Source: an uncultured Bacteroidales bacterium (GTDB lineage Bacteria > Bacteroidota > Bacteroidia > Bacteroidales > UBA11471). Taken from it: a stretch of DNA of 64,000 bases. The stretch covers positions 71,254-135,253 of the forward strand of contig CANQDQ010000004.1 in the NCBI GenBank assembly GCA_947593515.1, in the 5' to 3' direction. The position numbers and the translations under genes are program-made. Under the pieces are notes generated by a model. It had not been told where the DNA came from. It ran no database searches and saw only the letters and a program-made list of their open reading frames with translations. Shown here one piece after another: positions 1-64,000 of the stretch; position 1 is the first letter of the stretch; the number at the start of each line of letters is the position of its first letter.

Positions 1-846
1 TGTTAAGTCGTTACTGTCAAAAGCAAATTCACCGATAACGGAAATGCTATCAGGTATGATATAGGAGGACAATCCACCCGAAGCAAAAGAGCGAAGGACT
101 TTCACTGTATCACTTCCCAATTTCTCTTTCATGATCAGGCATCGGTGATCCGATGAAGCCCATTTTCCCTCAAATTTGCTTAATGTACAACCGGAAAAAG
201 CTCTTTCGCCGATAGTGGTAACGCTCTCGGGTATCGTTACCGATGTCAAACAGGGACAATCGAAAAAAGCATACTCGTCGATAGTGGTAACACTGCCACC
301 AATCGTTATCTCTGTCAAGTTCTCACACCCAGAAAAGGCATAGCCACCTATTTCGATAACACTCTCGGGTATCGTTACCGATGTTAAGTTTCTGCAATTT
401 TCAAAAGTTCTATAATTGATAGTCGTAACGTTGTTTGGTATAGTTGTCGACATCAAGCGGTAACAATTGCGAAAAGCTTCGTGTCCGATAGTCGTAACGT
501 TCTCAGGTATCGTTACCGACGTCAAATTCCAGCATCCGGAAAAAGCATCGTCGCCGATAATGGTAACGTTTTCGCCTATTGTAACTGACGTTAAACTACT
601 GTTGCAATTTTGAAAAGCATATTCGCCGATAGTGGTAACCCAATACTCTGTTCCATCATACGTTACCCTTTCGGGTATGGTTACATTGCCAGAATAATTT
701 CCACCGTAATAAGATTTATACGTAACCGCAACCGTCTTTGACGAAGTAATGTCGTAATAGATGCCGTCTGCCTCAAAGTCATACGCCCATGCGGCAGGGG
801 CAGACAGCCATGCAGACAGCAACATAAAAAACAGTGTTCGTTTCAT
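1..846 (-). CDS. BspA-type leucine-rich-repeat surface protein, N-terminal part (gene runs off the left window edge)
   Basis: The reverse complement of 784-846 reads MKRTLFFMLLSAWLSAPAAWA, a signal peptide. The frame stays open to position 1. It is built from the same LTSVTIPESVTxIGxxAFxxC units as the 2217-aa protein at 17597-24250 (recurring DNA string ctctcgggtatcgttaccgatgt). It is absent from the ORF track because no stop lies inside the window. Confidence 0.8.
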   Translation of the reverse strand, partial: MKRTLFFMLLSAWLSAPAAWAYDFEADGIYYDITSSKTVAVTYKSYYGGNYSGNVTIPERVTYDGTEYWVTTIGEYAFQNCNSSLTSVTIGENVTIIGDDAFSGCWNLTSVTIPENVTTIGHEAFRNCYRLMSTTIPNNVTTINYRTFENCRNLTSVTIPESVIEIGGYAFSGCENLTEITIGGSVTTIDEYAFFDCPCLTSVTIPESVTTIGERAFSGCTLSKFEGKWASSDHRCLIMKEKLGSDTVKVLRSFASGGLSSYIIPDSISVIGEFAFDSNDLT

Positions 847-880
847 TTTTGTCATAATTTTGTAGTTAATTTATTTCTTG

Positions 881-931
881 CAAAAATAGTTCTATAAATT
901 AAATTTACAAAACTTTCCGCTAAAAATTTTT
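881..931 (-). promoter_or_regulatory. Bacteroidetes-type promoter (-7 TAttTTTG, -33 TTTG) plus a conserved upstream extension for the left-edge LRR gene
   Basis: Plus-strand caaaaata at 881-888 is minus-strand TATTTTTG, 35 nt upstream of the ATG at 846. Plus-strand caaa at 908-911 is the TTTG box, with a 19-nt spacer. The string acaaaactttccgctaaaaattttt at 907-931 recurs nearly unchanged at 24311-24334. Confidence 0.55.
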
Positions 932-1045
932 GCTTTCATTTCCAAACAGCAATTGAATTTGCCCGATAACCGACGGCGATAGTCATATCGGAGTTATCAT
1001 AGGATAAAAGTTCATTCCGAAAGAAAGAAAACGGAAAGAAAACTT

Positions 1046-1075
1046 TTTGCATTCCGCAGGTTTGCACTATCTTTG
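1046..1075 (+). promoter_or_regulatory. Promoter: TTTG (1046-1049) and TAtcTTTG (1068-1075)
   Basis: This matches the Bacteroides sigma-A consensus TTTG-N19-TAnnTTTG. It overlaps the GTG that the ORF track uses as a start, which argues for the ATG at 1099 instead. Confidence 0.5.
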
Positions 1076-1098
1076 TGCCGGTTTTTGATAAGGGATTA

Positions 1099-2022
1099 AT
1101 GAAAAACGGGGATCATTCGTGGAAAGGGCACGCCGCCCTGCTTGCCGCCAACATCATTTGGGGGCTGAATGCGCCGATAGGCAAAGAGACGCTGCTCTCG
1201 CTTTCGGCAAACGCCGTTACCGCATACCGTATGCTCGGGGCGTGCGCCGCCTTTTGGATATTATCGCTTTTTCTCCCGCACGAACACGTGTCCCGCCGCG
1301 ACAAGATACGCTTCATCTTCGCCGCGCTTTTGGGCATCACGTTCAATCAGGGTATGTTCATTTACGGACTTTCGCTCACGTCGCCCATCGATGCCTCTAT
1401 CATCACCTCCACGCCGCCCATCATCACCATGATACTGGCTGCCCTGTTCCTGCGCGAACCGATTACATGGAAAAAAGTCATCGGCATTGCACTCGGCATA
1501 TCGGGCGCGCTGATACTCATCGCGGGCAATGCCGCCCACGCCGGCGGCAATGGCAGCAGTACGCTCGGTAACCTGCTCTGTTTCTTGGCGCAGGTAAGTT
1601 TCTGCATCTATCTCACGCTGTTCAAAGGGCTTATATCGCGCTACTCGCCCGTAACCGTGAGCAAGTGGCTTTTTCTTTTCGCCTCGATTTTCTTCCTGCC
1701 CGTTTCGGCGCGCGACATCGTGGCGGTCGATTACCTCGCCATGCCTTTCTCGCTTTGGTGGCGCGTTCTCTACATCGTGTTCGGAGCCACGTTCCTCTCG
1801 TATCTCTTTATGACGACGGGGCAGCACCTGCTGCGACCCACCATCATCAGTATGTATAACTATGCCCAGCCCGTCGTGGCGACCGTCGTTTCGGTGGCGA
1901 TGGGGTTGAGCGTCTTCGGCGTGAAAAGCGGTATGGCGGTGCTGTTTATCTTTGCCGGCGTCTATTTCGTTACGCAGAGCAAGTCGCGCGCCCAGCTCGA
2001 CAGCGAGCGAAGTGCCGCATGA
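1099..2022 (+). CDS. EamA/DMT-superfamily permease
   Basis: About 10 hydrophobic helices and a two-fold EamA-like architecture (AANIIWGLNAPIGK ... ALGISGALILI). The start was moved from GTG 1075 to ATG 1099 because the -7 box ends at 1075. Confidence 0.75.
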   Translation: MKNGDHSWKGHAALLAANIIWGLNAPIGKETLLSLSANAVTAYRMLGACAAFWILSLFLPHEHVSRRDKIRFIFAALLGITFNQGMFIYGLSLTSPIDASIITSTPPIITMILAALFLREPITWKKVIGIALGISGALILIAGNAAHAGGNGSSTLGNLLCFLAQVSFCIYLTLFKGLISRYSPVTVSKWLFLFASIFFLPVSARDIVAVDYLAMPFSLWWRVLYIVFGATFLSYLFMTTGQHLLRPTIISMYNYAQPVVATVVSVAMGLSVFGVKSGMAVLFIFAGVYFVTQSKSRAQLDSERSAA

Positions 2023-2127
2023 TTTTTTCCGCCCGCCGGCACGCTTCCCGAATAAAAAAGTTTCCGCAGCGTTTGTATATGCCGTGCAACTTGCGTATCT
2101 TTACCGTCGGAAATAAACTCTACGACT

Positions 2128-2448
2128 ATGTTCCCGAAAAAAGACGATTTGTTTGAATACGACGAAGATGCGTCGGTAGCCTTTATCCGCAGGAAAAATC
2201 CGTCGCTCGCCCTTACCGACGACGAGATAAACTATATCATCGACTTGGTGTACGACTATTACGAGTCGCGCGGATTGCTCGACGAAAACACCGAACAAGA
2301 GGTGGACATCGTCGATGACGAACTCACGGAGTATGTGGCTGCCCAAGCCCGCAAGGAGGCGATATACACGCTCGCCGACGACGATATTGCCACCGTCGTG
2401 CAGGGTGAATTGGACTATTGCGAATCGCTCGGAATTTTTGAAAACTGA
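2128..2448 (+). CDS. Small acidic hypothetical protein
   Basis: ATG-initiated 106-codon ORF in the sense direction between neighbours, 6 nt upstream of the next gene. Highly acidic (DDEINYIIDLVYDYYESRGLLDE). I recognise no motif. Confidence 0.55.
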   Translation: MFPKKDDLFEYDEDASVAFIRRKNPSLALTDDEINYIIDLVYDYYESRGLLDENTEQEVDIVDDELTEYVAAQARKEAIYTLADDDIATVVQGELDYCESLGIFEN

Positions 2449-2454
2449 CAACCG

Positions 2455-3063
2455 ATGTACCGCCTGTTCTTTTATCCTGTTCTTACCCTTTTGCTCTGCC
2501 TCCTGCCCATGACGGCGCAGGGGCAGAAAACGAATGTGCCTTTCGCCGCTCCGCCGGCGTCGGCTGTGAGTAAATATATAGCGCAGCTCACGCTTACCCC
2601 CAAGACCAAACCCGCCGTGCGGGCGCGTATGCAGCAGGAAATCGAGCGGCTGACGTCGCTCTGCGCGGGCGAAGTCGTTGCCGTGCGCGACAGCGTGATA
2701 GCCTGCGTCATCGTGCCGTCCGCCCGTCTTTTTGCCGGCGGCGACACGGAGGTAAGCGATGCCGGAAAAATCTTGCTGGAAAAACTTTTGCCTCCGACGC
2801 CGACCGCCTGCCGCATCGTCGTGGCGGTGCATACCGACGACACGGGTACGCCCGACTACTTGCAGCAGCTTTCCGAGCGGCGCGCCGAGTCGGTTGCCGC
2901 CTTTTTCGCTGCCGCCGGTATGGAAGTCGCCGCATTGGGTCGGGGAGCCGGCGAGCCGCTTGCCCGGAACGACACCTATCGCGGGCGCGAAACCAACCGC
3001 CGCACCGAAATCTATTTCATTCCCGCCGATGCGAAGGCGCGCCATGCGGCACGCCGCCGGTAA
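2455..3063 (+). CDS. OmpA-family (peptidoglycan-associated) protein
   Basis: Signal peptide MYRLFFYPVLTLLLCLLPMTAQG. C-terminal OmpA-like block VAVHTDDTGTPDYLQQLSERRAESVAAFF ... NRRTEIYFIP. Confidence 0.8.
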   Translation: MYRLFFYPVLTLLLCLLPMTAQGQKTNVPFAAPPASAVSKYIAQLTLTPKTKPAVRARMQQEIERLTSLCAGEVVAVRDSVIACVIVPSARLFAGGDTEVSDAGKILLEKLLPPTPTACRIVVAVHTDDTGTPDYLQQLSERRAESVAAFFAAAGMEVAALGRGAGEPLARNDTYRGRETNRRTEIYFIPADAKARHAARRR

Positions 3064-3113
3064 TGCCGCGAAAAATAATTCCCGTTCGGAAAAAATCTTG
3101 GCACATCTTTTTG

Positions 3114-3121
3114 TACCTTTG
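3114..3121 (+). promoter_or_regulatory. -7 box TAccTTTG upstream of proS
   Basis: Exact TAnnTTTG match 33 nt upstream of the ATG at 3154. Confidence 0.5.
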
Positions 3122-3153
3122 CACTCCGAATAAGATGAAAATATAAAAACGAT

Positions 3154-4635
3154 ATGGCAACAGAATTGAAAGACCTGACCAAACGCAGCGAAAACTATTC
3201 GCAGTGGTACAACGACTTGGTGGTGAAAGCCGATTTGGCGGAGCAGTCTGCCGTGCGCGGCTGCATGGTGATAAAGCCTTACGGATACGCGATATGGGAA
3301 AAAATGCAGCGGCAGCTCGACGATATGTTCAAGGAAACGGGGCACGTCAATGCCTATTTCCCGCTGCTCATTCCGAAATCGTTTCTGAGCCGCGAAGCCG
3401 AACACGTGGAAGGTTTTGCCAAAGAGTGCGCCGTGGTAACCCACTACCGCCTGAAAACCGCCTCCGACGGTTCCGGCGTCGTGGTCGATCCCGCCGCCCG
3501 CCTCGAAGAAGAGTTGATTATCCGCCCCACGTCGGAAACCATTATATGGAGTACGTATAAAAACTGGATACAGTCGTACCGCGACCTCCCCATACTCTGC
3601 AACCAATGGGCAAACGTCATGCGCTGGGAAATGCGCACCCGCCTTTTCCTGCGCACCGCCGAATTTCTCTGGCAGGAGGGGCACACCGCCCACGCCACCC
3701 GCGAAGAGGCGGAAGCCGAAGCCGTGAAGATGCTCAACGTCTATGCCGACTTTGCCGAAAACTACATGGCGATGCCGGTAATCAAAGGCGTGAAGTCGGC
3801 GAACGAACGTTTTGCCGGCGCCGTCGAGACCTACACCATCGAAGCCCTGATGCAGGACGGCAAGGCGTTGCAGTCGGGCACGTCGCACTTCTTGGGACAG
3901 AATTTCGCCAAGGCTTTCGACGTGCAGTTCGTCAATAAAGACAACCAGCCCGAATACGTATGGGCGACCTCGTGGGGTGTATCGACCCGTCTGATGGGCG
4001 CGCTTATCATGTCGCACTCCGACGACAACGGTCTTGTGCTGCCGCCGAAGTTGGCGCCGATACAGGTCGTCATCGTGCCTATCTATAAAAATGCCGAGCA
4101 GCTGGCGAAAATCGACGAGAAAGTCGCCGGCATCGTTGCCCGCCTCAAAGAGCTGGGCATATCGGTGAAATACGACAACGCCGAAAATAAACGTCCGGGA
4201 TTCAAATTCGCCGATTACGAACTGAAAGGCGTTCCCGTGCGCTTAGTCATGGGCGGACGCGACCTCGAAAACAATACTATCGAGGTGATGCGCCGCGATA
4301 CGCTCGAAAAAGAGACCCGCACCTGCGACAACATCGAACAGTACGTCAAGGAGCTGCTCGCCGACATACAGAAAAACATCTACCGGAAAGCCTTCGATTT
4401 CCGCGCCGCCAACATTTTCAAAGTCGATACCTACGACGAGTTCAAGGAGCAAATCGAAAAAGGCGGATTCATCTTGGCGCACTGGGACGGTACGCCCGAA
4501 ACCGAAGAGCGCATCAAGGACGAAACCAAAGCCACCATACGCTGCATACCGTTGGAGGGCGACACCACGCCGGGCAAATGTATGGTAACCGGCAAGCCGT
4601 CGGCTCGCCGCGTACTCTTCGCCCGCGCGTATTAA
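3154..4635 (+). CDS. proS: Proline--tRNA ligase (archaeal/eukaryote-like class IIa form)
   Basis: 493 aa. N-terminus [35 protein letters not shown] and class II motifs ([26 protein letters not shown]) are typical of Bacteroidetes ProRS. Confidence 0.93.
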
Positions 4636-4663
4636 AAAACGCTGTCTGAATAAAATAGAAAAG

Positions 4664-4702
4664 CGCCCGAAAGTTCTCACGACTTTCGGGTGCTTTGTTT
4701 TT
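4664..4702. terminator. Bidirectional rho-independent terminator between proS and the CE8-like gene
   Basis: Stem 4664-4674 (cgcccgaaagt) pairs with 4682-4692 (actttcgggtg) across a 7-nt loop. It is followed by a T-run and preceded by an A-rich run. Confidence 0.7.
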
Positions 4703-4719
4703 CCGAATAGGGCGGTACG

Positions 4720-6294
4720 TCAATGTTCGGGATTCCACTCCAAAATCTGTGCGGGCGAACGGTACATATCGATGAGGGCGGCATCGTCGGGCAGCGTGAG
4801 CTGTCTCGACAATTCGTGCCGGCGGCTCACATCGACGGGGCGACCCTCTTTGTCGGTGCTGTTGTATTCCAAGAAACGCAGGTGGTGCGTTTCGCCGCGT
4901 ATATCTACCCACCCCTCCGGCGATATATTTTCGAGCGTGCAGTCTATCAGCACGGCTTCGGCGTAGGGATAGCCGTTTACGCCCTTGTTCACCGGCGAGC
5001 GGGCTATCGCCGCATTTCCATGCGTGCCCACGAAGCGGCAGTTATTGAAAATATTGCCGTGATTGGCTTCGGTGTTGCGTATCCACATGAAGGGTCCCGG
5101 ACTTATCAGCAGGCAGTTTTTGAAAAACGACGGTCCGCGACCGAGTATCATGTCGCCGCCGCCGTCGATGATGCAGTCTTCAAGATATACGGAGCCGTTG
5201 ATTTGCAGGGCGTCGCCCGAGCCGATGACTTTGACGTTGCGCAGGTAGTTGCGTGCCCCCATGATTAAAAGCCCCTCCGCCTGTCCGTGCAGGTCGGTTT
5301 TGATAGTCAGGTCTTCAAAGCGGAGGTCGTAGCAGTTGTCGGCTGCAAACGCGGCGCGGCGCGACGGAAACGTGCCTCGCCATTCGTTGGTCTTTACATT
5401 GATGGGGTGGGGGTTGAAAGTTTCGTTGTTGGCATAGTGTACCACCGTCTTTTCCCGACTTTCGCCGTGCAGCAGCACGTGCTGTTTGTTGCGGAAGTAA
5501 ACGAGTTCTTCGTAATCGCCGTTTTTGATAAACACTTCCCAATTCTCTTGGCTGAAATCGGGAATGAAATCCATCGCCCCCTGCACCGTGCAGAAGTCGC
5601 CGCTGCCGTCGCCGCTTACGACGAGCCGGCGTTGGTCGGCGGCAGGAGCGTTTTTACGGGTGGAGAAGCGCCACGCCTTTTCGCCGTAGATGCCGGCAAA
5701 CATCTCGCCCTCGATGCCGAAAGCCTCTCGGTCGATAGTAACGTAATACTCCTTGTCGTATTCGAGCAGATTGTGGTGCGGGTACAGCGTAACGCGATTG
5801 TCGTGCGCTATGGCGGGATAGAAGTGGAAACCGTCGGTGAAGTGTCCGATAATGGTGAGCTGATACGGACCGGTGGTGTCGCGCACCGCCGTGCCCGACG
5901 GTGTGCCGGGCACCGTGTTGGCGTTGGTGCAGTCGGTCGATTCATACACATACGGCACAGCCGTGTAGGTGGCGTTCTGTTTCCGTATCGTGTCGGGTTG
6001 CGTGGGACCGGCGGGTATGCTCAGGTCGAGCGAATCGACGAGCTGTCCGCTGCCGGCTTCGTAGATGCGTATCATGCCTTTGTCGTTCACGGTTACAGGG
6101 GCATTGAATGTCAATGTGAGGTGCGTGTCGGGGGCGACACCTTTGGCACGGTTGGCGGGGAACAATCGGTAATGGGCGGTTGTCGCCTCCGCCGGCGCGC
6201 TTGCTCCCGACGTGGCGTCGGTCGCCGCATTTTGTCCCGAGAGGCTGCCTGCCGCACCCGACAGCAGCAGAAGGGGGAATAAGAGTTTTTTCAT
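4720..6294 (-). CDS. Pectinesterase-like (CE8-like) protein with an N-terminal Ig-like domain
   Basis: Signal peptide MKKLLFPLLLLSGAAGSLSG (start moved to the ATG at 6294). GDYEELVYF matches CE8 motif GxYxE. The later blocks GSGDALQ and GGGDMILGRG align to QDTL and VDFIFG, with both Asp residues retained. Confidence 0.6.
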   Translation of the reverse strand: MKKLLFPLLLLSGAAGSLSGQNAATDATSGASAPAEATTAHYRLFPANRAKGVAPDTHLTLTFNAPVTVNDKGMIRIYEAGSGQLVDSLDLSIPAGPTQPDTIRKQNATYTAVPYVYESTDCTNANTVPGTPSGTAVRDTTGPYQLTIIGHFTDGFHFYPAIAHDNRVTLYPHHNLLEYDKEYYVTIDREAFGIEGEMFAGIYGEKAWRFSTRKNAPAADQRRLVVSGDGSGDFCTVQGAMDFIPDFSQENWEVFIKNGDYEELVYFRNKQHVLLHGESREKTVVHYANNETFNPHPINVKTNEWRGTFPSRRAAFAADNCYDLRFEDLTIKTDLHGQAEGLLIMGARNYLRNVKVIGSGDALQINGSVYLEDCIIDGGGDMILGRGPSFFKNCLLISPGPFMWIRNTEANHGNIFNNCRFVGTHGNAAIARSPVNKGVNGYPYAEAVLIDCTLENISPEGWVDIRGETHHLRFLEYNSTDKEGRPVDVSRRHELSRQLTLPDDAALIDMYRSPAQILEWNPEH

Positions 6295-6315
6295 GGTAAT
6301 CTTACAGTTAGACCA

Positions 6316-6323
6316 CAAATCTA
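6316..6323 (-). promoter_or_regulatory. -7 box TAgaTTTG for the CE8-like gene
   Basis: Plus-strand caaatcta is minus-strand TAGATTTG, 22 nt upstream of the ATG at 6294. It lies inside the tracked ORF extension, which supports the shorter start. Confidence 0.45.
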
Positions 6324-6391
6324 TAAAATATCTTTTGAATGAAAAAGAAAATTTGCGGAAAAAGAATTATCTTTAACCCCGTGTAAACGAC

Positions 6392-7684
6392 ATGAAAAAT
6401 CCTTCGCTGAAATCGGGCTTTCGAGCACTGGCGCCGCTGGCGGTATTCTTGGGCGTATATCTGGTGGCGTCCGTGTGGATTAATGATTTCTACGCCGTAC
6501 CCATTACGGTGGCGTTCATCATCGCCTCGGCGGTGGCTGTCGCCCTGACATCGGGCATACCGCTTGCCGAGCGCATAGTCCGTTTCTCAGAAGGCGCTGC
6601 CGACAAGAATATTCTTATAATGATATGGATATTCGTGCTGGCGGGAGCTTTCGCGCAGTCGGCAAAAGCGATGGGCGCTATCGACGCCACCGTGCAGCTC
6701 ACGCTCCTGCTATTGCCCGAACACTTTCTGCTCGTGGGAATCTTCATCGCCGCCTGTTTCGTTTCGCTTTCGGTAGGTACGTCGGTGGGCACGATTGTCG
6801 CGCTCGTGCCCGTCGTGGCGGGACTGGCGGAAAAAACGGGCATCGACCCCGCTTTCATGACCGCCGTAGTCGTGGGCGGCGCATTCTTCGGCGACAACCT
6901 GTCGTTCATTTCCGACACCACCATTGCGGCGACCCGCACGCAGGAGTGTGAGATGCGCGACAAATTCCGCGTGAATATCCTTATCGTTTTGCCGGCAGCC
7001 CTGCTTCTGTTGGTTTATTATACCGTAACGGGTTACTCCCTCGAACTGAATGCCGTCGATACTGCGCCGGTGGAATGGGTGCGCGTGCTGCCCTATCTCG
7101 TGGTGCTGTTTACGGCGCTGGCAGGCATGAATGTCATGGCGGTGCTGGCGCTGGGCATACTCTCGGCGGCGGTGGTTGGAATGCTTTCGGGCGGTTACGG
7201 CATTTTCGACTGTCTGAAAGCGATGGGCGAGGGCATTACCGGTATGGGCGAGCTGATTATCGTTACCCTGCTGGCGGGCGGTATGCTCGAATTGATACGC
7301 TACAACGGCGGCATGGATTTCATCATCTCCCGCCTGACGGCGCACGTGTCGTCGAAACGCTGGGCGGAGGCAAGTATCGCCGCGCTGGTGTCGCTGGCGA
7401 ATCTCTGTACCGCCAACAACACGATAGCCATCATCACCACCGGTTCCATAGCCCGCGACATCAGCCGCCGCTTCGGCATCGACCCGCGCAAGACGGCGAG
7501 CATACTCGATACGTTTTCGTGCGTCGTGCAGGGGTTGATTCCTTACGGGGCGCAGCTGCTCATCGCTTCGGCGTTGACGCAGCTCTCTCCGCTCGCGATT
7601 ATCCGTTACCTCTATTATCCGCTTTTGGTGGCGGTGTGCGCATCGGCAGCGATTTTCTTCCGTTACCCCCGCCGCTACTCCTGA
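6392..7684 (+). CDS. nhaC: NhaC-family Na+/H+ antiporter
   Basis: 430 aa, polytopic. NhaC-type blocks IWIFVLAGAFAQSAKAMGAIDA and GGAFFGDNLSFISDTTI. Confidence 0.8.
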   Translation: MKNPSLKSGFRALAPLAVFLGVYLVASVWINDFYAVPITVAFIIASAVAVALTSGIPLAERIVRFSEGAADKNILIMIWIFVLAGAFAQSAKAMGAIDATVQLTLLLLPEHFLLVGIFIAACFVSLSVGTSVGTIVALVPVVAGLAEKTGIDPAFMTAVVVGGAFFGDNLSFISDTTIAATRTQECEMRDKFRVNILIVLPAALLLLVYYTVTGYSLELNAVDTAPVEWVRVLPYLVVLFTALAGMNVMAVLALGILSAAVVGMLSGGYGIFDCLKAMGEGITGMGELIIVTLLAGGMLELIRYNGGMDFIISRLTAHVSSKRWAEASIAALVSLANLCTANNTIAIITTGSIARDISRRFGIDPRKTASILDTFSCVVQGLIPYGAQLLIASALTQLSPLAIIRYLYYPLLVAVCASAAIFFRYPRRYS

Positions 7685-7785
7685 TTTTCGGAAACTCCTT
7701 GCAGAGGCTTGTTCCGACCCTTTCGTCAATAAAAACGAACCTTATATTTAATAGAAATTCCTATAAATTTATTTCGGATATTTTG

Positions 7786-7793
7786 TAACTTTG
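7786..7793 (+). promoter_or_regulatory. -7 box TAacTTTG ahead of the pgpA-led four-gene operon
   Basis: Exact TAnnTTTG match 20 nt upstream of the ATG at 7813. Confidence 0.5.
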
Positions 7794-7812
7794 CGCATTC
7801 GTTTCATTTGAT

Positions 7813-8313
7813 ATGTCCGGCATGAACGACGATTCGCGTGTGCGCCCTCCATTCTTTCCACTCTTTATAGCCACCGGCTTCGGTGCGGGCTATTCGCCCG
7901 TAGCGCCCGGTACGGCAGGTGCGCTGGCGGCGGTGCTGTTGTGGGCAGTCGCCGCTCTGTTCGTGCCGTTTGCCGTGTTGCAGGCGACGTTGGCTGCGGT
8001 CGTGGTGCTGTTTACGGCGTTGGGCGTATGGTCGGGCACGGTGATGGAACGCTATTGGGGCGAAGATCCGTCGAAGGTCGTCGTAGATGAAATGGTAGGC
8101 GTGTGGATTCCCTTGCTTGCCGTACCCGAGAATTACGGGCTTTTCTACGCCCTCGCGGCGTTTGTGCTTTTCCGCTTTTTCGATATCGTGAAACCGCTCG
8201 GCGTGCGCCGCATGGAACGCTTCAAAGGCGGGTGGGGCATTATGGCGGACGATATTCTGGCGGGAGTGTACAGCGCGATATTGTTGGTCGCCGCCTGTTT
8301 TATACTGCATTAG
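7813..8313 (+). CDS. pgpA: PgpA-family phosphatidylglycerophosphatase A-like phosphatase
   Basis: TGFGAGYSPVAPGTAGAL, VVDEMVGVW and FRFFDIVKP ... GWGIMADDILAG are canonical PgpA blocks. Confidence 0.85.
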   Translation: MSGMNDDSRVRPPFFPLFIATGFGAGYSPVAPGTAGALAAVLLWAVAALFVPFAVLQATLAAVVVLFTALGVWSGTVMERYWGEDPSKVVVDEMVGVWIPLLAVPENYGLFYALAAFVLFRFFDIVKPLGVRRMERFKGGWGIMADDILAGVYSAILLVAACFILH

Positions 8314-8315
8314 AT

Positions 8316-8792
8316 ATGACGAAACGCACAGGCATACAGTTGTTGAAAGCGCTTTTCTCCGCGCAGTTGTCAGGGTTGGTCGATTTTCTGACCTCCTTTC
8401 TGTTGGCAAACGTTTGTCATCTCTATTACGTGGCATCGACATTTCTCGGGGCGCTAACCGGCGGCGTGTTCAACTGCTGCCTCAATTACCGGTGGGTATT
8501 CCGCGCCGCCGGCTGTTCCAAAGCACTCGTGGCGATAAAATATGCCATGGTGTGGGCGGGCAGCATTTTTTTCAACACTTACGGAACGTATCTGCTCACC
8601 GAAGTTATGATGCGCACGGCGTGGGCAGCCTCGTTGAGTGCATACGGTGCGACCAACCTTTTCCTCCTGCCGAAAATCATCGTCGCCCTTTTGGTTTCCC
8701 TGTTTTGGAACTTCCTGTTACAACGCAATTTCGTCTATCGGAACACGGCGTTCGATACGTTCATTCTCTTGCATTGTCATCATTCAAAATAG
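8316..8792 (+). CDS. GtrA-family membrane protein
   Basis: The internal ATG at 8316 lies 2 nt after the pgpA stop. Four TM helices and the GtrA-like ends GLVDFLTSFLL ... FWNFLLQRNFVYR. Confidence 0.7.
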   Translation: MTKRTGIQLLKALFSAQLSGLVDFLTSFLLANVCHLYYVASTFLGALTGGVFNCCLNYRWVFRAAGCSKALVAIKYAMVWAGSIFFNTYGTYLLTEVMMRTAWAASLSAYGATNLFLLPKIIVALLVSLFWNFLLQRNFVYRNTAFDTFILLHCHHSK

Positions 8793-8798
8793 ACCGGT

Positions 8799-9458
8799 AT
8801 GAAATATAGAGATTTTCTGCAAAAACTCATTTATAAAGTCATCGACCCCGTTGTCAAAGGTATGATAAAAGTCGGTATCACGCCCAACTTCATCACGACG
8901 ACAGGTCTGCTGTTGAACATCGTGGCGGCTGCGACTTTCATTTATGCCGGATACGCCGGCGCCGATGCCCTCCGGTATGTAGGTATAGGCGGCGGAGTGG
9001 TGCTGTTTGCCGGACTGTTCGATATGCTCGACGGTCGGGTGGCGCGTGTGGGCAACAGGGTATCGCGCTTTGGCGCTTTTTACGATTCGGTGCTCGACCG
9101 GTACAGCGAGCTGTTCACCCTCTTCGGCATTATCTTTTTCCTGATGCTCAAAGGGTACGTGGTGTGGGCGATTGTCGCTTTCGTGGCGTTGATAGGCTCT
9201 ATCATGGTAAGCTACGTGCGGGCGCGAGCCGAAGGGTTGGGACTCGATTGCAAAGTGGGTTTGATGCAGCGCCCCGAGCGTGTCGTGCTCACCGCGCTCG
9301 GTGCCATTTTCTGCGGCGTATTCGCTCATATCGAGGCGTTCGACCCCGTGCTGATTTTGGCGGTGCCGCTGGCGCTTATCGCCCTGTTGGCTAATGCGAC
9401 GGCTTTCGTGCGCATCGCCCATTGCCGCCGGTTGTTGAAAGATAAAAAACAAGAATAA
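8799..9458 (+). CDS. CDP-alcohol phosphatidyltransferase (candidate phosphatidylinositol-phosphate synthase)
   Basis: Signature D-G-x2-A-R-x8-G-x3-D-x3-D seen as [30 protein letters not shown]. The substrate assignment rests on gene context only. Confidence 0.8.
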
Positions 9459-10387
9459 TGCGATATACTCCTCCTTCTCGCAAAGAATCGACGGTGATGC
9501 TGCTCGTGGCGGCAGTGTCGCTTGCCCTTACCGGCATATTCATCGGATTGCGCCCCGAACATATTTTCCTTTGGTCGCTTTTCTGCATACTCTTTTTTGC
9601 TTCGACTTACACTCGCAAGCTGATTGTCGCCCTGCTGCCGTTTGTCCTTTTTGCCATATCGTACGACTGGATGCGGGTCTATCCCAATTATCGGGTGAAC
9701 GCTATCGACGTTGCAGGTCTTTACGGGGCTGAGTTGCAAGTGTTCGGCGTTACTGTCGAGGGTGTGCGAATGACCCTTTGCGAATATTTCGCGCAGCACC
9801 ATTGCGCCGTGCTCGATTTCATGGCAGGAATTTTTTATCTCTGCTGGGTGCCGGTGCCGGTGCTTTTCGGCGTGATGCTTTATGTGCAAGGGCGCCGCGA
9901 ACTGGCGTTGCGTTTTGCTCTGACTTTTCTGCTGGTCAATCTCATCGGCTTTGCCGGCTATTACATTCACCCTGCCGCCCCGCCGTGGTATGTCATGGAG
10001 TACGGATTCGAGCCGCTGCTTGGTACACCCGGCAATGTGGCGGGACTCGGTCGTTTCGATGCGATGTTGGGAATCGATGTGTTTTCTCCTATGTATGGTC
10101 GTAACGCCAATGTGTTCGCCGCCTTTCCTTCGCTGCATTCCGCCTATATGCTGGTGGCATTTTTCTATGCTCTTGCAGGTCGCTGTCGCAAATGGCTTGT
10201 CGCTCTGTTTGCTTTTATCATGGTCGGAATATGGTTTACGGCAGTCTATTCGGGACACCATTATATGATAGATGTATTGGGTGGAATCGTATGTGCTGCC
10301 GTCGGAATCCTGCTCTTTGAACAAGGGCTGATGCGCATTCCCGCTTTTCGCCGTTTCTTTGCCCGTTACGTCGCTTACGTGTCGTAA
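9458..10387 (+). CDS. PAP2-superfamily membrane protein, inositol-phosphorylceramide-synthase-like
   Basis: The start ATG overlaps the upstream TAA by 1 nt (TAATG). PAP2 C2/C3-like motifs FPSLHSAY and SGHHYMIDVLGG resemble the sphingomyelin/IPC-synthase HYxxDV block. Confidence 0.7.
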   Translation: MRYTPPSRKESTVMLLVAAVSLALTGIFIGLRPEHIFLWSLFCILFFASTYTRKLIVALLPFVLFAISYDWMRVYPNYRVNAIDVAGLYGAELQVFGVTVEGVRMTLCEYFAQHHCAVLDFMAGIFYLCWVPVPVLFGVMLYVQGRRELALRFALTFLLVNLIGFAGYYIHPAAPPWYVMEYGFEPLLGTPGNVAGLGRFDAMLGIDVFSPMYGRNANVFAAFPSLHSAYMLVAFFYALAGRCRKWLVALFAFIMVGIWFTAVYSGHHYMIDVLGGIVCAAVGILLFEQGLMRIPAFRRFFARYVAYVS

Positions 10388-10406
10388 TCGTTGGCGGATA
10401 AAATAA

Positions 10407-10444
10407 AACAGGGTCGGCAAAATTTTTTGCCGACCCTGTTTTGC
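10407..10444. terminator. Bidirectional rho-independent terminator
   Basis: Perfect 16-bp arms aacagggtcggcaaaa / ttttgccgaccctgtt, flanked by A- and T-runs, between convergent genes. Confidence 0.8.
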
Positions 10445-10457
10445 ATATAGGAACGAA

Positions 10458-11468
10458 TTATTTGTTCAGTGCGGTAGCCACATCGACGGCACAGGCCACG
10501 GTGCAACCCACCATCGGGTTGTTGCCGATGCCGAGAAATCCCATCATCTCTACGTGAGCGGGAACGGAGGACGAACCGGCAAACTGGGCGTCGCTGTGCA
10601 TACGTCCCATCGTGTCGGTCATACCGTAGGACGCGGGACCGGCAGCCATGTTGTCGGGGTGCAGGGTACGACCCGTACCGCCGCCCGAAGCAACGGAGAA
10701 ATAGGGCTTGCCGGCGAGAATACGCTCTTTCTTGTACGTACCGGCTACGGGGTGCTGGAAGCGGGTGGGGTTGGTGGAGTTGCCCGTAATGGAAACTTCC
10801 ACGCCTTCGTGCCACATGATGGCGACACCTTCGCGCACGTCGTCGGCGCCATAGCATTTTACTTTGGCGCGCGGTCCGTCGGAGTAAGCGATTTCACGAA
10901 CGATTTTGAGTTCGCCCGTATAGTAGTCGAATTGCGTCTGTACGTAGGTGAAGCCGTTGATGCGCGAAATGATTTGGGCAGCATCTTTTCCTAAACCGTT
11001 CAAGATGCAGCGCAACGGTTCTTTGCGCACCTTGTCGGCTTTGGCGGCGATTTTTATGGCGCCTTCGGCAGCGGCGAACGATTCGTGTCCGGCGAGGAAA
11101 GCGAAGCATTTCGTTTCTTCGCGGAGCAGACGAGCGGCGAGGTTGCCGTGTCCCAGTCCCACTTTGCGGTCGTCGGCTACCGAGCCGGGTATGCAGAATG
11201 CCTGCAAGCCGATACCGATGGCTTCGGCAGCATCGGAGGCGTTTTTGCAGCCTTTTTTCAGGGCAATGGCAGAGCCTACCACGTAAGCCCATTTGGCATT
11301 TTCGAAACAGATAGGCTGCGTATCTTCACACGTTTTGTAAGGGTCGAGACCGTAGCTGTCGCAGATGGCGTTGGCTTCTTCAATATCTTTGATGCCGTTG
11401 GCGTTCAGCGCAGCGATGATTTGTTTGATACGGCGATCTTGGCTTTCAAATTTCACTTCTCTTATCAT
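10458..11468 (-). CDS. GGGtGRT-family protein (uncharacterised conserved family)
   Basis: 336 aa. The eponymous motif SVASGGGTGRTLHPDN is at residues 262-268 (DNA about 10665-10685). Confidence 0.85.
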   Translation of the reverse strand: MIREVKFESQDRRIKQIIAALNANGIKDIEEANAICDSYGLDPYKTCEDTQPICFENAKWAYVVGSAIALKKGCKNASDAAEAIGIGLQAFCIPGSVADDRKVGLGHGNLAARLLREETKCFAFLAGHESFAAAEGAIKIAAKADKVRKEPLRCILNGLGKDAAQIISRINGFTYVQTQFDYYTGELKIVREIAYSDGPRAKVKCYGADDVREGVAIMWHEGVEVSITGNSTNPTRFQHPVAGTYKKERILAGKPYFSVASGGGTGRTLHPDNMAAGPASYGMTDTMGRMHSDAQFAGSSSVPAHVEMMGFLGIGNNPMVGCTVACAVDVATALNK

Positions 11469-11480
11469 AGTCTGTCCTCC

Positions 11481-12182
11481 TTATTCTTTGCGTGGGTCAA
11501 TGTATTTAACGGCTCCCGCCTCTTTCGTAAAGCGACCATAAGTGCCGGTAACTTTTTTCAGGGCTTCGTTGGCATCGGTGCCTTTCTTGATTTCTTCCAT
11601 GAATTTTCCCAGATGTACGAATTCATACCCGCACACTTCGTCGTTTTTGTCGAGGGCGAGGGTTTTGATGTAGCCTTCCGCCATTTCGAGGTAGCGCGTG
11701 CCTTTGGCGAGCGTGCCGTAGAGCGTGCCCACTTGGCTGCGGAGCCCCTTGCCGAGGTCTTCGAGACCGGCGCCTATCATCAGACCTCCTTCGGAGAATG
11801 CCGACTGCGTGCGACCGTAAACGATTTGCAGGAAGAGTTCGCGCATGGCGGTATTGATGGCGTCGCATACGAGGTCGGTGTTCAACGCTTCGAGCAGTGT
11901 TTTGCCCGGCAGTATTTCCGATGCCATGGCGGCGGAGTGGGTCATACCCGAGCAGCCGATGGTTTCTACCAGCGCCTCTTGTATGATACCGTCTTTTACG
12001 TTGAGCGTCAGTTTGCACGCGCCCTGTTGGGGAGCGCACCAGCCGATACCGTGCGTCAAGCCCGAAATGTCGATAATCTCTTTGGCTTTCACCCACTTGC
12101 CCTCTTGGGGGATAGGAGCGGGACCATGGTTGGGTCCTTTCTTTACAACACACATGTGTTCTACTTCGTGTGAATAGATCAT
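11481..12182 (-). CDS. NifU/IscU-N-terminal-like protein (putative Fe-S scaffold-like), partner of the GGGtGRT gene
   Basis: 233 aa, 12 nt upstream of the GGGtGRT gene. IscU-like core GIGWCAPQQGACKLTLNVKDGIIQEALVETIGCSGMTHSAAMASE. Confidence 0.7.
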   Translation of the reverse strand: MIYSHEVEHMCVVKKGPNHGPAPIPQEGKWVKAKEIIDISGLTHGIGWCAPQQGACKLTLNVKDGIIQEALVETIGCSGMTHSAAMASEILPGKTLLEALNTDLVCDAINTAMRELFLQIVYGRTQSAFSEGGLMIGAGLEDLGKGLRSQVGTLYGTLAKGTRYLEMAEGYIKTLALDKNDEVCGYEFVHLGKFMEEIKKGTDANEALKKVTGTYGRFTKEAGAVKYIDPRKE

Positions 12183-12279
12183 AATGCTCTTTGTTTTAGT
12201 TGGGAATATAATGTGTCTGAATTTTATAACCTTTTACCTTTTTACGAAATGCAGCGACATTTTTTTCTCGCACGCGTTG

Positions 12280-12287
12280 CAAAGGTA
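12280..12287 (-). promoter_or_regulatory. -7 box TAccTTTG for the NifU-like/GGGtGRT pair
   Basis: Plus-strand caaaggta is minus-strand TACCTTTG, about 98 nt upstream of the ATG at 12182. This implies a long leader. Confidence 0.4.
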
Positions 12288-12460
12288 CGTTTTTTTTGCA
12301 TTCGGGCAATAAACTTGTTCGGCTAAAAATATTTTTCTTAATTCTTTTTTTGTAAAAACGCCGCGTAATATTTGGTTATCCGTAAAAATTTTTTCATTTT
12401 TGTATGAAGTTTCTCCAAGAAAGACGAAACAACACGTTTTTAACCAAAATATAAAGACCC

Positions 12461-14104
12461 ATGAAAAAAAGCGCTTTGCAGCTCGCGCGGGCTGCCTATC
12501 AACCCAAGTTGCCGAAATCCCTGCGTGGGGACGTTTGCCTCAAAGAAGGCGCAGCCACGCAATCGGTTGCCGACAGAGAGGAGATAAAAAAACTTTTCCC
12601 GAACACGTACGGTATGCCGGTACTCTCGTTCGAGGCTTCCAAAAAGGTTCGCATCTATCCGGCTATCAACGTCGGCGTTATTCTTTCGGGCGGACAAGCG
12701 CCCGGCGGACACAACGTCATCGCCGGTCTTTTCGACGGATTGAAACGCATGAATCACGACAGCCGCCTTTTCGGATTTCTCTTGGGGCCGGGCGGATTGG
12801 TCGATCACAACTATATGGAGCTTACGCCCGACATCATCGACGACTACCGCAATACGGGCGGATTCGACATCATCGGCTCCGGTCGTACCAAACTCGAAAA
12901 GAAAGAACAATTCGACAAAGGTCTTGAAATTCTGAAAAAACTCGACATCAAGGCGCTGGTCATCATCGGCGGCGACGACTCCAACACCAATGCCTGCGTA
13001 TTGGCGGAGTATTACAAGCAGATAAATGCCGGCGTGCAGGTAATCGGCTGTCCGAAAACCATCGACGGCGACTTGAAAAACGAAATGATAGAGTGTTCGT
13101 TCGGTTTCGATACCGCTTGCAAAGTCTACTCCGAAGTCATCGGCAACATCGAGCGCGACTGCAATTCGGCAAAAAAATACTGGCACTTCATCAAACTCAT
13201 GGGGCGCTCGGCTTCGCACATCGCTTTGGAATGCGCCTTGCAGACGCAGCCTAACGTCTGCCTCATTTCCGAAGAGGTGGCAGCCAAACAGCAGACGCTC
13301 GACGACATCGTGAATTACATCGCCGGCATCGTGGCTGCTCGTGCCGCCGACGGCAACAATTTCGGTACGGTGCTCATTCCCGAAGGCTTGATAGAGTTCA
13401 TTCCCGCCATGAAGAAACTGATTGCCGAGCTGAACGATTTTCTTGCCGCCAACGGCGACGCCTTTGCTGCTGTCGAGCGCTCGCAGCAAATCAAATACAT
13501 CGTCGAGCATCTCTCGCCCGAGAATGCCGCCATTTATTCTTCGCTACCCGAAACGGTGGCTCGCCAGCTGACGCTCGACCGCGACCCGCACGGAAACGTA
13601 CAGGTATCGCTCATCGAGACCGAAAAACTTTTGGCTGAAATGGTCGGTCGCCGTCTGGCTGCGATGAAAGCCGAAGGAAAATACGTCGGCAAATTCTCGC
13701 CGCAAACCCACTTCTTCGGTTACGAGGGTCGCTGCGCCGCTCCCTCCAACTTCGACGCCGACTACTGCTATTCGCTCGGTTACACGGCAGCTCTGCTCAT
13801 TGGCGAAGGCAAAACGGGTTATATGTCGTCGATACGCTGCACTACCCGTCCCGCCGCAGAGTGGATTGCCGGCGGCGTGCCCGTTACCATGATGATGAAC
13901 ATGGAGCGCCGGCATGGCGAAATGAAACCCGTGATACAAAAGGCGCTGGTCGAACTCGACGGCGTGCCGTTCAAATATTTTGCTGCCCACCGCGAACGCT
14001 GGGCGCGCGAAACCTCTTTCATATATCCGGGTCCTATTCAATACTTCGGACCGTCGGAGGTGTGCGACCGCACTACCGAAACCCTGCGTCTCGAACACGA
14101 ATAA
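12461..14104 (+). CDS. pfp: Diphosphate--fructose-6-phosphate 1-phosphotransferase (PPi-dependent PFK)
   Basis: 547 aa. [11 protein letters not shown] (Asp in the GGDxS motif is typical of PPi-PFK) and PKTIDGDLK. Confidence 0.9.
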
Positions 14105-14123
14105 AATCGAAGACGATAAGCGC

Positions 14124-14162
14124 GAGAGGCGCGCCCTGTGAAGGGCGCGCCTCTCTTTTTAT
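14124..14162. terminator. Bidirectional rho-independent terminator
   Basis: 14-bp GC-rich arms gagaggcgcgccct / agggcgcgcctctc, loop gtga, then a T-run. Lies between convergent pfp and dacB. Confidence 0.85.
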
Positions 14163-14178
14163 TCTTTCGCGCTTGTTT

Positions 14179-15660
14179 TCAAGGCAGTTCGTCGAGAAGT
14201 GTTTTCAGGAAATGCTCGATGTTTTTCTGCACCTGCTTCCGTTTTTCCGTGTAGTTGTTTACCATGATGGCGAGGGCGTAGGTACATTCGTCGGCGGTGT
14301 AGTAGCCGACGTAGCAGAGCACGCCCGATATGCTGCCGCTTTTGAGCCGCAGGTTGCGCGCCTTCGGCAGACGGACGGCGAAATTGTAGAGCGTGCCTTC
14401 GCCCGGGTGTGGCAGGGCGTGCATGAATGCCGTGCCGATGCGCGGATCGCGGGCGGTGTAGGCGAGTGCCTGCGCCATCATTTGCGGCGTGATGCGGTTG
14501 AGCGGCGAGAGTCCGGAGCCGTCGTACAGGGCGGCTTTATCCACGTCGAACGCTTTGCGCCAGACCTCCCGCATACGTTCAAGACCGTTTGCGAGCGTCG
14601 CCGTTGTGTCGATTTGTCGTCCGATGTCCCGCAAAAAAGTTTCCGCAAACAGGTTGTCGCTCATTTCCAACGTGTGGGCAACGAGTGCAATCAACGGCGC
14701 CGACCGGTGTACATACACGTCGGTGGCGGTGCTGTCGGGCGCGGGGAGGGGCGTGCCGTTTTCGTGCAGCAGCCGTGCCGTCGTAGGCTCACCGTCGATA
14801 TTCACGCCCGATTTACGCAGCGTGTCGGTAAGCAGTTGCGCCAGATACATGGGCGGGTCGGGCATATCGCCCCGAATGGCGAAGGGATAGCGGTTGGCGG
14901 GCAGCGACCCGTAGATGCGCCGCGTGTAGTCGTAAGGTGCGCCGAAGAAATAGGCTTCGTCTTTTCCTCTCTCGTTGGTCGTGAGGTAGGGGTAAAGCCG
15001 CAATCCCACTATTTCGGGCGTGATGCCCAACAGCTGCGGACGGGTGCCCACAGCACCCGTGCGGAAAATGGCGCGGAAAAGGTTGTCCCCGTAATTGATG
15101 CCGTAGCAGCCGGCGGCATAGTAATTGCCGACGTCCTCCCACGTCCATTGCGGCGAAAGCGGTTCGGGCAGAAATGCCGAATCGTCGGCGATGATTCGTC
15201 CCGACACCGAACGTATGCCCGCGTGCCGAATCGCCTGTACCGCCTTCCGCAGGAACGTGCCCGACGGCATATAGCCGTAATCCGAGCCGAGCGACGGGTC
15301 GCCTTCTCCGCGTATGACGAGGTCGCCGTCGAGTTGTCCGCTGCCGTCGATTTCACCGCTATAATATACGCGTGTCAGGAAGCGGTAGTCCATCGGTCGG
15401 CAAAACAGTGCGGCGGCGGTAGTCAAAACCTTTTGGGTGGAAGCCGGCGTAAAAAAGTCGTCGCTCCGGTATGCCGCGACCACGTCACCGCTCTCTACTT
15501 CGACTACGCACAATCCGGCGACAGAACCTTCGCCGCCGAGGTTGGCGAGCACGGAATCTCTTTCTGTTGTTTCTCCGGCGGCGGGCTGCCACGACGACAC
15601 GGCGCATATCGCCGCCAATGCATACGCCCGCACACGACCGGAATATCTCCTCTTTTTCAT
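14179..15660 (-). CDS. dacB: D-alanyl-D-alanine carboxypeptidase/endopeptidase (PBP4, peptidase S13)
   Basis: Start trimmed to the ATG at 15660 (MKKRRYSGRVRAYALAAI). The tracked ORF runs on to 16212, over the opposite-strand transporter gene. SxxK = ASTQK, SxN = SDN, KTG-like = KSGS. Confidence 0.88.
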   Translation of the reverse strand: MKKRRYSGRVRAYALAAICAVSSWQPAAGETTERDSVLANLGGEGSVAGLCVVEVESGDVVAAYRSDDFFTPASTQKVLTTAAALFCRPMDYRFLTRVYYSGEIDGSGQLDGDLVIRGEGDPSLGSDYGYMPSGTFLRKAVQAIRHAGIRSVSGRIIADDSAFLPEPLSPQWTWEDVGNYYAAGCYGINYGDNLFRAIFRTGAVGTRPQLLGITPEIVGLRLYPYLTTNERGKDEAYFFGAPYDYTRRIYGSLPANRYPFAIRGDMPDPPMYLAQLLTDTLRKSGVNIDGEPTTARLLHENGTPLPAPDSTATDVYVHRSAPLIALVAHTLEMSDNLFAETFLRDIGRQIDTTATLANGLERMREVWRKAFDVDKAALYDGSGLSPLNRITPQMMAQALAYTARDPRIGTAFMHALPHPGEGTLYNFAVRLPKARNLRLKSGSISGVLCYVGYYTADECTYALAIMVNNYTEKRKQVQKNIEHFLKTLLDELP

Positions 15661-15727
15661 GCCCGCAAAATTACAAAACATCATTGAAAATTTTACCTTG
15701 ACAATGAAATTCCTAACGACTTTTTTG

Positions 15728-15735
15728 TACATTTG
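15728..15735 (+). promoter_or_regulatory. -7 box TAcaTTTG
   Basis: Exact TAnnTTTG match 22 nt upstream of the ATG at 15757. Confidence 0.5.
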
Positions 15736-15756
15736 TCCGAAACAGACTGAATCGTT

Positions 15757-16899
15757 ATGAAATCTGCTCGCAAACCCTTTACTTTCGACCGCGTGGTGCG
15801 CATACTTTTTTCTGTCGCCATCGTTGTCGTCGTACTCTATTTCGTCAATTTGCTCAAAGGCGCGTTGCTGCCTTTCCTCATTGCGTGGCTGCTGGCATAT
15901 ATGATAAACCCCTTCGTCGAGTTCATACAGTACCGCTGTAAAGTAAAAGTGCGCATACTTTCCATATTCGTCGCCCTTTTGACGTTGGTGGCGTTTCTGT
16001 GGCTTGTCGTCTGGATTATCACGCCCGGCATTGTCGAAGAAGCCGGAAAGATGCGTACCATGATCGACGACTATCTGGCGCGCGAAAACTCCACCATACC
16101 CTTTGTTCCCGAAAGCTGGCACCTCTATCTGAAAGAAAAAATCGACTTCGCCAAAATTTCCGAAGCCATGAATCCCGAAGACTGGCGGATGCTTATCGAG
16201 CGTTTCCTGCAACAGCTTTGGGCTATCTTCACCGGCTCAGTCAATCAGATACTCAGTATCATAGGTTGGTTTATCATCTTCCTGTACCTTATATTCATAC
16301 TCTTGGATTACGACAAAATACTTGCCGGATTCAAAGCCTTGATACCCGACCGTTACCGCGACAAAACCCTTAGCGTGTTCAACGACGTAAAAGACAGCAT
16401 GAACCGCTATTTTCGCGGACAGGCGCTCGTGGCGTTCATTGTCGGCATACTGTTCTGCATCGGCTTTTCCATTGTCGGGCTGCCGTTGGCGATACTCTTG
16501 GGCTTGTTCATCGGTTTGCTCAACATGGTGCCCTATTTGCAAATAGTCGGCTTCCTGCCCACGTTCCTCCTCTGTCTGCTCAAATCGGTGGAAACGGGCG
16601 AGAGCTTCGGCTGGCTGCTCTTGGCTTGCGCCATTGTGTTCATCGTCGTGCAGGTCATACAAGACATGATACTCGTGCCCCGCATCATGGGGCGCGCCAT
16701 GGGCTTGAACCCCGCCATCATTCTGCTCTCCCTCTCGATATGGGGCACCCTGCTTGGACTGCTCGGCATGATTATTGCCCTGCCGCTCACCACCCTGCTG
16801 CAATCCTATTACGAACGCTATATATTGCAAAAAGAGAATCTTGAAGCGAAAAAAGAACTTGCCGACGCCGAATCGGAAACCCCGTCCGAAGAAAAGTAA
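15757..16899 (+). CDS. AI-2E family transporter (PerM/UPF0118)
   Basis: 380 aa, multi-pass. Family-typical NRYFRGQALVAFIVGI ... LNMVPYLQ ... VPRIMG blocks. Confidence 0.8.
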   Translation: MKSARKPFTFDRVVRILFSVAIVVVVLYFVNLLKGALLPFLIAWLLAYMINPFVEFIQYRCKVKVRILSIFVALLTLVAFLWLVVWIITPGIVEEAGKMRTMIDDYLARENSTIPFVPESWHLYLKEKIDFAKISEAMNPEDWRMLIERFLQQLWAIFTGSVNQILSIIGWFIIFLYLIFILLDYDKILAGFKALIPDRYRDKTLSVFNDVKDSMNRYFRGQALVAFIVGILFCIGFSIVGLPLAILLGLFIGLLNMVPYLQIVGFLPTFLLCLLKSVETGESFGWLLLACAIVFIVVQVIQDMILVPRIMGRAMGLNPAIILLSLSIWGTLLGLLGMIIALPLTTLLQSYYERYILQKENLEAKKELADAESETPSEEK

Positions 16900-16955
16900 T
16901 ATTTTTTAACATATAAAAAGGCGGTGAAACTGTTGGTCGGTACAAAAATAAAGCG

Positions 16956-16963
16956 TACCTTTG
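16956..16963 (+). promoter_or_regulatory. -7 box TAccTTTG for tRNA-Lys
   Basis: Exact match about 41 nt upstream of the mature tRNA 5' end. Confidence 0.5.
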
Positions 16964-17003
16964 CCACGCATTTGGAAAAAACGCTTCCCGATGCCCCCAT
17001 GAT

Positions 17004-17079
17004 GATTCGCTAGCTCAGCTGGTAGAGCACAACACTTTTAATGTTGGGGTCCTGGGTTCGAGCCCCAGGCGGATCACCA
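17004..17079 (+). tRNA. tRNA-Lys (anticodon TTT)
   Basis: Hand-folded cloverleaf. Acceptor GATTCGC/GCGGATC, D-arm GCTC-AGCTGGTA-GAGC, anticodon arm CAACA-CTTTTAA-TGTTG, T-arm CTGGG-TTCGAGC-CCCAG. CCA is encoded. Confidence 0.93.
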
Positions 17080-17081
17080 AA

Positions 17082-17118
17082 ACAGGCTGCCAATCCGGAA
17101 TTGGCAGCCTGTTTTTTT
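17082..17118 (+). terminator. Rho-independent terminator after tRNA-Lys
   Basis: 13-bp arms acaggctgccaat / attggcagcctgt, a 5-nt loop, then TTTTTT. Confidence 0.85.
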
Positions 17119-17164
17119 CTGAAATGACCGTCGGGCGGGAAGTTCCGTTCTTTTGGAGGAGGAA

Positions 17165-17203
17165 TAAAAAAGGTCGCCGCATAATCATCGATTACGCGGC
17201 GAC
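17165..17203 (-). terminator. Rho-independent terminator after tRNA-Asp
   Basis: Arms gtcgccgc (17173-17180) and gcggcgac (17196-17203). The plus-strand A-run at 17165-17171 gives a T-run on the minus strand. Confidence 0.6.
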
Positions 17204-17209
17204 TCTGTT

Positions 17210-17286
17210 TGGCGGTGCGGACGGGACTCGAACCCGCGACCCCATGCGTGACAGGCATGTATTCTAACCAGCTGAACTACCGCACC
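17210..17286 (-). tRNA. tRNA-Asp (anticodon GTC)
   Basis: The reverse complement is GGTGCGGTAGTTCAGCTGGTTAGAATACATGCCTGTCACGCATGGGGTCGCGGGTTCGAGTCCCGTCCGCACCGCCA. The anticodon loop CTGTCAC gives GTC. CCA is encoded. Confidence 0.93.
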
Positions 17287-17327
17287 TTCGGGTCTGCAAC
17301 TCATATTTCTCTTCCGAATTGCGGTTG

Positions 17328-17335
17328 CAAAGATA
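17328..17335 (-). promoter_or_regulatory. -7 box TAtcTTTG for tRNA-Asp
   Basis: Plus-strand caaagata, 42 nt upstream of the tRNA 5' end. Confidence 0.5.
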
Positions 17336-17490
17336 AACGATATTTTTGTTTTGTACAATAAATAGCTTACTTTTTTCGATAGAAAAAACAATCGTATAAA
17401 ATCCTTGTGGCGTATCGCCTCTGTACCAATGCTTCTGCTTGCCGCGTCAGGGCGGGGTACGAAAAATTCAGCCATGCTGCGGGTCGGTGC

Positions 17491-17530
17491 AAAAAAATAC
17501 CGCCCTGCCATGCGAATGGTAGGGCGGCGT
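17491..17530 (-). terminator. Rho-independent terminator of the giant LRR gene
   Basis: Arms gccctgccat / atggtagggc (one G-U pair), loop gcga. The plus-strand A7 run becomes a T-run on the minus strand. Confidence 0.7.
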
Positions 17531-17596
17531 GTCAAAGATCATCTATTCAGGAAATTCTCTTTTCATTCTATGCTCTTTTGCAGCAACATCGTTTTG

Positions 17597-20500
17597 TTAT
17601 CGGACGATAATCATTTTTTTGCCGTTCACGATATACGCACCGTTCTGTAACGTTTTAAGGGCAGCGGCATCGTTCGTTTCGAGTATCAACACGCCTTGCA
17701 GGTTATACACCGTTATATGTTCGGCATCTTGCTGCGTCTCCGTTACTGCCGACGGGTCGTCCGGATTCTCCGGCTCATCGGGCTCTGCGGGCTCCGGCTC
17801 CGTTATCGTGAAGGTATAAACGAGCTCGGGGTTGCAGTGCCCCACAGTCGGGTCGTCGGCAAAGTCGGCATCGCCGAAGGTGCCTTCGGGTATCGTCAAC
17901 GTGTATTCACCGGCGGCTTTCAGCGTGTCGGCAAGGGTTATTTCGAGCGTATTTCCTTCGCCGGCGGAGAGGGTGGCGGTAAGCAGCGTGTCATTGCCGG
18001 CGAGCGTTATCGTTTGTGCTTCGGCGGCAAGAGCCGGTTTTTCGGTAAAGATAAGGGTAATGGTTTTCAGCGCCTCTACTTCGCTGTTGTCGGCGGGCGA
18101 TGTCGTTGCCGGCTTGAAGTCTTGCACTACCGGCTCTTTTATCGTGTAGGTATAAACGAGTTCGGGGTTGTAGCGTCCTGTCGTTTGGTCGTCGAAGTAG
18201 ATTTCATTACCGAATGCGCCTTCGGGTATCGTCAGCAGATAGTCGCCGGGTTCGGTTACGACGGTATCAGTCAACGATATCGTAAGCGTGCTGTCCGACG
18301 AGGAGACGATGCCGGCGGGGAAGAAAGCCGAGTTGTCGGCTTTCATCAGCGTAGCCGAGTCGCCGACAAGTACCGGTTTTTCATCGAACAGAAGCGTAAA
18401 CTCTGCAAGCTCCGTAACTTCCGCACCGTCGGCAGGCGTTACCCGCGTCGGGATAAAATATTTTCCGGTTGGCGGAACAAATTCCTCTATCGTCCCGAAT
18501 TTTTTCCACCCCGTAGCGGCTTTATAGGCATCTACCGAACCCACAGGTACATACAGTTTACAGGTTTCATAATCCACCCCATCGAAAACGGAAGTCCCGT
18601 TATAAACTATTTTTACCGGCGTCGGGTTATAAACGGTTACCGATTGCAAATTACTGCAACCGTAAAAAGCCTCGTTGCCGATAGTAGCAACACTCTCGGG
18701 TATCGTTATTGACGTCAAACCCTTACAACCGTAAAAAGCATCGTCGGGAATCCGTTTGACATTTTCCCCGATATGTATCGTCGTCAAGGAAGTACAACCC
18801 GAAAAAACAGAACTCATATAGGTGCAGGAATCGGCATTGAAATAAACATCCGTCAAACCCGTACAACCGGAAAAAGCCCTACTCGGAATAGATTTTACAT
18901 TTTCCCCGATATGTACTGTTGTCAAAGAGGTACATTCCTTAAAAACAGAACTCATATAGGTGCAGGAATCGGCATTGAAATAAACTTCCGTCAAACCCGT
19001 GCAATCGTAAAAAGCATAACCACCGATAGTGGCAACACTTTCGGGTATGGTTATCGACGTCAAGCCCGAACAACCGTAAAAAGCATAATCGCCGATTGTG
19101 GCAATACTTTCGGGTATTATTATAGATGTCAAGCCGCTGCAATCTTCAAAAGCACCGTCGCCGATAACTTTAATATCGGCGGATATGGTGTATTCGGTCA
19201 GAGCGTTCGGTGCAAAAGCCACTAACGTATCGTTTACAACAAGACAACGATGATCCGACGATGCCCATTTCCCTTCAAACTCCATCAAACCCGTGCAACC
19301 GGGAAAAGCATTGAAAGGAATATGTTTTACATTTTCCCCGATATGCACCGTTGTCAAAGAGGTACAATCATAAAAAGGAAATCTCATCTCGGTGCAGGAA
19401 TCGGCATTGAAATAAACATCCGTCAAGCCCGTACAACCGGAAAAAGCCCTACTCGGAATAGATTTTACATTTTCCCCGATATGTACTGTTGTCAAAGAGG
19501 TACATTCTTCAAAAACAGAATACATATAGGTGCAGGAATCGGCATTGAAATAAACCTCCGTCAAGCCCGTACAACCGGAAAAAGCATTGTAGCCGATAGA
19601 GGTAACACTATTAGGTATCGTAATCTCTTCTAAACCAACGCAATCTTCAAAAGCCCTGCCCGGAATAAATTTTACATTTTCCCCGATATGCACCGTTGTC
19701 AAGGAGGTACATTCCCCAAAAACAGAATACATATAGGTGCAGGAATCGGCATTGAAATAAACCTCCGTCAAGCCCGTACAACCGGAAAAAGCCCTACTCG
19801 GAATAGATTTTACATTTTCCCCGATATGTACTGTTGTCAAAGAGGTACATTCCTTAAAAACAGAACTCATATAGGTGCAGGAATCGGCATTGAAATAAAC
19901 ATCCGTCAAACCCGTACAACCTGAAAAAGCCCTACTCGGAATAGATTTTACATTCTCTCCAATATGTACCGTTGTTAAAAAGATACAACCCGAAAAAACA
20001 AAATTTATAGGGGAGGTGGTACAGGAATCGGCATTGAACCACACTTCTTCCAAGCCTCTACAATTGGAAAAAGCACGGTCGCCGATAGAGGTAACATTCT
20101 TGGGTATGGTCATCGAAGTCAAACCCGTACAACTGGAAAAAGCATAATCACCGATAGTCGTAACACTCTCGGGTATCGTTACCGATGTTATACCTTTGCA
20201 ACCGTAAAAAGCACGGTCGCCGATAGAGGTAACATTCTCAGGTATGATTATCGACGTCAAGCCGGTGCAACCGTAAAAAGCCTCGTTGCCGATAGAGGTA
20301 ACACTCTCGGGTATCGTTACCGATGTCAAGCCCGAGCAATTCCGAAAAGCATCGTCCGGAATCCGCTTTACATTCTCTCCGATATACACCGTGGTCAATG
20401 CCTTACAACCAGAGAAGCCTCCGCTTATACAGGAATCGGCATTGAAATAAACCTCTGTCAATCCCGTGCAACCGGAAAAAGCAGACCCGCCGATCGATGT

Positions 20501-23500
20501 AACATTCTTGGGTATGGTTATCGAAGTCAAGCCAATACAACCGGAAAAAGCACGGACGCCGATAGAGGTAACATTCTCAGGTATGATTATCGACGTCAAG
20601 CCGGTGCAACCGTAAAAAGCCTCGTTGCCGATAGAGGTAACACTCTCGGGTATCGTTACCGATGTCAAGCCCGAGCAATTCCGAAAAGCATCGTCCGGAA
20701 TCCGCTTTACATTCTCTCCGATATACACCGTGGTCAATGCCTTACAACCAGAGAAGCCTCCGCTTATACAGGAATCGGCATTGAAATAAATCTCCGTTAA
20801 GCCCGTACAATCGTCAAATGCTCCATAGTTAATAGTGGTAACACGCCTCCCTATCGTTACAGACTTCAAGCCACTGCAACCGTCAAAAGCATAACGACCG
20901 ATAGTGGTAACACTATCAGGTATCGTTATTGACGTCAAGCCTCTGCAACCGGAAAAGGCATAATCAGCAATAGAGGTGATATTCGGAGAAAATTCAATGG
21001 AACTCAAATCTTGTCGTCCCCTGAAAATCGAGGGAAAATGGCGTACATTTTTCCCAATATGAATACCGGAAATAGGTATTGTTGTATCGAAAACATAACT
21101 ATAATTGCTAAGATTACAAGAATCGGCATTGAAATAAACATCCGTTAAGCCTGTGCAACCTTCAAAAGCACTGTGGTCGATATAGGTAACACTCTCGGGT
21201 ATCGTTACCGACGTCAAGCCCGTACAATACTTAAAAGCACCGACACCGATAGAAGTAACACTTCCGGGTATCGTTACCGATGTCAAACTGCTGCAATCGT
21301 AAAAAGCCATTTCGCCAATAGTGGTAACGCTCTCAGATATCGTTATTGACGTCAAGCCCGTACAATACATAAAAGCACCGACACCGATAGAAGTAACACT
21401 GTTAGGAATCGTTACCGACGTCAAACCGCTGCAATAACCAAAAGCATAGTCACCGATATTGGTAAGCCCGTTCTGTATTATTACTTCCTTCAAGCCGCTG
21501 CAATTGTAAAAAGCCCTGTAGATAGAAGTAACGCCCTTGGGTATCGTTACCGACGTTAACCCCTTGCACTGAGCGAAAGCCTCTCCGCCAATGGTCGTAA
21601 CGGTCTCAGGTATCAATATAGACGTCAAGCCGCTACATTCGTAAAAAGCGCCGACTCCGATAGAGGTAACACTCTCGGGTATGGTTATCGACGTCAAACC
21701 CGTACAACCGGAAAAAGCCTCGTTGCCGATAGTGGTAACGCTCTCGGGTATCGTTACTGTCGTCAAGTTCCTGCAACTGGAAAAAGCATAGTCGGGAATA
21801 TGTTTTACATTTTCCCCGATGTGGAGGTTTTTTACGGCAGTATTGTAAAAAACATAGCCTCTAATAACGTCCGGCTCTCCCATCTGTCCCATCGGATATC
21901 TAACTTCAATTCCTCCCATATAGCCGCAGGAATCGGCATTGAAATAGACGTCCTGTAAAGCCGTGCAGTGGTCAAATGCATTGACGCCAATAGAAGTAAT
22001 ATTTTTGGGTATTGTAATCGACGTCAAGCCCGTACAACCGTAAAAAGCCGAATCGCCAATAGCGGTAACGCTTTCAGGTATCGTTACCGACGTCAAACTT
22101 GTCCATCCGGAAAATACAGAATTACCGATGGTCGTAAAGTTTTCAGGTATGACAAACTCTGTAAGCGGCTTATTATCCAAATAGAGTGTGGCTCCGTACA
22201 AAAGCGGATTCCCTTTGTTTCCAAATGAAATCCGAAGCCACGCTTCCATATTCGAAATATAGACGGATTTCACATGGCTTTCCTCAAAAGCATTATCACC
22301 TATGGTCGCAATACTCTCGGGTATCGTTATCGATGTTAAACTGCTGCAATACTGAAAAGTACCGACACCGATAGTGGTAACCCCATTGCCTATCGTTACC
22401 GACTTCAAAGCGTTGCAACAATAAAAAGTTGAGTCGCCTATCGAAGTAACACTCCCGGGTATCGTTACCGATGTTATACCTTTGCAACCGTAAAAAGCAT
22501 AATCGCTGATTGTTGTAACGCCACTCGGTATTTTCAGGTCGGTTTCCGGTTTGCCGTTCACATAAACGTTTTTGGCACTAGCTAACGGATTGGCGTCTTG
22601 CCATTCAAAAGAAATCCGGCACCATATTGCCAAATCCGGGATATACACATTTTCCAGATAACAAGACCAAAATGCTCCTCCACCGATAGTTTGAATGCCA
22701 TTACCTATCGTTACCGACTTCAAACCGCGGCAAAAACCAAAAGCACTGCGCCCGATAAAGGAAACGCTATTGGGTATCGTTATTGACGTCAAGCCACTGC
22801 AACCGTAAAAAGCAGAACTACCGATAGAAGTAACACTGTTAGGAATCGTTACCGACGTTAAATCGACGCAATCGTGAAAAGCGTTTTCGCCAATGACCTT
22901 AACGCCATTGGGTATTATTACCGATGTTATACCTTTGGAACCGTAAAAAGCATAACTTCCGATTGTGTCGATTCCTTCGGGAATCGACAATTCGCCGGAA
23001 AGCGGTTCTCCTTTTACATAAAGAGTACTGCCACCATATAGGGGGTTGGATCCTTGATCCACAAACAGAATTTGAAGCCATTTCGCTATATCATGAATAT
23101 GTACAGATTTCGAATTAGTATGAAAAAAAGCACAATCACCGATAGTCGTAACACTCTCGGGTATCGTTACCGACGTTAAACCGCGGCAATAATCAAAAGC
23201 ATGGTCACCGATAGTAGTAACACCGTCCGGTATTGTTAGCGATGTTAAGCTGCTGCAAGAGCGAAAAGCACCGGCTCCGATAGATGTAACACCCTGGGGT
23301 ATGGTTATCGACTTCAAACTGTTGCAACCTTCAAACAAACCGTCGCTGATGGTCGTAATACTCTCGGGTATCGTTACCAACGTCAAGTTACGGCAATCCC
23401 AAAAAGCATAGCGTCCGATAGAGGTAACGCTTTTGGGTATCGTTATTGATGTCAAGGCACTGCAACCGTCAAAAGCAAACTCACCGATAGTCGTAACACT

Positions 23501-24250
23501 CTCGGGTATCGTTACCGACTTCAAACCCGTGCAACCGGAAAAAGCGCTCTTGCAGATAGAGGTAACTTGTTTGCCAATGGTCAACGAAACAAGACCTGTT
23601 TTATTATAGAACGGGGAGGAAGAGATATTCCGTCCCAGATACACCGTATCCAACGGACAAAAGTCAAACATATATACTGTCTCGGGAAAGTTCAATGTTT
23701 CCGTGCCGTCCTCTATTCGGAAATTCTTTAAGTGCGAGCAATATTCAAAAGCTTGCCCTCCGATAGAGGTAACGCTTTTGGGTATCGTTATTGATGTCAA
23801 GGCACTGCAACCGTTAAAAGCAAACTCACCGATAGTCGTAACACTCTCGGGTATTGTTATTGATGTCAAACCCGTGCCGGCAAAAGTACTATTGCCGATA
23901 GTGGTAACGCTATTGGGTATCGTTATTGACGTCAAGCCACTGCAACCGTAAAAAGCATGACTACCGATAGAAGTAACACTGTTAGGAATCGTTACCGACG
24001 TCAAGCTGTCGCAACCAGCAAAAGCATCGAAGCCGATAGCGGTAACCATATATTCGGTTCCGTTATGCGTTACCGTTGCGGGAATGGTTACATCGCCCGA
24101 ATAATCAAGGGAATAAGATTTATACGTAACCTCAACCGTCTTGTTGTCTGACGAAAGAACGTTGTAATAGATACCATCTACCTCGAACGCCCACGCGGCG
24201 GGGGCAGACAGGCATACGGACAACAACATAAAAAACAGTGTGTGTTTCAT
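17597..24250 (-). CDS. Giant (2217 aa) BspA-type leucine-rich-repeat cell-surface protein with two Ig-like modules and a short T9SS-like C-terminal tail
   Basis: Signal peptide MKHTLFFMLLSVCLSAPAAWA, followed by dozens of LTSxTIPxSVTxIGxxAFxxCxx units. Residues about 1930-2150 form two about 105-aa modules ending GEYTLTIPEGTFG...CNPELVYTFTI, then a PE-rich linker. The tail is ITVYNLQGVLILETNDAAALKTLQNGAYIVNGKKMIIVR. Confidence 0.9.
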   Translation of the reverse strand: MKHTLFFMLLSVCLSAPAAWAFEVDGIYYNVLSSDNKTVEVTYKSYSLDYSGDVTIPATVTHNGTEYMVTAIGFDAFAGCDSLTSVTIPNSVTSIGSHAFYGCSGLTSITIPNSVTTIGNSTFAGTGLTSITIPESVTTIGEFAFNGCSALTSITIPKSVTSIGGQAFEYCSHLKNFRIEDGTETLNFPETVYMFDFCPLDTVYLGRNISSSPFYNKTGLVSLTIGKQVTSICKSAFSGCTGLKSVTIPESVTTIGEFAFDGCSALTSITIPKSVTSIGRYAFWDCRNLTLVTIPESITTISDGLFEGCNSLKSITIPQGVTSIGAGAFRSCSSLTSLTIPDGVTTIGDHAFDYCRGLTSVTIPESVTTIGDCAFFHTNSKSVHIHDIAKWLQILFVDQGSNPLYGGSTLYVKGEPLSGELSIPEGIDTIGSYAFYGSKGITSVIIPNGVKVIGENAFHDCVDLTSVTIPNSVTSIGSSAFYGCSGLTSITIPNSVSFIGRSAFGFCRGLKSVTIGNGIQTIGGGAFWSCYLENVYIPDLAIWCRISFEWQDANPLASAKNVYVNGKPETDLKIPSGVTTISDYAFYGCKGITSVTIPGSVTSIGDSTFYCCNALKSVTIGNGVTTIGVGTFQYCSSLTSITIPESIATIGDNAFEESHVKSVYISNMEAWLRISFGNKGNPLLYGATLYLDNKPLTEFVIPENFTTIGNSVFSGWTSLTSVTIPESVTAIGDSAFYGCTGLTSITIPKNITSIGVNAFDHCTALQDVYFNADSCGYMGGIEVRYPMGQMGEPDVIRGYVFYNTAVKNLHIGENVKHIPDYAFSSCRNLTTVTIPESVTTIGNEAFSGCTGLTSITIPESVTSIGVGAFYECSGLTSILIPETVTTIGGEAFAQCKGLTSVTIPKGVTSIYRAFYNCSGLKEVIIQNGLTNIGDYAFGYCSGLTSVTIPNSVTSIGVGAFMYCTGLTSITISESVTTIGEMAFYDCSSLTSVTIPGSVTSIGVGAFKYCTGLTSVTIPESVTYIDHSAFEGCTGLTDVYFNADSCNLSNYSYVFDTTIPISGIHIGKNVRHFPSIFRGRQDLSSIEFSPNITSIADYAFSGCRGLTSITIPDSVTTIGRYAFDGCSGLKSVTIGRRVTTINYGAFDDCTGLTEIYFNADSCISGGFSGCKALTTVYIGENVKRIPDDAFRNCSGLTSVTIPESVTSIGNEAFYGCTGLTSIIIPENVTSIGVRAFSGCIGLTSITIPKNVTSIGGSAFSGCTGLTEVYFNADSCISGGFSGCKALTTVYIGENVKRIPDDAFRNCSGLTSVTIPESVTSIGNEAFYGCTGLTSIIIPENVTSIGDRAFYGCKGITSVTIPESVTTIGDYAFSSCTGLTSMTIPKNVTSIGDRAFSNCRGLEEVWFNADSCTTSPINFVFSGCIFLTTVHIGENVKSIPSRAFSGCTGLTDVYFNADSCTYMSSVFKECTSLTTVHIGENVKSIPSRAFSGCTGLTEVYFNADSCTYMYSVFGECTSLTTVHIGENVKFIPGRAFEDCVGLEEITIPNSVTSIGYNAFSGCTGLTEVYFNADSCTYMYSVFEECTSLTTVHIGENVKSIPSRAFSGCTGLTDVYFNADSCTEMRFPFYDCTSLTTVHIGENVKHIPFNAFPGCTGLMEFEGKWASSDHRCLVVNDTLVAFAPNALTEYTISADIKVIGDGAFEDCSGLTSIIIPESIATIGDYAFYGCSGLTSITIPESVATIGGYAFYDCTGLTEVYFNADSCTYMSSVFKECTSLTTVHIGENVKSIPSRAFSGCTGLTDVYFNADSCTYMSSVFSGCTSLTTIHIGENVKRIPDDAFYGCKGLTSITIPESVATIGNEAFYGCSNLQSVTVYNPTPVKIVYNGTSVFDGVDYETCKLYVPVGSVDAYKAATGWKKFGTIEEFVPPTGKYFIPTRVTPADGAEVTELAEFTLLFDEKPVLVGDSATLMKADNSAFFPAGIVSSSDSTLTISLTDTVVTEPGDYLLTIPEGAFGNEIYFDDQTTGRYNPELVYTYTIKEPVVQDFKPATTSPADNSEVEALKTITLIFTEKPALAAEAQTITLAGNDTLLTATLSAGEGNTLEITLADTLKAAGEYTLTIPEGTFGDADFADDPTVGHCNPELVYTFTITEPEPAEPDEPENPDDPSAVTETQQDAEHITVYNLQGVLILETNDAAALKTLQNGAYIVNGKKMIIVR
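18770..19990. repeat. 138-bp (46-codon) direct repeat units inside the LRR gene
   Basis: The unit encodes FNADSCTYMSSVFKECTSLTTVHIGENVKSIPSRAFSGCTGLTDVY. A 128-bp stretch is identical at 18858-18985 and 19773-19900 (offset 915 bp), and a third close copy lies near 19430-19560. Confidence 0.85.
20206..20790. repeat. 339-bp-period tandem duplication inside the LRR gene
   Basis: 20221-20451 is identical base for base to 20560-20790 (231 bp, offset 339 bp = 113 codons). The protein repeats ENVKRIPDDAFRNCSGLTSVTIPESVTSIGNEAFYGCTGLTSIIIPENVTSIG exactly. Confidence 0.9.
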
Positions 24251-24284
24251 TTTGTCGTAATTTAATGGGTTAATAAATACGCTA

Positions 24285-24334
24285 CAAATGTAGTCTGGAA
24301 ATGCAAATTTTCAAAACTTTCCGTTAAAAATTTT
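24285..24334 (-). promoter_or_regulatory. Promoter of the giant LRR gene (-7 TAcaTTTG, -33 TTTG) with a conserved upstream extension
   Basis: Plus-strand caaatgta at 24285-24292 lies 35 nt from the ATG at 24250. Plus-strand caaa at 24312-24315 follows a 19-nt spacer. This is the same geometry as at 881-911. The string tcaaaactttccgttaaaaatttt (24311-24334) parallels 907-931. Confidence 0.55.
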
Positions 24335-24453
24335 CACTTACATTCAAAAAAAATCTTGGAAAAGCGGCAAGCGAAAAATCAAGATTTTTTCGGAACAGCA
24401 GAGAGAAAGGCATATAGGAAAAACAGAGTTAGGATTCGGACGTTTTTCCGGTA

Positions 24454-24492
24454 CAAAAAAATCCCCTCCCGACAAGAAGCGTCGGGAGGGGA
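24454..24492 (-). terminator. Rho-independent terminator after the DJ-1/PfpI gene
   Basis: 12-bp arms tcccctcccgac / gtcgggagggga. A plus-strand A8 run gives the minus-strand T-run. Confidence 0.8.
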
Positions 24493-24514
24493 TATGGTTT
24501 CCGCCGGTCGGCGG

Positions 24515-25063
24515 TCAGTCGAGCAGCATACCTTTGCGCACCGTGCGGGCGGCTTCGTCGCCGTATGTCAGGCGGATAATCGTCGAGGCGAACTCGGCAG
24601 CGGCGGCAGGGCCTTTGCCCGTAACCACAGAGCCGTCTATCTCGACCATGTTGCCGGTGGGCGTCGCACCCGTCATGTGTTTTTCGAAACCCGGATAGCA
24701 GGTAGCTTTGCGCCCTTTAAGAATGCCGCACGCACCGAGCACGTAAGGCGCGGCGCAGATGGCAGCCACCGGACGCTCTTGGGCGGCATGGGCTTTCAGC
24801 GCCTCGATGAGCGGCGCGCAGTTTGCCAGATTGTCGGCGCCGGGCAGACCGCCGGGCAGGATAAGCCACAACGCCTCGTCGAGCGGAGCTTCGGCAAGCG
24901 TAAGGTCGGCGGTAACGGGAATGCCGTGCGCACCGGTTACGCTCTTTTCGCCGGTAATGGCGACGGTGCGTATCTCCATGCCTGCGCGTCGCATCATATC
25001 GACGACGGTCAAGGCTTCAATTTCTTCAAATCCTTCTGCAAGGAACAAGTACGATATATTCAT
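24515..25063 (-). CDS. DJ-1/PfpI family protein
   Basis: MNISYLFLAEGFEEIEALTVVDMMRRAG and the nucleophile elbow AAICAAP. An alternative upstream ATG lies at 25087. Confidence 0.85.
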   Translation of the reverse strand: MNISYLFLAEGFEEIEALTVVDMMRRAGMEIRTVAITGEKSVTGAHGIPVTADLTLAEAPLDEALWLILPGGLPGADNLANCAPLIEALKAHAAQERPVAAICAAPYVLGACGILKGRKATCYPGFEKHMTGATPTGNMVEIDGSVVTGKGPAAAAEFASTIIRLTYGDEAARTVRKGMLLD

Positions 25064-25095
25064 AGCGATTTGTTTTGGGTGCAACATGAGGGTTA

Positions 25096-26610
25096 TTATT
25101 CCACAGCAATGCCGTCGATGACGAAATCGGCGATGCGGAAACGGAGGTTGTCGCTCTCAGCGACGCTCCACGGGTAGATGCGCACAGCCAGCCGTTCACC
25201 CGGCTTTACGGTGGTGTTGGTCGGCAGCGTGATGGTGCGGACGCCGCTTTCGGGGCGTTGGTTTTCGCCTAAAATGGTGCGGGGGTAGAAGTCGTTGCTT
25301 TTCGACAGGGCAGCCCGATAGGCTACGCCGCCGTCCAGCGTGAAAGTGATTTGACGGGCGAGGAATGTTTTTTTGTTTCCTTTGAATACGAACTCCACGT
25401 AACGGTCGCCCGCCTCGTCGATGTCGGCAGGCCATTTGCCGCCGGCGATGGCGATGCCGGTTTCGTTCTCGTCAAGTCCTTTCAGCGTATATTTCCCGAT
25501 TTCGGCTTTTTCGGGCGTTTCGAGCGTGATGACGCGGCTTTCGGCTACGACGGGAATTTCGCGTTTCACCTTTCCGCATGCGACGGTTACCGCATCGTTT
25601 ACCGTCCCTGCTTGTTCGGGGGTGAAGTAGAGGTAGCAGCATTGGTTCCACAGCTTGCCGTCGGTGTAGGCTAACGCCACCGATTCCTGCCGTTGGGCGT
25701 CGGGAGCGGAGGCGACGATCATGCCCTTCGGGGCGGTAACGACGATTTCACCTTCGCGTTCGGGCAGCGCCAGACCCGTCAGGTCGAAGCGCATACACGC
25801 CTCGTCGCCCACGTACATCTGTCCGAAGTTCAAGGTATCCGGATTGAGAACGATAGGCACGTCGGGGCGTACATATTCCGTCAAGATGCCCGCCTGTTGC
25901 AGTGCCTGCGCCACCATGCGGGCGTAGAGCGCCGCACCCGTAGCCTGCGTGTGCGTGCCGTCGGTGGGAGCGTAGATGAGGTCGGTCGTCTGTTGCTCGC
26001 CCAGCTCCTCGATAAAGGCTTTCGTGAGGGCGGTGTGGTCGATGAGGGGCACCTGCATTTCACGGGCGACCTGCTTCATTACATATACGTAGTCGAGCGT
26101 GGTGTCGCCCGCCGCGCCCAAGTTGTGGCACCCTTTCGGCGAAATCGTCCCGTCGGCGGTGTAGTAGCGCCGCACGATAGGAGTGATGAGTATCGGGGTG
26201 GCGCCGAGAGCGCGGGTTTCGTTCACGTAGGTTTCGAGGTTGGCTTTGTAGTGCCCCCACGGGTCGGTGCCGCGACCGTCGTCGCTGTATGTGCCGTTGC
26301 CCTTCTCGTCGTTGTGGGCGAACTGTATCAGCACGTAGTCGCCCGGTTGTACGGCGGCTTTCACTTTATCCCATAGTCCCTCGCTCATGAAAGAGCGGGT
26401 GCTGCGACCGTTGCGCGCGTAGTTTATCACTATGGCGTCGTCGGTGAAAAACTCTTGGAACATTTCTCCCCAGCCGCGTGCGCGGGTGGTATTCTCGGCA
26501 TAGTCTGCCATGGTGGAGTCGCCTATCGTGTGTATGCGAACCTCTTTTCGGGAACACGCCGACAGTACGCAGCAAGCCGCTGCCAGCGCAAGAAAGAATT
26601 TTGTTTTCAT
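25096..26610 (-). CDS. Rhamnogalacturonan acetylesterase-like SGNH hydrolase (CE12) with a C-terminal beta-sandwich extension
   Basis: Lipoprotein-like signal peptide ...LSACS. SGNH block I HTIGDSTMADY, GWGEMF, ARNGRSTRSF, and a later DGTH block. Confidence 0.8.
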   Translation of the reverse strand: MKTKFFLALAAACCVLSACSRKEVRIHTIGDSTMADYAENTTRARGWGEMFQEFFTDDAIVINYARNGRSTRSFMSEGLWDKVKAAVQPGDYVLIQFAHNDEKGNGTYSDDGRGTDPWGHYKANLETYVNETRALGATPILITPIVRRYYTADGTISPKGCHNLGAAGDTTLDYVYVMKQVAREMQVPLIDHTALTKAFIEELGEQQTTDLIYAPTDGTHTQATGAALYARMVAQALQQAGILTEYVRPDVPIVLNPDTLNFGQMYVGDEACMRFDLTGLALPEREGEIVVTAPKGMIVASAPDAQRQESVALAYTDGKLWNQCCYLYFTPEQAGTVNDAVTVACGKVKREIPVVAESRVITLETPEKAEIGKYTLKGLDENETGIAIAGGKWPADIDEAGDRYVEFVFKGNKKTFLARQITFTLDGGVAYRAALSKSNDFYPRTILGENQRPESGVRTITLPTNTTVKPGERLAVRIYPWSVAESDNLRFRIADFVIDGIAVE

Positions 26611-26795
26611 TTTTTATTCTCTATAAATAAGGGAACAAATATAGAAAAATTATTAAAAACAACAGTAATTTGTTTCGGAAATTTTCTGCCGCATAAAATC
26701 GGTAAAAACGCTTTCGTTCAATTTTGCGGAATGGAACATAGCGGCGGGGGTGAAATAAAATTTTTCCCGAAGCACGCCCGTATGCAAGAAATTGT

Positions 26796-26803
26796 TACTT
26801 TTG
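26796..26803 (+). promoter_or_regulatory. -7 box TActTTTG for queDE
   Basis: Exact TAnnTTTG match 57 nt upstream of the ATG at 26860. Confidence 0.5.
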
Positions 26804-26859
26804 TGTGCCTGTTTGTTACGCGGGAGTTTCCGGTAACGAAAGCACAAAAACGAATACCG

Positions 26860-27219
26860 ATGTTCTATATCTCGAAACGCATGGAAATAGCAGGCTCGCA
26901 CAGCCTGACCCTCTCTTACGAAAGCAAGTGCGAAAGCCTGCACGGGCACAACTGGATTGTTACCGTATATTGCAAGTCGGAGACGCTCAATGCCGACGGC
27001 ATGGTGTGCGATTTCACCCGCATCAAGGAGCAGATACACGGCTACCTCGACCATGGCAACCTCAACGAGCTGCTGCCGTTCAACCCCACCGCCGAAAACA
27101 TTGCCCGCTGGGTCGTCGAGCGCATACCCGAATGTTACAAATGCAAGGTGCAGGAGAGCGAAAACAACACCGCCCTCTACGTAGCCGACTCTGCCGGCGG
27201 CGAAGACGACGCCCTATGA
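26860..27219 (+). CDS. queD: 6-carboxy-5,6,7,8-tetrahydropterin synthase
   Basis: CESLHGHNWIVTV (zinc His motif) and DFTRIK...LDHGNLNE. The start could instead be the ATG at 26881. The tracked ORF start at 26455 is an upstream extension. Confidence 0.88.
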   Translation: MFYISKRMEIAGSHSLTLSYESKCESLHGHNWIVTVYCKSETLNADGMVCDFTRIKEQIHGYLDHGNLNELLPFNPTAENIARWVVERIPECYKCKVQESENNTALYVADSAGGEDDAL

Positions 27220-27797
27220 GAGTAAACGAAATTTTTTATTCGCTGCAAGGCGAAGGGCACTTCACCGGCACACCCGCCATTTTCATTCGCTTGGCGGGGT
27301 GCAACCTGCGGTGCGACTTCTGCGACACCGACCATCGCGCCTTCCGTGAACTCTCGGAGGAGGACATCATGCAGGCGATTGCCCCGTACCCTGCGCGTCA
27401 TGTGGTCGTTACCGGCGGCGAACCGATGCTCCAGCTCACGCCCTCGCTCGTGGAGCGCCTGCACCGCGCCGGCAAATTCGTACAGGTCGAAACCAACGGC
27501 ACCGTACCTGCCGCCGACGCTCTTGCCGTCGATTGGTACACCTGCTCCCCGAAATTCGATTTTTGCCCCGATGCACCGCTCCGCCTGCAATCCGTCGATG
27601 AGTTGAAAGTCGTTTATTGCGGGCAGCCTATGGAGCCATACGACGGCATTGCGGCGAAAGTCTATTCCCTGCAACCCTGCGATTGCAGCGATGCGGCGCG
27701 CAATGCCGAACTCCTCGCCGCCGCGATTGCCTACGTCGAGGCGCACCCCCGCTGGACGCTCTCCCTCCAAACCCACAAGCTCCTCCACCTGCGGTAA
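27216..27797 (+). CDS. queE: 7-carboxy-7-deazaguanine synthase (radical SAM)
   Basis: MRVNEIFYSLQGEG, and CNLRCDFCDT as the Cx3Cx2C motif. Its ATG overlaps the queD TGA (ATGA). Confidence 0.9.
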   Translation: MRVNEIFYSLQGEGHFTGTPAIFIRLAGCNLRCDFCDTDHRAFRELSEEDIMQAIAPYPARHVVVTGGEPMLQLTPSLVERLHRAGKFVQVETNGTVPAADALAVDWYTCSPKFDFCPDAPLRLQSVDELKVVYCGQPMEPYDGIAAKVYSLQPCDCSDAARNAELLAAAIAYVEAHPRWTLSLQTHKLLHLR

Positions 27798-27831
27798 TGC
27801 GTAATTCCGTTGTGAAAGCAAGAAGAAAAAA

Positions 27832-27868
27832 GAAAGGTGCGGAACTGTTCCGCGCCTTTCTCTTTTTG
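27832..27868. terminator. Bidirectional rho-independent terminator
   Basis: Arms gaaaggtgcgg / ccgcgcctttc (one G-U pair), with an A-run before and a T-run after. Lies between convergent queE and the 27902 gene. Confidence 0.7.
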
Positions 27869-27901
27869 TTTTCCCTTGTTCGGAAATAGAAATCTCACGT
27901 A

Positions 27902-29413
27902 TCAAGGCACGAGTATTTTGCCGACAGGTGAGCCGTTCCACAACAGCAGATAGATGCCGGAGGGCAGGTTTATGCGTGTAGAGCCGGCAGGCAGATTGTT
28001 CTGATACATCGTGATGCCGGTCGTACCGACGATGCACAATATACCGCCGTCGGTCGTTTCGACGGTCAGACCCGTTTTGTCGGCATGATAGGCGAAACCT
28101 TCCGTATGTTCGACGATAGCCGACGTAGGAATTGTTCGGGTGCAGCAGATTTCCATTTTAGCCGGAATCATTTGGGCGTGATGCACGAGGGCATAAGTCG
28201 TTTTGCTCTCTACATTCATTCGATATGTTATCAGACCTTCTGTGTCCATTTGCTTTTCTGGATTTATTCGCTCGCCCTTTTCCGTATAAAAATCGACGGT
28301 GCAGTCGTTGTTTACCGTCCATATCAAGGTATCTCCGGCAACGGCTTGCATGAAGAAGCCGCCGATGTGTCCGGCTTGCGGAGCGTCGAAGATTGCGGGG
28401 GTGGCGTTTTCGAGTTCGCGGAAGTCGATGCGGACGGGTACGGTCATCGGGAACGTATCCGACAATACCGCTTGGGTAGGACGTCCCGCAAGGTCGTAAG
28501 CCTCTATGCCGAAAAATACGTTGTCATTGCAATAAACGGTTTTCGTGCCGACGTCGAATCGGTAATCGGCGGTAATCTCGTTAGGTACGACATCTTTTAT
28601 CTCAACTGTCAAATCGATTATTTCCAGCGGATTGGCTGGCGCTGTCGTTATACGAATGCGGGGTCCGTGATTGAACCAATAACTGTACCCTCCGATAGCG
28701 TTCTCGGCGGGCAGCGTGTCGGGTACGGCGAAATACCTTACCATAGGCGAGCTGAGCCGTCCGTATTTATCGGTTGCCTGACAGGTAAGCGTGTGTATGC
28801 CTTTGCTCAAATGTTTTACGTCGGCTTCCACATATACCGTTCCGTCTTCGGTCGGTTTCGTCCGGTAAGCCGCTGTTATGTCGCCGTCGAACCAATAGTT
28901 GAAAGTTTCGATTTCATTGTCGGCATAGGTTGCTTCCGGTACGATGAAATATTTTACGGTGGGTGTACTCCACATACCTTGCGTGTCTTTCACGCGGAGT
29001 GTAAGGCGGTGCAATCCCGTGTGCAGTCGGGCAAGGTCGAGTTCCATGTCTGCCGTTCCGTCGGTAAGCACTCCGGTGGTACGATGGTCGAAATCGTCGT
29101 CTATCCACAATTCGTAACTTGCCGGCAGGTTGCCCTCGAGCGAGCGTCCGCTTCGCAAGAAATAATGTACGTTCGGCGAACTCCATCGACCCTCGCTGTC
29201 GGAGGCGCGGAATCCCAACGTGTGTATTCCTTCGCAGAGGGACGATACGTCGAGCTCGGTCTCCCATTTGTCTGTAAGCGCAATGCTTGTCCGGTTGTCG
29301 AAATCGCCGTCGAGCCAGTATTCGCCCTTTTGCAAAACGACTTTTTGAGCAGACACCGGCAATACTGCCGTCAGCAACCCGACCACCGACATGATGATGT
29401 TCTGTATCTTCAT
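27902..29413 (-). CDS. Secreted repeat protein of unknown function with a T9SS-like C-terminal tail
   Basis: Signal peptide MKIQNIIMSVVGLLTAVLPVSAQ. Four units of about 71 aa begin YWLDGDFDNRT (residue 32), LWIDDDFDHRT (102), YWFDGDITAAY (173) and YWFNHGPRIRI (245). The tail is ...TMYQNNLPAGSTRINLPSGIYLLLWNGSPVGKILVP. Confidence 0.7.
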   Translation of the reverse strand: MKIQNIIMSVVGLLTAVLPVSAQKVVLQKGEYWLDGDFDNRTSIALTDKWETELDVSSLCEGIHTLGFRASDSEGRWSSPNVHYFLRSGRSLEGNLPASYELWIDDDFDHRTTGVLTDGTADMELDLARLHTGLHRLTLRVKDTQGMWSTPTVKYFIVPEATYADNEIETFNYWFDGDITAAYRTKPTEDGTVYVEADVKHLSKGIHTLTCQATDKYGRLSSPMVRYFAVPDTLPAENAIGGYSYWFNHGPRIRITTAPANPLEIIDLTVEIKDVVPNEITADYRFDVGTKTVYCNDNVFFGIEAYDLAGRPTQAVLSDTFPMTVPVRIDFRELENATPAIFDAPQAGHIGGFFMQAVAGDTLIWTVNNDCTVDFYTEKGERINPEKQMDTEGLITYRMNVESKTTYALVHHAQMIPAKMEICCTRTIPTSAIVEHTEGFAYHADKTGLTVETTDGGILCIVGTTGITMYQNNLPAGSTRINLPSGIYLLLWNGSPVGKILVP

Positions 29414-29417
29414 ATCG

Positions 29418-30449
29418 TTATTCTTTCGTTTGTGCTTCTACTTTGATGCTCACTTTGAGTTTACCCTCTGCCGAGGTCTTGGTGTCGATATTGCTTTCCA
29501 CGATTCGGGGAGTACAGGGTATTTTGTTCCACGGATAGAGTCCGCCGTGCAATCCTATCTGCGTACTGTCCGTTCCCATGTATTTTTCGGGGTATTTCAG
29601 TTCGAAAGTTTTGTTTTCGGCATAACTGCCGTCGGCATCTTCTTCCGCCCAAACGCCGGCATCGGCAACGTTTGTCCAATTGTTGTTCATGTCCTGAACA
29701 CCGTTGCCGACGGATGAGTTGAGTCCGACAAAAATATTGTTCTTTGCTGTTGCTCCGGAGTAAAGACTTTCATAAAGGATACTGTTGGTGCAAAGTACAG
29801 CTTTGGAAAGATTTCCGGTAACGATACAGTGATCGACCTGAACCGTACTTTTGTCATCTATATAATTAGTGTTGTCTAAGTGAGAATTTACTATATATAG
29901 ATTGTTAAATACAATATAATCATAACTACCCATAATCCTCCAACCAACACATTGCTTTACCGTTAGATTCGTAGTAGTAACCCAACTGGATAGTTCGTTG
30001 AATTTACATTTGGTAATAATTATATCGTTTGTTTCTGATTCTAAACTAATGTAATTTAAGGCAATTCCTTCAAACCGACATCCGTTCACTTTGCGACCCT
30101 CTTTGATTACATTTCCGTCGCTATCATTAATATCGCCATGTCGTAGGGTTATACCACCACCAATGACCGTTGCTTTGGTGCCGGTAGCTTCGTCGTCTTC
30201 AAATCCGGTTCCATAGACGGATAGCGATTTGGTAATGTTGGAGGGGGAGTTGAATTGTCCCGACGACAGGGTTATCACATCGCCGGAGTCGGCAGCCGCT
30301 TCGTATGCATTTTTGAAAGCATCTACCCCGATGAATACCATGGTTTGCTCGCCGTGTTGCAGGGTAGCCGTAGGCAATTCGTTGTTTTGCGCTTTTGCCG
30401 CAAGGAGCGAAATCGCTGCCATTGCGACCGTAAAAATTCTTTTTTTCAT
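29418..30449 (-). CDS. Secreted hypothetical protein, probable parallel beta-helix fold
   Basis: Start trimmed to the ATG at 30449 (MKKRIFTVAMAAISLLAAKAQ). The short hydrophobic-polar periodicity (IIITKCKFN, LTVKQCVGW, LYIVNSHLD, VQVDHCIVT) suggests beta-helix rungs. The stop lies 4 nt before the next gene. Confidence 0.6.
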   Translation of the reverse strand: MKKRIFTVAMAAISLLAAKAQNNELPTATLQHGEQTMVFIGVDAFKNAYEAAADSGDVITLSSGQFNSPSNITKSLSVYGTGFEDDEATGTKATVIGGGITLRHGDINDSDGNVIKEGRKVNGCRFEGIALNYISLESETNDIIITKCKFNELSSWVTTTNLTVKQCVGWRIMGSYDYIVFNNLYIVNSHLDNTNYIDDKSTVQVDHCIVTGNLSKAVLCTNSILYESLYSGATAKNNIFVGLNSSVGNGVQDMNNNWTNVADAGVWAEEDADGSYAENKTFELKYPEKYMGTDSTQIGLHGGLYPWNKIPCTPRIVESNIDTKTSAEGKLKVSIKVEAQTKE

Positions 30450-31013
30450 AATGTAATGTGAATTTGTCTGTCCTTGATTTCCCGGCAGGACGTAAATAAA
30501 ATAAGCACTTGATCTATACAAAAAAAGCGTGGAAATCTGACCTTGTGCCCGTTCCATCGCTTGAGGCTTCTCGCATTGCCTTTCTAAGTCGAACGAGCAA
30601 CGCAGAACCCACGCCGATGGTCTATACATCTCTTTCCCGTATGCACAATGGTGTGTATATGTTTCGGGGAAGGTCAGTAAAAACAATCCCATGAGCATCT
30701 ATCGTTGCCATGTTCCTACTTAGAATTGAAACTTTGCGAGAATTTCAAGCGATCAGGAACAGAAGCGCATGATAAACGCTTTCTCAATATAGCGACTTCC
30801 GTTCCCACCACAAACCGCCGTCATGCCGTTTCCCGTTGGGACGGGATTCGTCATGCGGCTTCGGCGCAGGTACTCGCCACTTTGAAAGTATCGGGCGGAT
30901 TTCTCCGGCGACGCCGGCAAAGTTTTGAGATGGTGGAAGTCGGCGGTAAATATACGAAATATTTTGATGTTAGCAAAAAAAGGTTTATTTTATTTGCCAG
31001 TTAGGCTTATAAA

Positions 31014-31050
31014 TAAAAAAACGCCCAGCCCTGAGTCAAGGCTGAGCGTG
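31014..31050 (-). terminator. Probable terminator of the GH28 gene
   Basis: Imperfect hairpin cgcccagcc / ggctgagcg. The plus-strand A8 run gives a minus-strand T-run. Confidence 0.45.
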
Positions 31051-31069
31051 TGATGTGTACAGGCAGTTG

Positions 31070-32557
31070 CTACCGCTCGAACGTTTTGGATTTTTCGACG
31101 GCGGGAATCGTGCGCCCGTTGAGGCGTACGTTTTTCACGTTCTGCAACACGTACGGCCGTTGGTCGCGGGGTGCGACGGCGACGTTTTCGAGTACGACGT
31201 TTTCCGCCTGCCGTATGATGACGCCCTTGTCGGTGTCGGCAAGAGAGATGTTTCGCAGCTCGATGTCCTGTATCGGCATTTCCGGCAGACCGTTGAAATA
31301 GACGGCTTTTTTCCCGCCGATGCCCGTGATGTCGCTGATGTGGATATTCCGGAATACCGGCGTGCCTTCATCTACGGCGGCGGGTCGCGGCGCGTCTGCC
31401 TCTTTCGTGGCATAATAGAGGTCGAAAAGTATGTTTTCGTTGGCGATGTCGAACATATTGATGCGGCGGCAGTAGATGTTTTCCACCGTGCCGCCTCTGC
31501 CGCGCGTACTCTTGAAGCGCAGACCCACGTCGGTGCCGATGAACGTGCAGCGGTCGATGACGACGTTGCGCACGCCGCCCGACATTTCGCTGCCCACCAC
31601 GAAGCCGCCGTGTCCGTGATACACCGTGTTGTCGCGCGCTACGACGTTTTGGCACGGCCACCCTCTGCGGCGTCCGGCGGCATCTTTGCCCGACTTGATG
31701 CAGATAGCGTCGTCGCCGGCGTCGAACGAACAGCCGCAGACGATTACGCGGTCGCACGACTCTACGTCGAGCGCGTCGCCGTTTTGGGCGTACCACGGGT
31801 TGATGACCGAAACACCTTGTATCACAAGGTCTTCACAATGCAGCGGGTGAATGCACCATGCCGGCGAGTTGCGGAAAACGGCATCTTGCAGCACCACCCG
31901 TTTGCATTCGAACAGCCGCACCATGTTGGGGCGACCTTCGCCCTCTTCGGTGGCGGCTGCGGCATTGGGGTACCACGTGTCGCCGTCGCTGCTGAGCACG
32001 CCGCCCGAAGCGACGAGCTGCTTCCACTGGCTTTCCGTGAGTTTGCCGCGCCTTACCATACGCCACGTGCTGCCGTTGCCGTCGAACACGCCCTTTCCCG
32101 TAATGGCGATGTCGTGTGCGCCGTTGGCGTAAATAGGCGAGGTGGCGTGTATCTTGCGGTTGTCCATGCTGTTGTCGTTGGGCAGCAGCGGGTATTGCGT
32201 GTGGTCGTCGGTGAACAGCACGAAGGCGTTGGCTTCGGTGTGAAGCCGCACGTTGCTCCGCAGCTCGATGGGTCCCGTAATCCACAGTCCAGCCGGAATC
32301 ACCACCGTGCCGCCTCCTTTGCCGTTTACGTGGCGTATCGCCGCGTTGATAGCCTGCGTGTTGAGGGTGCCGGCGCCCGCAGTCGCGCCGAAATCGACGA
32401 TGCTCACCCGATAGTCGGGAAACGTCGGCAGGGCAACCGCCTGCATTTCAAAAGGAATATCTTGGTAGATGTCGTCGGGCAGGGGGCGTATCGCCTGTGC
32501 CCGCAGGGCTGCCGCGCCGCCTAAAAAAGCGCATAGCAGCAATACGATTTTTTTCAT
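31070..32557 (-). CDS. Glycoside hydrolase family 28 (polygalacturonase/rhamnogalacturonase-type)
   Basis: Start trimmed to the ATG at 32557 (MKKIVLLLCAFLGGAAALRAQ). GH28 blocks NGDALDVES, DAGDDAICIKSG, YHGHGGFVVGSE and GLRFKS. Confidence 0.88.
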   Translation of the reverse strand: MKKIVLLLCAFLGGAAALRAQAIRPLPDDIYQDIPFEMQAVALPTFPDYRVSIVDFGATAGAGTLNTQAINAAIRHVNGKGGGTVVIPAGLWITGPIELRSNVRLHTEANAFVLFTDDHTQYPLLPNDNSMDNRKIHATSPIYANGAHDIAITGKGVFDGNGSTWRMVRRGKLTESQWKQLVASGGVLSSDGDTWYPNAAAATEEGEGRPNMVRLFECKRVVLQDAVFRNSPAWCIHPLHCEDLVIQGVSVINPWYAQNGDALDVESCDRVIVCGCSFDAGDDAICIKSGKDAAGRRRGWPCQNVVARDNTVYHGHGGFVVGSEMSGGVRNVVIDRCTFIGTDVGLRFKSTRGRGGTVENIYCRRINMFDIANENILFDLYYATKEADAPRPAAVDEGTPVFRNIHISDITGIGGKKAVYFNGLPEMPIQDIELRNISLADTDKGVIIRQAENVVLENVAVAPRDQRPYVLQNVKNVRLNGRTIPAVEKSKTFER

Positions 32558-32898
32558 GGCAGAAAAATTTTTTAACAGGACAAATATAATGATTGTCAAA
32601 CCGAAAAAAACGAAACGACTTGAAAATTTTTGAGAAAACAATGAAAAAACACCTGTTTTGTAGAAAATCTGCAAAAGTATGAGGCGTTTTTGAGATATTT
32701 TATGTAATATTGCGCCGCAAAAGCAAAAACCGCTATGTGTAATACCGTACCGCATATTCTATTTATCACTACCCCTTAGGGGGGGGAGGTTGAACGTTTT
32801 TTCCGTATTTTTCTCGGTAGAGAATTTTTCTTGTTTTCAAGTCTGTTATTTGGCTGTGGCGAATGCGGTTTGCGCAGCGGTAAAACTATGTATATTCC

Positions 32899-35334
32899 AT
32901 GAAAGTGTTGAAATTCGGCGGAACATCGGTAGGTTCCGTGAAAAGTCTTAAAAATGTAAAACAGATAGTCGAGGCGTGCCAAGAACCCGTCATCGTGGTC
33001 GTTTCGGCATTGGGCGGCATCACCGACAAGCTGCTGGAAACCGCGCGGCAGGCAGCCGCCGGCTTGCCCGATTATGAAGACAATCTGCGCGAAATCGTCG
33101 CCCGCCACCACGACATCATCGCCGGCATCGTAGCCGAAGAGCGGCGCGACGAGGTGCGCCGGCAGACCGACAGCCTGCTCGACGAGCTGGGCAACATCTA
33201 TCGCGGCGTCGCCCTTATCCGCGACCTTTCGGTGAAGACGCAGAACATCATCGTGAGCTACGGCGAGCGCCTGTCGTCGTTCATCATCAGCCGCGTCATC
33301 GACGGCGCGGAGCATTACGACTCGCGCACGTTCATCAAGACCGAAGCGCAGTTCGAGAAAAACATCGTCGATTTCGAAACCACCAACCGCCTGATACGCG
33401 AAGTCTTCGCCACGCTGCCGCAGGTGGCGCTCGTGCCCGGATTCATTTCGTCCGACAGCCGCACCGGCGAGATAACCAACCTCGGACGGGGCGGCTCCGA
33501 CTACACCGCCGCCATTCTGGCTGCCGCCCTCGATGCCTCCCGCCTCGAAATCTGGACTGACGTCGACGGCTTTATGACCGCCGACCCCCGCGTCATCAAC
33601 AACACCTACGTCATCGAACGGCTCTCTTTCATCGAGGCGATGGAGCTTTGCAACTTCGGTGCCAAAGTGATATATCCACCTACGATATATCCCGTTTACC
33701 ACAAGAACATTCCTATCGTCATCAAAAATACGTTCAATCCCGACGCTCCCGGAACGCTGATTACCGAAACCGTCAGCCGTTCCGACGGAAAAGCCATCAA
33801 GGGCATTTCGTCGATTAACGATACCTGCCTTATCACCGTGTCGGGTCTGGGCATGGTGGGAGTCATCGGCGTCAATCGCCGCATTTTCACGGCGTTGGCG
33901 CAATCGGGCATCAGTGTCTTTTTGGTGTCGCAAGCAGCCTCCGAAAACAATACCTCGTTTGCCGTGCGCAATGCCGATGCCGACCGCGCTATTGCCGTGC
34001 TCGACAAAGAGTTCGCCCACGAAATAGAGATGGGCGAGATGAGCGAAGCCCACGCCGAACGCGATTTGGCGACCGTCGCTATCGTGGGCGAAAACATGAA
34101 GCACACGCCGGGTATCGCCGGAAAACTGTTCAACACGTTAGGACGCAACGGTATAAACGTCATCGCCTGCGCACAGGGCGCGTCGGAAACGAACATTTCG
34201 TTCGTCATTGCGCTGGGCAGCCTGCGCAAGGCGCTCAATGTGATACACGACTCGTTCTTCCTCTCCGACACGCAGGTGCTGAACGTGTTTATCACGGGCA
34301 TCGGTCTGGTGGGCAGCAACCTGCTCGAACAGATACGCAGCCAGCAGCCCCGCCTGCTGAAAGAAAAATCGCTGCGCATCAACATCGTGGGGTTGGCAAA
34401 TTCCCGTCAGGCGATTTTCTGCCGCGAAGGCATTTCGCTCGACAATTACGAAGAACAGTTGAAAGCCTCGCCGGTGAAAAGCACGCCCGAGACGATTCGC
34501 GATGCGGTGATACAGATGAACATTTTTAACTCGGTGTTCGTCGATTGCACGGCAAGCCCCGAAATCGCCGCCATTTATCAAGAGCTGCTCGACCACAACG
34601 TGTCGGTAGTGGCTGCCAACAAGGTGGCGGCAGCGTCGGACTATGAAAACTATGCGCTGCTGAAACAGACCGCCCGCCGCCGCGATGTGAAGTTTCTTTT
34701 TGAAACCAACGTGGGCGCGGGTCTGCCTATCATTAATACCATTAACAGCTTGATAAACAGCGGCGACACGATACTCAAAATCGAAGCCGTCGTGTCGGGT
34801 ACGCTGAATTACATTTTCAATGTGCTGAGCGAGGAGGTGCCGTTGAGCCGCGCCATACGCATGGCGCAGGAGGCGGGGTACAGCGAGCCCGACCCGCGCG
34901 TCGATTTGAGCGGACAAGACGTGCTGCGCAAGCTCGTCATTCTCGCCCGCGAGGCGGGCTACCGCATCGAGCAGTCCGACGTCGAAAAAGAGCTTTTCGT
35001 TCCCGACAAATATTTTCAAGGCACGCTCGAAAACTTCTGGAAACACATTCCCGAACTCGATGCCGAGTTCGAGCAGCGCCGTCGTGAAGTGGCGGTGCAG
35101 GGCAAGCGCTTCCGTTTCGTCGCCTCCCTCCGCAACGGCAAGACACGCATCGGCTTGCAGGCGATAGGGCGCGAACACCCCTTCTACGAACTCGAAGGCA
35201 GCAACAACGTGATACTGATAACGACCGCCCGCTACAACGAATACCCCATGATTATCAAAGGATACGGCGCCGGCGCACCCGTTACGGCGGCAGGCGTGTT
35301 CGCCGACATCATCAGCATTGCAAACATTCGATAA
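32899..35334 (+). CDS. thrA: Bifunctional aspartate kinase / homoserine dehydrogenase I
   Basis: 811 aa. MKVLKFGGTSVGS (aspartokinase N-terminus), ACT region, and a C-terminal homoserine dehydrogenase (ITGIGLVGSNLL ... FETNVGAGLPII). Confidence 0.93.
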   Translation: MKVLKFGGTSVGSVKSLKNVKQIVEACQEPVIVVVSALGGITDKLLETARQAAAGLPDYEDNLREIVARHHDIIAGIVAEERRDEVRRQTDSLLDELGNIYRGVALIRDLSVKTQNIIVSYGERLSSFIISRVIDGAEHYDSRTFIKTEAQFEKNIVDFETTNRLIREVFATLPQVALVPGFISSDSRTGEITNLGRGGSDYTAAILAAALDASRLEIWTDVDGFMTADPRVINNTYVIERLSFIEAMELCNFGAKVIYPPTIYPVYHKNIPIVIKNTFNPDAPGTLITETVSRSDGKAIKGISSINDTCLITVSGLGMVGVIGVNRRIFTALAQSGISVFLVSQAASENNTSFAVRNADADRAIAVLDKEFAHEIEMGEMSEAHAERDLATVAIVGENMKHTPGIAGKLFNTLGRNGINVIACAQGASETNISFVIALGSLRKALNVIHDSFFLSDTQVLNVFITGIGLVGSNLLEQIRSQQPRLLKEKSLRINIVGLANSRQAIFCREGISLDNYEEQLKASPVKSTPETIRDAVIQMNIFNSVFVDCTASPEIAAIYQELLDHNVSVVAANKVAAASDYENYALLKQTARRRDVKFLFETNVGAGLPIINTINSLINSGDTILKIEAVVSGTLNYIFNVLSEEVPLSRAIRMAQEAGYSEPDPRVDLSGQDVLRKLVILAREAGYRIEQSDVEKELFVPDKYFQGTLENFWKHIPELDAEFEQRRREVAVQGKRFRFVASLRNGKTRIGLQAIGREHPFYELEGSNNVILITTARYNEYPMIIKGYGAGAPVTAAGVFADIISIANIR

Positions 35335-35346
35335 AAGACCGGAAAC

Positions 35347-36564
35347 ATGAAATACATTATCGTTTTGGGCGACGGTATGGCAGACGAGCCGATACCCGCA
35401 TTGGGCGGCAAGACTCCTTTGCAGGCTGCCGATACGCCCGCTATGGACTGGCTGGCGGCGCACGGCCGCTGCGGTCGCCTCAACACCGTGCCCGACGGTT
35501 TCGAGCCGGGCAGCGAAATTGCCAACATGGCGATTCTCGGCTACGACCTGCCGACGGTATTCGAAGGGCGCGGCTCGCTCGAAGCTGCCAGCATGGGCAT
35601 CGACATCGCCTCCGACGAAATGGCGATGCGTTGCAACCTGATTTGCATCGAAGACGGCAAAATAAAAAACCACTCGGCGGGACACATTTCCAACGAGGAG
35701 GCGGCAGAACTGATAGCCTACCTGCAAAAAGAGCTGGGCGGCGGAGCGGTGAATTTCTTTCCGGGCGTTTCGTACCGCCACCTGCTGAAAATCAAAGGCG
35801 GCAACAAAGCTCTCAAATGCACCCCGCCGCACGACGTGCCCGGCACGCCTTTTTGCGACGTGCTCGTGCGTCCGCTCGATGCCGCAGCCGAGCCGACCGC
35901 CGCGCTGCTCAACCGCCTGATTCTGCGCTCGCAAACGCTGCTCCCACTGCACCCCGTAAACCTGCGCCGCAAAGAGCAGGGCAAGGACATGGCAAACAGC
36001 ATCTGGCCGTGGTCGCCCGGCTACAAGCCCCGCATGGCGACGCTCTCGGCGCGCTACGGAATAGGGCGGGGGGCAGTCATTTCGGCGGTAGACCTTATCA
36101 AGGGCATCGGCGTGTATGCCGGACTGCGTCCCATTGCCGTGCCCGGCGCCACCGGTCTTTACGATACCAATTACGAAGGCAAGGCGGCTGCCGCCATCGA
36201 AGCGCTGCGCACCGACGATTTCGTGTATCTGCACGTCGAAGCCAGCGACGAGGCGGGGCACGAAGGCGATGCCGCCCTCAAAAAGCTGACAGTCGAATAC
36301 CTCGACCACCGCATATTGCAGCCGCTGCTCGACGCCGCCGACAGCTTCGGCGAGCCGCTCACCATCGCCTTGCTGCCCGACCACCCGACGCCCTGCCGGC
36401 TCCGCACCCACACGGCAGCGGCGATACCGTTCGTCATTTACAAGCCGGGCGAGGCGCCCGACGCCGTGCAAAAGTACGACGAGTTCAGTGTGGCAGGCGG
36501 TTACTACGGTACGCTTTCGGGCGACCAATTCATGCAGGCGCTTTTCGCCGCACCCGGAAAGTAA
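35347..36564 (+). CDS. Cofactor-independent phosphoglycerate-mutase-like (ApgM family) protein; likely the homoserine kinase of this thr operon
   Basis: MKYIIVLGDGMADEP ... HVEASDEAGHEGD ... LLPDHPTP are alkaline-phosphatase-superfamily ApgM blocks. The gene sits between thrA and thrC. Confidence 0.8.
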   Translation: MKYIIVLGDGMADEPIPALGGKTPLQAADTPAMDWLAAHGRCGRLNTVPDGFEPGSEIANMAILGYDLPTVFEGRGSLEAASMGIDIASDEMAMRCNLICIEDGKIKNHSAGHISNEEAAELIAYLQKELGGGAVNFFPGVSYRHLLKIKGGNKALKCTPPHDVPGTPFCDVLVRPLDAAAEPTAALLNRLILRSQTLLPLHPVNLRRKEQGKDMANSIWPWSPGYKPRMATLSARYGIGRGAVISAVDLIKGIGVYAGLRPIAVPGATGLYDTNYEGKAAAAIEALRTDDFVYLHVEASDEAGHEGDAALKKLTVEYLDHRILQPLLDAADSFGEPLTIALLPDHPTPCRLRTHTAAAIPFVIYKPGEAPDAVQKYDEFSVAGGYYGTLSGDQFMQALFAAPGK

Positions 36565-36653
36565 CGGTATTTCACGGTATAAACAACCGGTTCACGGCTC
36601 AACAAGAAAAATGGAATTTTGATACATTTTTTTTGATATTCGATAAAAATGTT

Positions 36654-36661
36654 TATCTTTG
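36654..36661 (+). promoter_or_regulatory. -7 box TAtcTTTG in the apgM-like/thrC spacer
   Basis: Exact TAnnTTTG match 74 nt upstream of the thrC ATG, inside a 170-bp intergenic spacer. Confidence 0.45.
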
Positions 36662-36734
36662 CACTAAGACGGGCGGCAAAATGGTCGCTATGAAACGGCA
36701 AAATGCCGTCCGAACAAATTTTTGAAATCGTATC

Positions 36735-38039
36735 ATGCTATATTACAGTACCAATAAGCAATCGCCTGCCGCTACGCTCGAAGAAGCCGTCGTGCGCGGG
36801 CTTGCACCCGACAAAGGTTTGTATATGCCCGAGCGCATCAAAACCCTGCCTCCCGCCTTTTACCACAACATGGGCGAAATGTCTTTTCAGGAAATTTCGT
36901 TCATCGTGGCCGAAGCCTTTTTCGGCGAAGATATGGAGGCGGATATTCTCAAAAACATCGTTTACGACACACTCCGTTTCGACGTTCCGTTAGTGCGGGT
37001 GCACGACTCCATATACAGCCTCGAACTCTTCCATGGTCCGACGTTGGCGTTCAAAGATGTCGGCGCGCGGTTTATGGCGCGGCTGCTGGGATATTTCATA
37101 CGGAAAGAGGGGCATCGTGAGGTGAATGTGCTCGTCGCCACTTCGGGCGATACCGGCAGCGCGGTGGCAAACGGATTTCTCGATGTCGAGGGAATACACG
37201 TTTATGTGCTCTATCCGAAAGGAAAAGTCAGCGAAATACAGGAAAAGCAGTTTACGACGCTGGGCAAAAACATCACCGCGCTCGAAATCGACGGCACCTT
37301 CGACGACTGTCAGGCGCTGGTGAAAAATGCCTTTATGGACGAAGAGCTCAATCGCAAGATGGCGCTCACGTCGGCAAACTCTATCAACGTCGCCCGCTTC
37401 CTGCCGCAGGCGTTTTACTACTTCTACGCCTATGCGCAGCTCGAAAAACAGGACGCTGCCCGCGAGGTGGTGATATGCGTGCCGAGCGGTAATTTCGGAA
37501 ATATTACGGCGGGGCTTTTCGCCAAGCGTATGGGCTTGCCCGTAAAACGCTTCATCGCCGCCAACAACCGGAACGACATATTCTATCAATACCTGCGCAC
37601 GGGAGAATATTCGCCCCGACCCTCCGTGCCGACGCTTGCCAATGCGATGGACGTGGGCGCGCCGAGCAACTTCGCCCGCGTGCTCGACCTCTACGGCGGT
37701 TCGCACGAAGCCGTTTGCGCCGATATTTCCGGCGCCGCTTATACCGACGAACAGATACGGGAAACCCTTGCCGATGTCTACCGCCGCCACCATTACCTGC
37801 TCGACCCGCACGGCACCTGCGGCTATCGCGCGCTGGCAGAGGGATTGCAAACCGGCGAGACGGGCGTATTCCTCGAAACGGCGCACCCCGCGAAATTCAT
37901 CGACCGCGTGGAGCCGATTATCGGCGAGCGTGTGGCGATACCCGACACCTTGCAGCGCTTTATGCAGGGCACGAAACAGAGCATACCGCTGCCCTCTGAT
38001 TTCGTACACTTCAAGCGCTATCTGCTCAACCGTCGATAG
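36735..38039 (+). CDS. thrC: Threonine synthase
   Basis: 434 aa. PLP-lysine motif FHGPTLAFKDVG, plus ATSGDTGSAV. Confidence 0.92.
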   Translation: MLYYSTNKQSPAATLEEAVVRGLAPDKGLYMPERIKTLPPAFYHNMGEMSFQEISFIVAEAFFGEDMEADILKNIVYDTLRFDVPLVRVHDSIYSLELFHGPTLAFKDVGARFMARLLGYFIRKEGHREVNVLVATSGDTGSAVANGFLDVEGIHVYVLYPKGKVSEIQEKQFTTLGKNITALEIDGTFDDCQALVKNAFMDEELNRKMALTSANSINVARFLPQAFYYFYAYAQLEKQDAAREVVICVPSGNFGNITAGLFAKRMGLPVKRFIAANNRNDIFYQYLRTGEYSPRPSVPTLANAMDVGAPSNFARVLDLYGGSHEAVCADISGAAYTDEQIRETLADVYRRHHYLLDPHGTCGYRALAEGLQTGETGVFLETAHPAKFIDRVEPIIGERVAIPDTLQRFMQGTKQSIPLPSDFVHFKRYLLNRR

Positions 38040-38051
38040 GCGAAACGATAT

Positions 38052-38090
38052 AAAAAACAGCGCACCCGTTTTTCGGGTGCGCTGTTTTTT
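38052..38090. terminator. Bidirectional rho-independent terminator
   Basis: Arms cagcgcacccg / cgggtgcgctg, loop ttttt, with A6 before and T6 after. Lies between convergent thrC and the PspC-domain gene. Confidence 0.85.
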
Positions 38091-38105
38091 CGTATAGTAA
38101 GGTGC

Positions 38106-38849
38106 TTAACGATAAGCTAACAAAGTCGTTATGCAGATGATGACGATGCCTAACCATATTACGCATACGACGATAGCAGTAATCAGGCAGCCGCTCATTT
38201 CTTTGCGCGGTTGGCGCACGCTTCCCTGCTCGGTTACGTAGCGGTGTATGTTTTCGGCAGTAGGAGCGATGCCCTGCATTTCGAGCTGTTGTGCCGTAGT
38301 GCGGGCTTTGGGTACGACGAGCCACATAATCAGGTAGAGCAGTATGCCGCCTCCGTAGCAGAGGAAAAAGAGTATGAAAAGCAAGCGCACCCATATCGCG
38401 TTGATGCCGAAGAATGCCGCTATTCCCGCAGCCACGCCGCCGAATACCGCGTTTAGTTTGTCGCGGTAGAGTTTGCGTTTGAGAATCGGCTGCCGTTCTT
38501 CTGCGCTGTTCGTTTGGTCGTTTTCTTCGGCGGCAGCATTTTCCTTATCCTTTTCCTCCTGTTTGGCATCGGTATTTTCATCGGCGATTTCGCCGAAATC
38601 CTCTACCTTGCCGAGTATGGTGATGGCTTCGTTTACGTCGGCGAGCGTAGCCGACTGCATACCGTAGCGCCGGCGTTCGTTGAACAGCTCCCACAGGCGC
38701 ACTTCGATGTCGTTCATCACCTCGTCGGTTGCCGGCGTGTCGCCGAAGTGTTCCCGCAGCCGTTGCAGGTAATCCTGCAACACCTTGACGGCATCTTCGT
38801 CGATGTAGCACACGTTGCCGCCCAAATTGAAAATAGAACTCTTTTCCAT
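38106..38849 (-). CDS. PspC-domain membrane protein
   Basis: KLYRDKLNAVFGGVAAGIAAFFGINAIWVRLLFILFF ... YLIMWLVVPKA is a PspC domain. The middle is acidic. Confidence 0.8.
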   Translation of the reverse strand: MEKSSIFNLGGNVCYIDEDAVKVLQDYLQRLREHFGDTPATDEVMNDIEVRLWELFNERRRYGMQSATLADVNEAITILGKVEDFGEIADENTDAKQEEKDKENAAAEENDQTNSAEERQPILKRKLYRDKLNAVFGGVAAGIAAFFGINAIWVRLLFILFFLCYGGGILLYLIMWLVVPKARTTAQQLEMQGIAPTAENIHRYVTEQGSVRQPRKEMSGCLITAIVVCVIWLGIVIICITTLLAYR

Positions 38850-38874
38850 TGTAATATCTGTTTTTTATAAATGA

Positions 38875-39207
38875 CTATAAAGTTTTTTCTTTCAGGTGCG
38901 CGATGCTTTCGTTGAGGTCGTTCCATGCCGTTTCCAGTTCGACGAGAAACTCCCGCCCCTTGTCGGTCAGCGTATAATATTTGCGCGGCGGACCCTGCGG
39001 CGACTCTTCCCATTCGTAAGTCAGAAACCCGTCGTTTTTCAAGCGGGAGAGCAGCGGATAAATCGTACCCTCCACGACGATGAGCCGGGCATCTTTCAGT
39101 CGCGTGATGATGTCGGAGGCATACGCCCGTTTGCGATTCAGCAGCAACAGGGTGCAATATTCGAGTACCCCTTTGCGCATTTGCGAACTTAGATTTTCTT
39201 TTATCAT
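38875..39207 (-). CDS. PadR-family transcriptional regulator
   Basis: Start trimmed to the ATG at 39207. GVLEYCTLLLLNRKRAYASDIITRL ... EGTIYPLLSRLKNDGFL ... RKYYTLTDKG. Confidence 0.85.
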   Translation of the reverse strand: MIKENLSSQMRKGVLEYCTLLLLNRKRAYASDIITRLKDARLIVVEGTIYPLLSRLKNDGFLTYEWEESPQGPPRKYYTLTDKGREFLVELETAWNDLNESIAHLKEKTL

Positions 39208-39422
39208 GGCGGTTGTTTTATATGCGGTTTCGTTGAACAAGCTCTGTCGGAATCCGTTGCAAATATATTGTTTATTTAGATACCTTGTATCGCATAGTAC
39301 TATATTTAACAATATTTATGTTTGTCCCAATTGGGTGAAAAGGAGGGGAAGAGCGCCGGCACGGCGTTTTGCGCGAGGTCGGAGTTACGGCGCAAAGTCT
39401 TGGCGATATGGCGGAGATTTAT

Positions 39423-39430
39423 TATCTTTG
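39423..39430 (+). promoter_or_regulatory. -7 box TAtcTTTG for nfo
   Basis: Exact match 22 nt upstream of the ATG at 39452. Confidence 0.5.
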
Positions 39431-39451
39431 CCCTGAAACAAAAAATCGGAT

Positions 39452-40294
39452 ATGAAATACATCGGTGCACACGTCAGCGCGACGGGCGGTGTGGAAAACG
39501 CCCCCGAGAATGCGCATCGGATAGGAGCGACGGCTTTCGCGCTCTTTACGAAAAATCAGCGTCAGTGGTTTTCGTCGCCCTTGTCGGCAGAGAGCATACG
39601 GCTTTTCAAAGAGCGGTGTGCGGCATACGGCTACACGGCGGCGCAGATACTGCCGCACGACAGTTACCTCATCAATCTGGGACACCCGCAGGAAGAGGGG
39701 TTGGCGAAGTCGCGCGCCGCGTTTCTCGACGAAATGCAGCGGTGCGAGCAGCTGGGGCTGTCGCTGCTGAATTTCCACCCGGGTTCGCACCTGCGTGAAA
39801 TCTCCGTCGAGGCTTGCCTCGACCGCATCGCCGAGTCCATCAACCGGACGCTCGGCAAGACGTCGGGCGTTACGGCAGTCATCGAAAACACGGCGGGGCA
39901 AGGCTCCAACGTGGGCTTCCTGTTCGAACATCTGGCATACATCATCGACAAGGTCGAGGACAAAAGCCGTGTCGGCGTCTGCATCGACACCTGCCACACG
40001 CTGGCAGCCGGTTACGACCTGATAACCCCCGAAGGCTTCGAGCAGACCTTCCGGCAGTTAGACGAAATCGTGGGCTTGAAATACCTGCGGGGTATGCACA
40101 TCAACGATTCCAAGAAAGGGCTTGCCTCTCATGTCGATCGCCACGAGGTGCTGCGCGAGGGCGAGTTGGGGGCGCCGCTGTTCGAACGCATCATGCACGA
40201 TGCCCGTTTCGAGGGCATTCCGTTGATTCTCGAAACGCCCGACGAAGAGCGCTGGAGCGAAGAAATCGCGTGGCTTAAAAGCCTTTGCCGCTGA
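39452..40294 (+). CDS. nfo: Deoxyribonuclease IV (endonuclease IV)
   Basis: [13 protein letters not shown] ... FHPGSH ... IENTAGQG ... CIDTCH ... HINDS are canonical Nfo metal-site blocks. Confidence 0.93.
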
Positions 40295-40431
40295 CGGTTT
40301 AGCCTGAAAAAGAAACGGTTTCTGCCGGACAGGGAAAAGTTAATTTTACTTGACGGTATCAAAATCGTTATGAAAAATATCAAAATAAAAGAAACAGCCT
40401 CCTTTTTATCGAGTTTCTTTGCATAACTACC

Positions 40432-43400
40432 ATGAAATCAAATAATTCTTTATATATGCGTATCTATCGTAAAATAGGAACGGGAGCGTTGCTGCTGCTG
40501 TTTCCGCTGTTCGTGGCGGCACAGGACTTGCCGCAAACGGAAAAACTTTCGCGCGGTGTCGTAGCCGTGAAGATGTCGAAAAGCGAAGGACAGAAGAAAG
40601 ACGGAATTTTCATCAGTTGGCGCTTTCTCGAAACCGATAAGGCGAGCACGGCATTCAACGTCTATCGCGACGGCACCAAGCTGAATGCGGAGCCGCTCAC
40701 TACCGTAACGAACTATACCGATACGGGCGGAAGCGTCTCTTCCAAATATGAAGTCGAAACCCTTGTCGATGGCGAGCCGGTGAGGCGCGATGCCGCCGGA
40801 AAGGTTTGGGAAAATATCTACAAGGAAATTCCGTTGGAACGCCCTGCCGCCGGTATTACACCGCCGTATTCCTGTACCCGTAATAAAGTGCAATACAACT
40901 ATCCCAATGGGGAAGAATATTCCTATACTCCCAACGATTGCAGCGTGGGCGATGTCGATGGCGACGGCGAGTACGAAATCATCGTGAAGTGGGACCCTTC
41001 CAATTCGCAGGACAATTCCTTAGCCGGCTATACGGGCAATGTGTATCTCGACTGCTACAAGATGGACGGCACGAAATTGTGGCGCATCGACTTGGGGCAG
41101 AACATACGCGCCGGTGCGCACTACACGCAGTTTATGGTCTATGACCTCGACGGCGACGGCAAAGCCGAAGTCGCCTGCAAGACGGCGCCGGGTACGGTCG
41201 ATGGAAAAGGAAAAAACGTATTGATGAACAATGACGACCCGAATGTCGATTATCGCAATTCGTCGGGCTATATACTTAGCGGACCGGAATATCTGACCGT
41301 GTTCAACGGCGAAACGGGCGCCGAGCTTGCCACCGTTGCCTACAACCCGTCGCGCGGAAGTGTCAGCGCTTGGGGTGATAGCTATGGAAACCGTGTCGAT
41401 CGTTTTTTGGCTTGCATCGCTTATCTCGACGGCGTAAAGCCGAGCCTTGTCATGTGTCGCGGGTACTATACGCGGACAACGTTGGTGGCTTACGATTTCG
41501 ACGGTAAAAATCTGAAGCAAAAGTGGATGCACGATTCCGGTACCTCATCTTCCGGAAATACCTCTTACGGACAGGGCAACCACAACCTCTCCGTCGGCGA
41601 TGTCGATGACGACGGTTGCGACGAAATCATTTACGGCGCCTGCGCTATCGACCATGACGGCTTGCTGCTTTACCGCACGGGACTGGGACACGGCGACGCC
41701 ATACACTTTTCCGACCTCGACCCGAATACCGAAGATTTGGAAGTATTTTCTCCCCATGAAGACACCGGTGCAAAGTACGGTTTCGAGATGCACAATGCGA
41801 GAACGGGTGCCATTTTGCATGGTGAATATACCGGAACCGATGTCGGGCGCGGGATTGCTGCCGATATCGATGTCAACCATTCCGGCTTCGAGTTTTGGAG
41901 TACGGGCAGCAGCAACGTCTATAATTGTCAGGGACAGGTTGTCAGTTCAAAGAATCGTCCGTCAGTCAATTTCCGCATCTATTGGGACGGCGACCTGCAA
42001 GACGAACTGCTCGACGGCAATGTCATCGACAAATGGAATTCCGGCAGTAAGAAGGCTTCCCGCATATTCTCTCCGTCGAGTTATAAAAACGCCAGTACAT
42101 GCAACTCCACCAAGAAAACGCCGAACCTGCAAGCCGACCTTTTCGGCGACTGGCGGGAGGAGCTGGTGTTGTGGAATGGTAACACTTCGTCGTCGCTGCT
42201 CGTGTTTACAACGACTTACGACTCTCCCTACCGCATAGTTACCCCCATGCACGACCACATCTATCGCATGGGCATTGCGTGGCAGAATGTGGCATATAAC
42301 CAGCCTCCCCACTTGGGATATTACATAGGCGACGGACCCGACAAGACGGGCGCACGTCTGAAAAAACTCGGCGAAGGCGCTCTCGATCAAATACTTGAAA
42401 TCGGCGAAGCGATAGTGCCGTTCGGCTACGAATGGACAAATGCCGAAAGCATGGAGGCTAAGGGGTTGCCCGACGGAGTAACCGCCAAAGTCGATAACGA
42501 GAAGTGTACGATAACGATCAGCGGTACGCCTACGGCGATAGGTACATATAATTATACCCTCTCCACCGTCGGAAGCAGTACGAATGCTTGGCAGTCGGGT
42601 ACAATAACCGTGCGGGAGAAAGCGATTATCACCGAAGTGGCGCATTTCAAGTTCGACGAAACATCGGGCGCGACTGCCAAAAACGAAATTTCCGGTTCGG
42701 CTTCTGCTGCCGATTTTACCCCCGAGTGGACTGCCGGCGTACAAGGTGGTGCGCTTTTGTTGCCGAAAAGAGAAAAAGGGTATATGGTGCAGCCGCATTA
42801 CGACGCTTTGAAATTGGGGAATGTTTCTTTCTCTATCACCTTGTGGTTCAAATCGTCGGGTGGCAACAACATCGACTGGTATCTGTTCCACAAAGGCAGT
42901 CATACAGCCAATTCGGCAACCGGAGCGACCGGCAAGTGGATTGGCATACAATATAAAAACAATAATCTCACGTTCGGTATCGACGACGATAAGACCAAAA
43001 CGAATATCGATGTTCCCGCTTCGGACTATTTCGACAACCGCTGGCACTTCCTTGCCTGCGTGCGCGATGTAGATAGCAAAGAGATAGTCATGTATATCGA
43101 CGGCGAAAGGGTTGGCTCAACCACCGACAAGACCGGCGATATATCGGAAACGGAAGACATGGTTATCGGCAATTGCAATGTCAATTTCAATACGCCGTAT
43201 CAAGGCGCGTTGGACGAATTGACGATTTCCACCGGTGCATTGAGCGCCGCTACGGTCAAGAAGATGTACGAAGAACACAAGGAGGCAGCCGCCGGCATCG
43301 ACGAAACCGCCGTATCGGCAACCGAGCGTGTGAACGTATATCCGACAGTTGTCGATGACTATACCCGCATCGTACTCAACGGCGTTTCCGACGAAATGGC

Positions 43401-43572
43401 AACATTCGTCATCAACAACATGGCGGGTGCCGAAGTCTATAACCGCAGCTACTACATCGAGGGCGGCGAACCCTTGGTTATCAGCGGACTCGGCGAACTG
43501 CCCGCCGGCGTGTACACGCTTTCGGTAACGACCTCCGACGGCACCTACACCCGCAAGTTGGTCAAAAAGTAA
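40432..43572 (+). CDS. Rhamnogalacturonan lyase (PL11, YesW-like) fused to a LamG/concanavalin-like domain and a T9SS C-terminal domain
   Basis: CSVGDVDGDGEYEIIVKWDPSNSQDNS...NVYLDCYKMDGTKLWRIDLGQNIRAGAHYTQFMVYDLDGDGKAEV is the PL11 propeller. A LamG-like block follows (ITLWFKSSGG...YQGALDELTI). The C-terminus is VNVYPTVVDDYTRIVL...GVYTLSVTTSDGTYTRKLVKK. Confidence 0.88.
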   Translation: MKSNNSLYMRIYRKIGTGALLLLFPLFVAAQDLPQTEKLSRGVVAVKMSKSEGQKKDGIFISWRFLETDKASTAFNVYRDGTKLNAEPLTTVTNYTDTGGSVSSKYEVETLVDGEPVRRDAAGKVWENIYKEIPLERPAAGITPPYSCTRNKVQYNYPNGEEYSYTPNDCSVGDVDGDGEYEIIVKWDPSNSQDNSLAGYTGNVYLDCYKMDGTKLWRIDLGQNIRAGAHYTQFMVYDLDGDGKAEVACKTAPGTVDGKGKNVLMNNDDPNVDYRNSSGYILSGPEYLTVFNGETGAELATVAYNPSRGSVSAWGDSYGNRVDRFLACIAYLDGVKPSLVMCRGYYTRTTLVAYDFDGKNLKQKWMHDSGTSSSGNTSYGQGNHNLSVGDVDDDGCDEIIYGACAIDHDGLLLYRTGLGHGDAIHFSDLDPNTEDLEVFSPHEDTGAKYGFEMHNARTGAILHGEYTGTDVGRGIAADIDVNHSGFEFWSTGSSNVYNCQGQVVSSKNRPSVNFRIYWDGDLQDELLDGNVIDKWNSGSKKASRIFSPSSYKNASTCNSTKKTPNLQADLFGDWREELVLWNGNTSSSLLVFTTTYDSPYRIVTPMHDHIYRMGIAWQNVAYNQPPHLGYYIGDGPDKTGARLKKLGEGALDQILEIGEAIVPFGYEWTNAESMEAKGLPDGVTAKVDNEKCTITISGTPTAIGTYNYTLSTVGSSTNAWQSGTITVREKAIITEVAHFKFDETSGATAKNEISGSASAADFTPEWTAGVQGGALLLPKREKGYMVQPHYDALKLGNVSFSITLWFKSSGGNNIDWYLFHKGSHTANSATGATGKWIGIQYKNNNLTFGIDDDKTKTNIDVPASDYFDNRWHFLACVRDVDSKEIVMYIDGERVGSTTDKTGDISETEDMVIGNCNVNFNTPYQGALDELTISTGALSAATVKKMYEEHKEAAAGIDETAVSATERVNVYPTVVDDYTRIVLNGVSDEMATFVINNMAGAEVYNRSYYIEGGEPLVISGLGELPAGVYTLSVTTSDGTYTRKLVKK

Positions 43573-43740
43573 ACTCCCGATAATCTTTTGATAGATGCGC
43601 CGCCCGAACGATTGTCGTTCGGGCGGCATTCGTTTTTGTCGGTGTCCGGACGCACGCTTTTTCCCTTGCGATGCCTCCGGCTGCGGACAAAAAAATCGGG
43701 ACGCCGAAGCGTCCCGATGCAAAGTTTTTTCACAGTATTA

Positions 43741-46293
43741 TTAGAACCAGCGCACGTATGCGAAATCCTGACGATGAGGCAGGTCGGGATTTTTCGGATA
43801 GATGCGGAAAGAGTATTTGAATACGCCGGCACGCTTCACGCTGTTCTGTACGGCATACGTTACGACGTCGCCGTCGCTCTTTACAGGTTTCATTTCGGAA
43901 ACTTTGTAGAGTTTCTGCTCTCCGTCGAGAATACGTACGACAACCAACTCTACGCCCAGACAGTCGGCAAGTCCGTTGCAGGCAATCGATACCTCTATAT
44001 CGTAAGTATTGCCGGCGCAGAGCGTGGTGCGCGTTTCGGGCAGATTGACATCTTTTACCGCTATGCCTGCCCACTTCTCTGCCACTTTCTGTTTCCATGC
44101 GGCAATCTCTTTGGCTTTCTTGAAGTCGTTTGCCATGAGCAGTTTCGAGCGTTTGGCTTCTTTGATGTAGAAGCGTTCCAGATAGTCGTCGAGCATGCGT
44201 TTCATCGTAAACTCGGGAGCGATTTGCGCAATCGAGTTTTTGATGTATTGAATCCACTCGGGCGAATAGCCTTTGCTGTTTTTGGCGAAGTAGAGCGGAA
44301 TGATATGATTCTCGAGCATGAAGTAAATCGTGGCGGCATCGAGTTGGTCTTGATGACCCTGCTCTTGGAAGGTGCGTTTGTCGGTCAATGCCCAACCTGC
44401 GCCCTCTTTGTAGCCTTCGTACCACCAGCCGTCGAGTACCGAGAAGTTGAGTACGCCGTTCATTTCGGCTTTCTCGCCCGACGTACCGGAGGCTTCGAGC
44501 GGGCGGGTCGGCGTGTTGAGCCAGATGTCCACACCCGAAACGAGGCGTTTCGCCATCTTCATGTCGTAGTTTTCGAGGAAGATGATTTTACCGAGAAATT
44601 CGGGACGGCGCGAAATTTCGACGATGCGTTTTATCAAATCCTGACCGGCGCCGTCGGCGGGGTGCGCCTTGCCGGCAAAGAGGAATTGTACGGGGTATTG
44701 TGGGTTGTTCACGATCTTGGCGAGGCGGTCGAGGTCGGAGAACAGCAGGTGCGCCCGTTTGTAGGTGGCGAAGCGGCGGGCGAAACCTATCAGGAGCGCA
44801 TTCGGATTGATGCGTTCGAGAATGGAAACCACGCGAGCGGGGTCGCCCTGATTCTTCACCCAGTTTTCGCGGAACTCTTTGCGCACGAAGTCGAGCAGTT
44901 TGTTCTTCATCGTCTGGCGCATGGCCCAGATCTCTTCATCGGGCACGTCGTAGATTTTCTGCCACAGCGAGCGGTCGTTTTGATGCGTCAGGAAGTCGGC
45001 GCCGAAGTGTTTGGTATAGAACTCTTTCCACTCCGAAGCCGCCCATGTGGGCATGTGCACGCCGTTGGTTACGTAGCTTACGTGCAGCTCGTCGGGCGAA
45101 TAGCCTTTCCAGATAGGTTGGAACATGCGCTGCGACACTTTCCCGTGCAGCCAGCTTACGCCGTTTACCTCTTGGCAGGTGTTGCAGGCGAAAACGCTCA
45201 TCGAGAATTTTTCGCCTGAGCCCGGATTTTCGCGGCCCATGTCCATCAGTTCGTTGAACGTGATGCCGAGTTTGGCGGGGAACTCGCCCATGTATTTGCC
45301 GAACAGCGATTCGTCGAAGTAGTCGTGTCCCGCAGGCACGGGCGTGTGCACCGTGTAGAGCGACGACGAGCGCACCACTTCCAGCGCTTCGGCGTATGTG
45401 AGTTTGTCTTCTTCGATATAATCCACCAAGCGTTGTACGTTGATGAGGGCGGCGTGTCCTTCGTTGCAGTGGTAGATGTTTTTCTTGATGCCCAAACGTT
45501 TGAGCATCAGTATGCCGCCGATACCCAGCAGGTATTCTTGTTTCATGCGGTTTTCCCAGTCGCCGCCGTAGAGTTGGTAGGTGATGGAGCGGTCGAACTC
45601 GCTGTTGAGCGCCATGTCGGTATCCATCAGATACAGAGGCACGCGGCCCACGTTCACCCGCCAGATGTTGGCATAGACGATGCGGCCCGGATAGGGCACT
45701 TCGAGTATGATGGGTTTGCCCGTTTCATCGACGACGCGTTCGAGCGGCAGTTGGTTGAAGTTCTGCGCTTCGTAGTTGGCAAGCTGCTGACCGTCCATCG
45801 AAAGGGTCTGCGTGAAGTAGCCGTAGCGGTAGAGGAATCCGACGGCGACCATGTCGATGTTGCTGTCGCTTGCCTCTTTCAGATAGTCGCCCGCCAAGAT
45901 ACCCAGACCGCCCGAATAGATTTTCAGAATGTTTGCCAAACCGTATTCCATACTGAAATAGGCGATGGAGGGGAGGTCGGTTCTGGGCTTCTCGTCCATG
46001 TATTTGCGGAATTTCACGTATTGGGTGTTGATGGTAAGCATCAACGCTTTGTCGGCGATGATTTCTTCAAAACGTTCATAGCTGGTGCGGTTGAGCATCA
46101 GTACGGGATTTTCGCCGACGGCGCTCCACAGTTCGGGGTCGATGGCTTTGAACATCTCGGTGGCTTCGTTGTTCCACACCCACCACACGTTGTGTGCCAT
46201 TTCTTGCAGCACGCTCAATTGGGCGGGTACGCGCGATTCGATGGTAATGTCGCGCCATGCAGGCGCATTGGCATTGCTTACTTGTACTTTCAT
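43741..46293 (-). CDS. glgP: Alpha-glucan phosphorylase (GT35)
   Basis: Start trimmed to the ATG at 46293 ([15 protein letters not shown]). The tracked ORF to 46968 reads through the upstream gene in another frame. Blocks YFSMEYG and [17 protein letters not shown] (PLP-Lys region). Confidence 0.88.
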
Positions 46294-48002
46294 AAACTGT
46301 TTATATTGGTATATATATCTTCTTCGTTTTCGCCGGCGAACATCGGCTGCCGCGCCTCTTCGGCGACGCGGCGCAGGGCTATGTCGTAGGCTTTTTTGTA
46401 ATACTCGATGAAGCGGCTCCACTCCGCTTTTTCGGCGGTGGCGGCAGCTGCGTGGCGCATACGTATCCAGCGCTCTTTGTCGAGAGCTGCCACCCACATG
46501 ATGGTGCCGGCAAGGTCTTCTGCCACCTGCTCGAAATTGAAATCGGTGCGGCGCAGCACGGCGACGCCTTTCTTCTCCATGTCGCCCTCGCCCGACGAGC
46601 AAATCCAGCGTCCGAATCCCGACAGGTCGGTCGTTACGGTGGGTATGCCGAAAGCGATGCTTTCGAGCGGCGTGTAGCCCCACGGCTCGTAATACGACGG
46701 GAATGCCGTCGCGTCGAATCCTATCAGCAGGTCGTAGTAGCTGCGGTTGGCTATTCCGTCGCTGCCGGTGAGGTACGACGGCAGGAATATCACTTTCAGC
46801 CGCGAGTCGGGGTGCTGCCCGAAAGCGCAGTAATGGATTTGGTTCATTATCCGGTCTTCGGCGTAGTTGTGCAGCGTGTGGGTGATGTAGGGGTCGGTGA
46901 GCGGATAGTCGTAGGGCGTGCTGCTGTGCATACGCTCCTGTAAGTCCGTGCGGGCTTCGCGCACCCATGCCGGTACGAGTACGAAAGCGATGATTTCGCG
47001 TTTGCCGTTGTAGCGGTATTGCAGGCGGCGCAACGCGTCGACGTAGAGGTCGATGCCTTTGTTCTTAAATTCGTAGCGCCCCGAAGTCGCCAACAGGAAA
47101 GCATCGTCGGAAGGACGGTAGCCTATGAGCGACGCCGCGATTTTCAGCAGGCATTCGCGGGCGGCGGCACGCTTTTGGGCATACAGCTCCTCTTTGGGTA
47201 CGAAGTTGTTTTCAAAGCCGTTGGGCGTAACCACGTCGGGGCGTTTCTCCAACAGTTGGGCGCATTCCGTTGCCGTTACCTCGCTCACGGTGGTGAACGC
47301 CGACGCGAAGTGGGCGGCTTGCCGCTCGACCGAATGTTTCGCCTCCATGTTCAACTCCTCCGCCATCTGGGTGCCGTTGTAGCCTGCCATGTAACCGTAG
47401 AGCGGTTTGCCGTTGGCGGCTATGGAGCGACCTATCGACGTGGCGTGGGTCGTGAATACGGTGGCTATGCCGGGTACGGCACGGCGCAGGTAGAGCAGTC
47501 CCATACCCGTCTGCCATTCGTCGAAGTGGGCGACCACCTTGTATTGTTCGCCTTTTATATAGCGATAGAAGTGTTCGATGACTTGCGCTGCCGCGCAGGC
47601 AAACATACACGACTCGTCGTAATCGCCGTAGGCGCGGAGCGACTTCACGCCATATGTCTCCCACATGGAGGCGTATATTTCGTTGCGGCGGGCAAACATG
47701 TCCTGAAAATCGACCAGCACGACAATCGGTCGTCCGGGAATGTTCCAGCGTCCCACCCGTATTTTCAGACCGGCGGCAACGGCGGCGTTTTTCCACCCTT
47801 TCAGCAGCGTGCGCGATTCGGTGAAAAAAGGCGATGGCGCCGATTTCCACACATCGGGTCCGATAAAGATATTCCGGTCTTTGTTGATTTGCTGCAGCGT
47901 ATGCGCTTTCGTGGAGAGTACCGTGTAAATGCCGCCCACCAGATTACACACTTCCCAGCTCACTTCAAACAGATAATCGGGATATAGTTGTTTTGTCGCC
48001 AT
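46290..48002 (-). CDS. Glycogen synthase, eukaryote-like GT3 type
   Basis: [24 protein letters not shown] resembles the N-terminus of eukaryotic glycogen synthases. Its TGA overlaps the phosphorylase ATG (ATGA at 46290-46293). Confidence 0.85.
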
Positions 48003-48201
48003 AAAATTTTTGTCGTCGAATGAAAAACTGCGCGAATTTACAACAAAAAAACGAGATAGACTCTATTCGTTTTTTATTATTTTTCAACATGCCGCGATTA
48101 TTTCAACTTTTCTTTTTTTTCGGCTCGTGTGAAGAAATTTGAAAGAAACGGAGAACTATTTTTTGTTGAGTGTGTTAGGGGCGCGGAAACAAGCCGGCAC
48201 G

Positions 48202-48245
48202 AAAAAAACGAGGTCGGACGCGTCCGACCTCGTTTCTCTTTTTAA
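48202..48245. terminator. Bidirectional rho-independent terminator downstream of the PL1 gene
   Basis: Palindrome acgaggtcggacg/cgtccgacctcgt with A7 before and a T-rich tail after. Confidence 0.8.
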
Positions 48246-48256
48246 GGTGTTATATA

Positions 48257-51200
48257 TCAAATACTTACCTTGAATGTCCGTGTTGTGGTTTTCAGCAGGT
48301 AGAAACCTCTTTGCAGCGAGAACGTCGCTTTGCCGTCGGCAGCTTTCTGCGAAGCGATGATGCGTCCCGACAAGTCGATGACATCTACCTGTTCGCCCGC
48401 TGGTACGCCGCTTACGGTTACCGTGCCGTTCGCTACCGTTACGGTCATGTTGTCGGCGATGTTTTCATCGAGGGCATCGACCTCTTCAATGGTGAAGGTG
48501 TAGGAAAGTGCAGGGTTGCAGCGACCGATTTCAGGGTTGGCGATGAATATACTTTCACCGAAAGAGCATTCGGGTATTGTTAAAGTGTATTCGCCCGCAG
48601 CGGTTACAATCTCTTCCAATATCGCTACGATTGTATTGTCATCACCGTCGGTGAGAGTGACAGGATAGCTGGTTTCTCCATTTGTCAGCGTTGCTGCCGC
48701 CGTTTCCGTCGTTCGGATAGAACCTTCGTTTTCCCTGAAAGACAAGGTAAATTCTTTGAGCGACGTGTGTGTTTCCGCCGTATCCGGCGTTATGCCTGTC
48801 GGAATAATCTCTTTTTCCAGTTTCAGCGGTCTTACACCATTGCCTTCGCTATCGGAAATTTTCAACTGGCTGACGGTAACGGTGCCGCCGCCAAGCTCTG
48901 TTGCCGTGAGCTTGATGAAACGCGATTCTTCGTTAAGGCGTATTATATCGTCGAACGGAAAATCGTCGGCATGCAGTACGCGGATTGTACGCCATGTGGG
49001 AGCATCAGTTACATCGGGATTTCGTGTTTCCTGTATTTTGAAATCCACATTTCCCGTTCCGTTGTAGGCGGCTTTCACATCTATGGCTAAAGCTACGTCT
49101 TCGAAATAAGCCATGATTTTATCGCTCGTTTTCGTAAGAGTTGCGTCGTCTTTTGTAGCCGTGCCGGTTATCCAATGGGGATAATCGTCTTTTTTGCTTT
49201 GTTGGTTGCCGTCTGTCCGTGTAAAGTGGGTATAGTCATCGAACGGGGAGAAGTCGAGCGGTTGGTTTATGGCTGCTTTGCCATAGTGAGTTTCGCCTTC
49301 TTCTTTCGGATTGCCGAAATCGCGTGTTGTGAAAGTGATTTTTTCTGCAAACGTTTTTGAATCGACTGTCAAGGCTCCTTCGGGTATGGTAACGGTATAT
49401 TCCGTAAGAACATTCAATGCATTGAATGTAAGAGTCAATGTCTTCCCCGATACCGTAACGTTCATTTCTTCATATTTGCAGGGCGAGAGTTCGATTCCGC
49501 CGTTATATTTGGCATTCTCGTTGAGCGTAAATTCAAGTTTTGTCCCGTCCATATAGCTGATATTCTCCATATCGGGATATTTTTCTATGAACAGCGTTGA
49601 CTGAGGAGTAAATTTCCAAACAGGACCTGTTGTCGTACCGGCATCGTTGGTGGCATCTACTCTCCAATAACAGGGGAAGTCTTCATAAAAATCTGACGTA
49701 TTCGTTATCCACCATACGTATCTTTTTTGGGTAAGATTTGATGCTAATTTTTCCATTTTTTCCGGCTCGGGATAAAGACCGCAATATACATCGTATTTTA
49801 CAGTGCCGAAATAATCTTTGGTTTTATTTTCCCACGAAAATGTAACCCATTCAGAAGAGGGAAGGACTGACCCGTCGTTTTGAGGCGTAGGATTGGTGCA
49901 GGCCTCAGGCGGAGCGGGATCGCCTATCGTTTCGGTGGAAATCGAAATGTAATCCGATGTAAGATCTTGCTCTTTATTGGTTGCACATACGCGGAAGTAA
50001 TAAGTCGTGTTAGGGTTCAGACCCTCTGCCCGATAAGTCGTTGAGTCTGCCGGTAGTTCGGCGCATATTGTAAATGTCTGGTTATCTTCCGATTTTTCGA
50101 CAATATAAGCCGTTTCGTTCACGGTATTGTTACTGCCGGCGTTGTCTTGCCACTGCAATTCGATAGCGAATTTTTCCTGTTTCGTTGCTTCCAGTCGGGT
50201 CGGCATTTTCATGTACGGATAAGCTCTGTCGATGGTGAATACGTAGTTTTCGATATTGGCGTATCCGTTGGACGCGATTTGGGTGGCATCGGAAGCATCG
50301 TTTTTATTGAGGTTGTGGTCATCTTCCCATTCGTCGGGTATGCCGTCGTTGTCGCTGTCGAGCGGTTTTTCACCCTTGTTGAGTATGCCCGTACCGCCGT
50401 GCGGCAGTTCTTTTTCGGAAGAAATACCGTTTGTCGAACCTTCTGTTCCGAATGATTTCAATTCGTCGATCAGATATTGATCCACTTCATCGCGCGCCGG
50501 AAGGCAGGGGCCTACGCTGTCGATAATCCAGTAGAGTGCTTCTTCGGCTGTCATCAGATTGGAAATTTCAGGATGCGGTTTGGGAATATTGGTAAAAGAG
50601 TTGAGATTGTTTACCCGCGTGCTGCCTCCGTCTTCGGTGTACAGTGTTCCGTTCAGTTCGCCGTCGTTGTTATTGTCGTAATAGTTGCCTGCACCGTAAA
50701 ATTGGAATGCGGCTTTTCCGCGTGTGAACGGTTTGGAGCCTTTCCACGGTCCTGTTACGAAATAGTTGTTCTCTATGTGCGCCCACGAAGAAGCCTCCGT
50801 GTCGCCCATGATGTAGCAGCCGCCTCCGCCCCAGTTATATACCACATTATTGACGAACTGGTTAAGACCTTTTACTTTCGGGTTGCGGGTTTTGTTTTCG
50901 ATATAGAGGTTGCGATAGAGCGTAACGCCGCCATTGGTCTGCATCAAGCCGCCGCAGGCGTGACTTTGCAGACCCTGTCCCATAATAGAATTTTGAATGG
51001 TAATGTCGGTAGGTTCCGAACCTTTGTTGTCCCAGTTTATGGAGAAACATTCATCGCGTCCCCACAAGGCGGATATGTGGTCGAATATCATGTCATGCCC
51101 GTTGGCGATACCGCACGCATCTTTACCGCTGTCGCCACCTTTTCCCATACGAAAACGCATGTGTCTTACGATCAAGTTGTTGGCGCCCGAGAACGATACA

Positions 51201-51538
51201 CGGTTGCCATACACCTGTATGCCTTCGCCCGGAGCGGTCTGTCCCAGCACGGTGAGGTTGCCTTTGAACACCAAGCCCGATTTCAGCTTGATAACGCCCG
51301 ATGTGTCGAATACGACGATGCGATTCGACTGGCTTACGGCATCGCGCAGCGAGCCCGGTCCGTCATCGTTGAGGTTGGTTACATGATAGATTTCTCCGCC
51401 CCGACCTCCGGTGGCATATCGACCGAAGCCTTCGGCTCCCGGAAATGCCAACAGCTTTTCCTCTTGTGCCTGTACGGCAGCAGGGACGAACAACATGGCG
51501 AGCCACAATGCTCCCATGATGAAAGTTGTCTTTTTCAT
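48257..51538 (-). CDS. Pectate lyase (PL1) with FN3-like, Ig-like and T9SS C-terminal domains
   Basis: Start trimmed to the ATG at 51538 (MKKTTFIMGALWLAMLFVPAAVQAQ). AFPGAEGFGRYATGGRGGEIYHVTNLNDDGPGSLR ... VRHMRFRMG ... ENKTRNPKV is the PL1 core. A module GEYTLTIPECSFG...CNPALSYTFTI follows. The tail is ...VDVIDLSGRIIASQKAADGKATFSLQRGFYLLKTTTRTFKVSI. Confidence 0.88.
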   Translation of the reverse strand: MKKTTFIMGALWLAMLFVPAAVQAQEEKLLAFPGAEGFGRYATGGRGGEIYHVTNLNDDGPGSLRDAVSQSNRIVVFDTSGVIKLKSGLVFKGNLTVLGQTAPGEGIQVYGNRVSFSGANNLIVRHMRFRMGKGGDSGKDACGIANGHDMIFDHISALWGRDECFSINWDNKGSEPTDITIQNSIMGQGLQSHACGGLMQTNGGVTLYRNLYIENKTRNPKVKGLNQFVNNVVYNWGGGGCYIMGDTEASSWAHIENNYFVTGPWKGSKPFTRGKAAFQFYGAGNYYDNNNDGELNGTLYTEDGGSTRVNNLNSFTNIPKPHPEISNLMTAEEALYWIIDSVGPCLPARDEVDQYLIDELKSFGTEGSTNGISSEKELPHGGTGILNKGEKPLDSDNDGIPDEWEDDHNLNKNDASDATQIASNGYANIENYVFTIDRAYPYMKMPTRLEATKQEKFAIELQWQDNAGSNNTVNETAYIVEKSEDNQTFTICAELPADSTTYRAEGLNPNTTYYFRVCATNKEQDLTSDYISISTETIGDPAPPEACTNPTPQNDGSVLPSSEWVTFSWENKTKDYFGTVKYDVYCGLYPEPEKMEKLASNLTQKRYVWWITNTSDFYEDFPCYWRVDATNDAGTTTGPVWKFTPQSTLFIEKYPDMENISYMDGTKLEFTLNENAKYNGGIELSPCKYEEMNVTVSGKTLTLTFNALNVLTEYTVTIPEGALTVDSKTFAEKITFTTRDFGNPKEEGETHYGKAAINQPLDFSPFDDYTHFTRTDGNQQSKKDDYPHWITGTATKDDATLTKTSDKIMAYFEDVALAIDVKAAYNGTGNVDFKIQETRNPDVTDAPTWRTIRVLHADDFPFDDIIRLNEESRFIKLTATELGGGTVTVSQLKISDSEGNGVRPLKLEKEIIPTGITPDTAETHTSLKEFTLSFRENEGSIRTTETAAATLTNGETSYPVTLTDGDDNTIVAILEEIVTAAGEYTLTIPECSFGESIFIANPEIGRCNPALSYTFTIEEVDALDENIADNMTVTVANGTVTVSGVPAGEQVDVIDLSGRIIASQKAADGKATFSLQRGFYLLKTTTRTFKVSI

Positions 51539-51647
51539 GGTCTTTCTTTTAATTTGTTGGTTAGTGCAAATCCGACAAAATATTTTATCGAAATTACAGG
51601 GCAAATATAATAATTTATTTCAATCGCACATGAAATATGATAGTATT

Positions 51648-52436
51648 TTATCTGTCTAATAATTCTTTTAAGAATTGTTTTGACGTTTCTACGTCTATAG
51701 TATTGACAAATGATTTTTCCTTTAATAATTCATTTATAATTTTTCCATTGAATTGTGCTGTTCCTCTTGTAGCTTTTCCTGCCCAATGATGTTGTAGAAG
51801 TGTCGTTTTTTGCAATTTGTTATGAAATACCGAAGCCAATACAGTATTAACAATACCGGTTTCGTCAATGCCGACAAAGAAAAACATAAAGACAGATTTA
51901 TTTTTACCCATACATTTGAGGAACTTGTCTATATTATAGGCTTTGGGATTTGAATCTAAATACAGAACTTTTGTTTTAACATCTGTGTAAGAATCTGAAT
52001 CAGAGAAATTTCTAACATAATCTCCTAACTCATTCTTTGTGTCATAAGTTGGAAGAAGATGTTCTACATGACTTAAGTCCTTTAATAGTTGAGCCTGTTC
52101 TTTTTGATTTGAAGTGATAAGTACTTCAATGAGTCTTCCTCGAATATTAACATTGTCTATGTGCGATGCAACTACAATTGCGTCCTTTACTTCTTCGCAT
52201 CGATTACGCAAATCGTTTAGAAGAGTATTATAATCATCTGATTCGACAAAATTTTTCGCTCTTTGGGGTGCGTTGAAAAGATTGCTTTGTTCTGTTTCAT
52301 CTAATACTTCCTTTACTTTGTTTGGCTTTATATTATTGGTGCTTTCAACTAATCTTTCTATGTTTTCCTGCCATGAAAAGCCTTGATGATATGAGAATAA
52401 ATCGTCGAAATCGGCAGGTATGTTATTTTTTTCCAA
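51648..52436 (-). CDS. Hypothetical protein; probably the C-terminal two thirds of a frameshifted restriction endonuclease
   Basis: 262-codon ORF whose only available start is a TTG inside the tail of the upstream ORF, with a 14-nt overlap. GDYVRNFSDSDSYTDVKTK has a D...DxK spacing compatible with PD-(D/E)XK; this is a weak pattern match only. Confidence 0.5.
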   Translation of the reverse strand: MEKNNIPADFDDLFSYHQGFSWQENIERLVESTNNIKPNKVKEVLDETEQSNLFNAPQRAKNFVESDDYNTLLNDLRNRCEEVKDAIVVASHIDNVNIRGRLIEVLITSNQKEQAQLLKDLSHVEHLLPTYDTKNELGDYVRNFSDSDSYTDVKTKVLYLDSNPKAYNIDKFLKCMGKNKSVFMFFFVGIDETGIVNTVLASVFHNKLQKTTLLQHHWAGKATRGTAQFNGKIINELLKEKSFVNTIDVETSKQFLKELLDR

Positions 52437-52821
52437 TTTCCGTTAATTCTTTACGTATGTTGCTTCCAAGAAAACTGCCTCTTATGTTTTCAGCTCGTAA
52501 ATCTTGAGAGCTATGACTTATCTTGTCGAGAAATGTTGTATTGATTAAATATATAACATTGTCCAAGTCTTTTTTTACTAATACGACAAAGCAAGGAATG
52601 TGATCGTATTTTTCAAGTTTGGAAAGCGATAGTATTACATTACTGAATGAATTGTTTTTACTATAACAAAATATGACAGCAAAGAAATCGGTATGATAAA
52701 CAGCTCTACCATCTTTTACCATGGGAAAGCTATTACATACGGTTTTTATCATTTCTTCTTTAGTATTGATTCCTTTATTATTTTCAACGAGTTGAACGAA
52801 ATTATGTACTATTTGATTCAT
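52423..52821 (-). CDS. Hypothetical protein; probably the N-terminal third of the same frameshifted endonuclease
   Basis: The ATG at 52821 lies 2 nt after the methyltransferase stop. The tracked start at 52911 would overlap the methylase by 88 nt. The ORF ends ...EIGKK-TAA within an A7 tract. Confidence 0.5.
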   Translation of the reverse strand: MNQIVHNFVQLVENNKGINTKEEMIKTVCNSFPMVKDGRAVYHTDFFAVIFCYSKNNSFSNVILSLSKLEKYDHIPCFVVLVKKDLDNVIYLINTTFLDKISHSSQDLRAENIRGSFLGSNIRKELTEIGKK

Positions 52822-52823
52822 AT

Positions 52824-53750
52824 TTAGAATAGTATTTGTTGAACTTTTGCCTTGTTTGACTTCTCGGAAGATTTGTTTGTCTTTTGGGCATTGAGAGAGT
52901 TTCGCTCCCAAAACACTCCATCGAAATAACCTTGTATTGAGTTGTCGTCAGCTGCATTCATAAGTCTCTTTACCGCCCAATAGCAATATTCGCGGTTTAT
53001 TTCGATGCCACAGTATTTTCTTCCAAGTTTGTGGGCTACTACCGCTGAAGTTCCACTACCTAAAAATGGGTCAAAAATTTTAGAACCTGGTTTTGAGGAG
53101 GCAAGGATTAATTTTGCATAAAGTTTCTCCGGTTTTTGGGTCGGATGATCTGTATTTTCTGGCATTGACCAGAATGGAATGCTAATATCATCCCAGAAAT
53201 TTGATGGATAGGTAATTCGAAAATTACCCGACTCTGTTTCTTCCCAATCTTTTGGCTTGCCATCAACTTTATATGGAGCTATTACTTTCCTTTTCATCTT
53301 AACAGATTCTACATCAAGATAATAATTTTTGGAATTCTTGACGGCAAACCAAATATCCTCCATGGCATTTTTCCAATTTGATTTAGCTCCTCTTCCTTTT
53401 TCTCTCTGCCAAGTAATTCTATTGATAACAGAAAGGCGTTCTTCTATAACCCTTTGCATAGAAGATGAGCATTTCCAATCGCCGCACATATAAAGCGTGC
53501 CATTAGGTGCAAGTTTATCACAGACTTTATAAAACCAACTTCTGAGATAATCTTCGTAAGCTTCGGATTTCATACTTGAAAACTTCTTGCCATGGAAGTC
53601 CTTATCAAGGTTATAGGGAGGGTCTATAATGATTAGATCGAAATATTCATTAGGAATAGAATCCAGACAGTCAAAGAGGTCTGCATTGATTATCGAATTA
53701 TCGACAAACGACTCTTTGATATCATTCGCGCTTAATATAAATTTCTCCAA
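52824..53750 (-). CDS. Beta-class DNA methyltransferase (N6-adenine or N4-cytosine; the DPPY motif favours N6-adenine)
   Basis: Motif IV IIIDPPYN precedes motif I FDPFLGSGTSAVVA, and HPTQKPEKL is also present. The only in-frame start is the TTG at 53750, with no upstream ATG or GTG before the frame runs out of start codons. Confidence 0.85.
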   Translation of the reverse strand: MEKFILSANDIKESFVDNSIINADLFDCLDSIPNEYFDLIIIDPPYNLDKDFHGKKFSSMKSEAYEDYLRSWFYKVCDKLAPNGTLYMCGDWKCSSSMQRVIEERLSVINRITWQREKGRGAKSNWKNAMEDIWFAVKNSKNYYLDVESVKMKRKVIAPYKVDGKPKDWEETESGNFRITYPSNFWDDISIPFWSMPENTDHPTQKPEKLYAKLILASSKPGSKIFDPFLGSGTSAVVAHKLGRKYCGIEINREYCYWAVKRLMNAADDNSIQGYFDGVFWERNSLNAQKTNKSSEKSNKAKVQQILF

Positions 53751-53930
53751 CGTAGGTATCTCGCTTTCTGAGACTGTTAATGTTCGATTACGTTCTGCAC
53801 GAATTTTTCTGTCATAATTACTTACTATTAGTCTGTCCCTGCTAATCTTTTAATTTCGATTTTTATAATCGAAATATCTGTTACCTTTTTTGTTTTCGAG
53901 TCGATAGGGTTGCTGTTGTCATGGGGTTCC

Positions 53931-55820
53931 TTACCGCTGGCGGTTTTGCTGCTGCTTCCGCAAGGCAGCCTGCTGCTGGCGCTGCGCCTCTTCGAGCCGT
54001 GCCATGAAGCCCGATTTTTTCTTGGGCTTTTTCTGGTTCTCTTTGAGCTTGGCGAGCACTTTTTCCTCGTTGATGCATTTGCGGAAGATGTAGGTCTGCA
54101 CAATGGTAATCAACAGCGATACGAAATAGTAGTAGCTCAATCCCGAAGCGTAGTTATTGAAGATGAACAGGAACATCAGCGGCATGAGATACATCATCGC
54201 TTTCATGCCGGGCATCTGTTGTCCGCCGCCCGTGCTGTCCATATTTATTTTCGTATAAAGAATGTTGGTGATGGTCATCAACAGGCAGAAAAGACTGATG
54301 TGGTTGCCGAAGTAGGGGGTGATGATGGGAATGTAGGCGTCCCACGAGAAAATGGCGTCGTACGACGAAAGGTCGTCAGCCCACAGGAACGACTGCTGCC
54401 GCAGCTCGATGGAGGAGGGGAAGAACGCGAACATCGCCAGCAGTATAGGCATCTGCAACAGCACCGGCAGACAGCCGCTCATGGGATTGGCGCCCGCATT
54501 GCTGTACAGCTCCATCGTGGCGCGCTGCCGTTCCATCGCCTTTTCCTGTCCGGGATATTTGGCGTTGATTTCTTCGACCTGCGGTTTCAGCACGCGCATA
54601 CGTGCGCTCGACATGTACGACTTGAATGTCAGTGGCATAAGCACCGCCTTGATGATAAGCGTGAGCAACAGTATGATGATGCCGTAGTTGGCGATGTATT
54701 TGCCGAGGAACGTGAATATGGGAATGATGATGCCCGTGTTTATCCAGCGGAAAAATTTGTAACCTAACGGGATAAGTTTCGGAAGTTGCAGCTTGTCGTC
54801 GGCTCTCACCCCCTTGTCGTAGCTGCGGAGCAACGGATAGAGGTTGGGACCGAGAAAGAAGCGGAAGCCGGGACCCGCAGCCGCAGCGGGGTCGTAGTCG
54901 AGCGTTGTCTCCGCCTTGTAGCTTTTGAGGTATTTGTCGGTGGCGAGCACCTCCGATTCCATGCGTGCGCCGTTGAAACTCTTGTCGGCGATAAGCACCG
55001 ACGAAAAGAACTGGTTTTTGAATCCTATCCATTTCACGCGCGTGGAAATGCTTTCGCGGTCGGCTTTCGACTCGCTGAGGTGTTCCACGTCGTCGCCTAT
55101 CTTATAATAGATGGCGCTGTACCGTTCCTCGAACACGCGCCCCCGTTCCTGCCGGCGCAGGTCTTGCGTCCAGTACATATCGAGGTCGACGGTGTTGCGG
55201 GGCAGTATGGTTTCCATGCCGTTTTGGCGGATTTTCATGTCGAGCATATACCCCTCGGCAGGCAGGGTGTAGCATATCTCGAAATACCGTTTGTCGTCGA
55301 ACGCGAGTTTCATCGAGAGCGTCCGCCCGTCGGCAGAGAGCGCGGGCGTGAAGTAGAGGTCGGCGGTATTGATGGTGCGCCCCTGCGTCTTGAATATGAA
55401 TCCGTAGGTGTTGTCGCTGGCATCGAACAGGGTCAGCGGCAGCGAGTCGTAGGTATGGTAGTCGTTGAGTACGGCTTCGGTGAGGCGACCGCCTGCGGTC
55501 GAGAACGTCAGCGACACTTGCTGATTCGAGAGCGTTACGGTCGATTCTTCGCCTTCGGCAAAAGGTGCGAAATCGACATACTCCTGCCGCAGCGCATCGG
55601 CGTGGCTGTCGGCTGTTTCGGCGGCAGCCTCCTGCGCCGCCGGCTCGATGCCGGTATCGACGCTCTGCATTTCTGCTACACGCGCATTTTCAACTTGCAG
55701 CAGGGAGTCTTGGTAGTGCTGCATGGCGGCTTTCTGCTCCGGCGTCGGTCGCATGAACCACGTGTACCCGAAGAGTACGGCGACCATGAGGAGAAAGCCT
55801 ATGATTGTATTTTTATCCAT
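53931..55820 (-). CDS. yidC: Membrane protein insertase YidC (long Bacteroidetes form)
   Basis: 629 aa. MDKNTIIGFLLMVAVLFGY, a large periplasmic domain, then GANPMSGCLPVLLQMPILLAMF and a basic C-terminal tail. Confidence 0.92.
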   Translation of the reverse strand: MDKNTIIGFLLMVAVLFGYTWFMRPTPEQKAAMQHYQDSLLQVENARVAEMQSVDTGIEPAAQEAAAETADSHADALRQEYVDFAPFAEGEESTVTLSNQQVSLTFSTAGGRLTEAVLNDYHTYDSLPLTLFDASDNTYGFIFKTQGRTINTADLYFTPALSADGRTLSMKLAFDDKRYFEICYTLPAEGYMLDMKIRQNGMETILPRNTVDLDMYWTQDLRRQERGRVFEERYSAIYYKIGDDVEHLSESKADRESISTRVKWIGFKNQFFSSVLIADKSFNGARMESEVLATDKYLKSYKAETTLDYDPAAAAGPGFRFFLGPNLYPLLRSYDKGVRADDKLQLPKLIPLGYKFFRWINTGIIIPIFTFLGKYIANYGIIILLLTLIIKAVLMPLTFKSYMSSARMRVLKPQVEEINAKYPGQEKAMERQRATMELYSNAGANPMSGCLPVLLQMPILLAMFAFFPSSIELRQQSFLWADDLSSYDAIFSWDAYIPIITPYFGNHISLFCLLMTITNILYTKINMDSTGGGQQMPGMKAMMYLMPLMFLFIFNNYASGLSYYYFVSLLITIVQTYIFRKCINEEKVLAKLKENQKKPKKKSGFMARLEEAQRQQQAALRKQQQNRQR

Positions 55821-55826
55821 TTCGAT

Positions 55827-57443
<1,617 letters not shown>

Positions 57444-57551
57444 TTACGAGATTTTTACAAACGGCAAAATTAGAAAAAATTTCGGGATTTACAGCACCGA
57501 AATAGCGGATTAATTATCAACAATATTTTTCCGTCTGATGAAAAGCCGTTT

Positions 57552-58007
57552 TTATGAATCGAGGTCGTCGTCGGAATCGTCGAAGTCGAAATCGAAACCG
57601 TCGTCGGGTATGCCGCCGAAGTAGCTTTCGTCGGTGAATTTTTTCAACTCCCGACCCTCCCGTTTGGTGGGGCGTCCCATGCCCTTGCTGCGGTTTACGA
57701 AGCCGCTGAGGCGTATCATCTCTATCAATTCGTACTGTTCGGGCGGCGTGATGTTTTCGAGGTATTGCGGCACGAGTTTGGCGCCCATACGGTTTTCGGC
57801 GAGCGCCAGCACGCGGAAAGAGTAGGTGATGGGCGGCTTCCTCACCTCGATGATTTCGCCCGTCTGCACGGGGCGCGAAGGTTTCACCGTCGTTCCGCCA
57901 ACGGCGACACGACCTTTTTTGCAGGCTTCGGTGGCGACGGTGCGGGTCTTGAACAGACGGGTCGCCCACAGGAATTTGTCGATGCGCACTTCTTCTTTCT
58001 TGGGCAT
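57552..58007 (-). CDS. hslR: S4-domain RNA-binding protein (Hsp15/HslR-like) with an acidic tail
   Basis: VRIDKFLWATRLFKTRTVATEACKKGRVAVGG is an S4 fold motif. The C-terminus is DDGFDFDFDDSDDDLDS. Confidence 0.8.
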   Translation of the reverse strand: MPKKEEVRIDKFLWATRLFKTRTVATEACKKGRVAVGGTTVKPSRPVQTGEIIEVRKPPITYSFRVLALAENRMGAKLVPQYLENITPPEQYELIEMIRLSGFVNRSKGMGRPTKREGRELKKFTDESYFGGIPDDGFDFDFDDSDDDLDS

Positions 58008-58014
58008 GGCGTCG

Positions 58015-58578
58015 CTATTTGTTGTTGAAACGGTTCATGGCGGTATCGATGCCCGCCAGACAAAACTCTTTAACGATTTCGCCCGCGCGTTCGAGTTTTT
58101 CGGGCAGCAGCTTTTCCTCCTCCGGCGGAAAGGCGCCGAGTACGTAATCTATCTGCCCTCCTCGCGGAAAATCGTTGCCGATGCCGAATCGCAGGCGGGC
58201 GTAGGCATCGCTGCCCAGAATCTGTTGAATGTGTTTCAGACCGTTGTGTCCGCCGTCGCTGCCGCGCGGTTTCAGTCGCAGCGTGCCGAACGGTAACGAC
58301 AAATCATCGACAACGACCAGCAGATTTTCCACCGGAATATTCTCTTTTTGAAGCCAGTAGCGCACGGCATTCCCGCTCAGGTTCATAAATGTCGAGGGTT
58401 TCAGCAAGACGAGGGTGCGTCCTTTCAGACGCAGATGGGTTACGAAACCGTAGCGCCGGTCTTCAAAAACGAGATTGGACGCCTCGGCTAAGGCGTCCAA
58501 TACTCTGAATCCTATGTTATGCCGGGTGGCAGCATATTCGTCGCCGATATTGCCCAACCCCGCAATCAGGTACTTCAT
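58015..58578 (-). CDS. pth: Peptidyl-tRNA hydrolase
   Basis: [24 protein letters not shown] ... [10 protein letters not shown]. Confidence 0.95.
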
Positions 58579-58597
58579 GCGTTTTCTCTGTCAGAGG

Positions 58598-59263
58598 TTA
58601 TTCGGCTGCGGCAGCGGTCGTGTCGGCAGCGGCGGCACCGCGAGCGGCGCGGGTTACTTTCACGGCGCATACGATAGCGGTCTTGGCGTTCATGAGTTCG
58701 AGACCCTCGAAGTGCAGGTCGCTCACTTTCATCGTCTTGCCCAAACCGAGGTTATCGACGTTGATGACCATCTTTTCGGGTATCTTGGTGTAGATGGCTT
58801 TTACTTTGAGTTTCCGCATTTCCTGACTCAGCTTACCGCCGGCTTTCACACCTTCGGCATGACCTTCGAGCACGACGGGTACTTCCATGACCACCGGTTT
58901 CTTCTCGTTTACTTCAAGAAAATCCATGTGGAGTATTTTCTCCTCTACGGGGTGGAATTGTATGTCTTTTACGACAGCCATCGTTTTTTTCTTGCCGACG
59001 GTGAGTTCTACGGCAAAGATTTCGGGTGTGTAGACGAGTTTGCGCACGACGTTTACCGTTACCGAGAAATCCGTTACGATAAGTCCTTGATTGTTGGCTA
59101 TCTCCACGACTTTTTCGCCTTCGTTCAATTTACCGGTGTAGGGGAGCGTGAACACTTCGCCGCCGTTGAGTACAGCCGGTATCAACTCTTGTTTGCGCAG
59201 GGCTTTTACAGCCTTTTTACCCAGTTCGGTTCTGGGAGCACCTTCCAATTTGAATGTTTTCAT
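58598..59263 (-). CDS. rplY: 50S ribosomal protein L25 / general stress protein Ctc
   Basis: MKTFKLEGAPRTELGKKAVKALRKQELIPAVLNG is a typical L25 N-terminus. An alternative in-frame ATG lies at 59287. Confidence 0.88.
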   Translation of the reverse strand: MKTFKLEGAPRTELGKKAVKALRKQELIPAVLNGGEVFTLPYTGKLNEGEKVVEIANNQGLIVTDFSVTVNVVRKLVYTPEIFAVELTVGKKKTMAVVKDIQFHPVEEKILHMDFLEVNEKKPVVMEVPVVLEGHAEGVKAGGKLSQEMRKLKVKAIYTKIPEKMVINVDNLGLGKTMKVSDLHFEGLELMNAKTAIVCAVKVTRAARGAAAADTTAAAAE

Positions 59264-59348
59264 TTTCTCTTGTTTTGTGTTACTCAAAATTAAGTTTATC
59301 AGTTTCTTAATTTCCCATCACACGGAATGAATACTGATTTGGTTTTAG

Positions 59349-59422
59349 TGATCGGGGTGGGATTCGAACCCACGACCCACAGCTTAGAAGGCTGTTGCTC
59401 TATCCAGCTGAGCTACCCGACC
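59349..59422 (-). tRNA. tRNA-Arg (anticodon TCT)
   Basis: The reverse complement is GGTCGGGTAGCTCAGCTGGATAGAGCAACAGCCTTCTAAGCTGTGGGTCGTGGGTTCGAATCCCACCCCGATCA. The anticodon loop CTTCTAA gives TCT. CCA is not encoded. Confidence 0.9.
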
Positions 59423-59466
59423 CCGATTCCTCCGACGCCTTGCGGCTGCTCGGCGAAAAATCGCTG

Positions 59467-59474
59467 CAAAGGTA
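59467..59474 (-). promoter_or_regulatory. -7 box TAccTTTG for tRNA-Arg
   Basis: Plus-strand caaaggta, 45 nt upstream of the tRNA 5' end. Confidence 0.5.
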
Positions 59475-59545
59475 ACACTTTTATTTTGTTCCGCCAAAAA
59501 AGAATCCGGTTTTATTCCGGCAATCTTGCCGATGCCGCCGTGAAA

Positions 59546-59588
59546 CAAAAAAGACGCGGGGCGTTTCGATGTGAGAAACGCCCCGCGT
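59546..59588 (-). terminator. Rho-independent terminator of the 59646-61244 gene
   Basis: 14-bp arms acgcggggcgtttc / gaaacgccccgcgt, a 7-nt loop, and a plus-strand A-run that gives the minus-strand T-run. A second GC hairpin lies at about 59601-59635. Confidence 0.8.
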
Positions 59589-59645
59589 ATGGTTTCGCCT
59601 GTTGCGGGGACGCGGACGCAAGCCTCGTCCCGCAACTGTGCAGGT

Positions 59646-61244
59646 TTATTTTACGATAAGCACTTTGCCGTTTACGATGTACGCACCGCTTTCCAGCGTA
59701 CGGAGTGCGTCGGCATTGTCGGCTTTCAGTACGAGTATGCCTTGCAGATTATATACGGTTACACCCTCGTCGGCAGCCGTCGTTTCGGTAATGGCGGAGG
59801 GAGTGCCTGTGGTATATTCTTTGGTAAGGTCTTTCGAGTGGTCCATACCGTCGATGCACGACAGACCGGCAAGCGAAACGGTGATGGTCGTACCCTCTTT
59901 GGCTGTTTTTACGCCGGCGGGTATCTGAGCCGTCAGTGAGGCAGCCGTCTCATCGACCGGGTCGGCAGTTTGAGTTGCCTGTACGGTGTCGGTCTTAGCC
60001 GAGCCGTCGGCAGCCGTGTAGGCAAACGATATGCCCGTATATTCGATGTCGGCAATGGGTTTTACCCAGATTTCGACGTTATCGCCTGTGAGCGATTCGG
60101 GGAACTCGGCGGTGATTTCGGTATTCAGTTCCTCGAACGGAACGGTGAATGTATAGGTGCCCGGCGATCCGCTGTACTCCGTATAGGTAACATTGCCGGC
60201 GGGGTCATATACGGGACCCACGCGCAGGTCCATCGTTCCCGGTTTCATTTGCGACGGCGTCATAAGGGTGGAGTGGCGCAGTTTGCCCGAGAGGTCGAAG
60301 GTTATGGTATTGCCTTCGGCATAGCCTTTGATATTCTCGATATACGTAACCTCTTCGGCATTCGTTGCGCCGCGATTGAATTCTACGGTGCCGTCTACGC
60401 TGTCGTTTTTCAATTCACCGGAGAATACGATTTTGACGATGCTCTTAGGATCCCCCGGTTTATAGTAGGAGAGCAGCGGATTGGGCAGGACGCATTCTTC
60501 TCTCAGGCATCTTACCGGATTGTTGCATTTGTAATCGACGGAAAGCACGCCGTCATCTCCGTACAGACTTGTCGGGTCGGCGGTTTTGTGCAGTCCGGTT
60601 ATTTTTACGGTGAATGTGCTGTCGCTATCGAATACGCCTTTCTCGATCCACGATATCAAGACGGCATCGGTCGTCGCTTGATCCAACATGACTTCGGCAG
60701 CTATATTCGGATTGATATTGGTCGGTATGGATGCTTTGTTCTCGCCTTTTACCAACTCTACGGCATCGTATTCTGCCGGTTCATTAAAACGGAAAGAGAT
60801 GGGTGTCTGGGAGGATATTCCGTACACGCTTTCGGGTTCCCAGCCATACTCCACGACTTCGAGCTTTTGTTTTCCCGTAGCCAACGTTACCGTGAGCTTA
60901 GGATTCTGACCATTGAATTTTAGGGTGTAAAGTTGATTGGCTATTACACTCTGCGAGTTGGGAAGGTCAGAGAAGATGTCGAAAAACTGTCCATCGTTTA
61001 CCCAACACTTGATTTGCCCGCCCGTAGTAGAGAAAGTTACTGTGCCGTCGGCAGTCGGGGTGAATTGCAAGTAATAATAGTTGAATCCCCAAGTATCATC
61101 GGCTTCCACCGTAGCTGTCGTACCGGTCATCACCCACGGATCGTCTTGTGTACCGGCTCCGGTAAGGCCGGTATTTTCTGCATGTGCAGAAAACATTGCT
61201 CCGAAACAGAGTAATGTTAAGAAAATTCTCTTGTAATTTTTCAT
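59646..61244 (-). CDS. Secreted multi-domain (Ig-like) protein of unknown function with a short T9SS-like tail
   Basis: Signal peptide MKNYKRIFLTLLCFGAMFSAHA. The tail VTVYNLQGILVLKADNADALRTLESGAYIVNGKVLIVK is nearly the same as the tail of the giant LRR protein. Confidence 0.7.
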   Translation of the reverse strand: MKNYKRIFLTLLCFGAMFSAHAENTGLTGAGTQDDPWVMTGTTATVEADDTWGFNYYYLQFTPTADGTVTFSTTGGQIKCWVNDGQFFDIFSDLPNSQSVIANQLYTLKFNGQNPKLTVTLATGKQKLEVVEYGWEPESVYGISSQTPISFRFNEPAEYDAVELVKGENKASIPTNINPNIAAEVMLDQATTDAVLISWIEKGVFDSDSTFTVKITGLHKTADPTSLYGDDGVLSVDYKCNNPVRCLREECVLPNPLLSYYKPGDPKSIVKIVFSGELKNDSVDGTVEFNRGATNAEEVTYIENIKGYAEGNTITFDLSGKLRHSTLMTPSQMKPGTMDLRVGPVYDPAGNVTYTEYSGSPGTYTFTVPFEELNTEITAEFPESLTGDNVEIWVKPIADIEYTGISFAYTAADGSAKTDTVQATQTADPVDETAASLTAQIPAGVKTAKEGTTITVSLAGLSCIDGMDHSKDLTKEYTTGTPSAITETTAADEGVTVYNLQGILVLKADNADALRTLESGAYIVNGKVLIVK

Positions 61245-61376
61245 TTTTCAATGTTTTTGTTGTGTAATTTTTAGACTTTCATAAACTGTTTTTGTGTTTC
61301 CCCTATCTTATCTTTTGCAAAGAAACGAATTTTATTTCAGATAAAGTAAATTATTTTACATTTTAATATTTATTAA

Positions 61377-62051
61377 CTATATTCGGTATTTGCCGGCAAG
61401 TTTCCGATACAGAGTGAAGACCTCTTCGGCGGTATCGGCGATATAGCACGCCCCGTTTTCCGCCAACTCCTCACGGGTGCGGAATCCCCATGTTACCCCT
61501 ATCGACACCACGCCGGCGGCGGCGGCCGTGCGCATATCCACGCCGGAGTCGCCGATGTATATTGTTTCATTTTGCGTAGCCGATGCTGCCGCCAATATTT
61601 CCCGCACGACGGTGGGGTCGGGTTTTATGGGCACGCCCTCGCGCTGTCCGAATACGGCAGCGAATTTCAATTCGGGGAAAAAATGCGCCGTCAGGTTTTC
61701 CGTCGCCTCCTGATACTTGTTCGATGCCACAGCCGCTGCCACGCCCTCGTCGTGCAGCGCCGCCAGCAGTTCGGGCACGCCCGCGTAGGGGCGGGTGTGC
61801 GACGTGTTGTGCAGCGTGTAGTAAGGTATAAAGTACGCGCGTATGCGCGCGATGTTTTCCTCCGTGCGCGCTTCGGCGGGCAATGCCCGCTCGAAAAGTT
61901 TGGCGATGCCGTTGCCCACGAACATATTGTAGGCGTCGAGCGGGTGCGTGGGGTAGCCGCATTGCCGCAGTGCGTAGTTGGTGGCGTCGGCAAGGTCGCC
62001 GATGGTGTTGAGCAGCGTCCCGTCCAAGTCGAATATGGCAAGCCGTATCAT
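61377..62051 (-). CDS. HAD-superfamily hydrolase (phosphoglycolate-phosphatase-like)
   Basis: MIRLAIFDLDGTLLNT (motif I), VASNK (motif II) and YIGDSGVDM (motif IV). Confidence 0.85.
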   Translation of the reverse strand: MIRLAIFDLDGTLLNTIGDLADATNYALRQCGYPTHPLDAYNMFVGNGIAKLFERALPAEARTEENIARIRAYFIPYYTLHNTSHTRPYAGVPELLAALHDEGVAAAVASNKYQEATENLTAHFFPELKFAAVFGQREGVPIKPDPTVVREILAAASATQNETIYIGDSGVDMRTAAAAGVVSIGVTWGFRTREELAENGACYIADTAEEVFTLYRKLAGKYRI

Positions 62052-62132
62052 GGGTATCTCTTTTTTGTCGTGCGAAATTACGTTTTTTTCGCCTTGCTGA
62101 CAAATATTCGTGTGCCGTATTCCGAAAATCGC

Positions 62133-62140
62133 TATATTTG
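62133..62140 (+). promoter_or_regulatory. -7 box TAtaTTTG
   Basis: Exact match 46 nt upstream of the ATG at 62186. Confidence 0.45.
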
Positions 62141-62185
62141 TAAAACGGAATCGGACGAAATCCGTTATGATTAAAAGATGAAAAA

Positions 62186-62998
62186 ATGAGAGAATTGTTC
62201 AGCGTAACCGGAAAGTCGGTCGTCATGACCGGTGCCACCGGCGTGTTGGGGCACGGCATATCCCTGCATTTGGGCAAAGAGGGTGCGCGTATGGCGATAC
62301 TTGGGCGCGACCGCGAAAGAGGCGAGCGCCTCGCGCGCGAAATCGCGGAAGCGGGCGGCGAAGCCCTGTTCCTCCCTTGCGACGTACTCGACCGCGCCTC
62401 GCTCGAAGCCTGCCGCGATACGATATTGGAGCGTTACGGGCGCATCGACGTGTTGATAAACGCCGCCGGCGGCAATATGCCGGGAGCGACGATACCGCCC
62501 GACAAAACGTTTTTCGACTTGAATATCGACGATTTCAGCCGCGTGGTCGAACTCAACCTGCACGGCACCGTCATACCCACGCAGGTATTCGCCGAAGATA
62601 TGGCGCGGCGGGGCGAGGGCGCTATCGTGAATTTCGGCTCGGAAGCCGGTTTGCGCCCGCTCACGCGCATTGCGGGATATACGGCGGCAAAGGCGGCGAT
62701 ACACCAGTTTACCCGCTACATGGCGACCGAAATGGCGCAGAAATTCGGCGAGGGCATACGGGTGAATGCCATCGCTCCGGGATTTTTCCTCACCGAACAG
62801 AACCGCACGCTGCTCACCAACCCCGACGGCAGCCCGACGGCGCGCGCTCGGGCGATTATCGCCCATACGCCTTTCGGACGCTTCGGTCGTCCCGAAGAGC
62901 TCTACGGCACGGTGCAGTACCTCATCAGCGACGCCTCCCGATTCGTTACCGGCACGGTGGCGGTGGTCGATGGCGGCTGCGATGCTTTTTGTATATGA
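62186..62998 (+). CDS. uxuB: SDR-family oxidoreductase, probably D-mannonate oxidoreductase (UxuB-type)
   Basis: TGATGVLG (cofactor motif), NAAG and YTAAKAA (YxxxK). The function is inferred from proximity to uxuA and the hexuronate context. Confidence 0.65.
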   Translation: MRELFSVTGKSVVMTGATGVLGHGISLHLGKEGARMAILGRDRERGERLAREIAEAGGEALFLPCDVLDRASLEACRDTILERYGRIDVLINAAGGNMPGATIPPDKTFFDLNIDDFSRVVELNLHGTVIPTQVFAEDMARRGEGAIVNFGSEAGLRPLTRIAGYTAAKAAIHQFTRYMATEMAQKFGEGIRVNAIAPGFFLTEQNRTLLTNPDGSPTARARAIIAHTPFGRFGRPEELYGTVQYLISDASRFVTGTVAVVDGGCDAFCI

Positions 62999-63015
62999 TT
63001 TAACTCTTTTTGAAC

Positions 63016-63603
63016 ATGATAAAACAGGAGAAAACCGAACGGAAAAAAATGCTTGCCGGCGAAGTGTACGACGCTACTGCCGACGCCCTCGTGCAGGAGT
63101 TGAACGCCATGAAAGACCTCGTGTGGGAATACAACCGCCTGCGTCCTTCGCAGATGGCTGAACGCACGGCGCTGTTGAAAAAGATGTTGGGCAGATGCGA
63201 CGATGATACCTTCATCGTGCAGCCTTTCTATTGCGATTACGGTAAGCAGATACGGCTCGGAAAACGTTTCTTCGCCAACTTCGGCTGGACGGTTTTGGAC
63301 GAGGCTTTTGTAACCATCGGCGACGATTGCTTCATCGGTCCGAATGTCAGCATCTACACCGCCTGCCACCCCATCGACCCCGTCGAGCGCAATACGCGGC
63401 AGGAGTATGCGAAGCCGGTAACCATCGGCGACAATGTGTGGATAGGCGGCTCCGCCACCATACTGCCGGGCGTTTCCATAGGCGACAATGTAACCATCGG
63501 CGCCGGTTCCGTCGTTACGAAAGATGTCGAGAGCAACACGGTGGTCGCCGGCAATCCTGCCAAAATAATCAGACGCATACAGCCGTCGAACGAAAAGAAA
63601 TAG
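63016..63603 (+). CDS. maa: Maltose/galactoside O-acetyltransferase-like hexapeptide-repeat transferase
   Basis: MLAGEVYDA ... [19 protein letters not shown] ... [31 protein letters not shown]. The tracked start at 63010 is a TTG, and the first ATG is at 63016. Confidence 0.85.
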
Positions 63604-63605
63604 CG

Positions 63606-64000
63606 ATGATACTTTGCGAACAGACGTGGCGGTGGTACGGCGACAACGACCCCGTAACCCTGCAAGACATACGGCAGACCGGTGCCACCGGCATCGTTAC
63701 CGCCTTGCACCATATCCCGAACGGCGAGGTGTGGAGCATCGAAGAAATAGAGAAACGGAAAGCCGCGATAGAAGCTGCCGGCTTGCGTTGGTCGGTGGTC
63801 GAGAGTGTGCCGGTGCACGAACATATCAAGACGCAGACCGGCGACTTCGGACGCTACATCGAAAACTACAAACAGACCCTGCGCAACCTTGCCCGCTGCG
63901 GCATATACACCGTTACCTACAACTTCATGCCGGTACTCGACTGGACGCGCACCGACCTCGACTACACGATGCCCGACGGCTCGAAGGCGCTGCGTTTCGA
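63606..64000 (+). CDS. uxuA: Mannonate dehydratase, N-terminal part (runs off the right window edge)
   Basis: The ATG at 63606 lies 2 nt after the maa stop. The translation [52 protein letters not shown]...[14 protein letters not shown] closely matches the UxuA N-terminus. It is absent from the ORF track because no stop lies in the window. Confidence 0.9.

Follow-up and report, generated by a model that had tools for sequence, protein, structure and literature searches.

The closest described system is the BT_1522-BT_1526 cluster of Bacteroides thetaiotaomicron, in which the gene functions were derived from knockouts (Heaver et al. 2022, PMC9246714; Sartorio et al. 2022, PMC8791184). In this cluster a myo-inositol-phosphate synthase (MIPS, BT_1526) lies upstream of genes for a PgpA-like phosphatase (BT_1525), a GtrA-like protein (BT_1524), a PIP synthase (BT_1523), and a PI-DHC synthase (BT_1522). 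The function of BT_1525 was described in PMC9246714, where its knockout left the other glycerophospholipids unaltered. Knockout of BT1524 decreased IPC and increased PI in one of the studies (PMC8791184) and gave no TLC phenotype in the other (PMC9246714).

The occurrence of MIPS among carriers of the cluster has also been tabulated (PMC9246714). All the Bacteroides and Parabacteroides genomes with the cluster have MIPS, P. copri is named as an example of a MIPS that is unlinked from it, and Prevotella genomes with the cluster and no MIPS homologue are already on record. Of the 12 Prevotella genomes with homologues of BT_1523, BT_1525, and BT_1522, 8 had no match for BT_1526, and most of these have a match for the MINPP BT_4744 (Supplementary Table 5). 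Within the Bacteroidales, Tannerella forsythia, which has no inositol synthesis genes, produces inositol phospho-dihydroceramides solely from exogenous inositol, the uptake of which has been demonstrated (Megson et al. 2015, PMC4587543).

Further relatives are the PIP synthases (PgsA1) of mycobacteria and Renibacterium, which, like the BT-type cluster, go through a PIP intermediate needing a phosphatase, and the yeast IPC synthase AUR1, whose partner is the Kei1 subunit. In actinobacteria, PI feeds PIM/LAM synthesis and not sphingolipids.

Operon Organization

The window, i.e., the whole 64-kb stretch of DNA that was analyzed, contains the following features in and around the operon:

6392-7684, + strand: NhaC-family transporter gene (430 aa; Pfam PF03553 Na_H_antiporter at 4e-25)
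7786-7793, + strand: TAACTTTG, putative promoter box of the Bacteroidetes -7 type, matching the consensus, with its end 20 nt ahead of the pgpA start codon
7813-8313, + strand: PgpA-like gene (166 aa; stop codon TAG at 8311-8313)
8316-8792, + strand: GtrA-like gene (158 aa; ATG at 8316; 2-nt gap after the PgpA-like gene)
8799-9458, + strand: CDP-alcohol phosphatidyltransferase gene (219 aa; 6-nt gap after the GtrA-like gene)
9458-10387, + strand: PAP2 gene (309 aa; its ATG at 9458-9460 shares 1 nt with the preceding TAA at 9456-9458, giving TAATG)
10405-10442, either strand: predicted GC-rich hairpin terminator (17-bp stem with 8 GC pairs, a loop of 4, and a T-tract; A and T runs on either side)

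The four genes are co-directional and span 7813-10387, and the ORF coordinates agree with the two short gaps and the 1-nt overlap that had been described for them. One metagenome gene caller places the start of the GtrA-like gene 24 nt farther downstream; the packing is tight under both starts. The description of a single box was likewise accurate, as TAACTTTG is the sole TAnnTTTG on the + strand from the stop codon of the NhaC-family gene to that of the PAP2 gene. We infer that it is the promoter box of the operon, its function being read from the consensus alone; the clade relatives L004, L006-L009, and L017 likewise have a box, at −26 to −53. A TAnnTTTG box upstream of pgpA was seen in 2 of the 10 loci with MIPS upstream and in 25 of the 51 others, so the box was not significantly associated with a missing upstream MIPS (Fisher p = 0.16). 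A sigma-70 promoter scan gave no match, as is expected for Bacteroidetes, and searching all of the window with Rfam gave three tRNAs only, with no riboswitch near the operon. The hairpin at 10405-10442 is predicted to be a bidirectional intrinsic terminator situated between the operon and a convergent GGGtGRT gene. The stretch 7786-10442 is a self-contained four-gene operon with its own promoter box and terminator.

Comparison with the B. thetaiotaomicron Cluster

The likeness to the Bacteroides inositol-lipid cluster that the earlier note saw was borne out, since the four genes pair one to one with BT_1525, BT_1524, BT_1523, and BT_1522, and both the gene order and the motifs are alike. The window operon differs from the B. 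thetaiotaomicron cluster in lacking the upstream MIPS, in the place of which stands the NhaC-family transporter, and in having its own promoter box. Also missing is the DUF5686/CarboxypepD_reg neighbor (the family of the BT_1527 homologue according to the paper), which is found in 25 related loci.

The identical four-gene order, with the PgpA-like gene leading the lipid block, was found in 59 of 69 species-representative loci, and such a recurrence of the same genes in the same order is far beyond chance. Among these loci are those of P. coprocola and B. reticulotermitis, both of which are in the published table as carriers of BT_1522, BT_1523, and BT_1525 homologues. The nearest relative of the window organism is the uncultured Bacteroidales Lapin-011 bin66, a MAG of the same species with the accession CANQQA01, followed by Ca. 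Caccoplasma, UMGS999, and Coprobacter sp. MAGs. The exact PAP2 protein occurs on three ENA metagenome contigs only, each no longer than 45 kb. For Barnesiella and Coprobacter, searching the literature brought up nothing relevant on inositol lipids.

The operon genes are under purifying selection, with dN/dS values of 0.04-0.16 against same-species and same-clade relatives, and the catalytic residues, at least 97% conserved among 62-64 orthologues, are all present in the window proteins. Positive selection behind a divergent PAP2 allele was considered and rejected (dN/dS 0.13, with dS raised 3- to 6-fold). We put the probability that the operon is the orthologue of BT_1525-BT_1522 and makes inositol lipids by the pathway outlined below at roughly 85%. 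The activities of the individual enzymes would be those known from B. thetaiotaomicron genetics, by analogy.

Predicted Functions of the Gene Products

The transferase belongs to the Pfam family CDP-OH_P_transf (6e-17), and the motif that had been noticed in it is present and intact (D75-x2-D78-G79-x2-A82-R83...G92-x3-D96-x3-D100); among the orthologues, DX2DGX2AR...GX3DX3D is at least 97% conserved. Against the NCBIfam model NF052561 (PIPSynBT1523) the protein scored 334.6 bits, which is 15 below the curated cut-off of 350 and inside the 309-392 bits obtained for orthologues from the MIPS-linked loci L011, L015, L025, L030, L033, and L037. The scores were 148.8 bits for the archaetidylinositol-phosphate synthase model and 127.2 bits for actinobacterial PIPS, and 35.0 and 22.8 bits for the pgsA models TIGR00560 (cut-off 109.1) and NF008090 (cut-off 304), respectively. 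The best PDB relatives are the PIP synthases of M. tuberculosis, M. kansasii, and Renibacterium (6H53, 6WM5, and 5D92), which have the fold, the motif, and the inositol-phosphate substrate class in common with the window transferase but are only distantly similar to it (E about 1e-20). By model scores and PDB relatives, the transferase groups with the inositol-phosphate-dependent PIP synthases and not with ordinary PgsA; a grouping with PgsA would, according to the earlier note, have spoken against its reading. It is predicted to be the BT_1523 PIP-DAG synthase orthologue, which would convert CDP-DAG and inositol phosphate to PIP-DAG.

The PAP2 protein (Pfam PAP2_3 at 4e-21) contains the reported PSLH227SAY and SGH267H268YMID272V, and its residues H227, H268, and D272 are conserved, as is the HPAAPPWY block. 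With 500.6 bits it passes the cut-off (480) of the phosphoinositol dihydroceramide synthase equivalog NF052609, while a generic undecaprenyl-diphosphate phosphatase model gave 17 bits (cut-off 229). Its sole PDB matches are structures of yeast AUR1 (9VJ3 and 9IVC, 4e-18), to which it can be aligned along some 250 residues that include the PAP2-type H-H-D catalytic motifs and the PAAPPWY block; the bacterial enzyme, unlike AUR1, acts on dihydroceramide. A grouping with generic lipid phosphatases is thus not seen here either, and the scores support the prediction that the PAP2 protein is the orthologue of the phosphoinositol dihydroceramide (IPC) synthase BT_1522.

The PgpA-like protein matches Pfam PF04608 (1e-42) and scores 101.9 bits against the E. 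coli PgpA equivalog NF008288, under the cut-off of 226. As no BT_1525-specific model exists, its assignment draws on the Pfam family and the operon position, by which it is the positional orthologue of BT_1525 and a predicted PIP phosphatase converting PIP-DAG to PI-DAG. As a side observation, the current NCBIfam models, if applied in standard annotation, would already name the key enzymes of the operon.

The GtrA-like protein is a small membrane protein (Pfam PF04138 GtrA_DPMS_TM at 4e-10), and its gene lies between the phosphatase and synthase genes in almost all loci. The earlier note was right about the presence of this embedded gene and mistaken in treating it as an extra, because its counterpart BT_1524, a GtrA-motif protein, is located at this point of the published cluster too (PMC9246714, PMC8791184). 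The protein is probably an accessory factor for the step from PI to PI-DHC and a candidate PI flippase; in the window operon it is the only candidate for an accessory role of the kind that Kei1 has for AUR1.

In the proposed pathway, the BT_1523-type synthase would join CDP-diacylglycerol and myo-inositol phosphate to PIP-DAG, from which the PgpA-like phosphatase would remove a phosphate to give PI-DAG. The AUR1-like PAP2 enzyme would then move phosphoinositol from PI-DAG onto dihydroceramide, yielding phosphoinositol dihydroceramide. The GtrA-like protein would help this last step, perhaps by presenting PI to the active site of the synthase, which would face the periplasm, or by flipping it there. 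Among the roughly 35 ORFs of the window that were scanned with Pfam, there was no SPT-like family that could supply dihydroceramide.

MIPS and the Source of Inositol Phosphate

The window contains no MIPS gene, as had been stated. A tblastn search with a MIPS probe, validated by its matches to the BT_1526 structure 7NWR (E 3e-266) and to Pfam PF07994 and PF01658, gave no match at E ≤ 10 in the 64 kb. The missing adjacent MIPS is of much less novelty than the earlier note implied. Among the 41 loci from related species that have full flanks, no MIPS lies closer than about 8-10 kb in 25, which makes this the majority state among relatives, and the published tables already show it. Several Prevotella (P. 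oralis, P. stercorea, P. buccalis, P. timonensis, and others; Supplementary Table 5, PMC9246714) have homologues of BT_1523, BT_1525, and BT_1522 without a linked MIPS, as does the window. These belong to a different Bacteroidales lineage, and in them MIPS is missing genome-wide by BLASTP, whereas in the window the absence covers 64 kb.

We consider it probable that the genome has a MIPS gene at another location, which is so in P. copri and, so far as can be judged, in Parabacteroides, for which five loci so labelled have no MIPS within about 10 kb. It can be argued from the retention of the PgpA-like gene in MIPS-unlinked loci that the PIP intermediate, and hence the inositol-phosphate substrate, has been kept. 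An unlinked MIPS is not guaranteed, as the 8 of 12 Prevotella genomes with the cluster and no MIPS match indicate. A protein search with the MIPS probe returned more than 8000 matches, and the 120 listed carry no link to an organism.

Possible, and in our view rather doubtful, is that the operon functions in a genome without any MIPS and obtains inositol or inositol phosphate from the host or the diet, whether by means of an inositol kinase, by phytate breakdown of the MINPP type, or by direct import. The lack of MIPS in 64 kb and the MINPP matches of most such Prevotella are consistent with this, and T. forsythia, a member of the Bacteroidales producing the lipid class that is predicted for the window operon, sets a precedent for salvage. 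In other lineages the operon is adjoined by a PfkB kinase and a FucP-like permease, and in the PDB this kinase is most closely related to the myo-inositol kinase TM0415 (E 6e-31; PMC5931981). On the other hand, salvage genes for a PfkB kinase, MFS permease, NTP transferase, or HAD protein were found neither in the window by tblastn (E ≤ 1) nor among the roughly 35 Pfam-scanned ORFs, B. thetaiotaomicron takes in mere traces of exogenous inositol, and all Bacteroides and Parabacteroides genomes with the cluster have MIPS. Moreover, the 64 kb amount to only about 2% of a genome of roughly 3 Mb.

The alternative B. vulgatus-type cluster (NTP transferase, long CDP-alcohol transferase, and HAD protein) was rejected for the window, in which tblastn with the representatives from L045 had no match apart from a chance-level one (E 0.03) to an unrelated HAD gene at 61377-62051. 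A variant recurring in ENA (P0070), looked up in the search for MIPS, belongs to a different study and to an unrelated organism with such an NTP-transferase/HAD cluster.

The upstream neighbor had been called an NhaC antiporter, and the Pfam family was confirmed, although the score against TIGR00931 (73.6 bits) is far under the cut-off of 370. A gene of this family precedes pgpA only in L004 and L006-L009, the immediate clade, and with the synteny so confined a functional link to the operon is unsupported. That the clade-conserved transporter imports an inositol substrate is speculative and very unlikely, and we know of no NhaC-family member that carries inositol compounds.

The least credible readings are two. 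That the operon is a decaying remnant, its substrate supply gone after the loss or separation of MIPS, has the missing MIPS as its sole point and is contradicted by the purifying selection within species and across the clade, by four intact reading frames with conserved catalytic motifs, and by the persistence of the MIPS-unlinked arrangement in L004 and L006-L009 despite dS of about 1.3 or more (near or beyond saturation). That it is an ordinary phosphatidylglycerol operon of PgsA, PgpA, and a generic PAP2 lipid phosphatase could be entertained because the three Pfam families also serve PG synthesis and lipid-phosphate recycling, but it is effectively refuted by the model scores (all below cut-off for the PgsA, PgpA, and undecaprenyl-diphosphate phosphatase models, against 335 and 501 bits for the inositol-lipid models), and PDB relatives that are PIP synthases and AUR1, and the unaltered glycerophospholipids of the BT_1525 knockout (PMC9246714), also speak against it.

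Significance

The window operon is an ordinary copy of a known system in an uncultured gut Bacteroidales, and it extends the characterized operon to an uncultured lineage of animal and human guts. According to PMC9246714, Bacteroidales inositol sphingolipids influence capsule expression, resistance to antimicrobial peptides, and gut fitness in B. thetaiotaomicron. The locus presents the lipid block as an autonomous unit that is separable from MIPS. The wider question is from where the carriers with an unlinked MIPS or with none obtain their inositol phosphate, an unlinked MIPS or salvage being the options, and a lead is provided by the myo-inositol-kinase-like PfkB gene and the sugar permease beside the same operon in several lineages. 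If the lineage of the window organism had no MIPS, its inositol sphingolipids would be nutritionally dependent on the gut environment.

Operon Organization and Enzyme Identities

The ORF list and the sequence bear out the tight packing of four co-directional genes described in the earlier note, with gaps of 2 nt and 6 nt followed by a 1-nt TAATG overlap. The genes, with the Pfam family of each product, and a hairpin behind them are located as follows:

7813-8313, +, pgpA-like gene (PgpA)
8316-8792, +, gtrA-like gene (GtrA_DPMS_TM)
8799-9458, +, CDP-alcohol phosphatidyltransferase gene (CDP-OH_P_transf)
9458-10387, +, PAP2 gene (PAP2_3)
10405-10442, GC-rich 17-bp hairpin with T-tracts on both sides, between the operon and a convergent GGGtGRT gene

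The single box reported before the operon, TAACTTTG at 7786-7793, was likewise found to be the sole plus-strand TAnnTTTG between the NhaC-family stop codon (7684) and the 3' end of the operon. In the window's clade (the related loci L004 and L006-L009) a TAnnTTTG box is conserved 26-53 nt 5' of pgpA. The whole window contains 48 copies of TAnnTTTG (32 ± 6 expected), many of them just 5' of start codons, a placement that fits the Bacteroidetes -7 element. The Rfam scan found no family near the operon.

Against NCBIfam models, the transferase scored 334.6 bits for NF052561 ('PIPSynBT1523'; cut-off 350), 148.8 bits for archaetidylinositol-phosphate synthase (cut-off 180), 127.2 bits for actinobacterial PIP synthase (cut-off 170) and 35 bits for TIGR00560 pgsA (cut-off 109). 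The 15-bit shortfall relative to NF052561 is not meaningful, because orthologues from loci bearing myo-inositol-phosphate synthase (MIPS) score 309-392 bits (L033, 308.8; L037, 316.5; L025, 323.5; L011, 352.6; L015, 358.3; L030, 391.8). The closest solved structure was M. tuberculosis PgsA1 (6H53, 1e-20), and the PIP synthases of M. kansasii and Renibacterium were also matched. With the BT_1523 and inositol-phosphate-type models ahead of the pgsA model, and PIP synthases as the nearest structures, the proposed reading of this protein as a PIP synthase stands. The same is true for the reading of the PAP2 protein as an IPC synthase: it scored 500.6 bits against NF052609 ('phosphoinositol dihydroceramide synthase'), above the equivalog cut-off of 480, and matched only yeast AUR1 IPC synthase among solved structures (9VJ3, 9IVC; 4e-18), with the PAAPPWY, PSLHS and HHYxxD blocks in register. 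The catalytic residues, D75, D78, G79, A82, R83, G92, D96 and D100 of the transferase and H227, H268 and D272 of the PAP2 protein, show at least 97% conservation across 62-65 aligned orthologues, and the window proteins have all of them.

Comparison with the B. thetaiotaomicron Cluster

Knockouts in B. thetaiotaomicron have assigned functions to BT_1526 (MIPS), BT_1523 (PIP-DAG synthase, motif DX2DGX2AR...GX3DX3D), BT_1525 (PgpA-like PIP-DAG phosphatase) and BT_1522 (phosphoinositol dihydroceramide synthase), and BT_1524, in the middle of the cluster, is a GtrA-motif integral membrane protein without a TLC phenotype (Heaver et al. 2022, PMC9246714). Gene for gene and in the same order, the four window genes thus correspond to BT_1525-BT_1522. 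The likeness to the Bacteroides inositol-lipid cluster had thus been rightly read, on NCBIfam, PDB and collinearity evidence, and the operon belongs to a characterised system, of which it is an ordinary example. The GtrA-like gene, previously seen as a puzzling embedded extra, is instead a regular cluster member and the counterpart of BT_1524.

The GtrA family is linked with the translocation of lipid-linked sugars, and the active site of AUR1 lies on the non-cytoplasmic side. In a BT1524 mutant IPC was down and PI was up (Sartorio et al. 2022, PMC8791184). Based on this phenotype, the family association and the homology of the synthase to AUR1, the GtrA-like protein would deliver or flip PI to the synthase. 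The PIP-DAG intermediate is very likely retained, since the transferase groups with inositol-phosphate-dependent enzymes and the PgpA-like phosphatase is kept in MIPS-unlinked loci. It is also very likely that the operon requires inositol phosphate, not free inositol.

Related Loci and Selection

Searching one genome per GTDB species for the PAP2 protein yielded 69 loci. The best match, L004, is from a rabbit-gut MAG ('uncultured Bacteroidales Lapin-011 bin66') with DNA about 95.5-96.6% identical over 16 kb and flanking proteins 96-100% identical (most 99-100%); judged by sequence, the two organisms are conspecific or sister species. The next-nearest relatives, at 73-74% PAP2 identity, were a Coprobacter sp. 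MAG, UMGS999, Ca. Caccoplasma intestinavium and two other uncultured MAGs, one of which is a complete 2.85-Mb chromosome. Of the 69 loci, 59 keep the order PgpA, GtrA, transferase, PAP2; five of the other ten are truncated at contig ends. Variant blocks also occur: the transferase is missing from L044, where PgpA, GtrA and PAP2 leave no space for it, the GtrA-like gene from L059 and L060, and PgpA from L064 and L070, although 7-9 kb of upstream sequence is present in the last two.

For the three genes with dS estimable in every comparison, dN/dS against L004, L007 and L009 was 0.04-0.16; gtrA had no non-synonymous changes relative to L004, and its dS was saturated against L007 and L009. Purifying selection acts on the operon; it is not a decaying remnant.

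Divergence between the window and L004 peaks locally in the PAP2 gene (9458-10387; L004 10001-10927), with 72-90% nucleotide identity in 200-nt windows, 86% amino acid identity and a dS of 0.67, compared with 96-99% nucleotide identity and a dS of 0.10-0.22 in the flanks. Its dN/dS of 0.13 points to an imported allele, not to positive selection. Relative to the window, L001 and L002 show 100% identity from about 8645 on and only about 95-98% upstream (compared over 4648-8644), a shift that places a recombination breakpoint inside the operon. Between the ProRS and pectinesterase genes, L001, L002 and L004 have (at about 3600-5260) an additional gene of roughly 1.5 kb that the window lacks (4636-4720); its call in L001 and L002 is for a 435-aa product that weakly matches Por_Secre_tail.

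In Muribaculaceae-type loci (L033, L041, L045 of Duncaniella muris, L047, L048, L050, L052 and L053) the BT-like four-gene block stands side by side with an 'alternative' cluster of NTP transferase, long CDP-alcohol transferase, HAD hydrolase and an ATP-grasp-like gene. In L065, which also has the alternative genes, the sequence breaks off within the BT-like block. Loci of this type often have no MIPS within 10 kb.

Other Features of the Window

Further features were observed in the window:

1-855, -, second ORF with a signal peptide near-identical to that of the 2217-aa protein below, running off the window start
10458-12182, -, GGGtGRT-family protein (PF14057, 4e-191) paired with a NifU-like protein, convergent to the operon and 95-100% conserved across the clade
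17597-24250, -, BspA-type leucine-rich-repeat surface protein of 2217 aa, with 16 LRR_5 stretches, a C-terminal Big_5 domain and codon GC3 below that of its neighbours
51648-53750, -, low-GC island (GC3 0.25-0.35 vs. about 0.7 elsewhere) that encodes an N6_N4 DNA methylase along with two further ORFs matching no Pfam family, probably acquired as a restriction-modification or defence unit

Source of Inositol Phosphate

As the earlier note had stated, the window lacks MIPS: a probe from L011, which matches Pfam PF07994/PF01658 and the BT_1526 crystal structure 7NWR at 3e-266, had no match at E ≤ 10 across the 64 kb. With this probe, MIPS was found near the operon in 16 and not in 25 of the 41 loci having at least 8 kb of upstream and at least 9 kb of downstream sequence, and the Bacteroides-type arrangement, MIPS directly 5' of pgpA, occurs in 10 loci only. 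An upstream NhaC-family gene is common to the clade of the window (L004, L006-L009), and MIPS is not nearby there. Across all loci, the TAnnTTTG box was not significantly associated with MIPS unlinking (p = 0.16). A protein search with the probe gave more than 8000 matches.

The unlinked state is common and already documented, P. copri being a case named in the literature. Supplementary Table 5 of Heaver et al. lists a MIPS hit in all Bacteroides and Parabacteroides genomes bearing the BT-like cluster. Of the 12 Prevotella genomes there that have BT_1523/25 homologues, eight are without such a hit: P. phocaeensis, P. oralis, P. stercorea, P. nanceiensis, P. buccalis, P. multisaccharivorax, P. 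timonensis and P. albensis. BT_1522 is also present in these eight, P. albensis excepted, and most have a homologue of the phytate-degrading enzyme MINPP (BT_4744) (PMC9246714).

Two irregular MIPS arrangements were observed. In L030 (Bacteroides reticulotermitis JCM 10512) the upstream MIPS (6969-8188) matches in two pieces, 6969-7724 and 7721-8188, with a 4-nt overlap at a frame shift, which suggests a frameshift or draft-assembly error. Phocaeicola coprocola apparently has two MIPS genes, a 66%-identity copy 3' of the operon (L025 12194-13483) and the 83%-identity protein P0114, NCBI-named for the same species.

We consider an unlinked MIPS the probable source of inositol phosphate for the operon, with a probability of about 60%. 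Salvage is a distinctly less likely source. T. forsythia makes inositol phospho-dihydroceramides from exogenous inositol only (PMC4587543), and a PfkB kinase adjoins the operon in nine loci (L025, L040, L051 and L057-L062). In four of these it lies merely 12-89 nt 3' of the PAP2 gene, in the following regions:

L057, 10989-13259, PfkB kinase region beside the operon
L059, 9227-11378, same
L060, 10933-13101, same
L062, 1405-4092, same

A FucP-like MFS permease accompanies the kinase in eight of the nine loci, the exception being L061, where the contig ends just past the kinase. In the PDB the kinase is most similar to T. maritima TM0415 (6e-31), with T. kodakarensis MI3K (TK2285; 2e-6) a weaker match; both are myo-inositol kinases (PMC5931981). 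The motif of the kinase beside the operon is GCGD, not the PPi-type RXGRGD. No MIPS was found in the fetched flanks of seven of the nine loci. By homology and gene context, kinase and permease look like a candidate inositol import-and-phosphorylation module able to stand in for MIPS; we found no discussion of it in the cited inositol-lipid literature. The module is, however, absent from the window, and the window ORFs scanned contained no MINPP, inositol kinase, sugar permease or NTP-transferase families, which speaks against salvage here. No serine palmitoyltransferase-like families were found among these ORFs either. The residual novelty of this operon lies in the source of its inositol phosphate.

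Follow-up and report, generated by a model that had tools for sequence, protein, structure and literature searches.

The restriction-modification (R-M) locus on the minus strand of the 64,000-nt stretch of uncultured Bacteroidales DNA analysed here (the window) is very probably an acquired Type II cassette in which first the endonuclease gene (R) and then the methylase gene (M) were broken by slippage, rather than the outcome of an error or of an active switch. According to this proposal, a cassette of ~2.3 kb would have been acquired horizontally. In its intact state, a 330-aa β-class DPPY methyltransferase would mark the host's own sites and would be co-transcribed with a 390-aa HincII-like endonuclease that cleaves unmarked DNA. 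Replication slippage would then have lengthened an A6 run at endonuclease codons 130-132 by one A, halting translation after 132 residues, upstream of all catalytic residues. This A7 mutation would have become fixed in one lineage, and a sub-lineage that includes the window would later have dropped one A from a second A6 run, at methylase codons 3-5. The resulting A5 would sever the methylase ATG and a conserved N-terminal motif from the methylase frame.

The endonuclease pseudogene spans 1174 nt on the minus strand (51648..52821) and, when repaired to A6, measures 1173 nt and encodes 390 aa. The minus-strand junction, read directly from the sequence, is GAA ATT GGA AAA AAA TAA CAT ACC, and the homopolymer within it is exactly seven A long (plus-strand T7, 52426-52432), flanked by A and C. 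By comparison with the sister haplotype described below, one base has been inserted (+1) in this tract, which was ancestrally A6. The A7 creates the TAA at 52423-52425, which closes an N-terminal fragment ORF (52423..52821, minus strand) of 132 aa that starts with ATG, ends in TEIGKK before the stop, and contains no catalytic residue. The C-terminal fragment frame (51648..52436, minus strand) comprises 262 codons, and its only early start is a TTG inside the tail of the 132-aa ORF; its first ATG is codon 175, past the catalytic residues. Deletion of one A from the tract yields a 390-aa ORF, while addition of two A yields 391 aa. A preliminary description of this DNA had reported the tract and the bounds of both ORFs, the reliance of the downstream ORF on a TTG in the upstream tail, the fusion at about 390 aa upon loss of one A, and the position of the gene immediately downstream of a methyltransferase. 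All of these hold on re-reading, and the endonuclease start lies 2 nt past the methylase stop.

The A7 tract by itself is statistically unremarkable; homopolymer runs of at least 7 number 31 within the 64-kb window. The endonuclease gene is AT-rich, and it contains a second A7 tract (52570..52576, minus strand) that is read in frame (VKKD), serves as an internal control, and is the same in 22 of 22 copies examined. The end-to-end alignment of the repaired ORF with hundreds of 390-aa proteins, on the other hand, is far beyond chance: the 390-aa ORF matches its homologues with E ~1e-216 at 100% coverage, and the homologue alignment crosses the junction gap-free (...EIGKNNKP...). In the window genome itself, the reading frame required for an active enzyme is interrupted.

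A sequence search with the repaired protein gives 1,489 homologues; almost all of the top 120 have a length of exactly 390 aa, and they align at 100% query coverage and 68-84% identity. Where the source gives any name for them, it is 'hypothetical protein'. When each species was represented by one genome, 157 loci were confirmed in Bacteroidota, Chloroflexota, Planctomycetota, Proteobacteria, Firmicutes, and others, and 80 of these were kept for comparison. A single near-full-length stretch without an in-frame stop, defined as an alignment from residue ≤10 to residue ≥380, is present in 72 of the 80, and one further locus (L044), whose alignment had merely ended early, is the 73rd intact one. 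The homologues, which the preliminary description had proposed to inspect for single ORFs, are thus nearly all one protein of ~390 aa. Nearly all of the 80 loci with enough flank have a homologous methyltransferase gene as the next gene upstream, in the same orientation, such that linkage to a cognate methyltransferase is kept across taxa.

The intact sister allele matches a curated Type II restriction endonuclease profile over its full length (PADLOC REase_II, PDLC03461; E=9.2e-94, residues 5-388, profile positions 4-382 of 384). The two fragments of the window cover consecutive parts of the same profile, 4-126 for the N-terminal and 128-382 for the C-terminal one. The profile search that had been proposed at the outset for the fused protein and its halves, run here on the intact sister allele and the two fragments, returns one Type II endonuclease profile that covers both halves. 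Scans of the fused protein with Pfam and NCBIfam gave nothing above noise, the PDB yielded no sequence match to the single protein or to a profile of 44 sequences, and tblastn against plasmid and phage collections was equally negative. Judged by profile and predicted structure, the gene is to be read as a real Type II restriction endonuclease gene. The family has more than 1,400 members in many phyla and no Pfam or NCBIfam model, and the evidence supports giving it a name, because the REase_II profile, the HincII-like fold, the invariant E/D/DxK residues, and the methylase linkage all point to an endonuclease.

Four residues, E232, D267, D280, and K282 (numbering of the fused protein), do not vary among 44 diverse homologues, whose identity goes as low as 43%. 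Their codons, with coordinates read from the sequence, lie on the minus strand at 52125-52127 (E232), 52020-52022 (D267), 51981-51983 (D280), and 51975-51977 (K282). E232, D267, and D280-x-K282 probably constitute the active site, which would place all putative catalytic residues of the nuclease in the C-terminal fragment. An AlphaFold2 model of the endonuclease has a mean pLDDT of 84.9, and Foldseek searches with it return 28 PDB matches at E≤1e-3, every one of which is HincII. The best of these (E=4.9e-5, probability 1.0) covers the catalytic half of the predicted fold. Next in the Foldseek list are PvuII, SwaI, EcoRV, DpnI, and Holliday-junction resolvases (Hjc). An earlier model built from 23 close sequences had a pLDDT of 75.5 and gave only non-significant Foldseek matches; the final one was built from a slightly more diverse alignment.

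The prediction therefore places an acidic/lysine motif on a restriction-endonuclease-like fold, and the PD-(D/E)XK core that the preliminary description had suggested looking for by structure prediction appears as a HincII-like fold with an E...D...D-x-K arrangement. On sequence and model, the enzyme can be classed as a Type IIP PD-(D/E)XK endonuclease that belongs to the HincII/EcoRV branch and carries a further domain at its N-terminus. It shares with HincII and with the EcoRV/PvuII/SwaI branch the E...D...D-x-K motif and the pairing of its gene with a methyltransferase. It differs from HincII in that identity is merely 13-17% over an aligned span of ~150-200 residues, the TM-scores are low (0.23 when query-normalised and 0.34-0.36 when target-normalised), and the window protein is ~130 residues longer, with an extra N-terminal α/β domain.

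A7, together with a 100% identical R gene, is found in 16 of 16 loci of the window haplotype, which represent 14 distinct contigs since two pairs are the same contig, and the exact 132-aa and 262-aa products are recorded from 17 contigs. The A7 copies derive from ERR10663690/691/692/762/763/770, DRR848557, and five ERZ assemblies (ERZ272494xx-6xx and 1xx); the accession series that hold them are ERR106636xx-7xx, ERZ272491xx-6xx, and DRR848557, and proteins of this haplotype are on record from ENA and Logan sources only. Since ENA (ERZ) and Logan (ERR) assemblies may draw on a common set of reads, independent samples are fewer than contigs. A sister haplotype that differs from the window haplotype by 16 substitutions in R carries A6 in 8 of 8 loci (6 distinct contigs), with an intact 390-aa gene. 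Its product, P0123 (390 aa), clusters with the 262-aa product and is encoded at the same yidC-M-R-fn3 chromosomal site in 6 samples; A6 samples include the runs ERR10663738, ERR10663740, and ERR10663741. From this comparison, the in-frame A6 allele appears to be the ancestral state, kept in the same species on a distinct haplotype. An endonuclease inactivated by a frameshift, the first of three readings offered in the preliminary description, is supported by these data: relatives are single proteins of ~390 aa, and the A6 sister is intact at the same chromosomal site. Read from the sequence, the window enzyme is dead, because the stop precedes the catalytic residues and the remaining 262 codons offer no ATG before the active site.

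The methylase gene (52824..53815, minus strand) encodes a β-class DPPY DNA methyltransferase (N6_N4_Mtase) and is 5′-frameshifted in the window, a slip from A6 to A5 that the preliminary description did not record. Its domain matches PF01555 (1.3e-41) and PADLOC MTase_II (1.6e-67), and its ancestral product is 330 aa long with an ATG at 53813-53815. The 5′ end reads ATGACAG-AAAAAA-TTC in most copies, and the tract at codons 3-5 (53804..53808, minus strand; plus-strand T5) is A5 in the window and in L082/L110, L084, L085, L096/L102, and L107, with A6 in the remaining copies. Under A5, the ATG frame runs into a stop after 12 codons (MTEKFVQNVIEH followed by the stop). The earliest canonical start still available to the methylase frame is a TTG (53748..53750, minus strand) that would give a 308-aa product; upstream of it, back to the stop at 53850-53852, the frame holds no ATG, GTG, or TTG. 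This TTG falls downstream of the conserved N-terminal K-x-R-A-x-R-N-R-T motif. Gene callers give either the 308-aa form or a 249-aa form from Met82, the latter being without DPPY, and a look-up of the 249-aa call gave no recorded position.

The 22 N-terminal residues bypassed by the TTG start include K4, R6, A7, R9, N10, R11, and T12; two of these, N10 and T12, are shared by all 71 homologues compared. The 308-aa form retains the entire Pfam domain as well as DPPY and could still be active. The methylase of the window is nonetheless probably impaired or inactive, because the bypassed N-terminus is conserved in homologues. An orphan methylase, which the preliminary description had expected to be left behind, does exist in those sub-lineages that combine R A7 with an intact M; in the copies L081, L083, L086, L087, and L089, a solitary methyltransferase has its own gene intact. 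For the window this designation is doubtful: the partner nuclease is indeed non-functional by frameshift, but the methylase gene itself is not intact on account of its A5.

M and R are the only genes of a low-GC cassette (51621..53930, approximate bounds) flanked by yidC on one side and by a large gene for an fn3 surface protein on the other. Its GC content is 0.30-0.37 versus 0.50-0.58 in the flanks, and its length of ~2.3 kb follows from the break points of homology to empty sites. Rfam finds only three distant tRNAs, and scans of the cassette for promoter and terminator consensus sequences give no excess over shuffles. Comparison of strains with identical PyrG protein reveals four states of the locus: (i) no cassette (L097 = GCA_947589325.1, L098/L106, L099, L103, L104, and L111), the fn3 gene of such empty sites starting ~200 nt past yidC; (ii) M and R intact (L091-L095, L105, and L108/L109); (iii) M intact with R A7 (the five copies with a solitary intact methylase named above); and (iv) M A5 with R A7 (the window and the other A5 copies).

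The methylase A5 lesion is nested inside the R A7 lineage, which indicates that R was lost first and M second. A cell that loses its methylase but keeps an active nuclease dies, and R-then-M is therefore the only viable order. Both considerations, one drawn from haplotype nesting and one from R-M biology, suggest an order of loss of R then M. Tolerance of the methylase lesion is, in turn, an indirect sign of an inactive split nuclease. A comparison of the two haplotypes gives dN/dS values of 0.32 (R), 0.02 (M), and 0.006 (yidC). R pseudogene copies of the window haplotype show no further substitutions among them, which suggests that the frameshift is recent. The A7 and A6 haplotypes differ at nine amino acids in R; when these are polarised by eye against outgroups, ~3 of the 9 look derived in the window, 1 looks derived in the sister, and the rest are ambiguous, numbers too few to speak for relaxed selection. 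The succession from no cassette to an intact one, to broken R, and to broken R and M amounts to an orderly record, within a single species, of how an R-M system decays. It is consistent with the expected order of R-M loss and constitutes an illustration rather than a new principle.

A contingency locus, in which slipped-strand A tracts in R and M reversibly switch restriction and methylation and produce mixed population states, is a very unlikely explanation. Its attraction is that a single-base homopolymer change toggles the endonuclease frame (open with A6, closed with A7), that two homopolymer indels occur in one cassette with three expression states coexisting in the species, and that both lesions lie in A runs, as expected of such a locus; that homopolymers can switch R-M genes is well established from other bacteria (PMC12707154, PMC3936762). 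The tracts here, however, are merely 5-7 nt long, while the repeats likely to reactivate in a Helicobacter pylori study are those of >8 bp (PMC3936762). Across 22 copies, tract length and haplotype go together without exception, and at the level of the assembled consensus sequences, on which the tract-length evidence is based, length polymorphism on a single background is not seen. Consistent with this, exact look-ups among ~15 billion proteins found no A5, A6, A8, or A9 product for the window haplotype, and for the sister haplotype none with A7.

Relatives give no sign that selection maintains a hypermutable tract: the corresponding A run spans only 2-5 nt in 78 homologues, so that the tract is unconserved. 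Two further tracts of the dead gene, the in-frame A7 (52570-52576) and an A6, are also constant in all 22 copies. Phasevarions chiefly involve Type I and III methylase genes rather than a Type II nuclease (PMC12707154). They resemble the window locus in that a repeat tract within an R-M gene decides whether the frame is open or closed, and they differ in that the locus is without evidence of reversibility, tract conservation, or hypermutable length, and in that the first gene affected is a Type II nuclease and not a regulatory methylase. The phase-variation switch that the preliminary description had listed as its second reading is accordingly unsupported at the consensus level, where tract length follows haplotype, is short, and is absent as a tract in homologues. 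Bacteroidales are otherwise known for invertase-driven variation. That both short tracts (A6/A7 in R, A6/A5 in M) act as genuine reversible switches, which would make this a repeat-driven, phase-variable Type II R-M system in a gut Bacteroidales commensal, is highly improbable; if it were true, the three expression states would be snapshots of switching hidden from consensus assemblies.

Function despite the split is very unlikely as well. It would require either low-level full-length enzyme, made by transcriptional slippage or +1 frameshifting at AAA AAA TAA, or reassembly of the 132-aa and 262-aa pieces. Indels made by RNA polymerase in A runs rise exponentially with run length, yet the same transcriptome study saw no transcription error that restored a reading frame (PMC5574713). 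The sequence A_AAA_AAA favors a -1 shift, after which the frame stops ~20 codons on, whereas fusion of the two ORFs requires a +1 shift or an mRNA one A shorter; the slippery motif is thus in a register other than the one needed. Programmed slippage and frameshifting, as in dnaX and IS elements (PMC5009743), also bring overlapping frames together at an A-rich slippery sequence, but the two-frame layout of the window recurs in no homologue, none being normally split or frameshifted, the shift required is +1 instead of -1, and an in-frame A6 allele is present in the same species. As for reassembly, both pieces are called as ORFs by gene callers, and the overlap of the TTG with the end of the upstream ORF makes termination-reinitiation conceivable, but in the model the break interrupts a region of confident fold rather than a free linker. 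Nothing supports fragment complementation from the overlapping TTG. The sub-lineage, moreover, tolerates a methylase frameshift that would be lethal with an active nuclease unless the truncated methylase works.

The third reading of the preliminary description, a homopolymer sequencing or assembly error that conceals a true A6 tract and an intact gene, is almost certainly wrong: only one base is at issue and homopolymer miscounts are common on some platforms, but A7 appears in every recovered copy of the window haplotype (14 of 14 distinct copies, separately assembled, from two assemblers and three accession series), and the same projects resolve A6 correctly on the sister haplotype, which refutes an error at the consensus level.

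Decay of the cassette by frameshift has several practical consequences. The two ORFs should be annotated as one frameshifted R pseudogene, and the methylase should be flagged as 5′-frameshifted rather than called as a 308-aa or 249-aa protein. The strain is predicted to be non-restricting via this system and may be without cognate-site methylation too. The locus is of use chiefly for annotation and as an illustration of the decay process, as it is a further example of a well-known one, the decay of Type II R-M systems by homopolymer slippage. Type II R-M frameshifts that leave a solitary methylase are well documented in Helicobacter pylori (PMC3936762). As there, a one-base homopolymer indel cuts an R-M gene short, part of the population retains the partner methylase, and strains vary in presence, absence, and activity. 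The differences are that the host here is a gut Bacteroidales and not a naturally hypermutable pathogen, that the tracts are short (A6/A7 and A6/A5), and that the methylase of the window is damaged too.

Disrupted copies also occur in other species, where 5 of 78 are independent cases that lie broken at differing places. The copy in the Paramuribaculum intestinale DSM 100749 record (L009) has a nonsense codon at position 190, a Prevotella MAG (L019) carries a frameshift in the endonuclease gene, L030 is a 5′-truncated endonuclease remnant without a methylase, and L050 and L075 have nonsense codons in the endonuclease gene.

The M-R cassette (approximately 51621-53930) is missing entirely at the conspecific loci L097, L098/L106, L099, L103, L104, and L111, where yidC is followed by a spacer of approximately 200 nt and then by the fn3 gene; the strains carrying these empty sites have an identical PyrG protein. 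The exact point of cassette insertion is uncertain because the upstream part of the cassette flank seems to retain residual similarity to the empty-site spacer.

Where the cassette with the A7-frameshifted R gene (dead-R) is present in the conspecific loci L081 and L083, it matches that of the window with 0 mismatches across M, R, and the spacers, despite a 2.8% difference in the neighboring yidC gene (53931-55820). The occurrence of an identical dead-R cassette on yidC backgrounds this far apart suggests that the haplotype has spread between strains by recombination or is much younger than the diversity of the species. On its other side, the cassette adjoins a large gene for a surface or secreted fn3-domain protein (48257-51538, minus strand), which is much more divergent among conspecific strains than the neighboring genes, with identities of 79-92% at its 5′ end versus 97-98% for yidC and pyrG.

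Disruption of the R gene has arisen independently in further species, represented by five loci with R homologs. In Paramuribaculum intestinale DSM 100749 (L009; NZ_PUED01000055.1, 4001-5170), the record of a cultured DSM strain, R carries a nonsense codon at position 190, and nonsense codons also occur in R at L050 and L075. The R gene of L019 is frameshifted near codon 125, while L030 retains a 5′-truncated R remnant without a methylase.

The methylase gene (52824-53815, minus strand) has its own one-base homopolymer deletion, with A5 at 53804-53808 versus A6 in most related copies. As a result, the ATG at 53813-53815 no longer lies in the methylase reading frame, and the A5 methylase can start only from a TTG, for a product of 308 aa, or from Met82, for a product of 249 aa that lacks the DPPY motif. 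A further A7 run at 52570-52576, located in frame (VKKD) inside the N-terminal fragment of R, has the same length in all 22 copies examined. Rfam matches across the window comprise only three tRNA genes (17004-17076, plus strand; 17213-17286 and 59349-59422, minus strand), which bear no relation to the R-M finding.

Upstream of the methylase start, the yidC-methylase intergenic region contains a perfect 8-nt inverted repeat, ATTTCGAT-TATAAAA-ATCGAAAT (53853-53875, minus strand), a candidate operator or promoter element, or else a possible component of a terminator. The empty-site spacer holds a similar palindrome, CATTCCGAT...ATCGGAATG.
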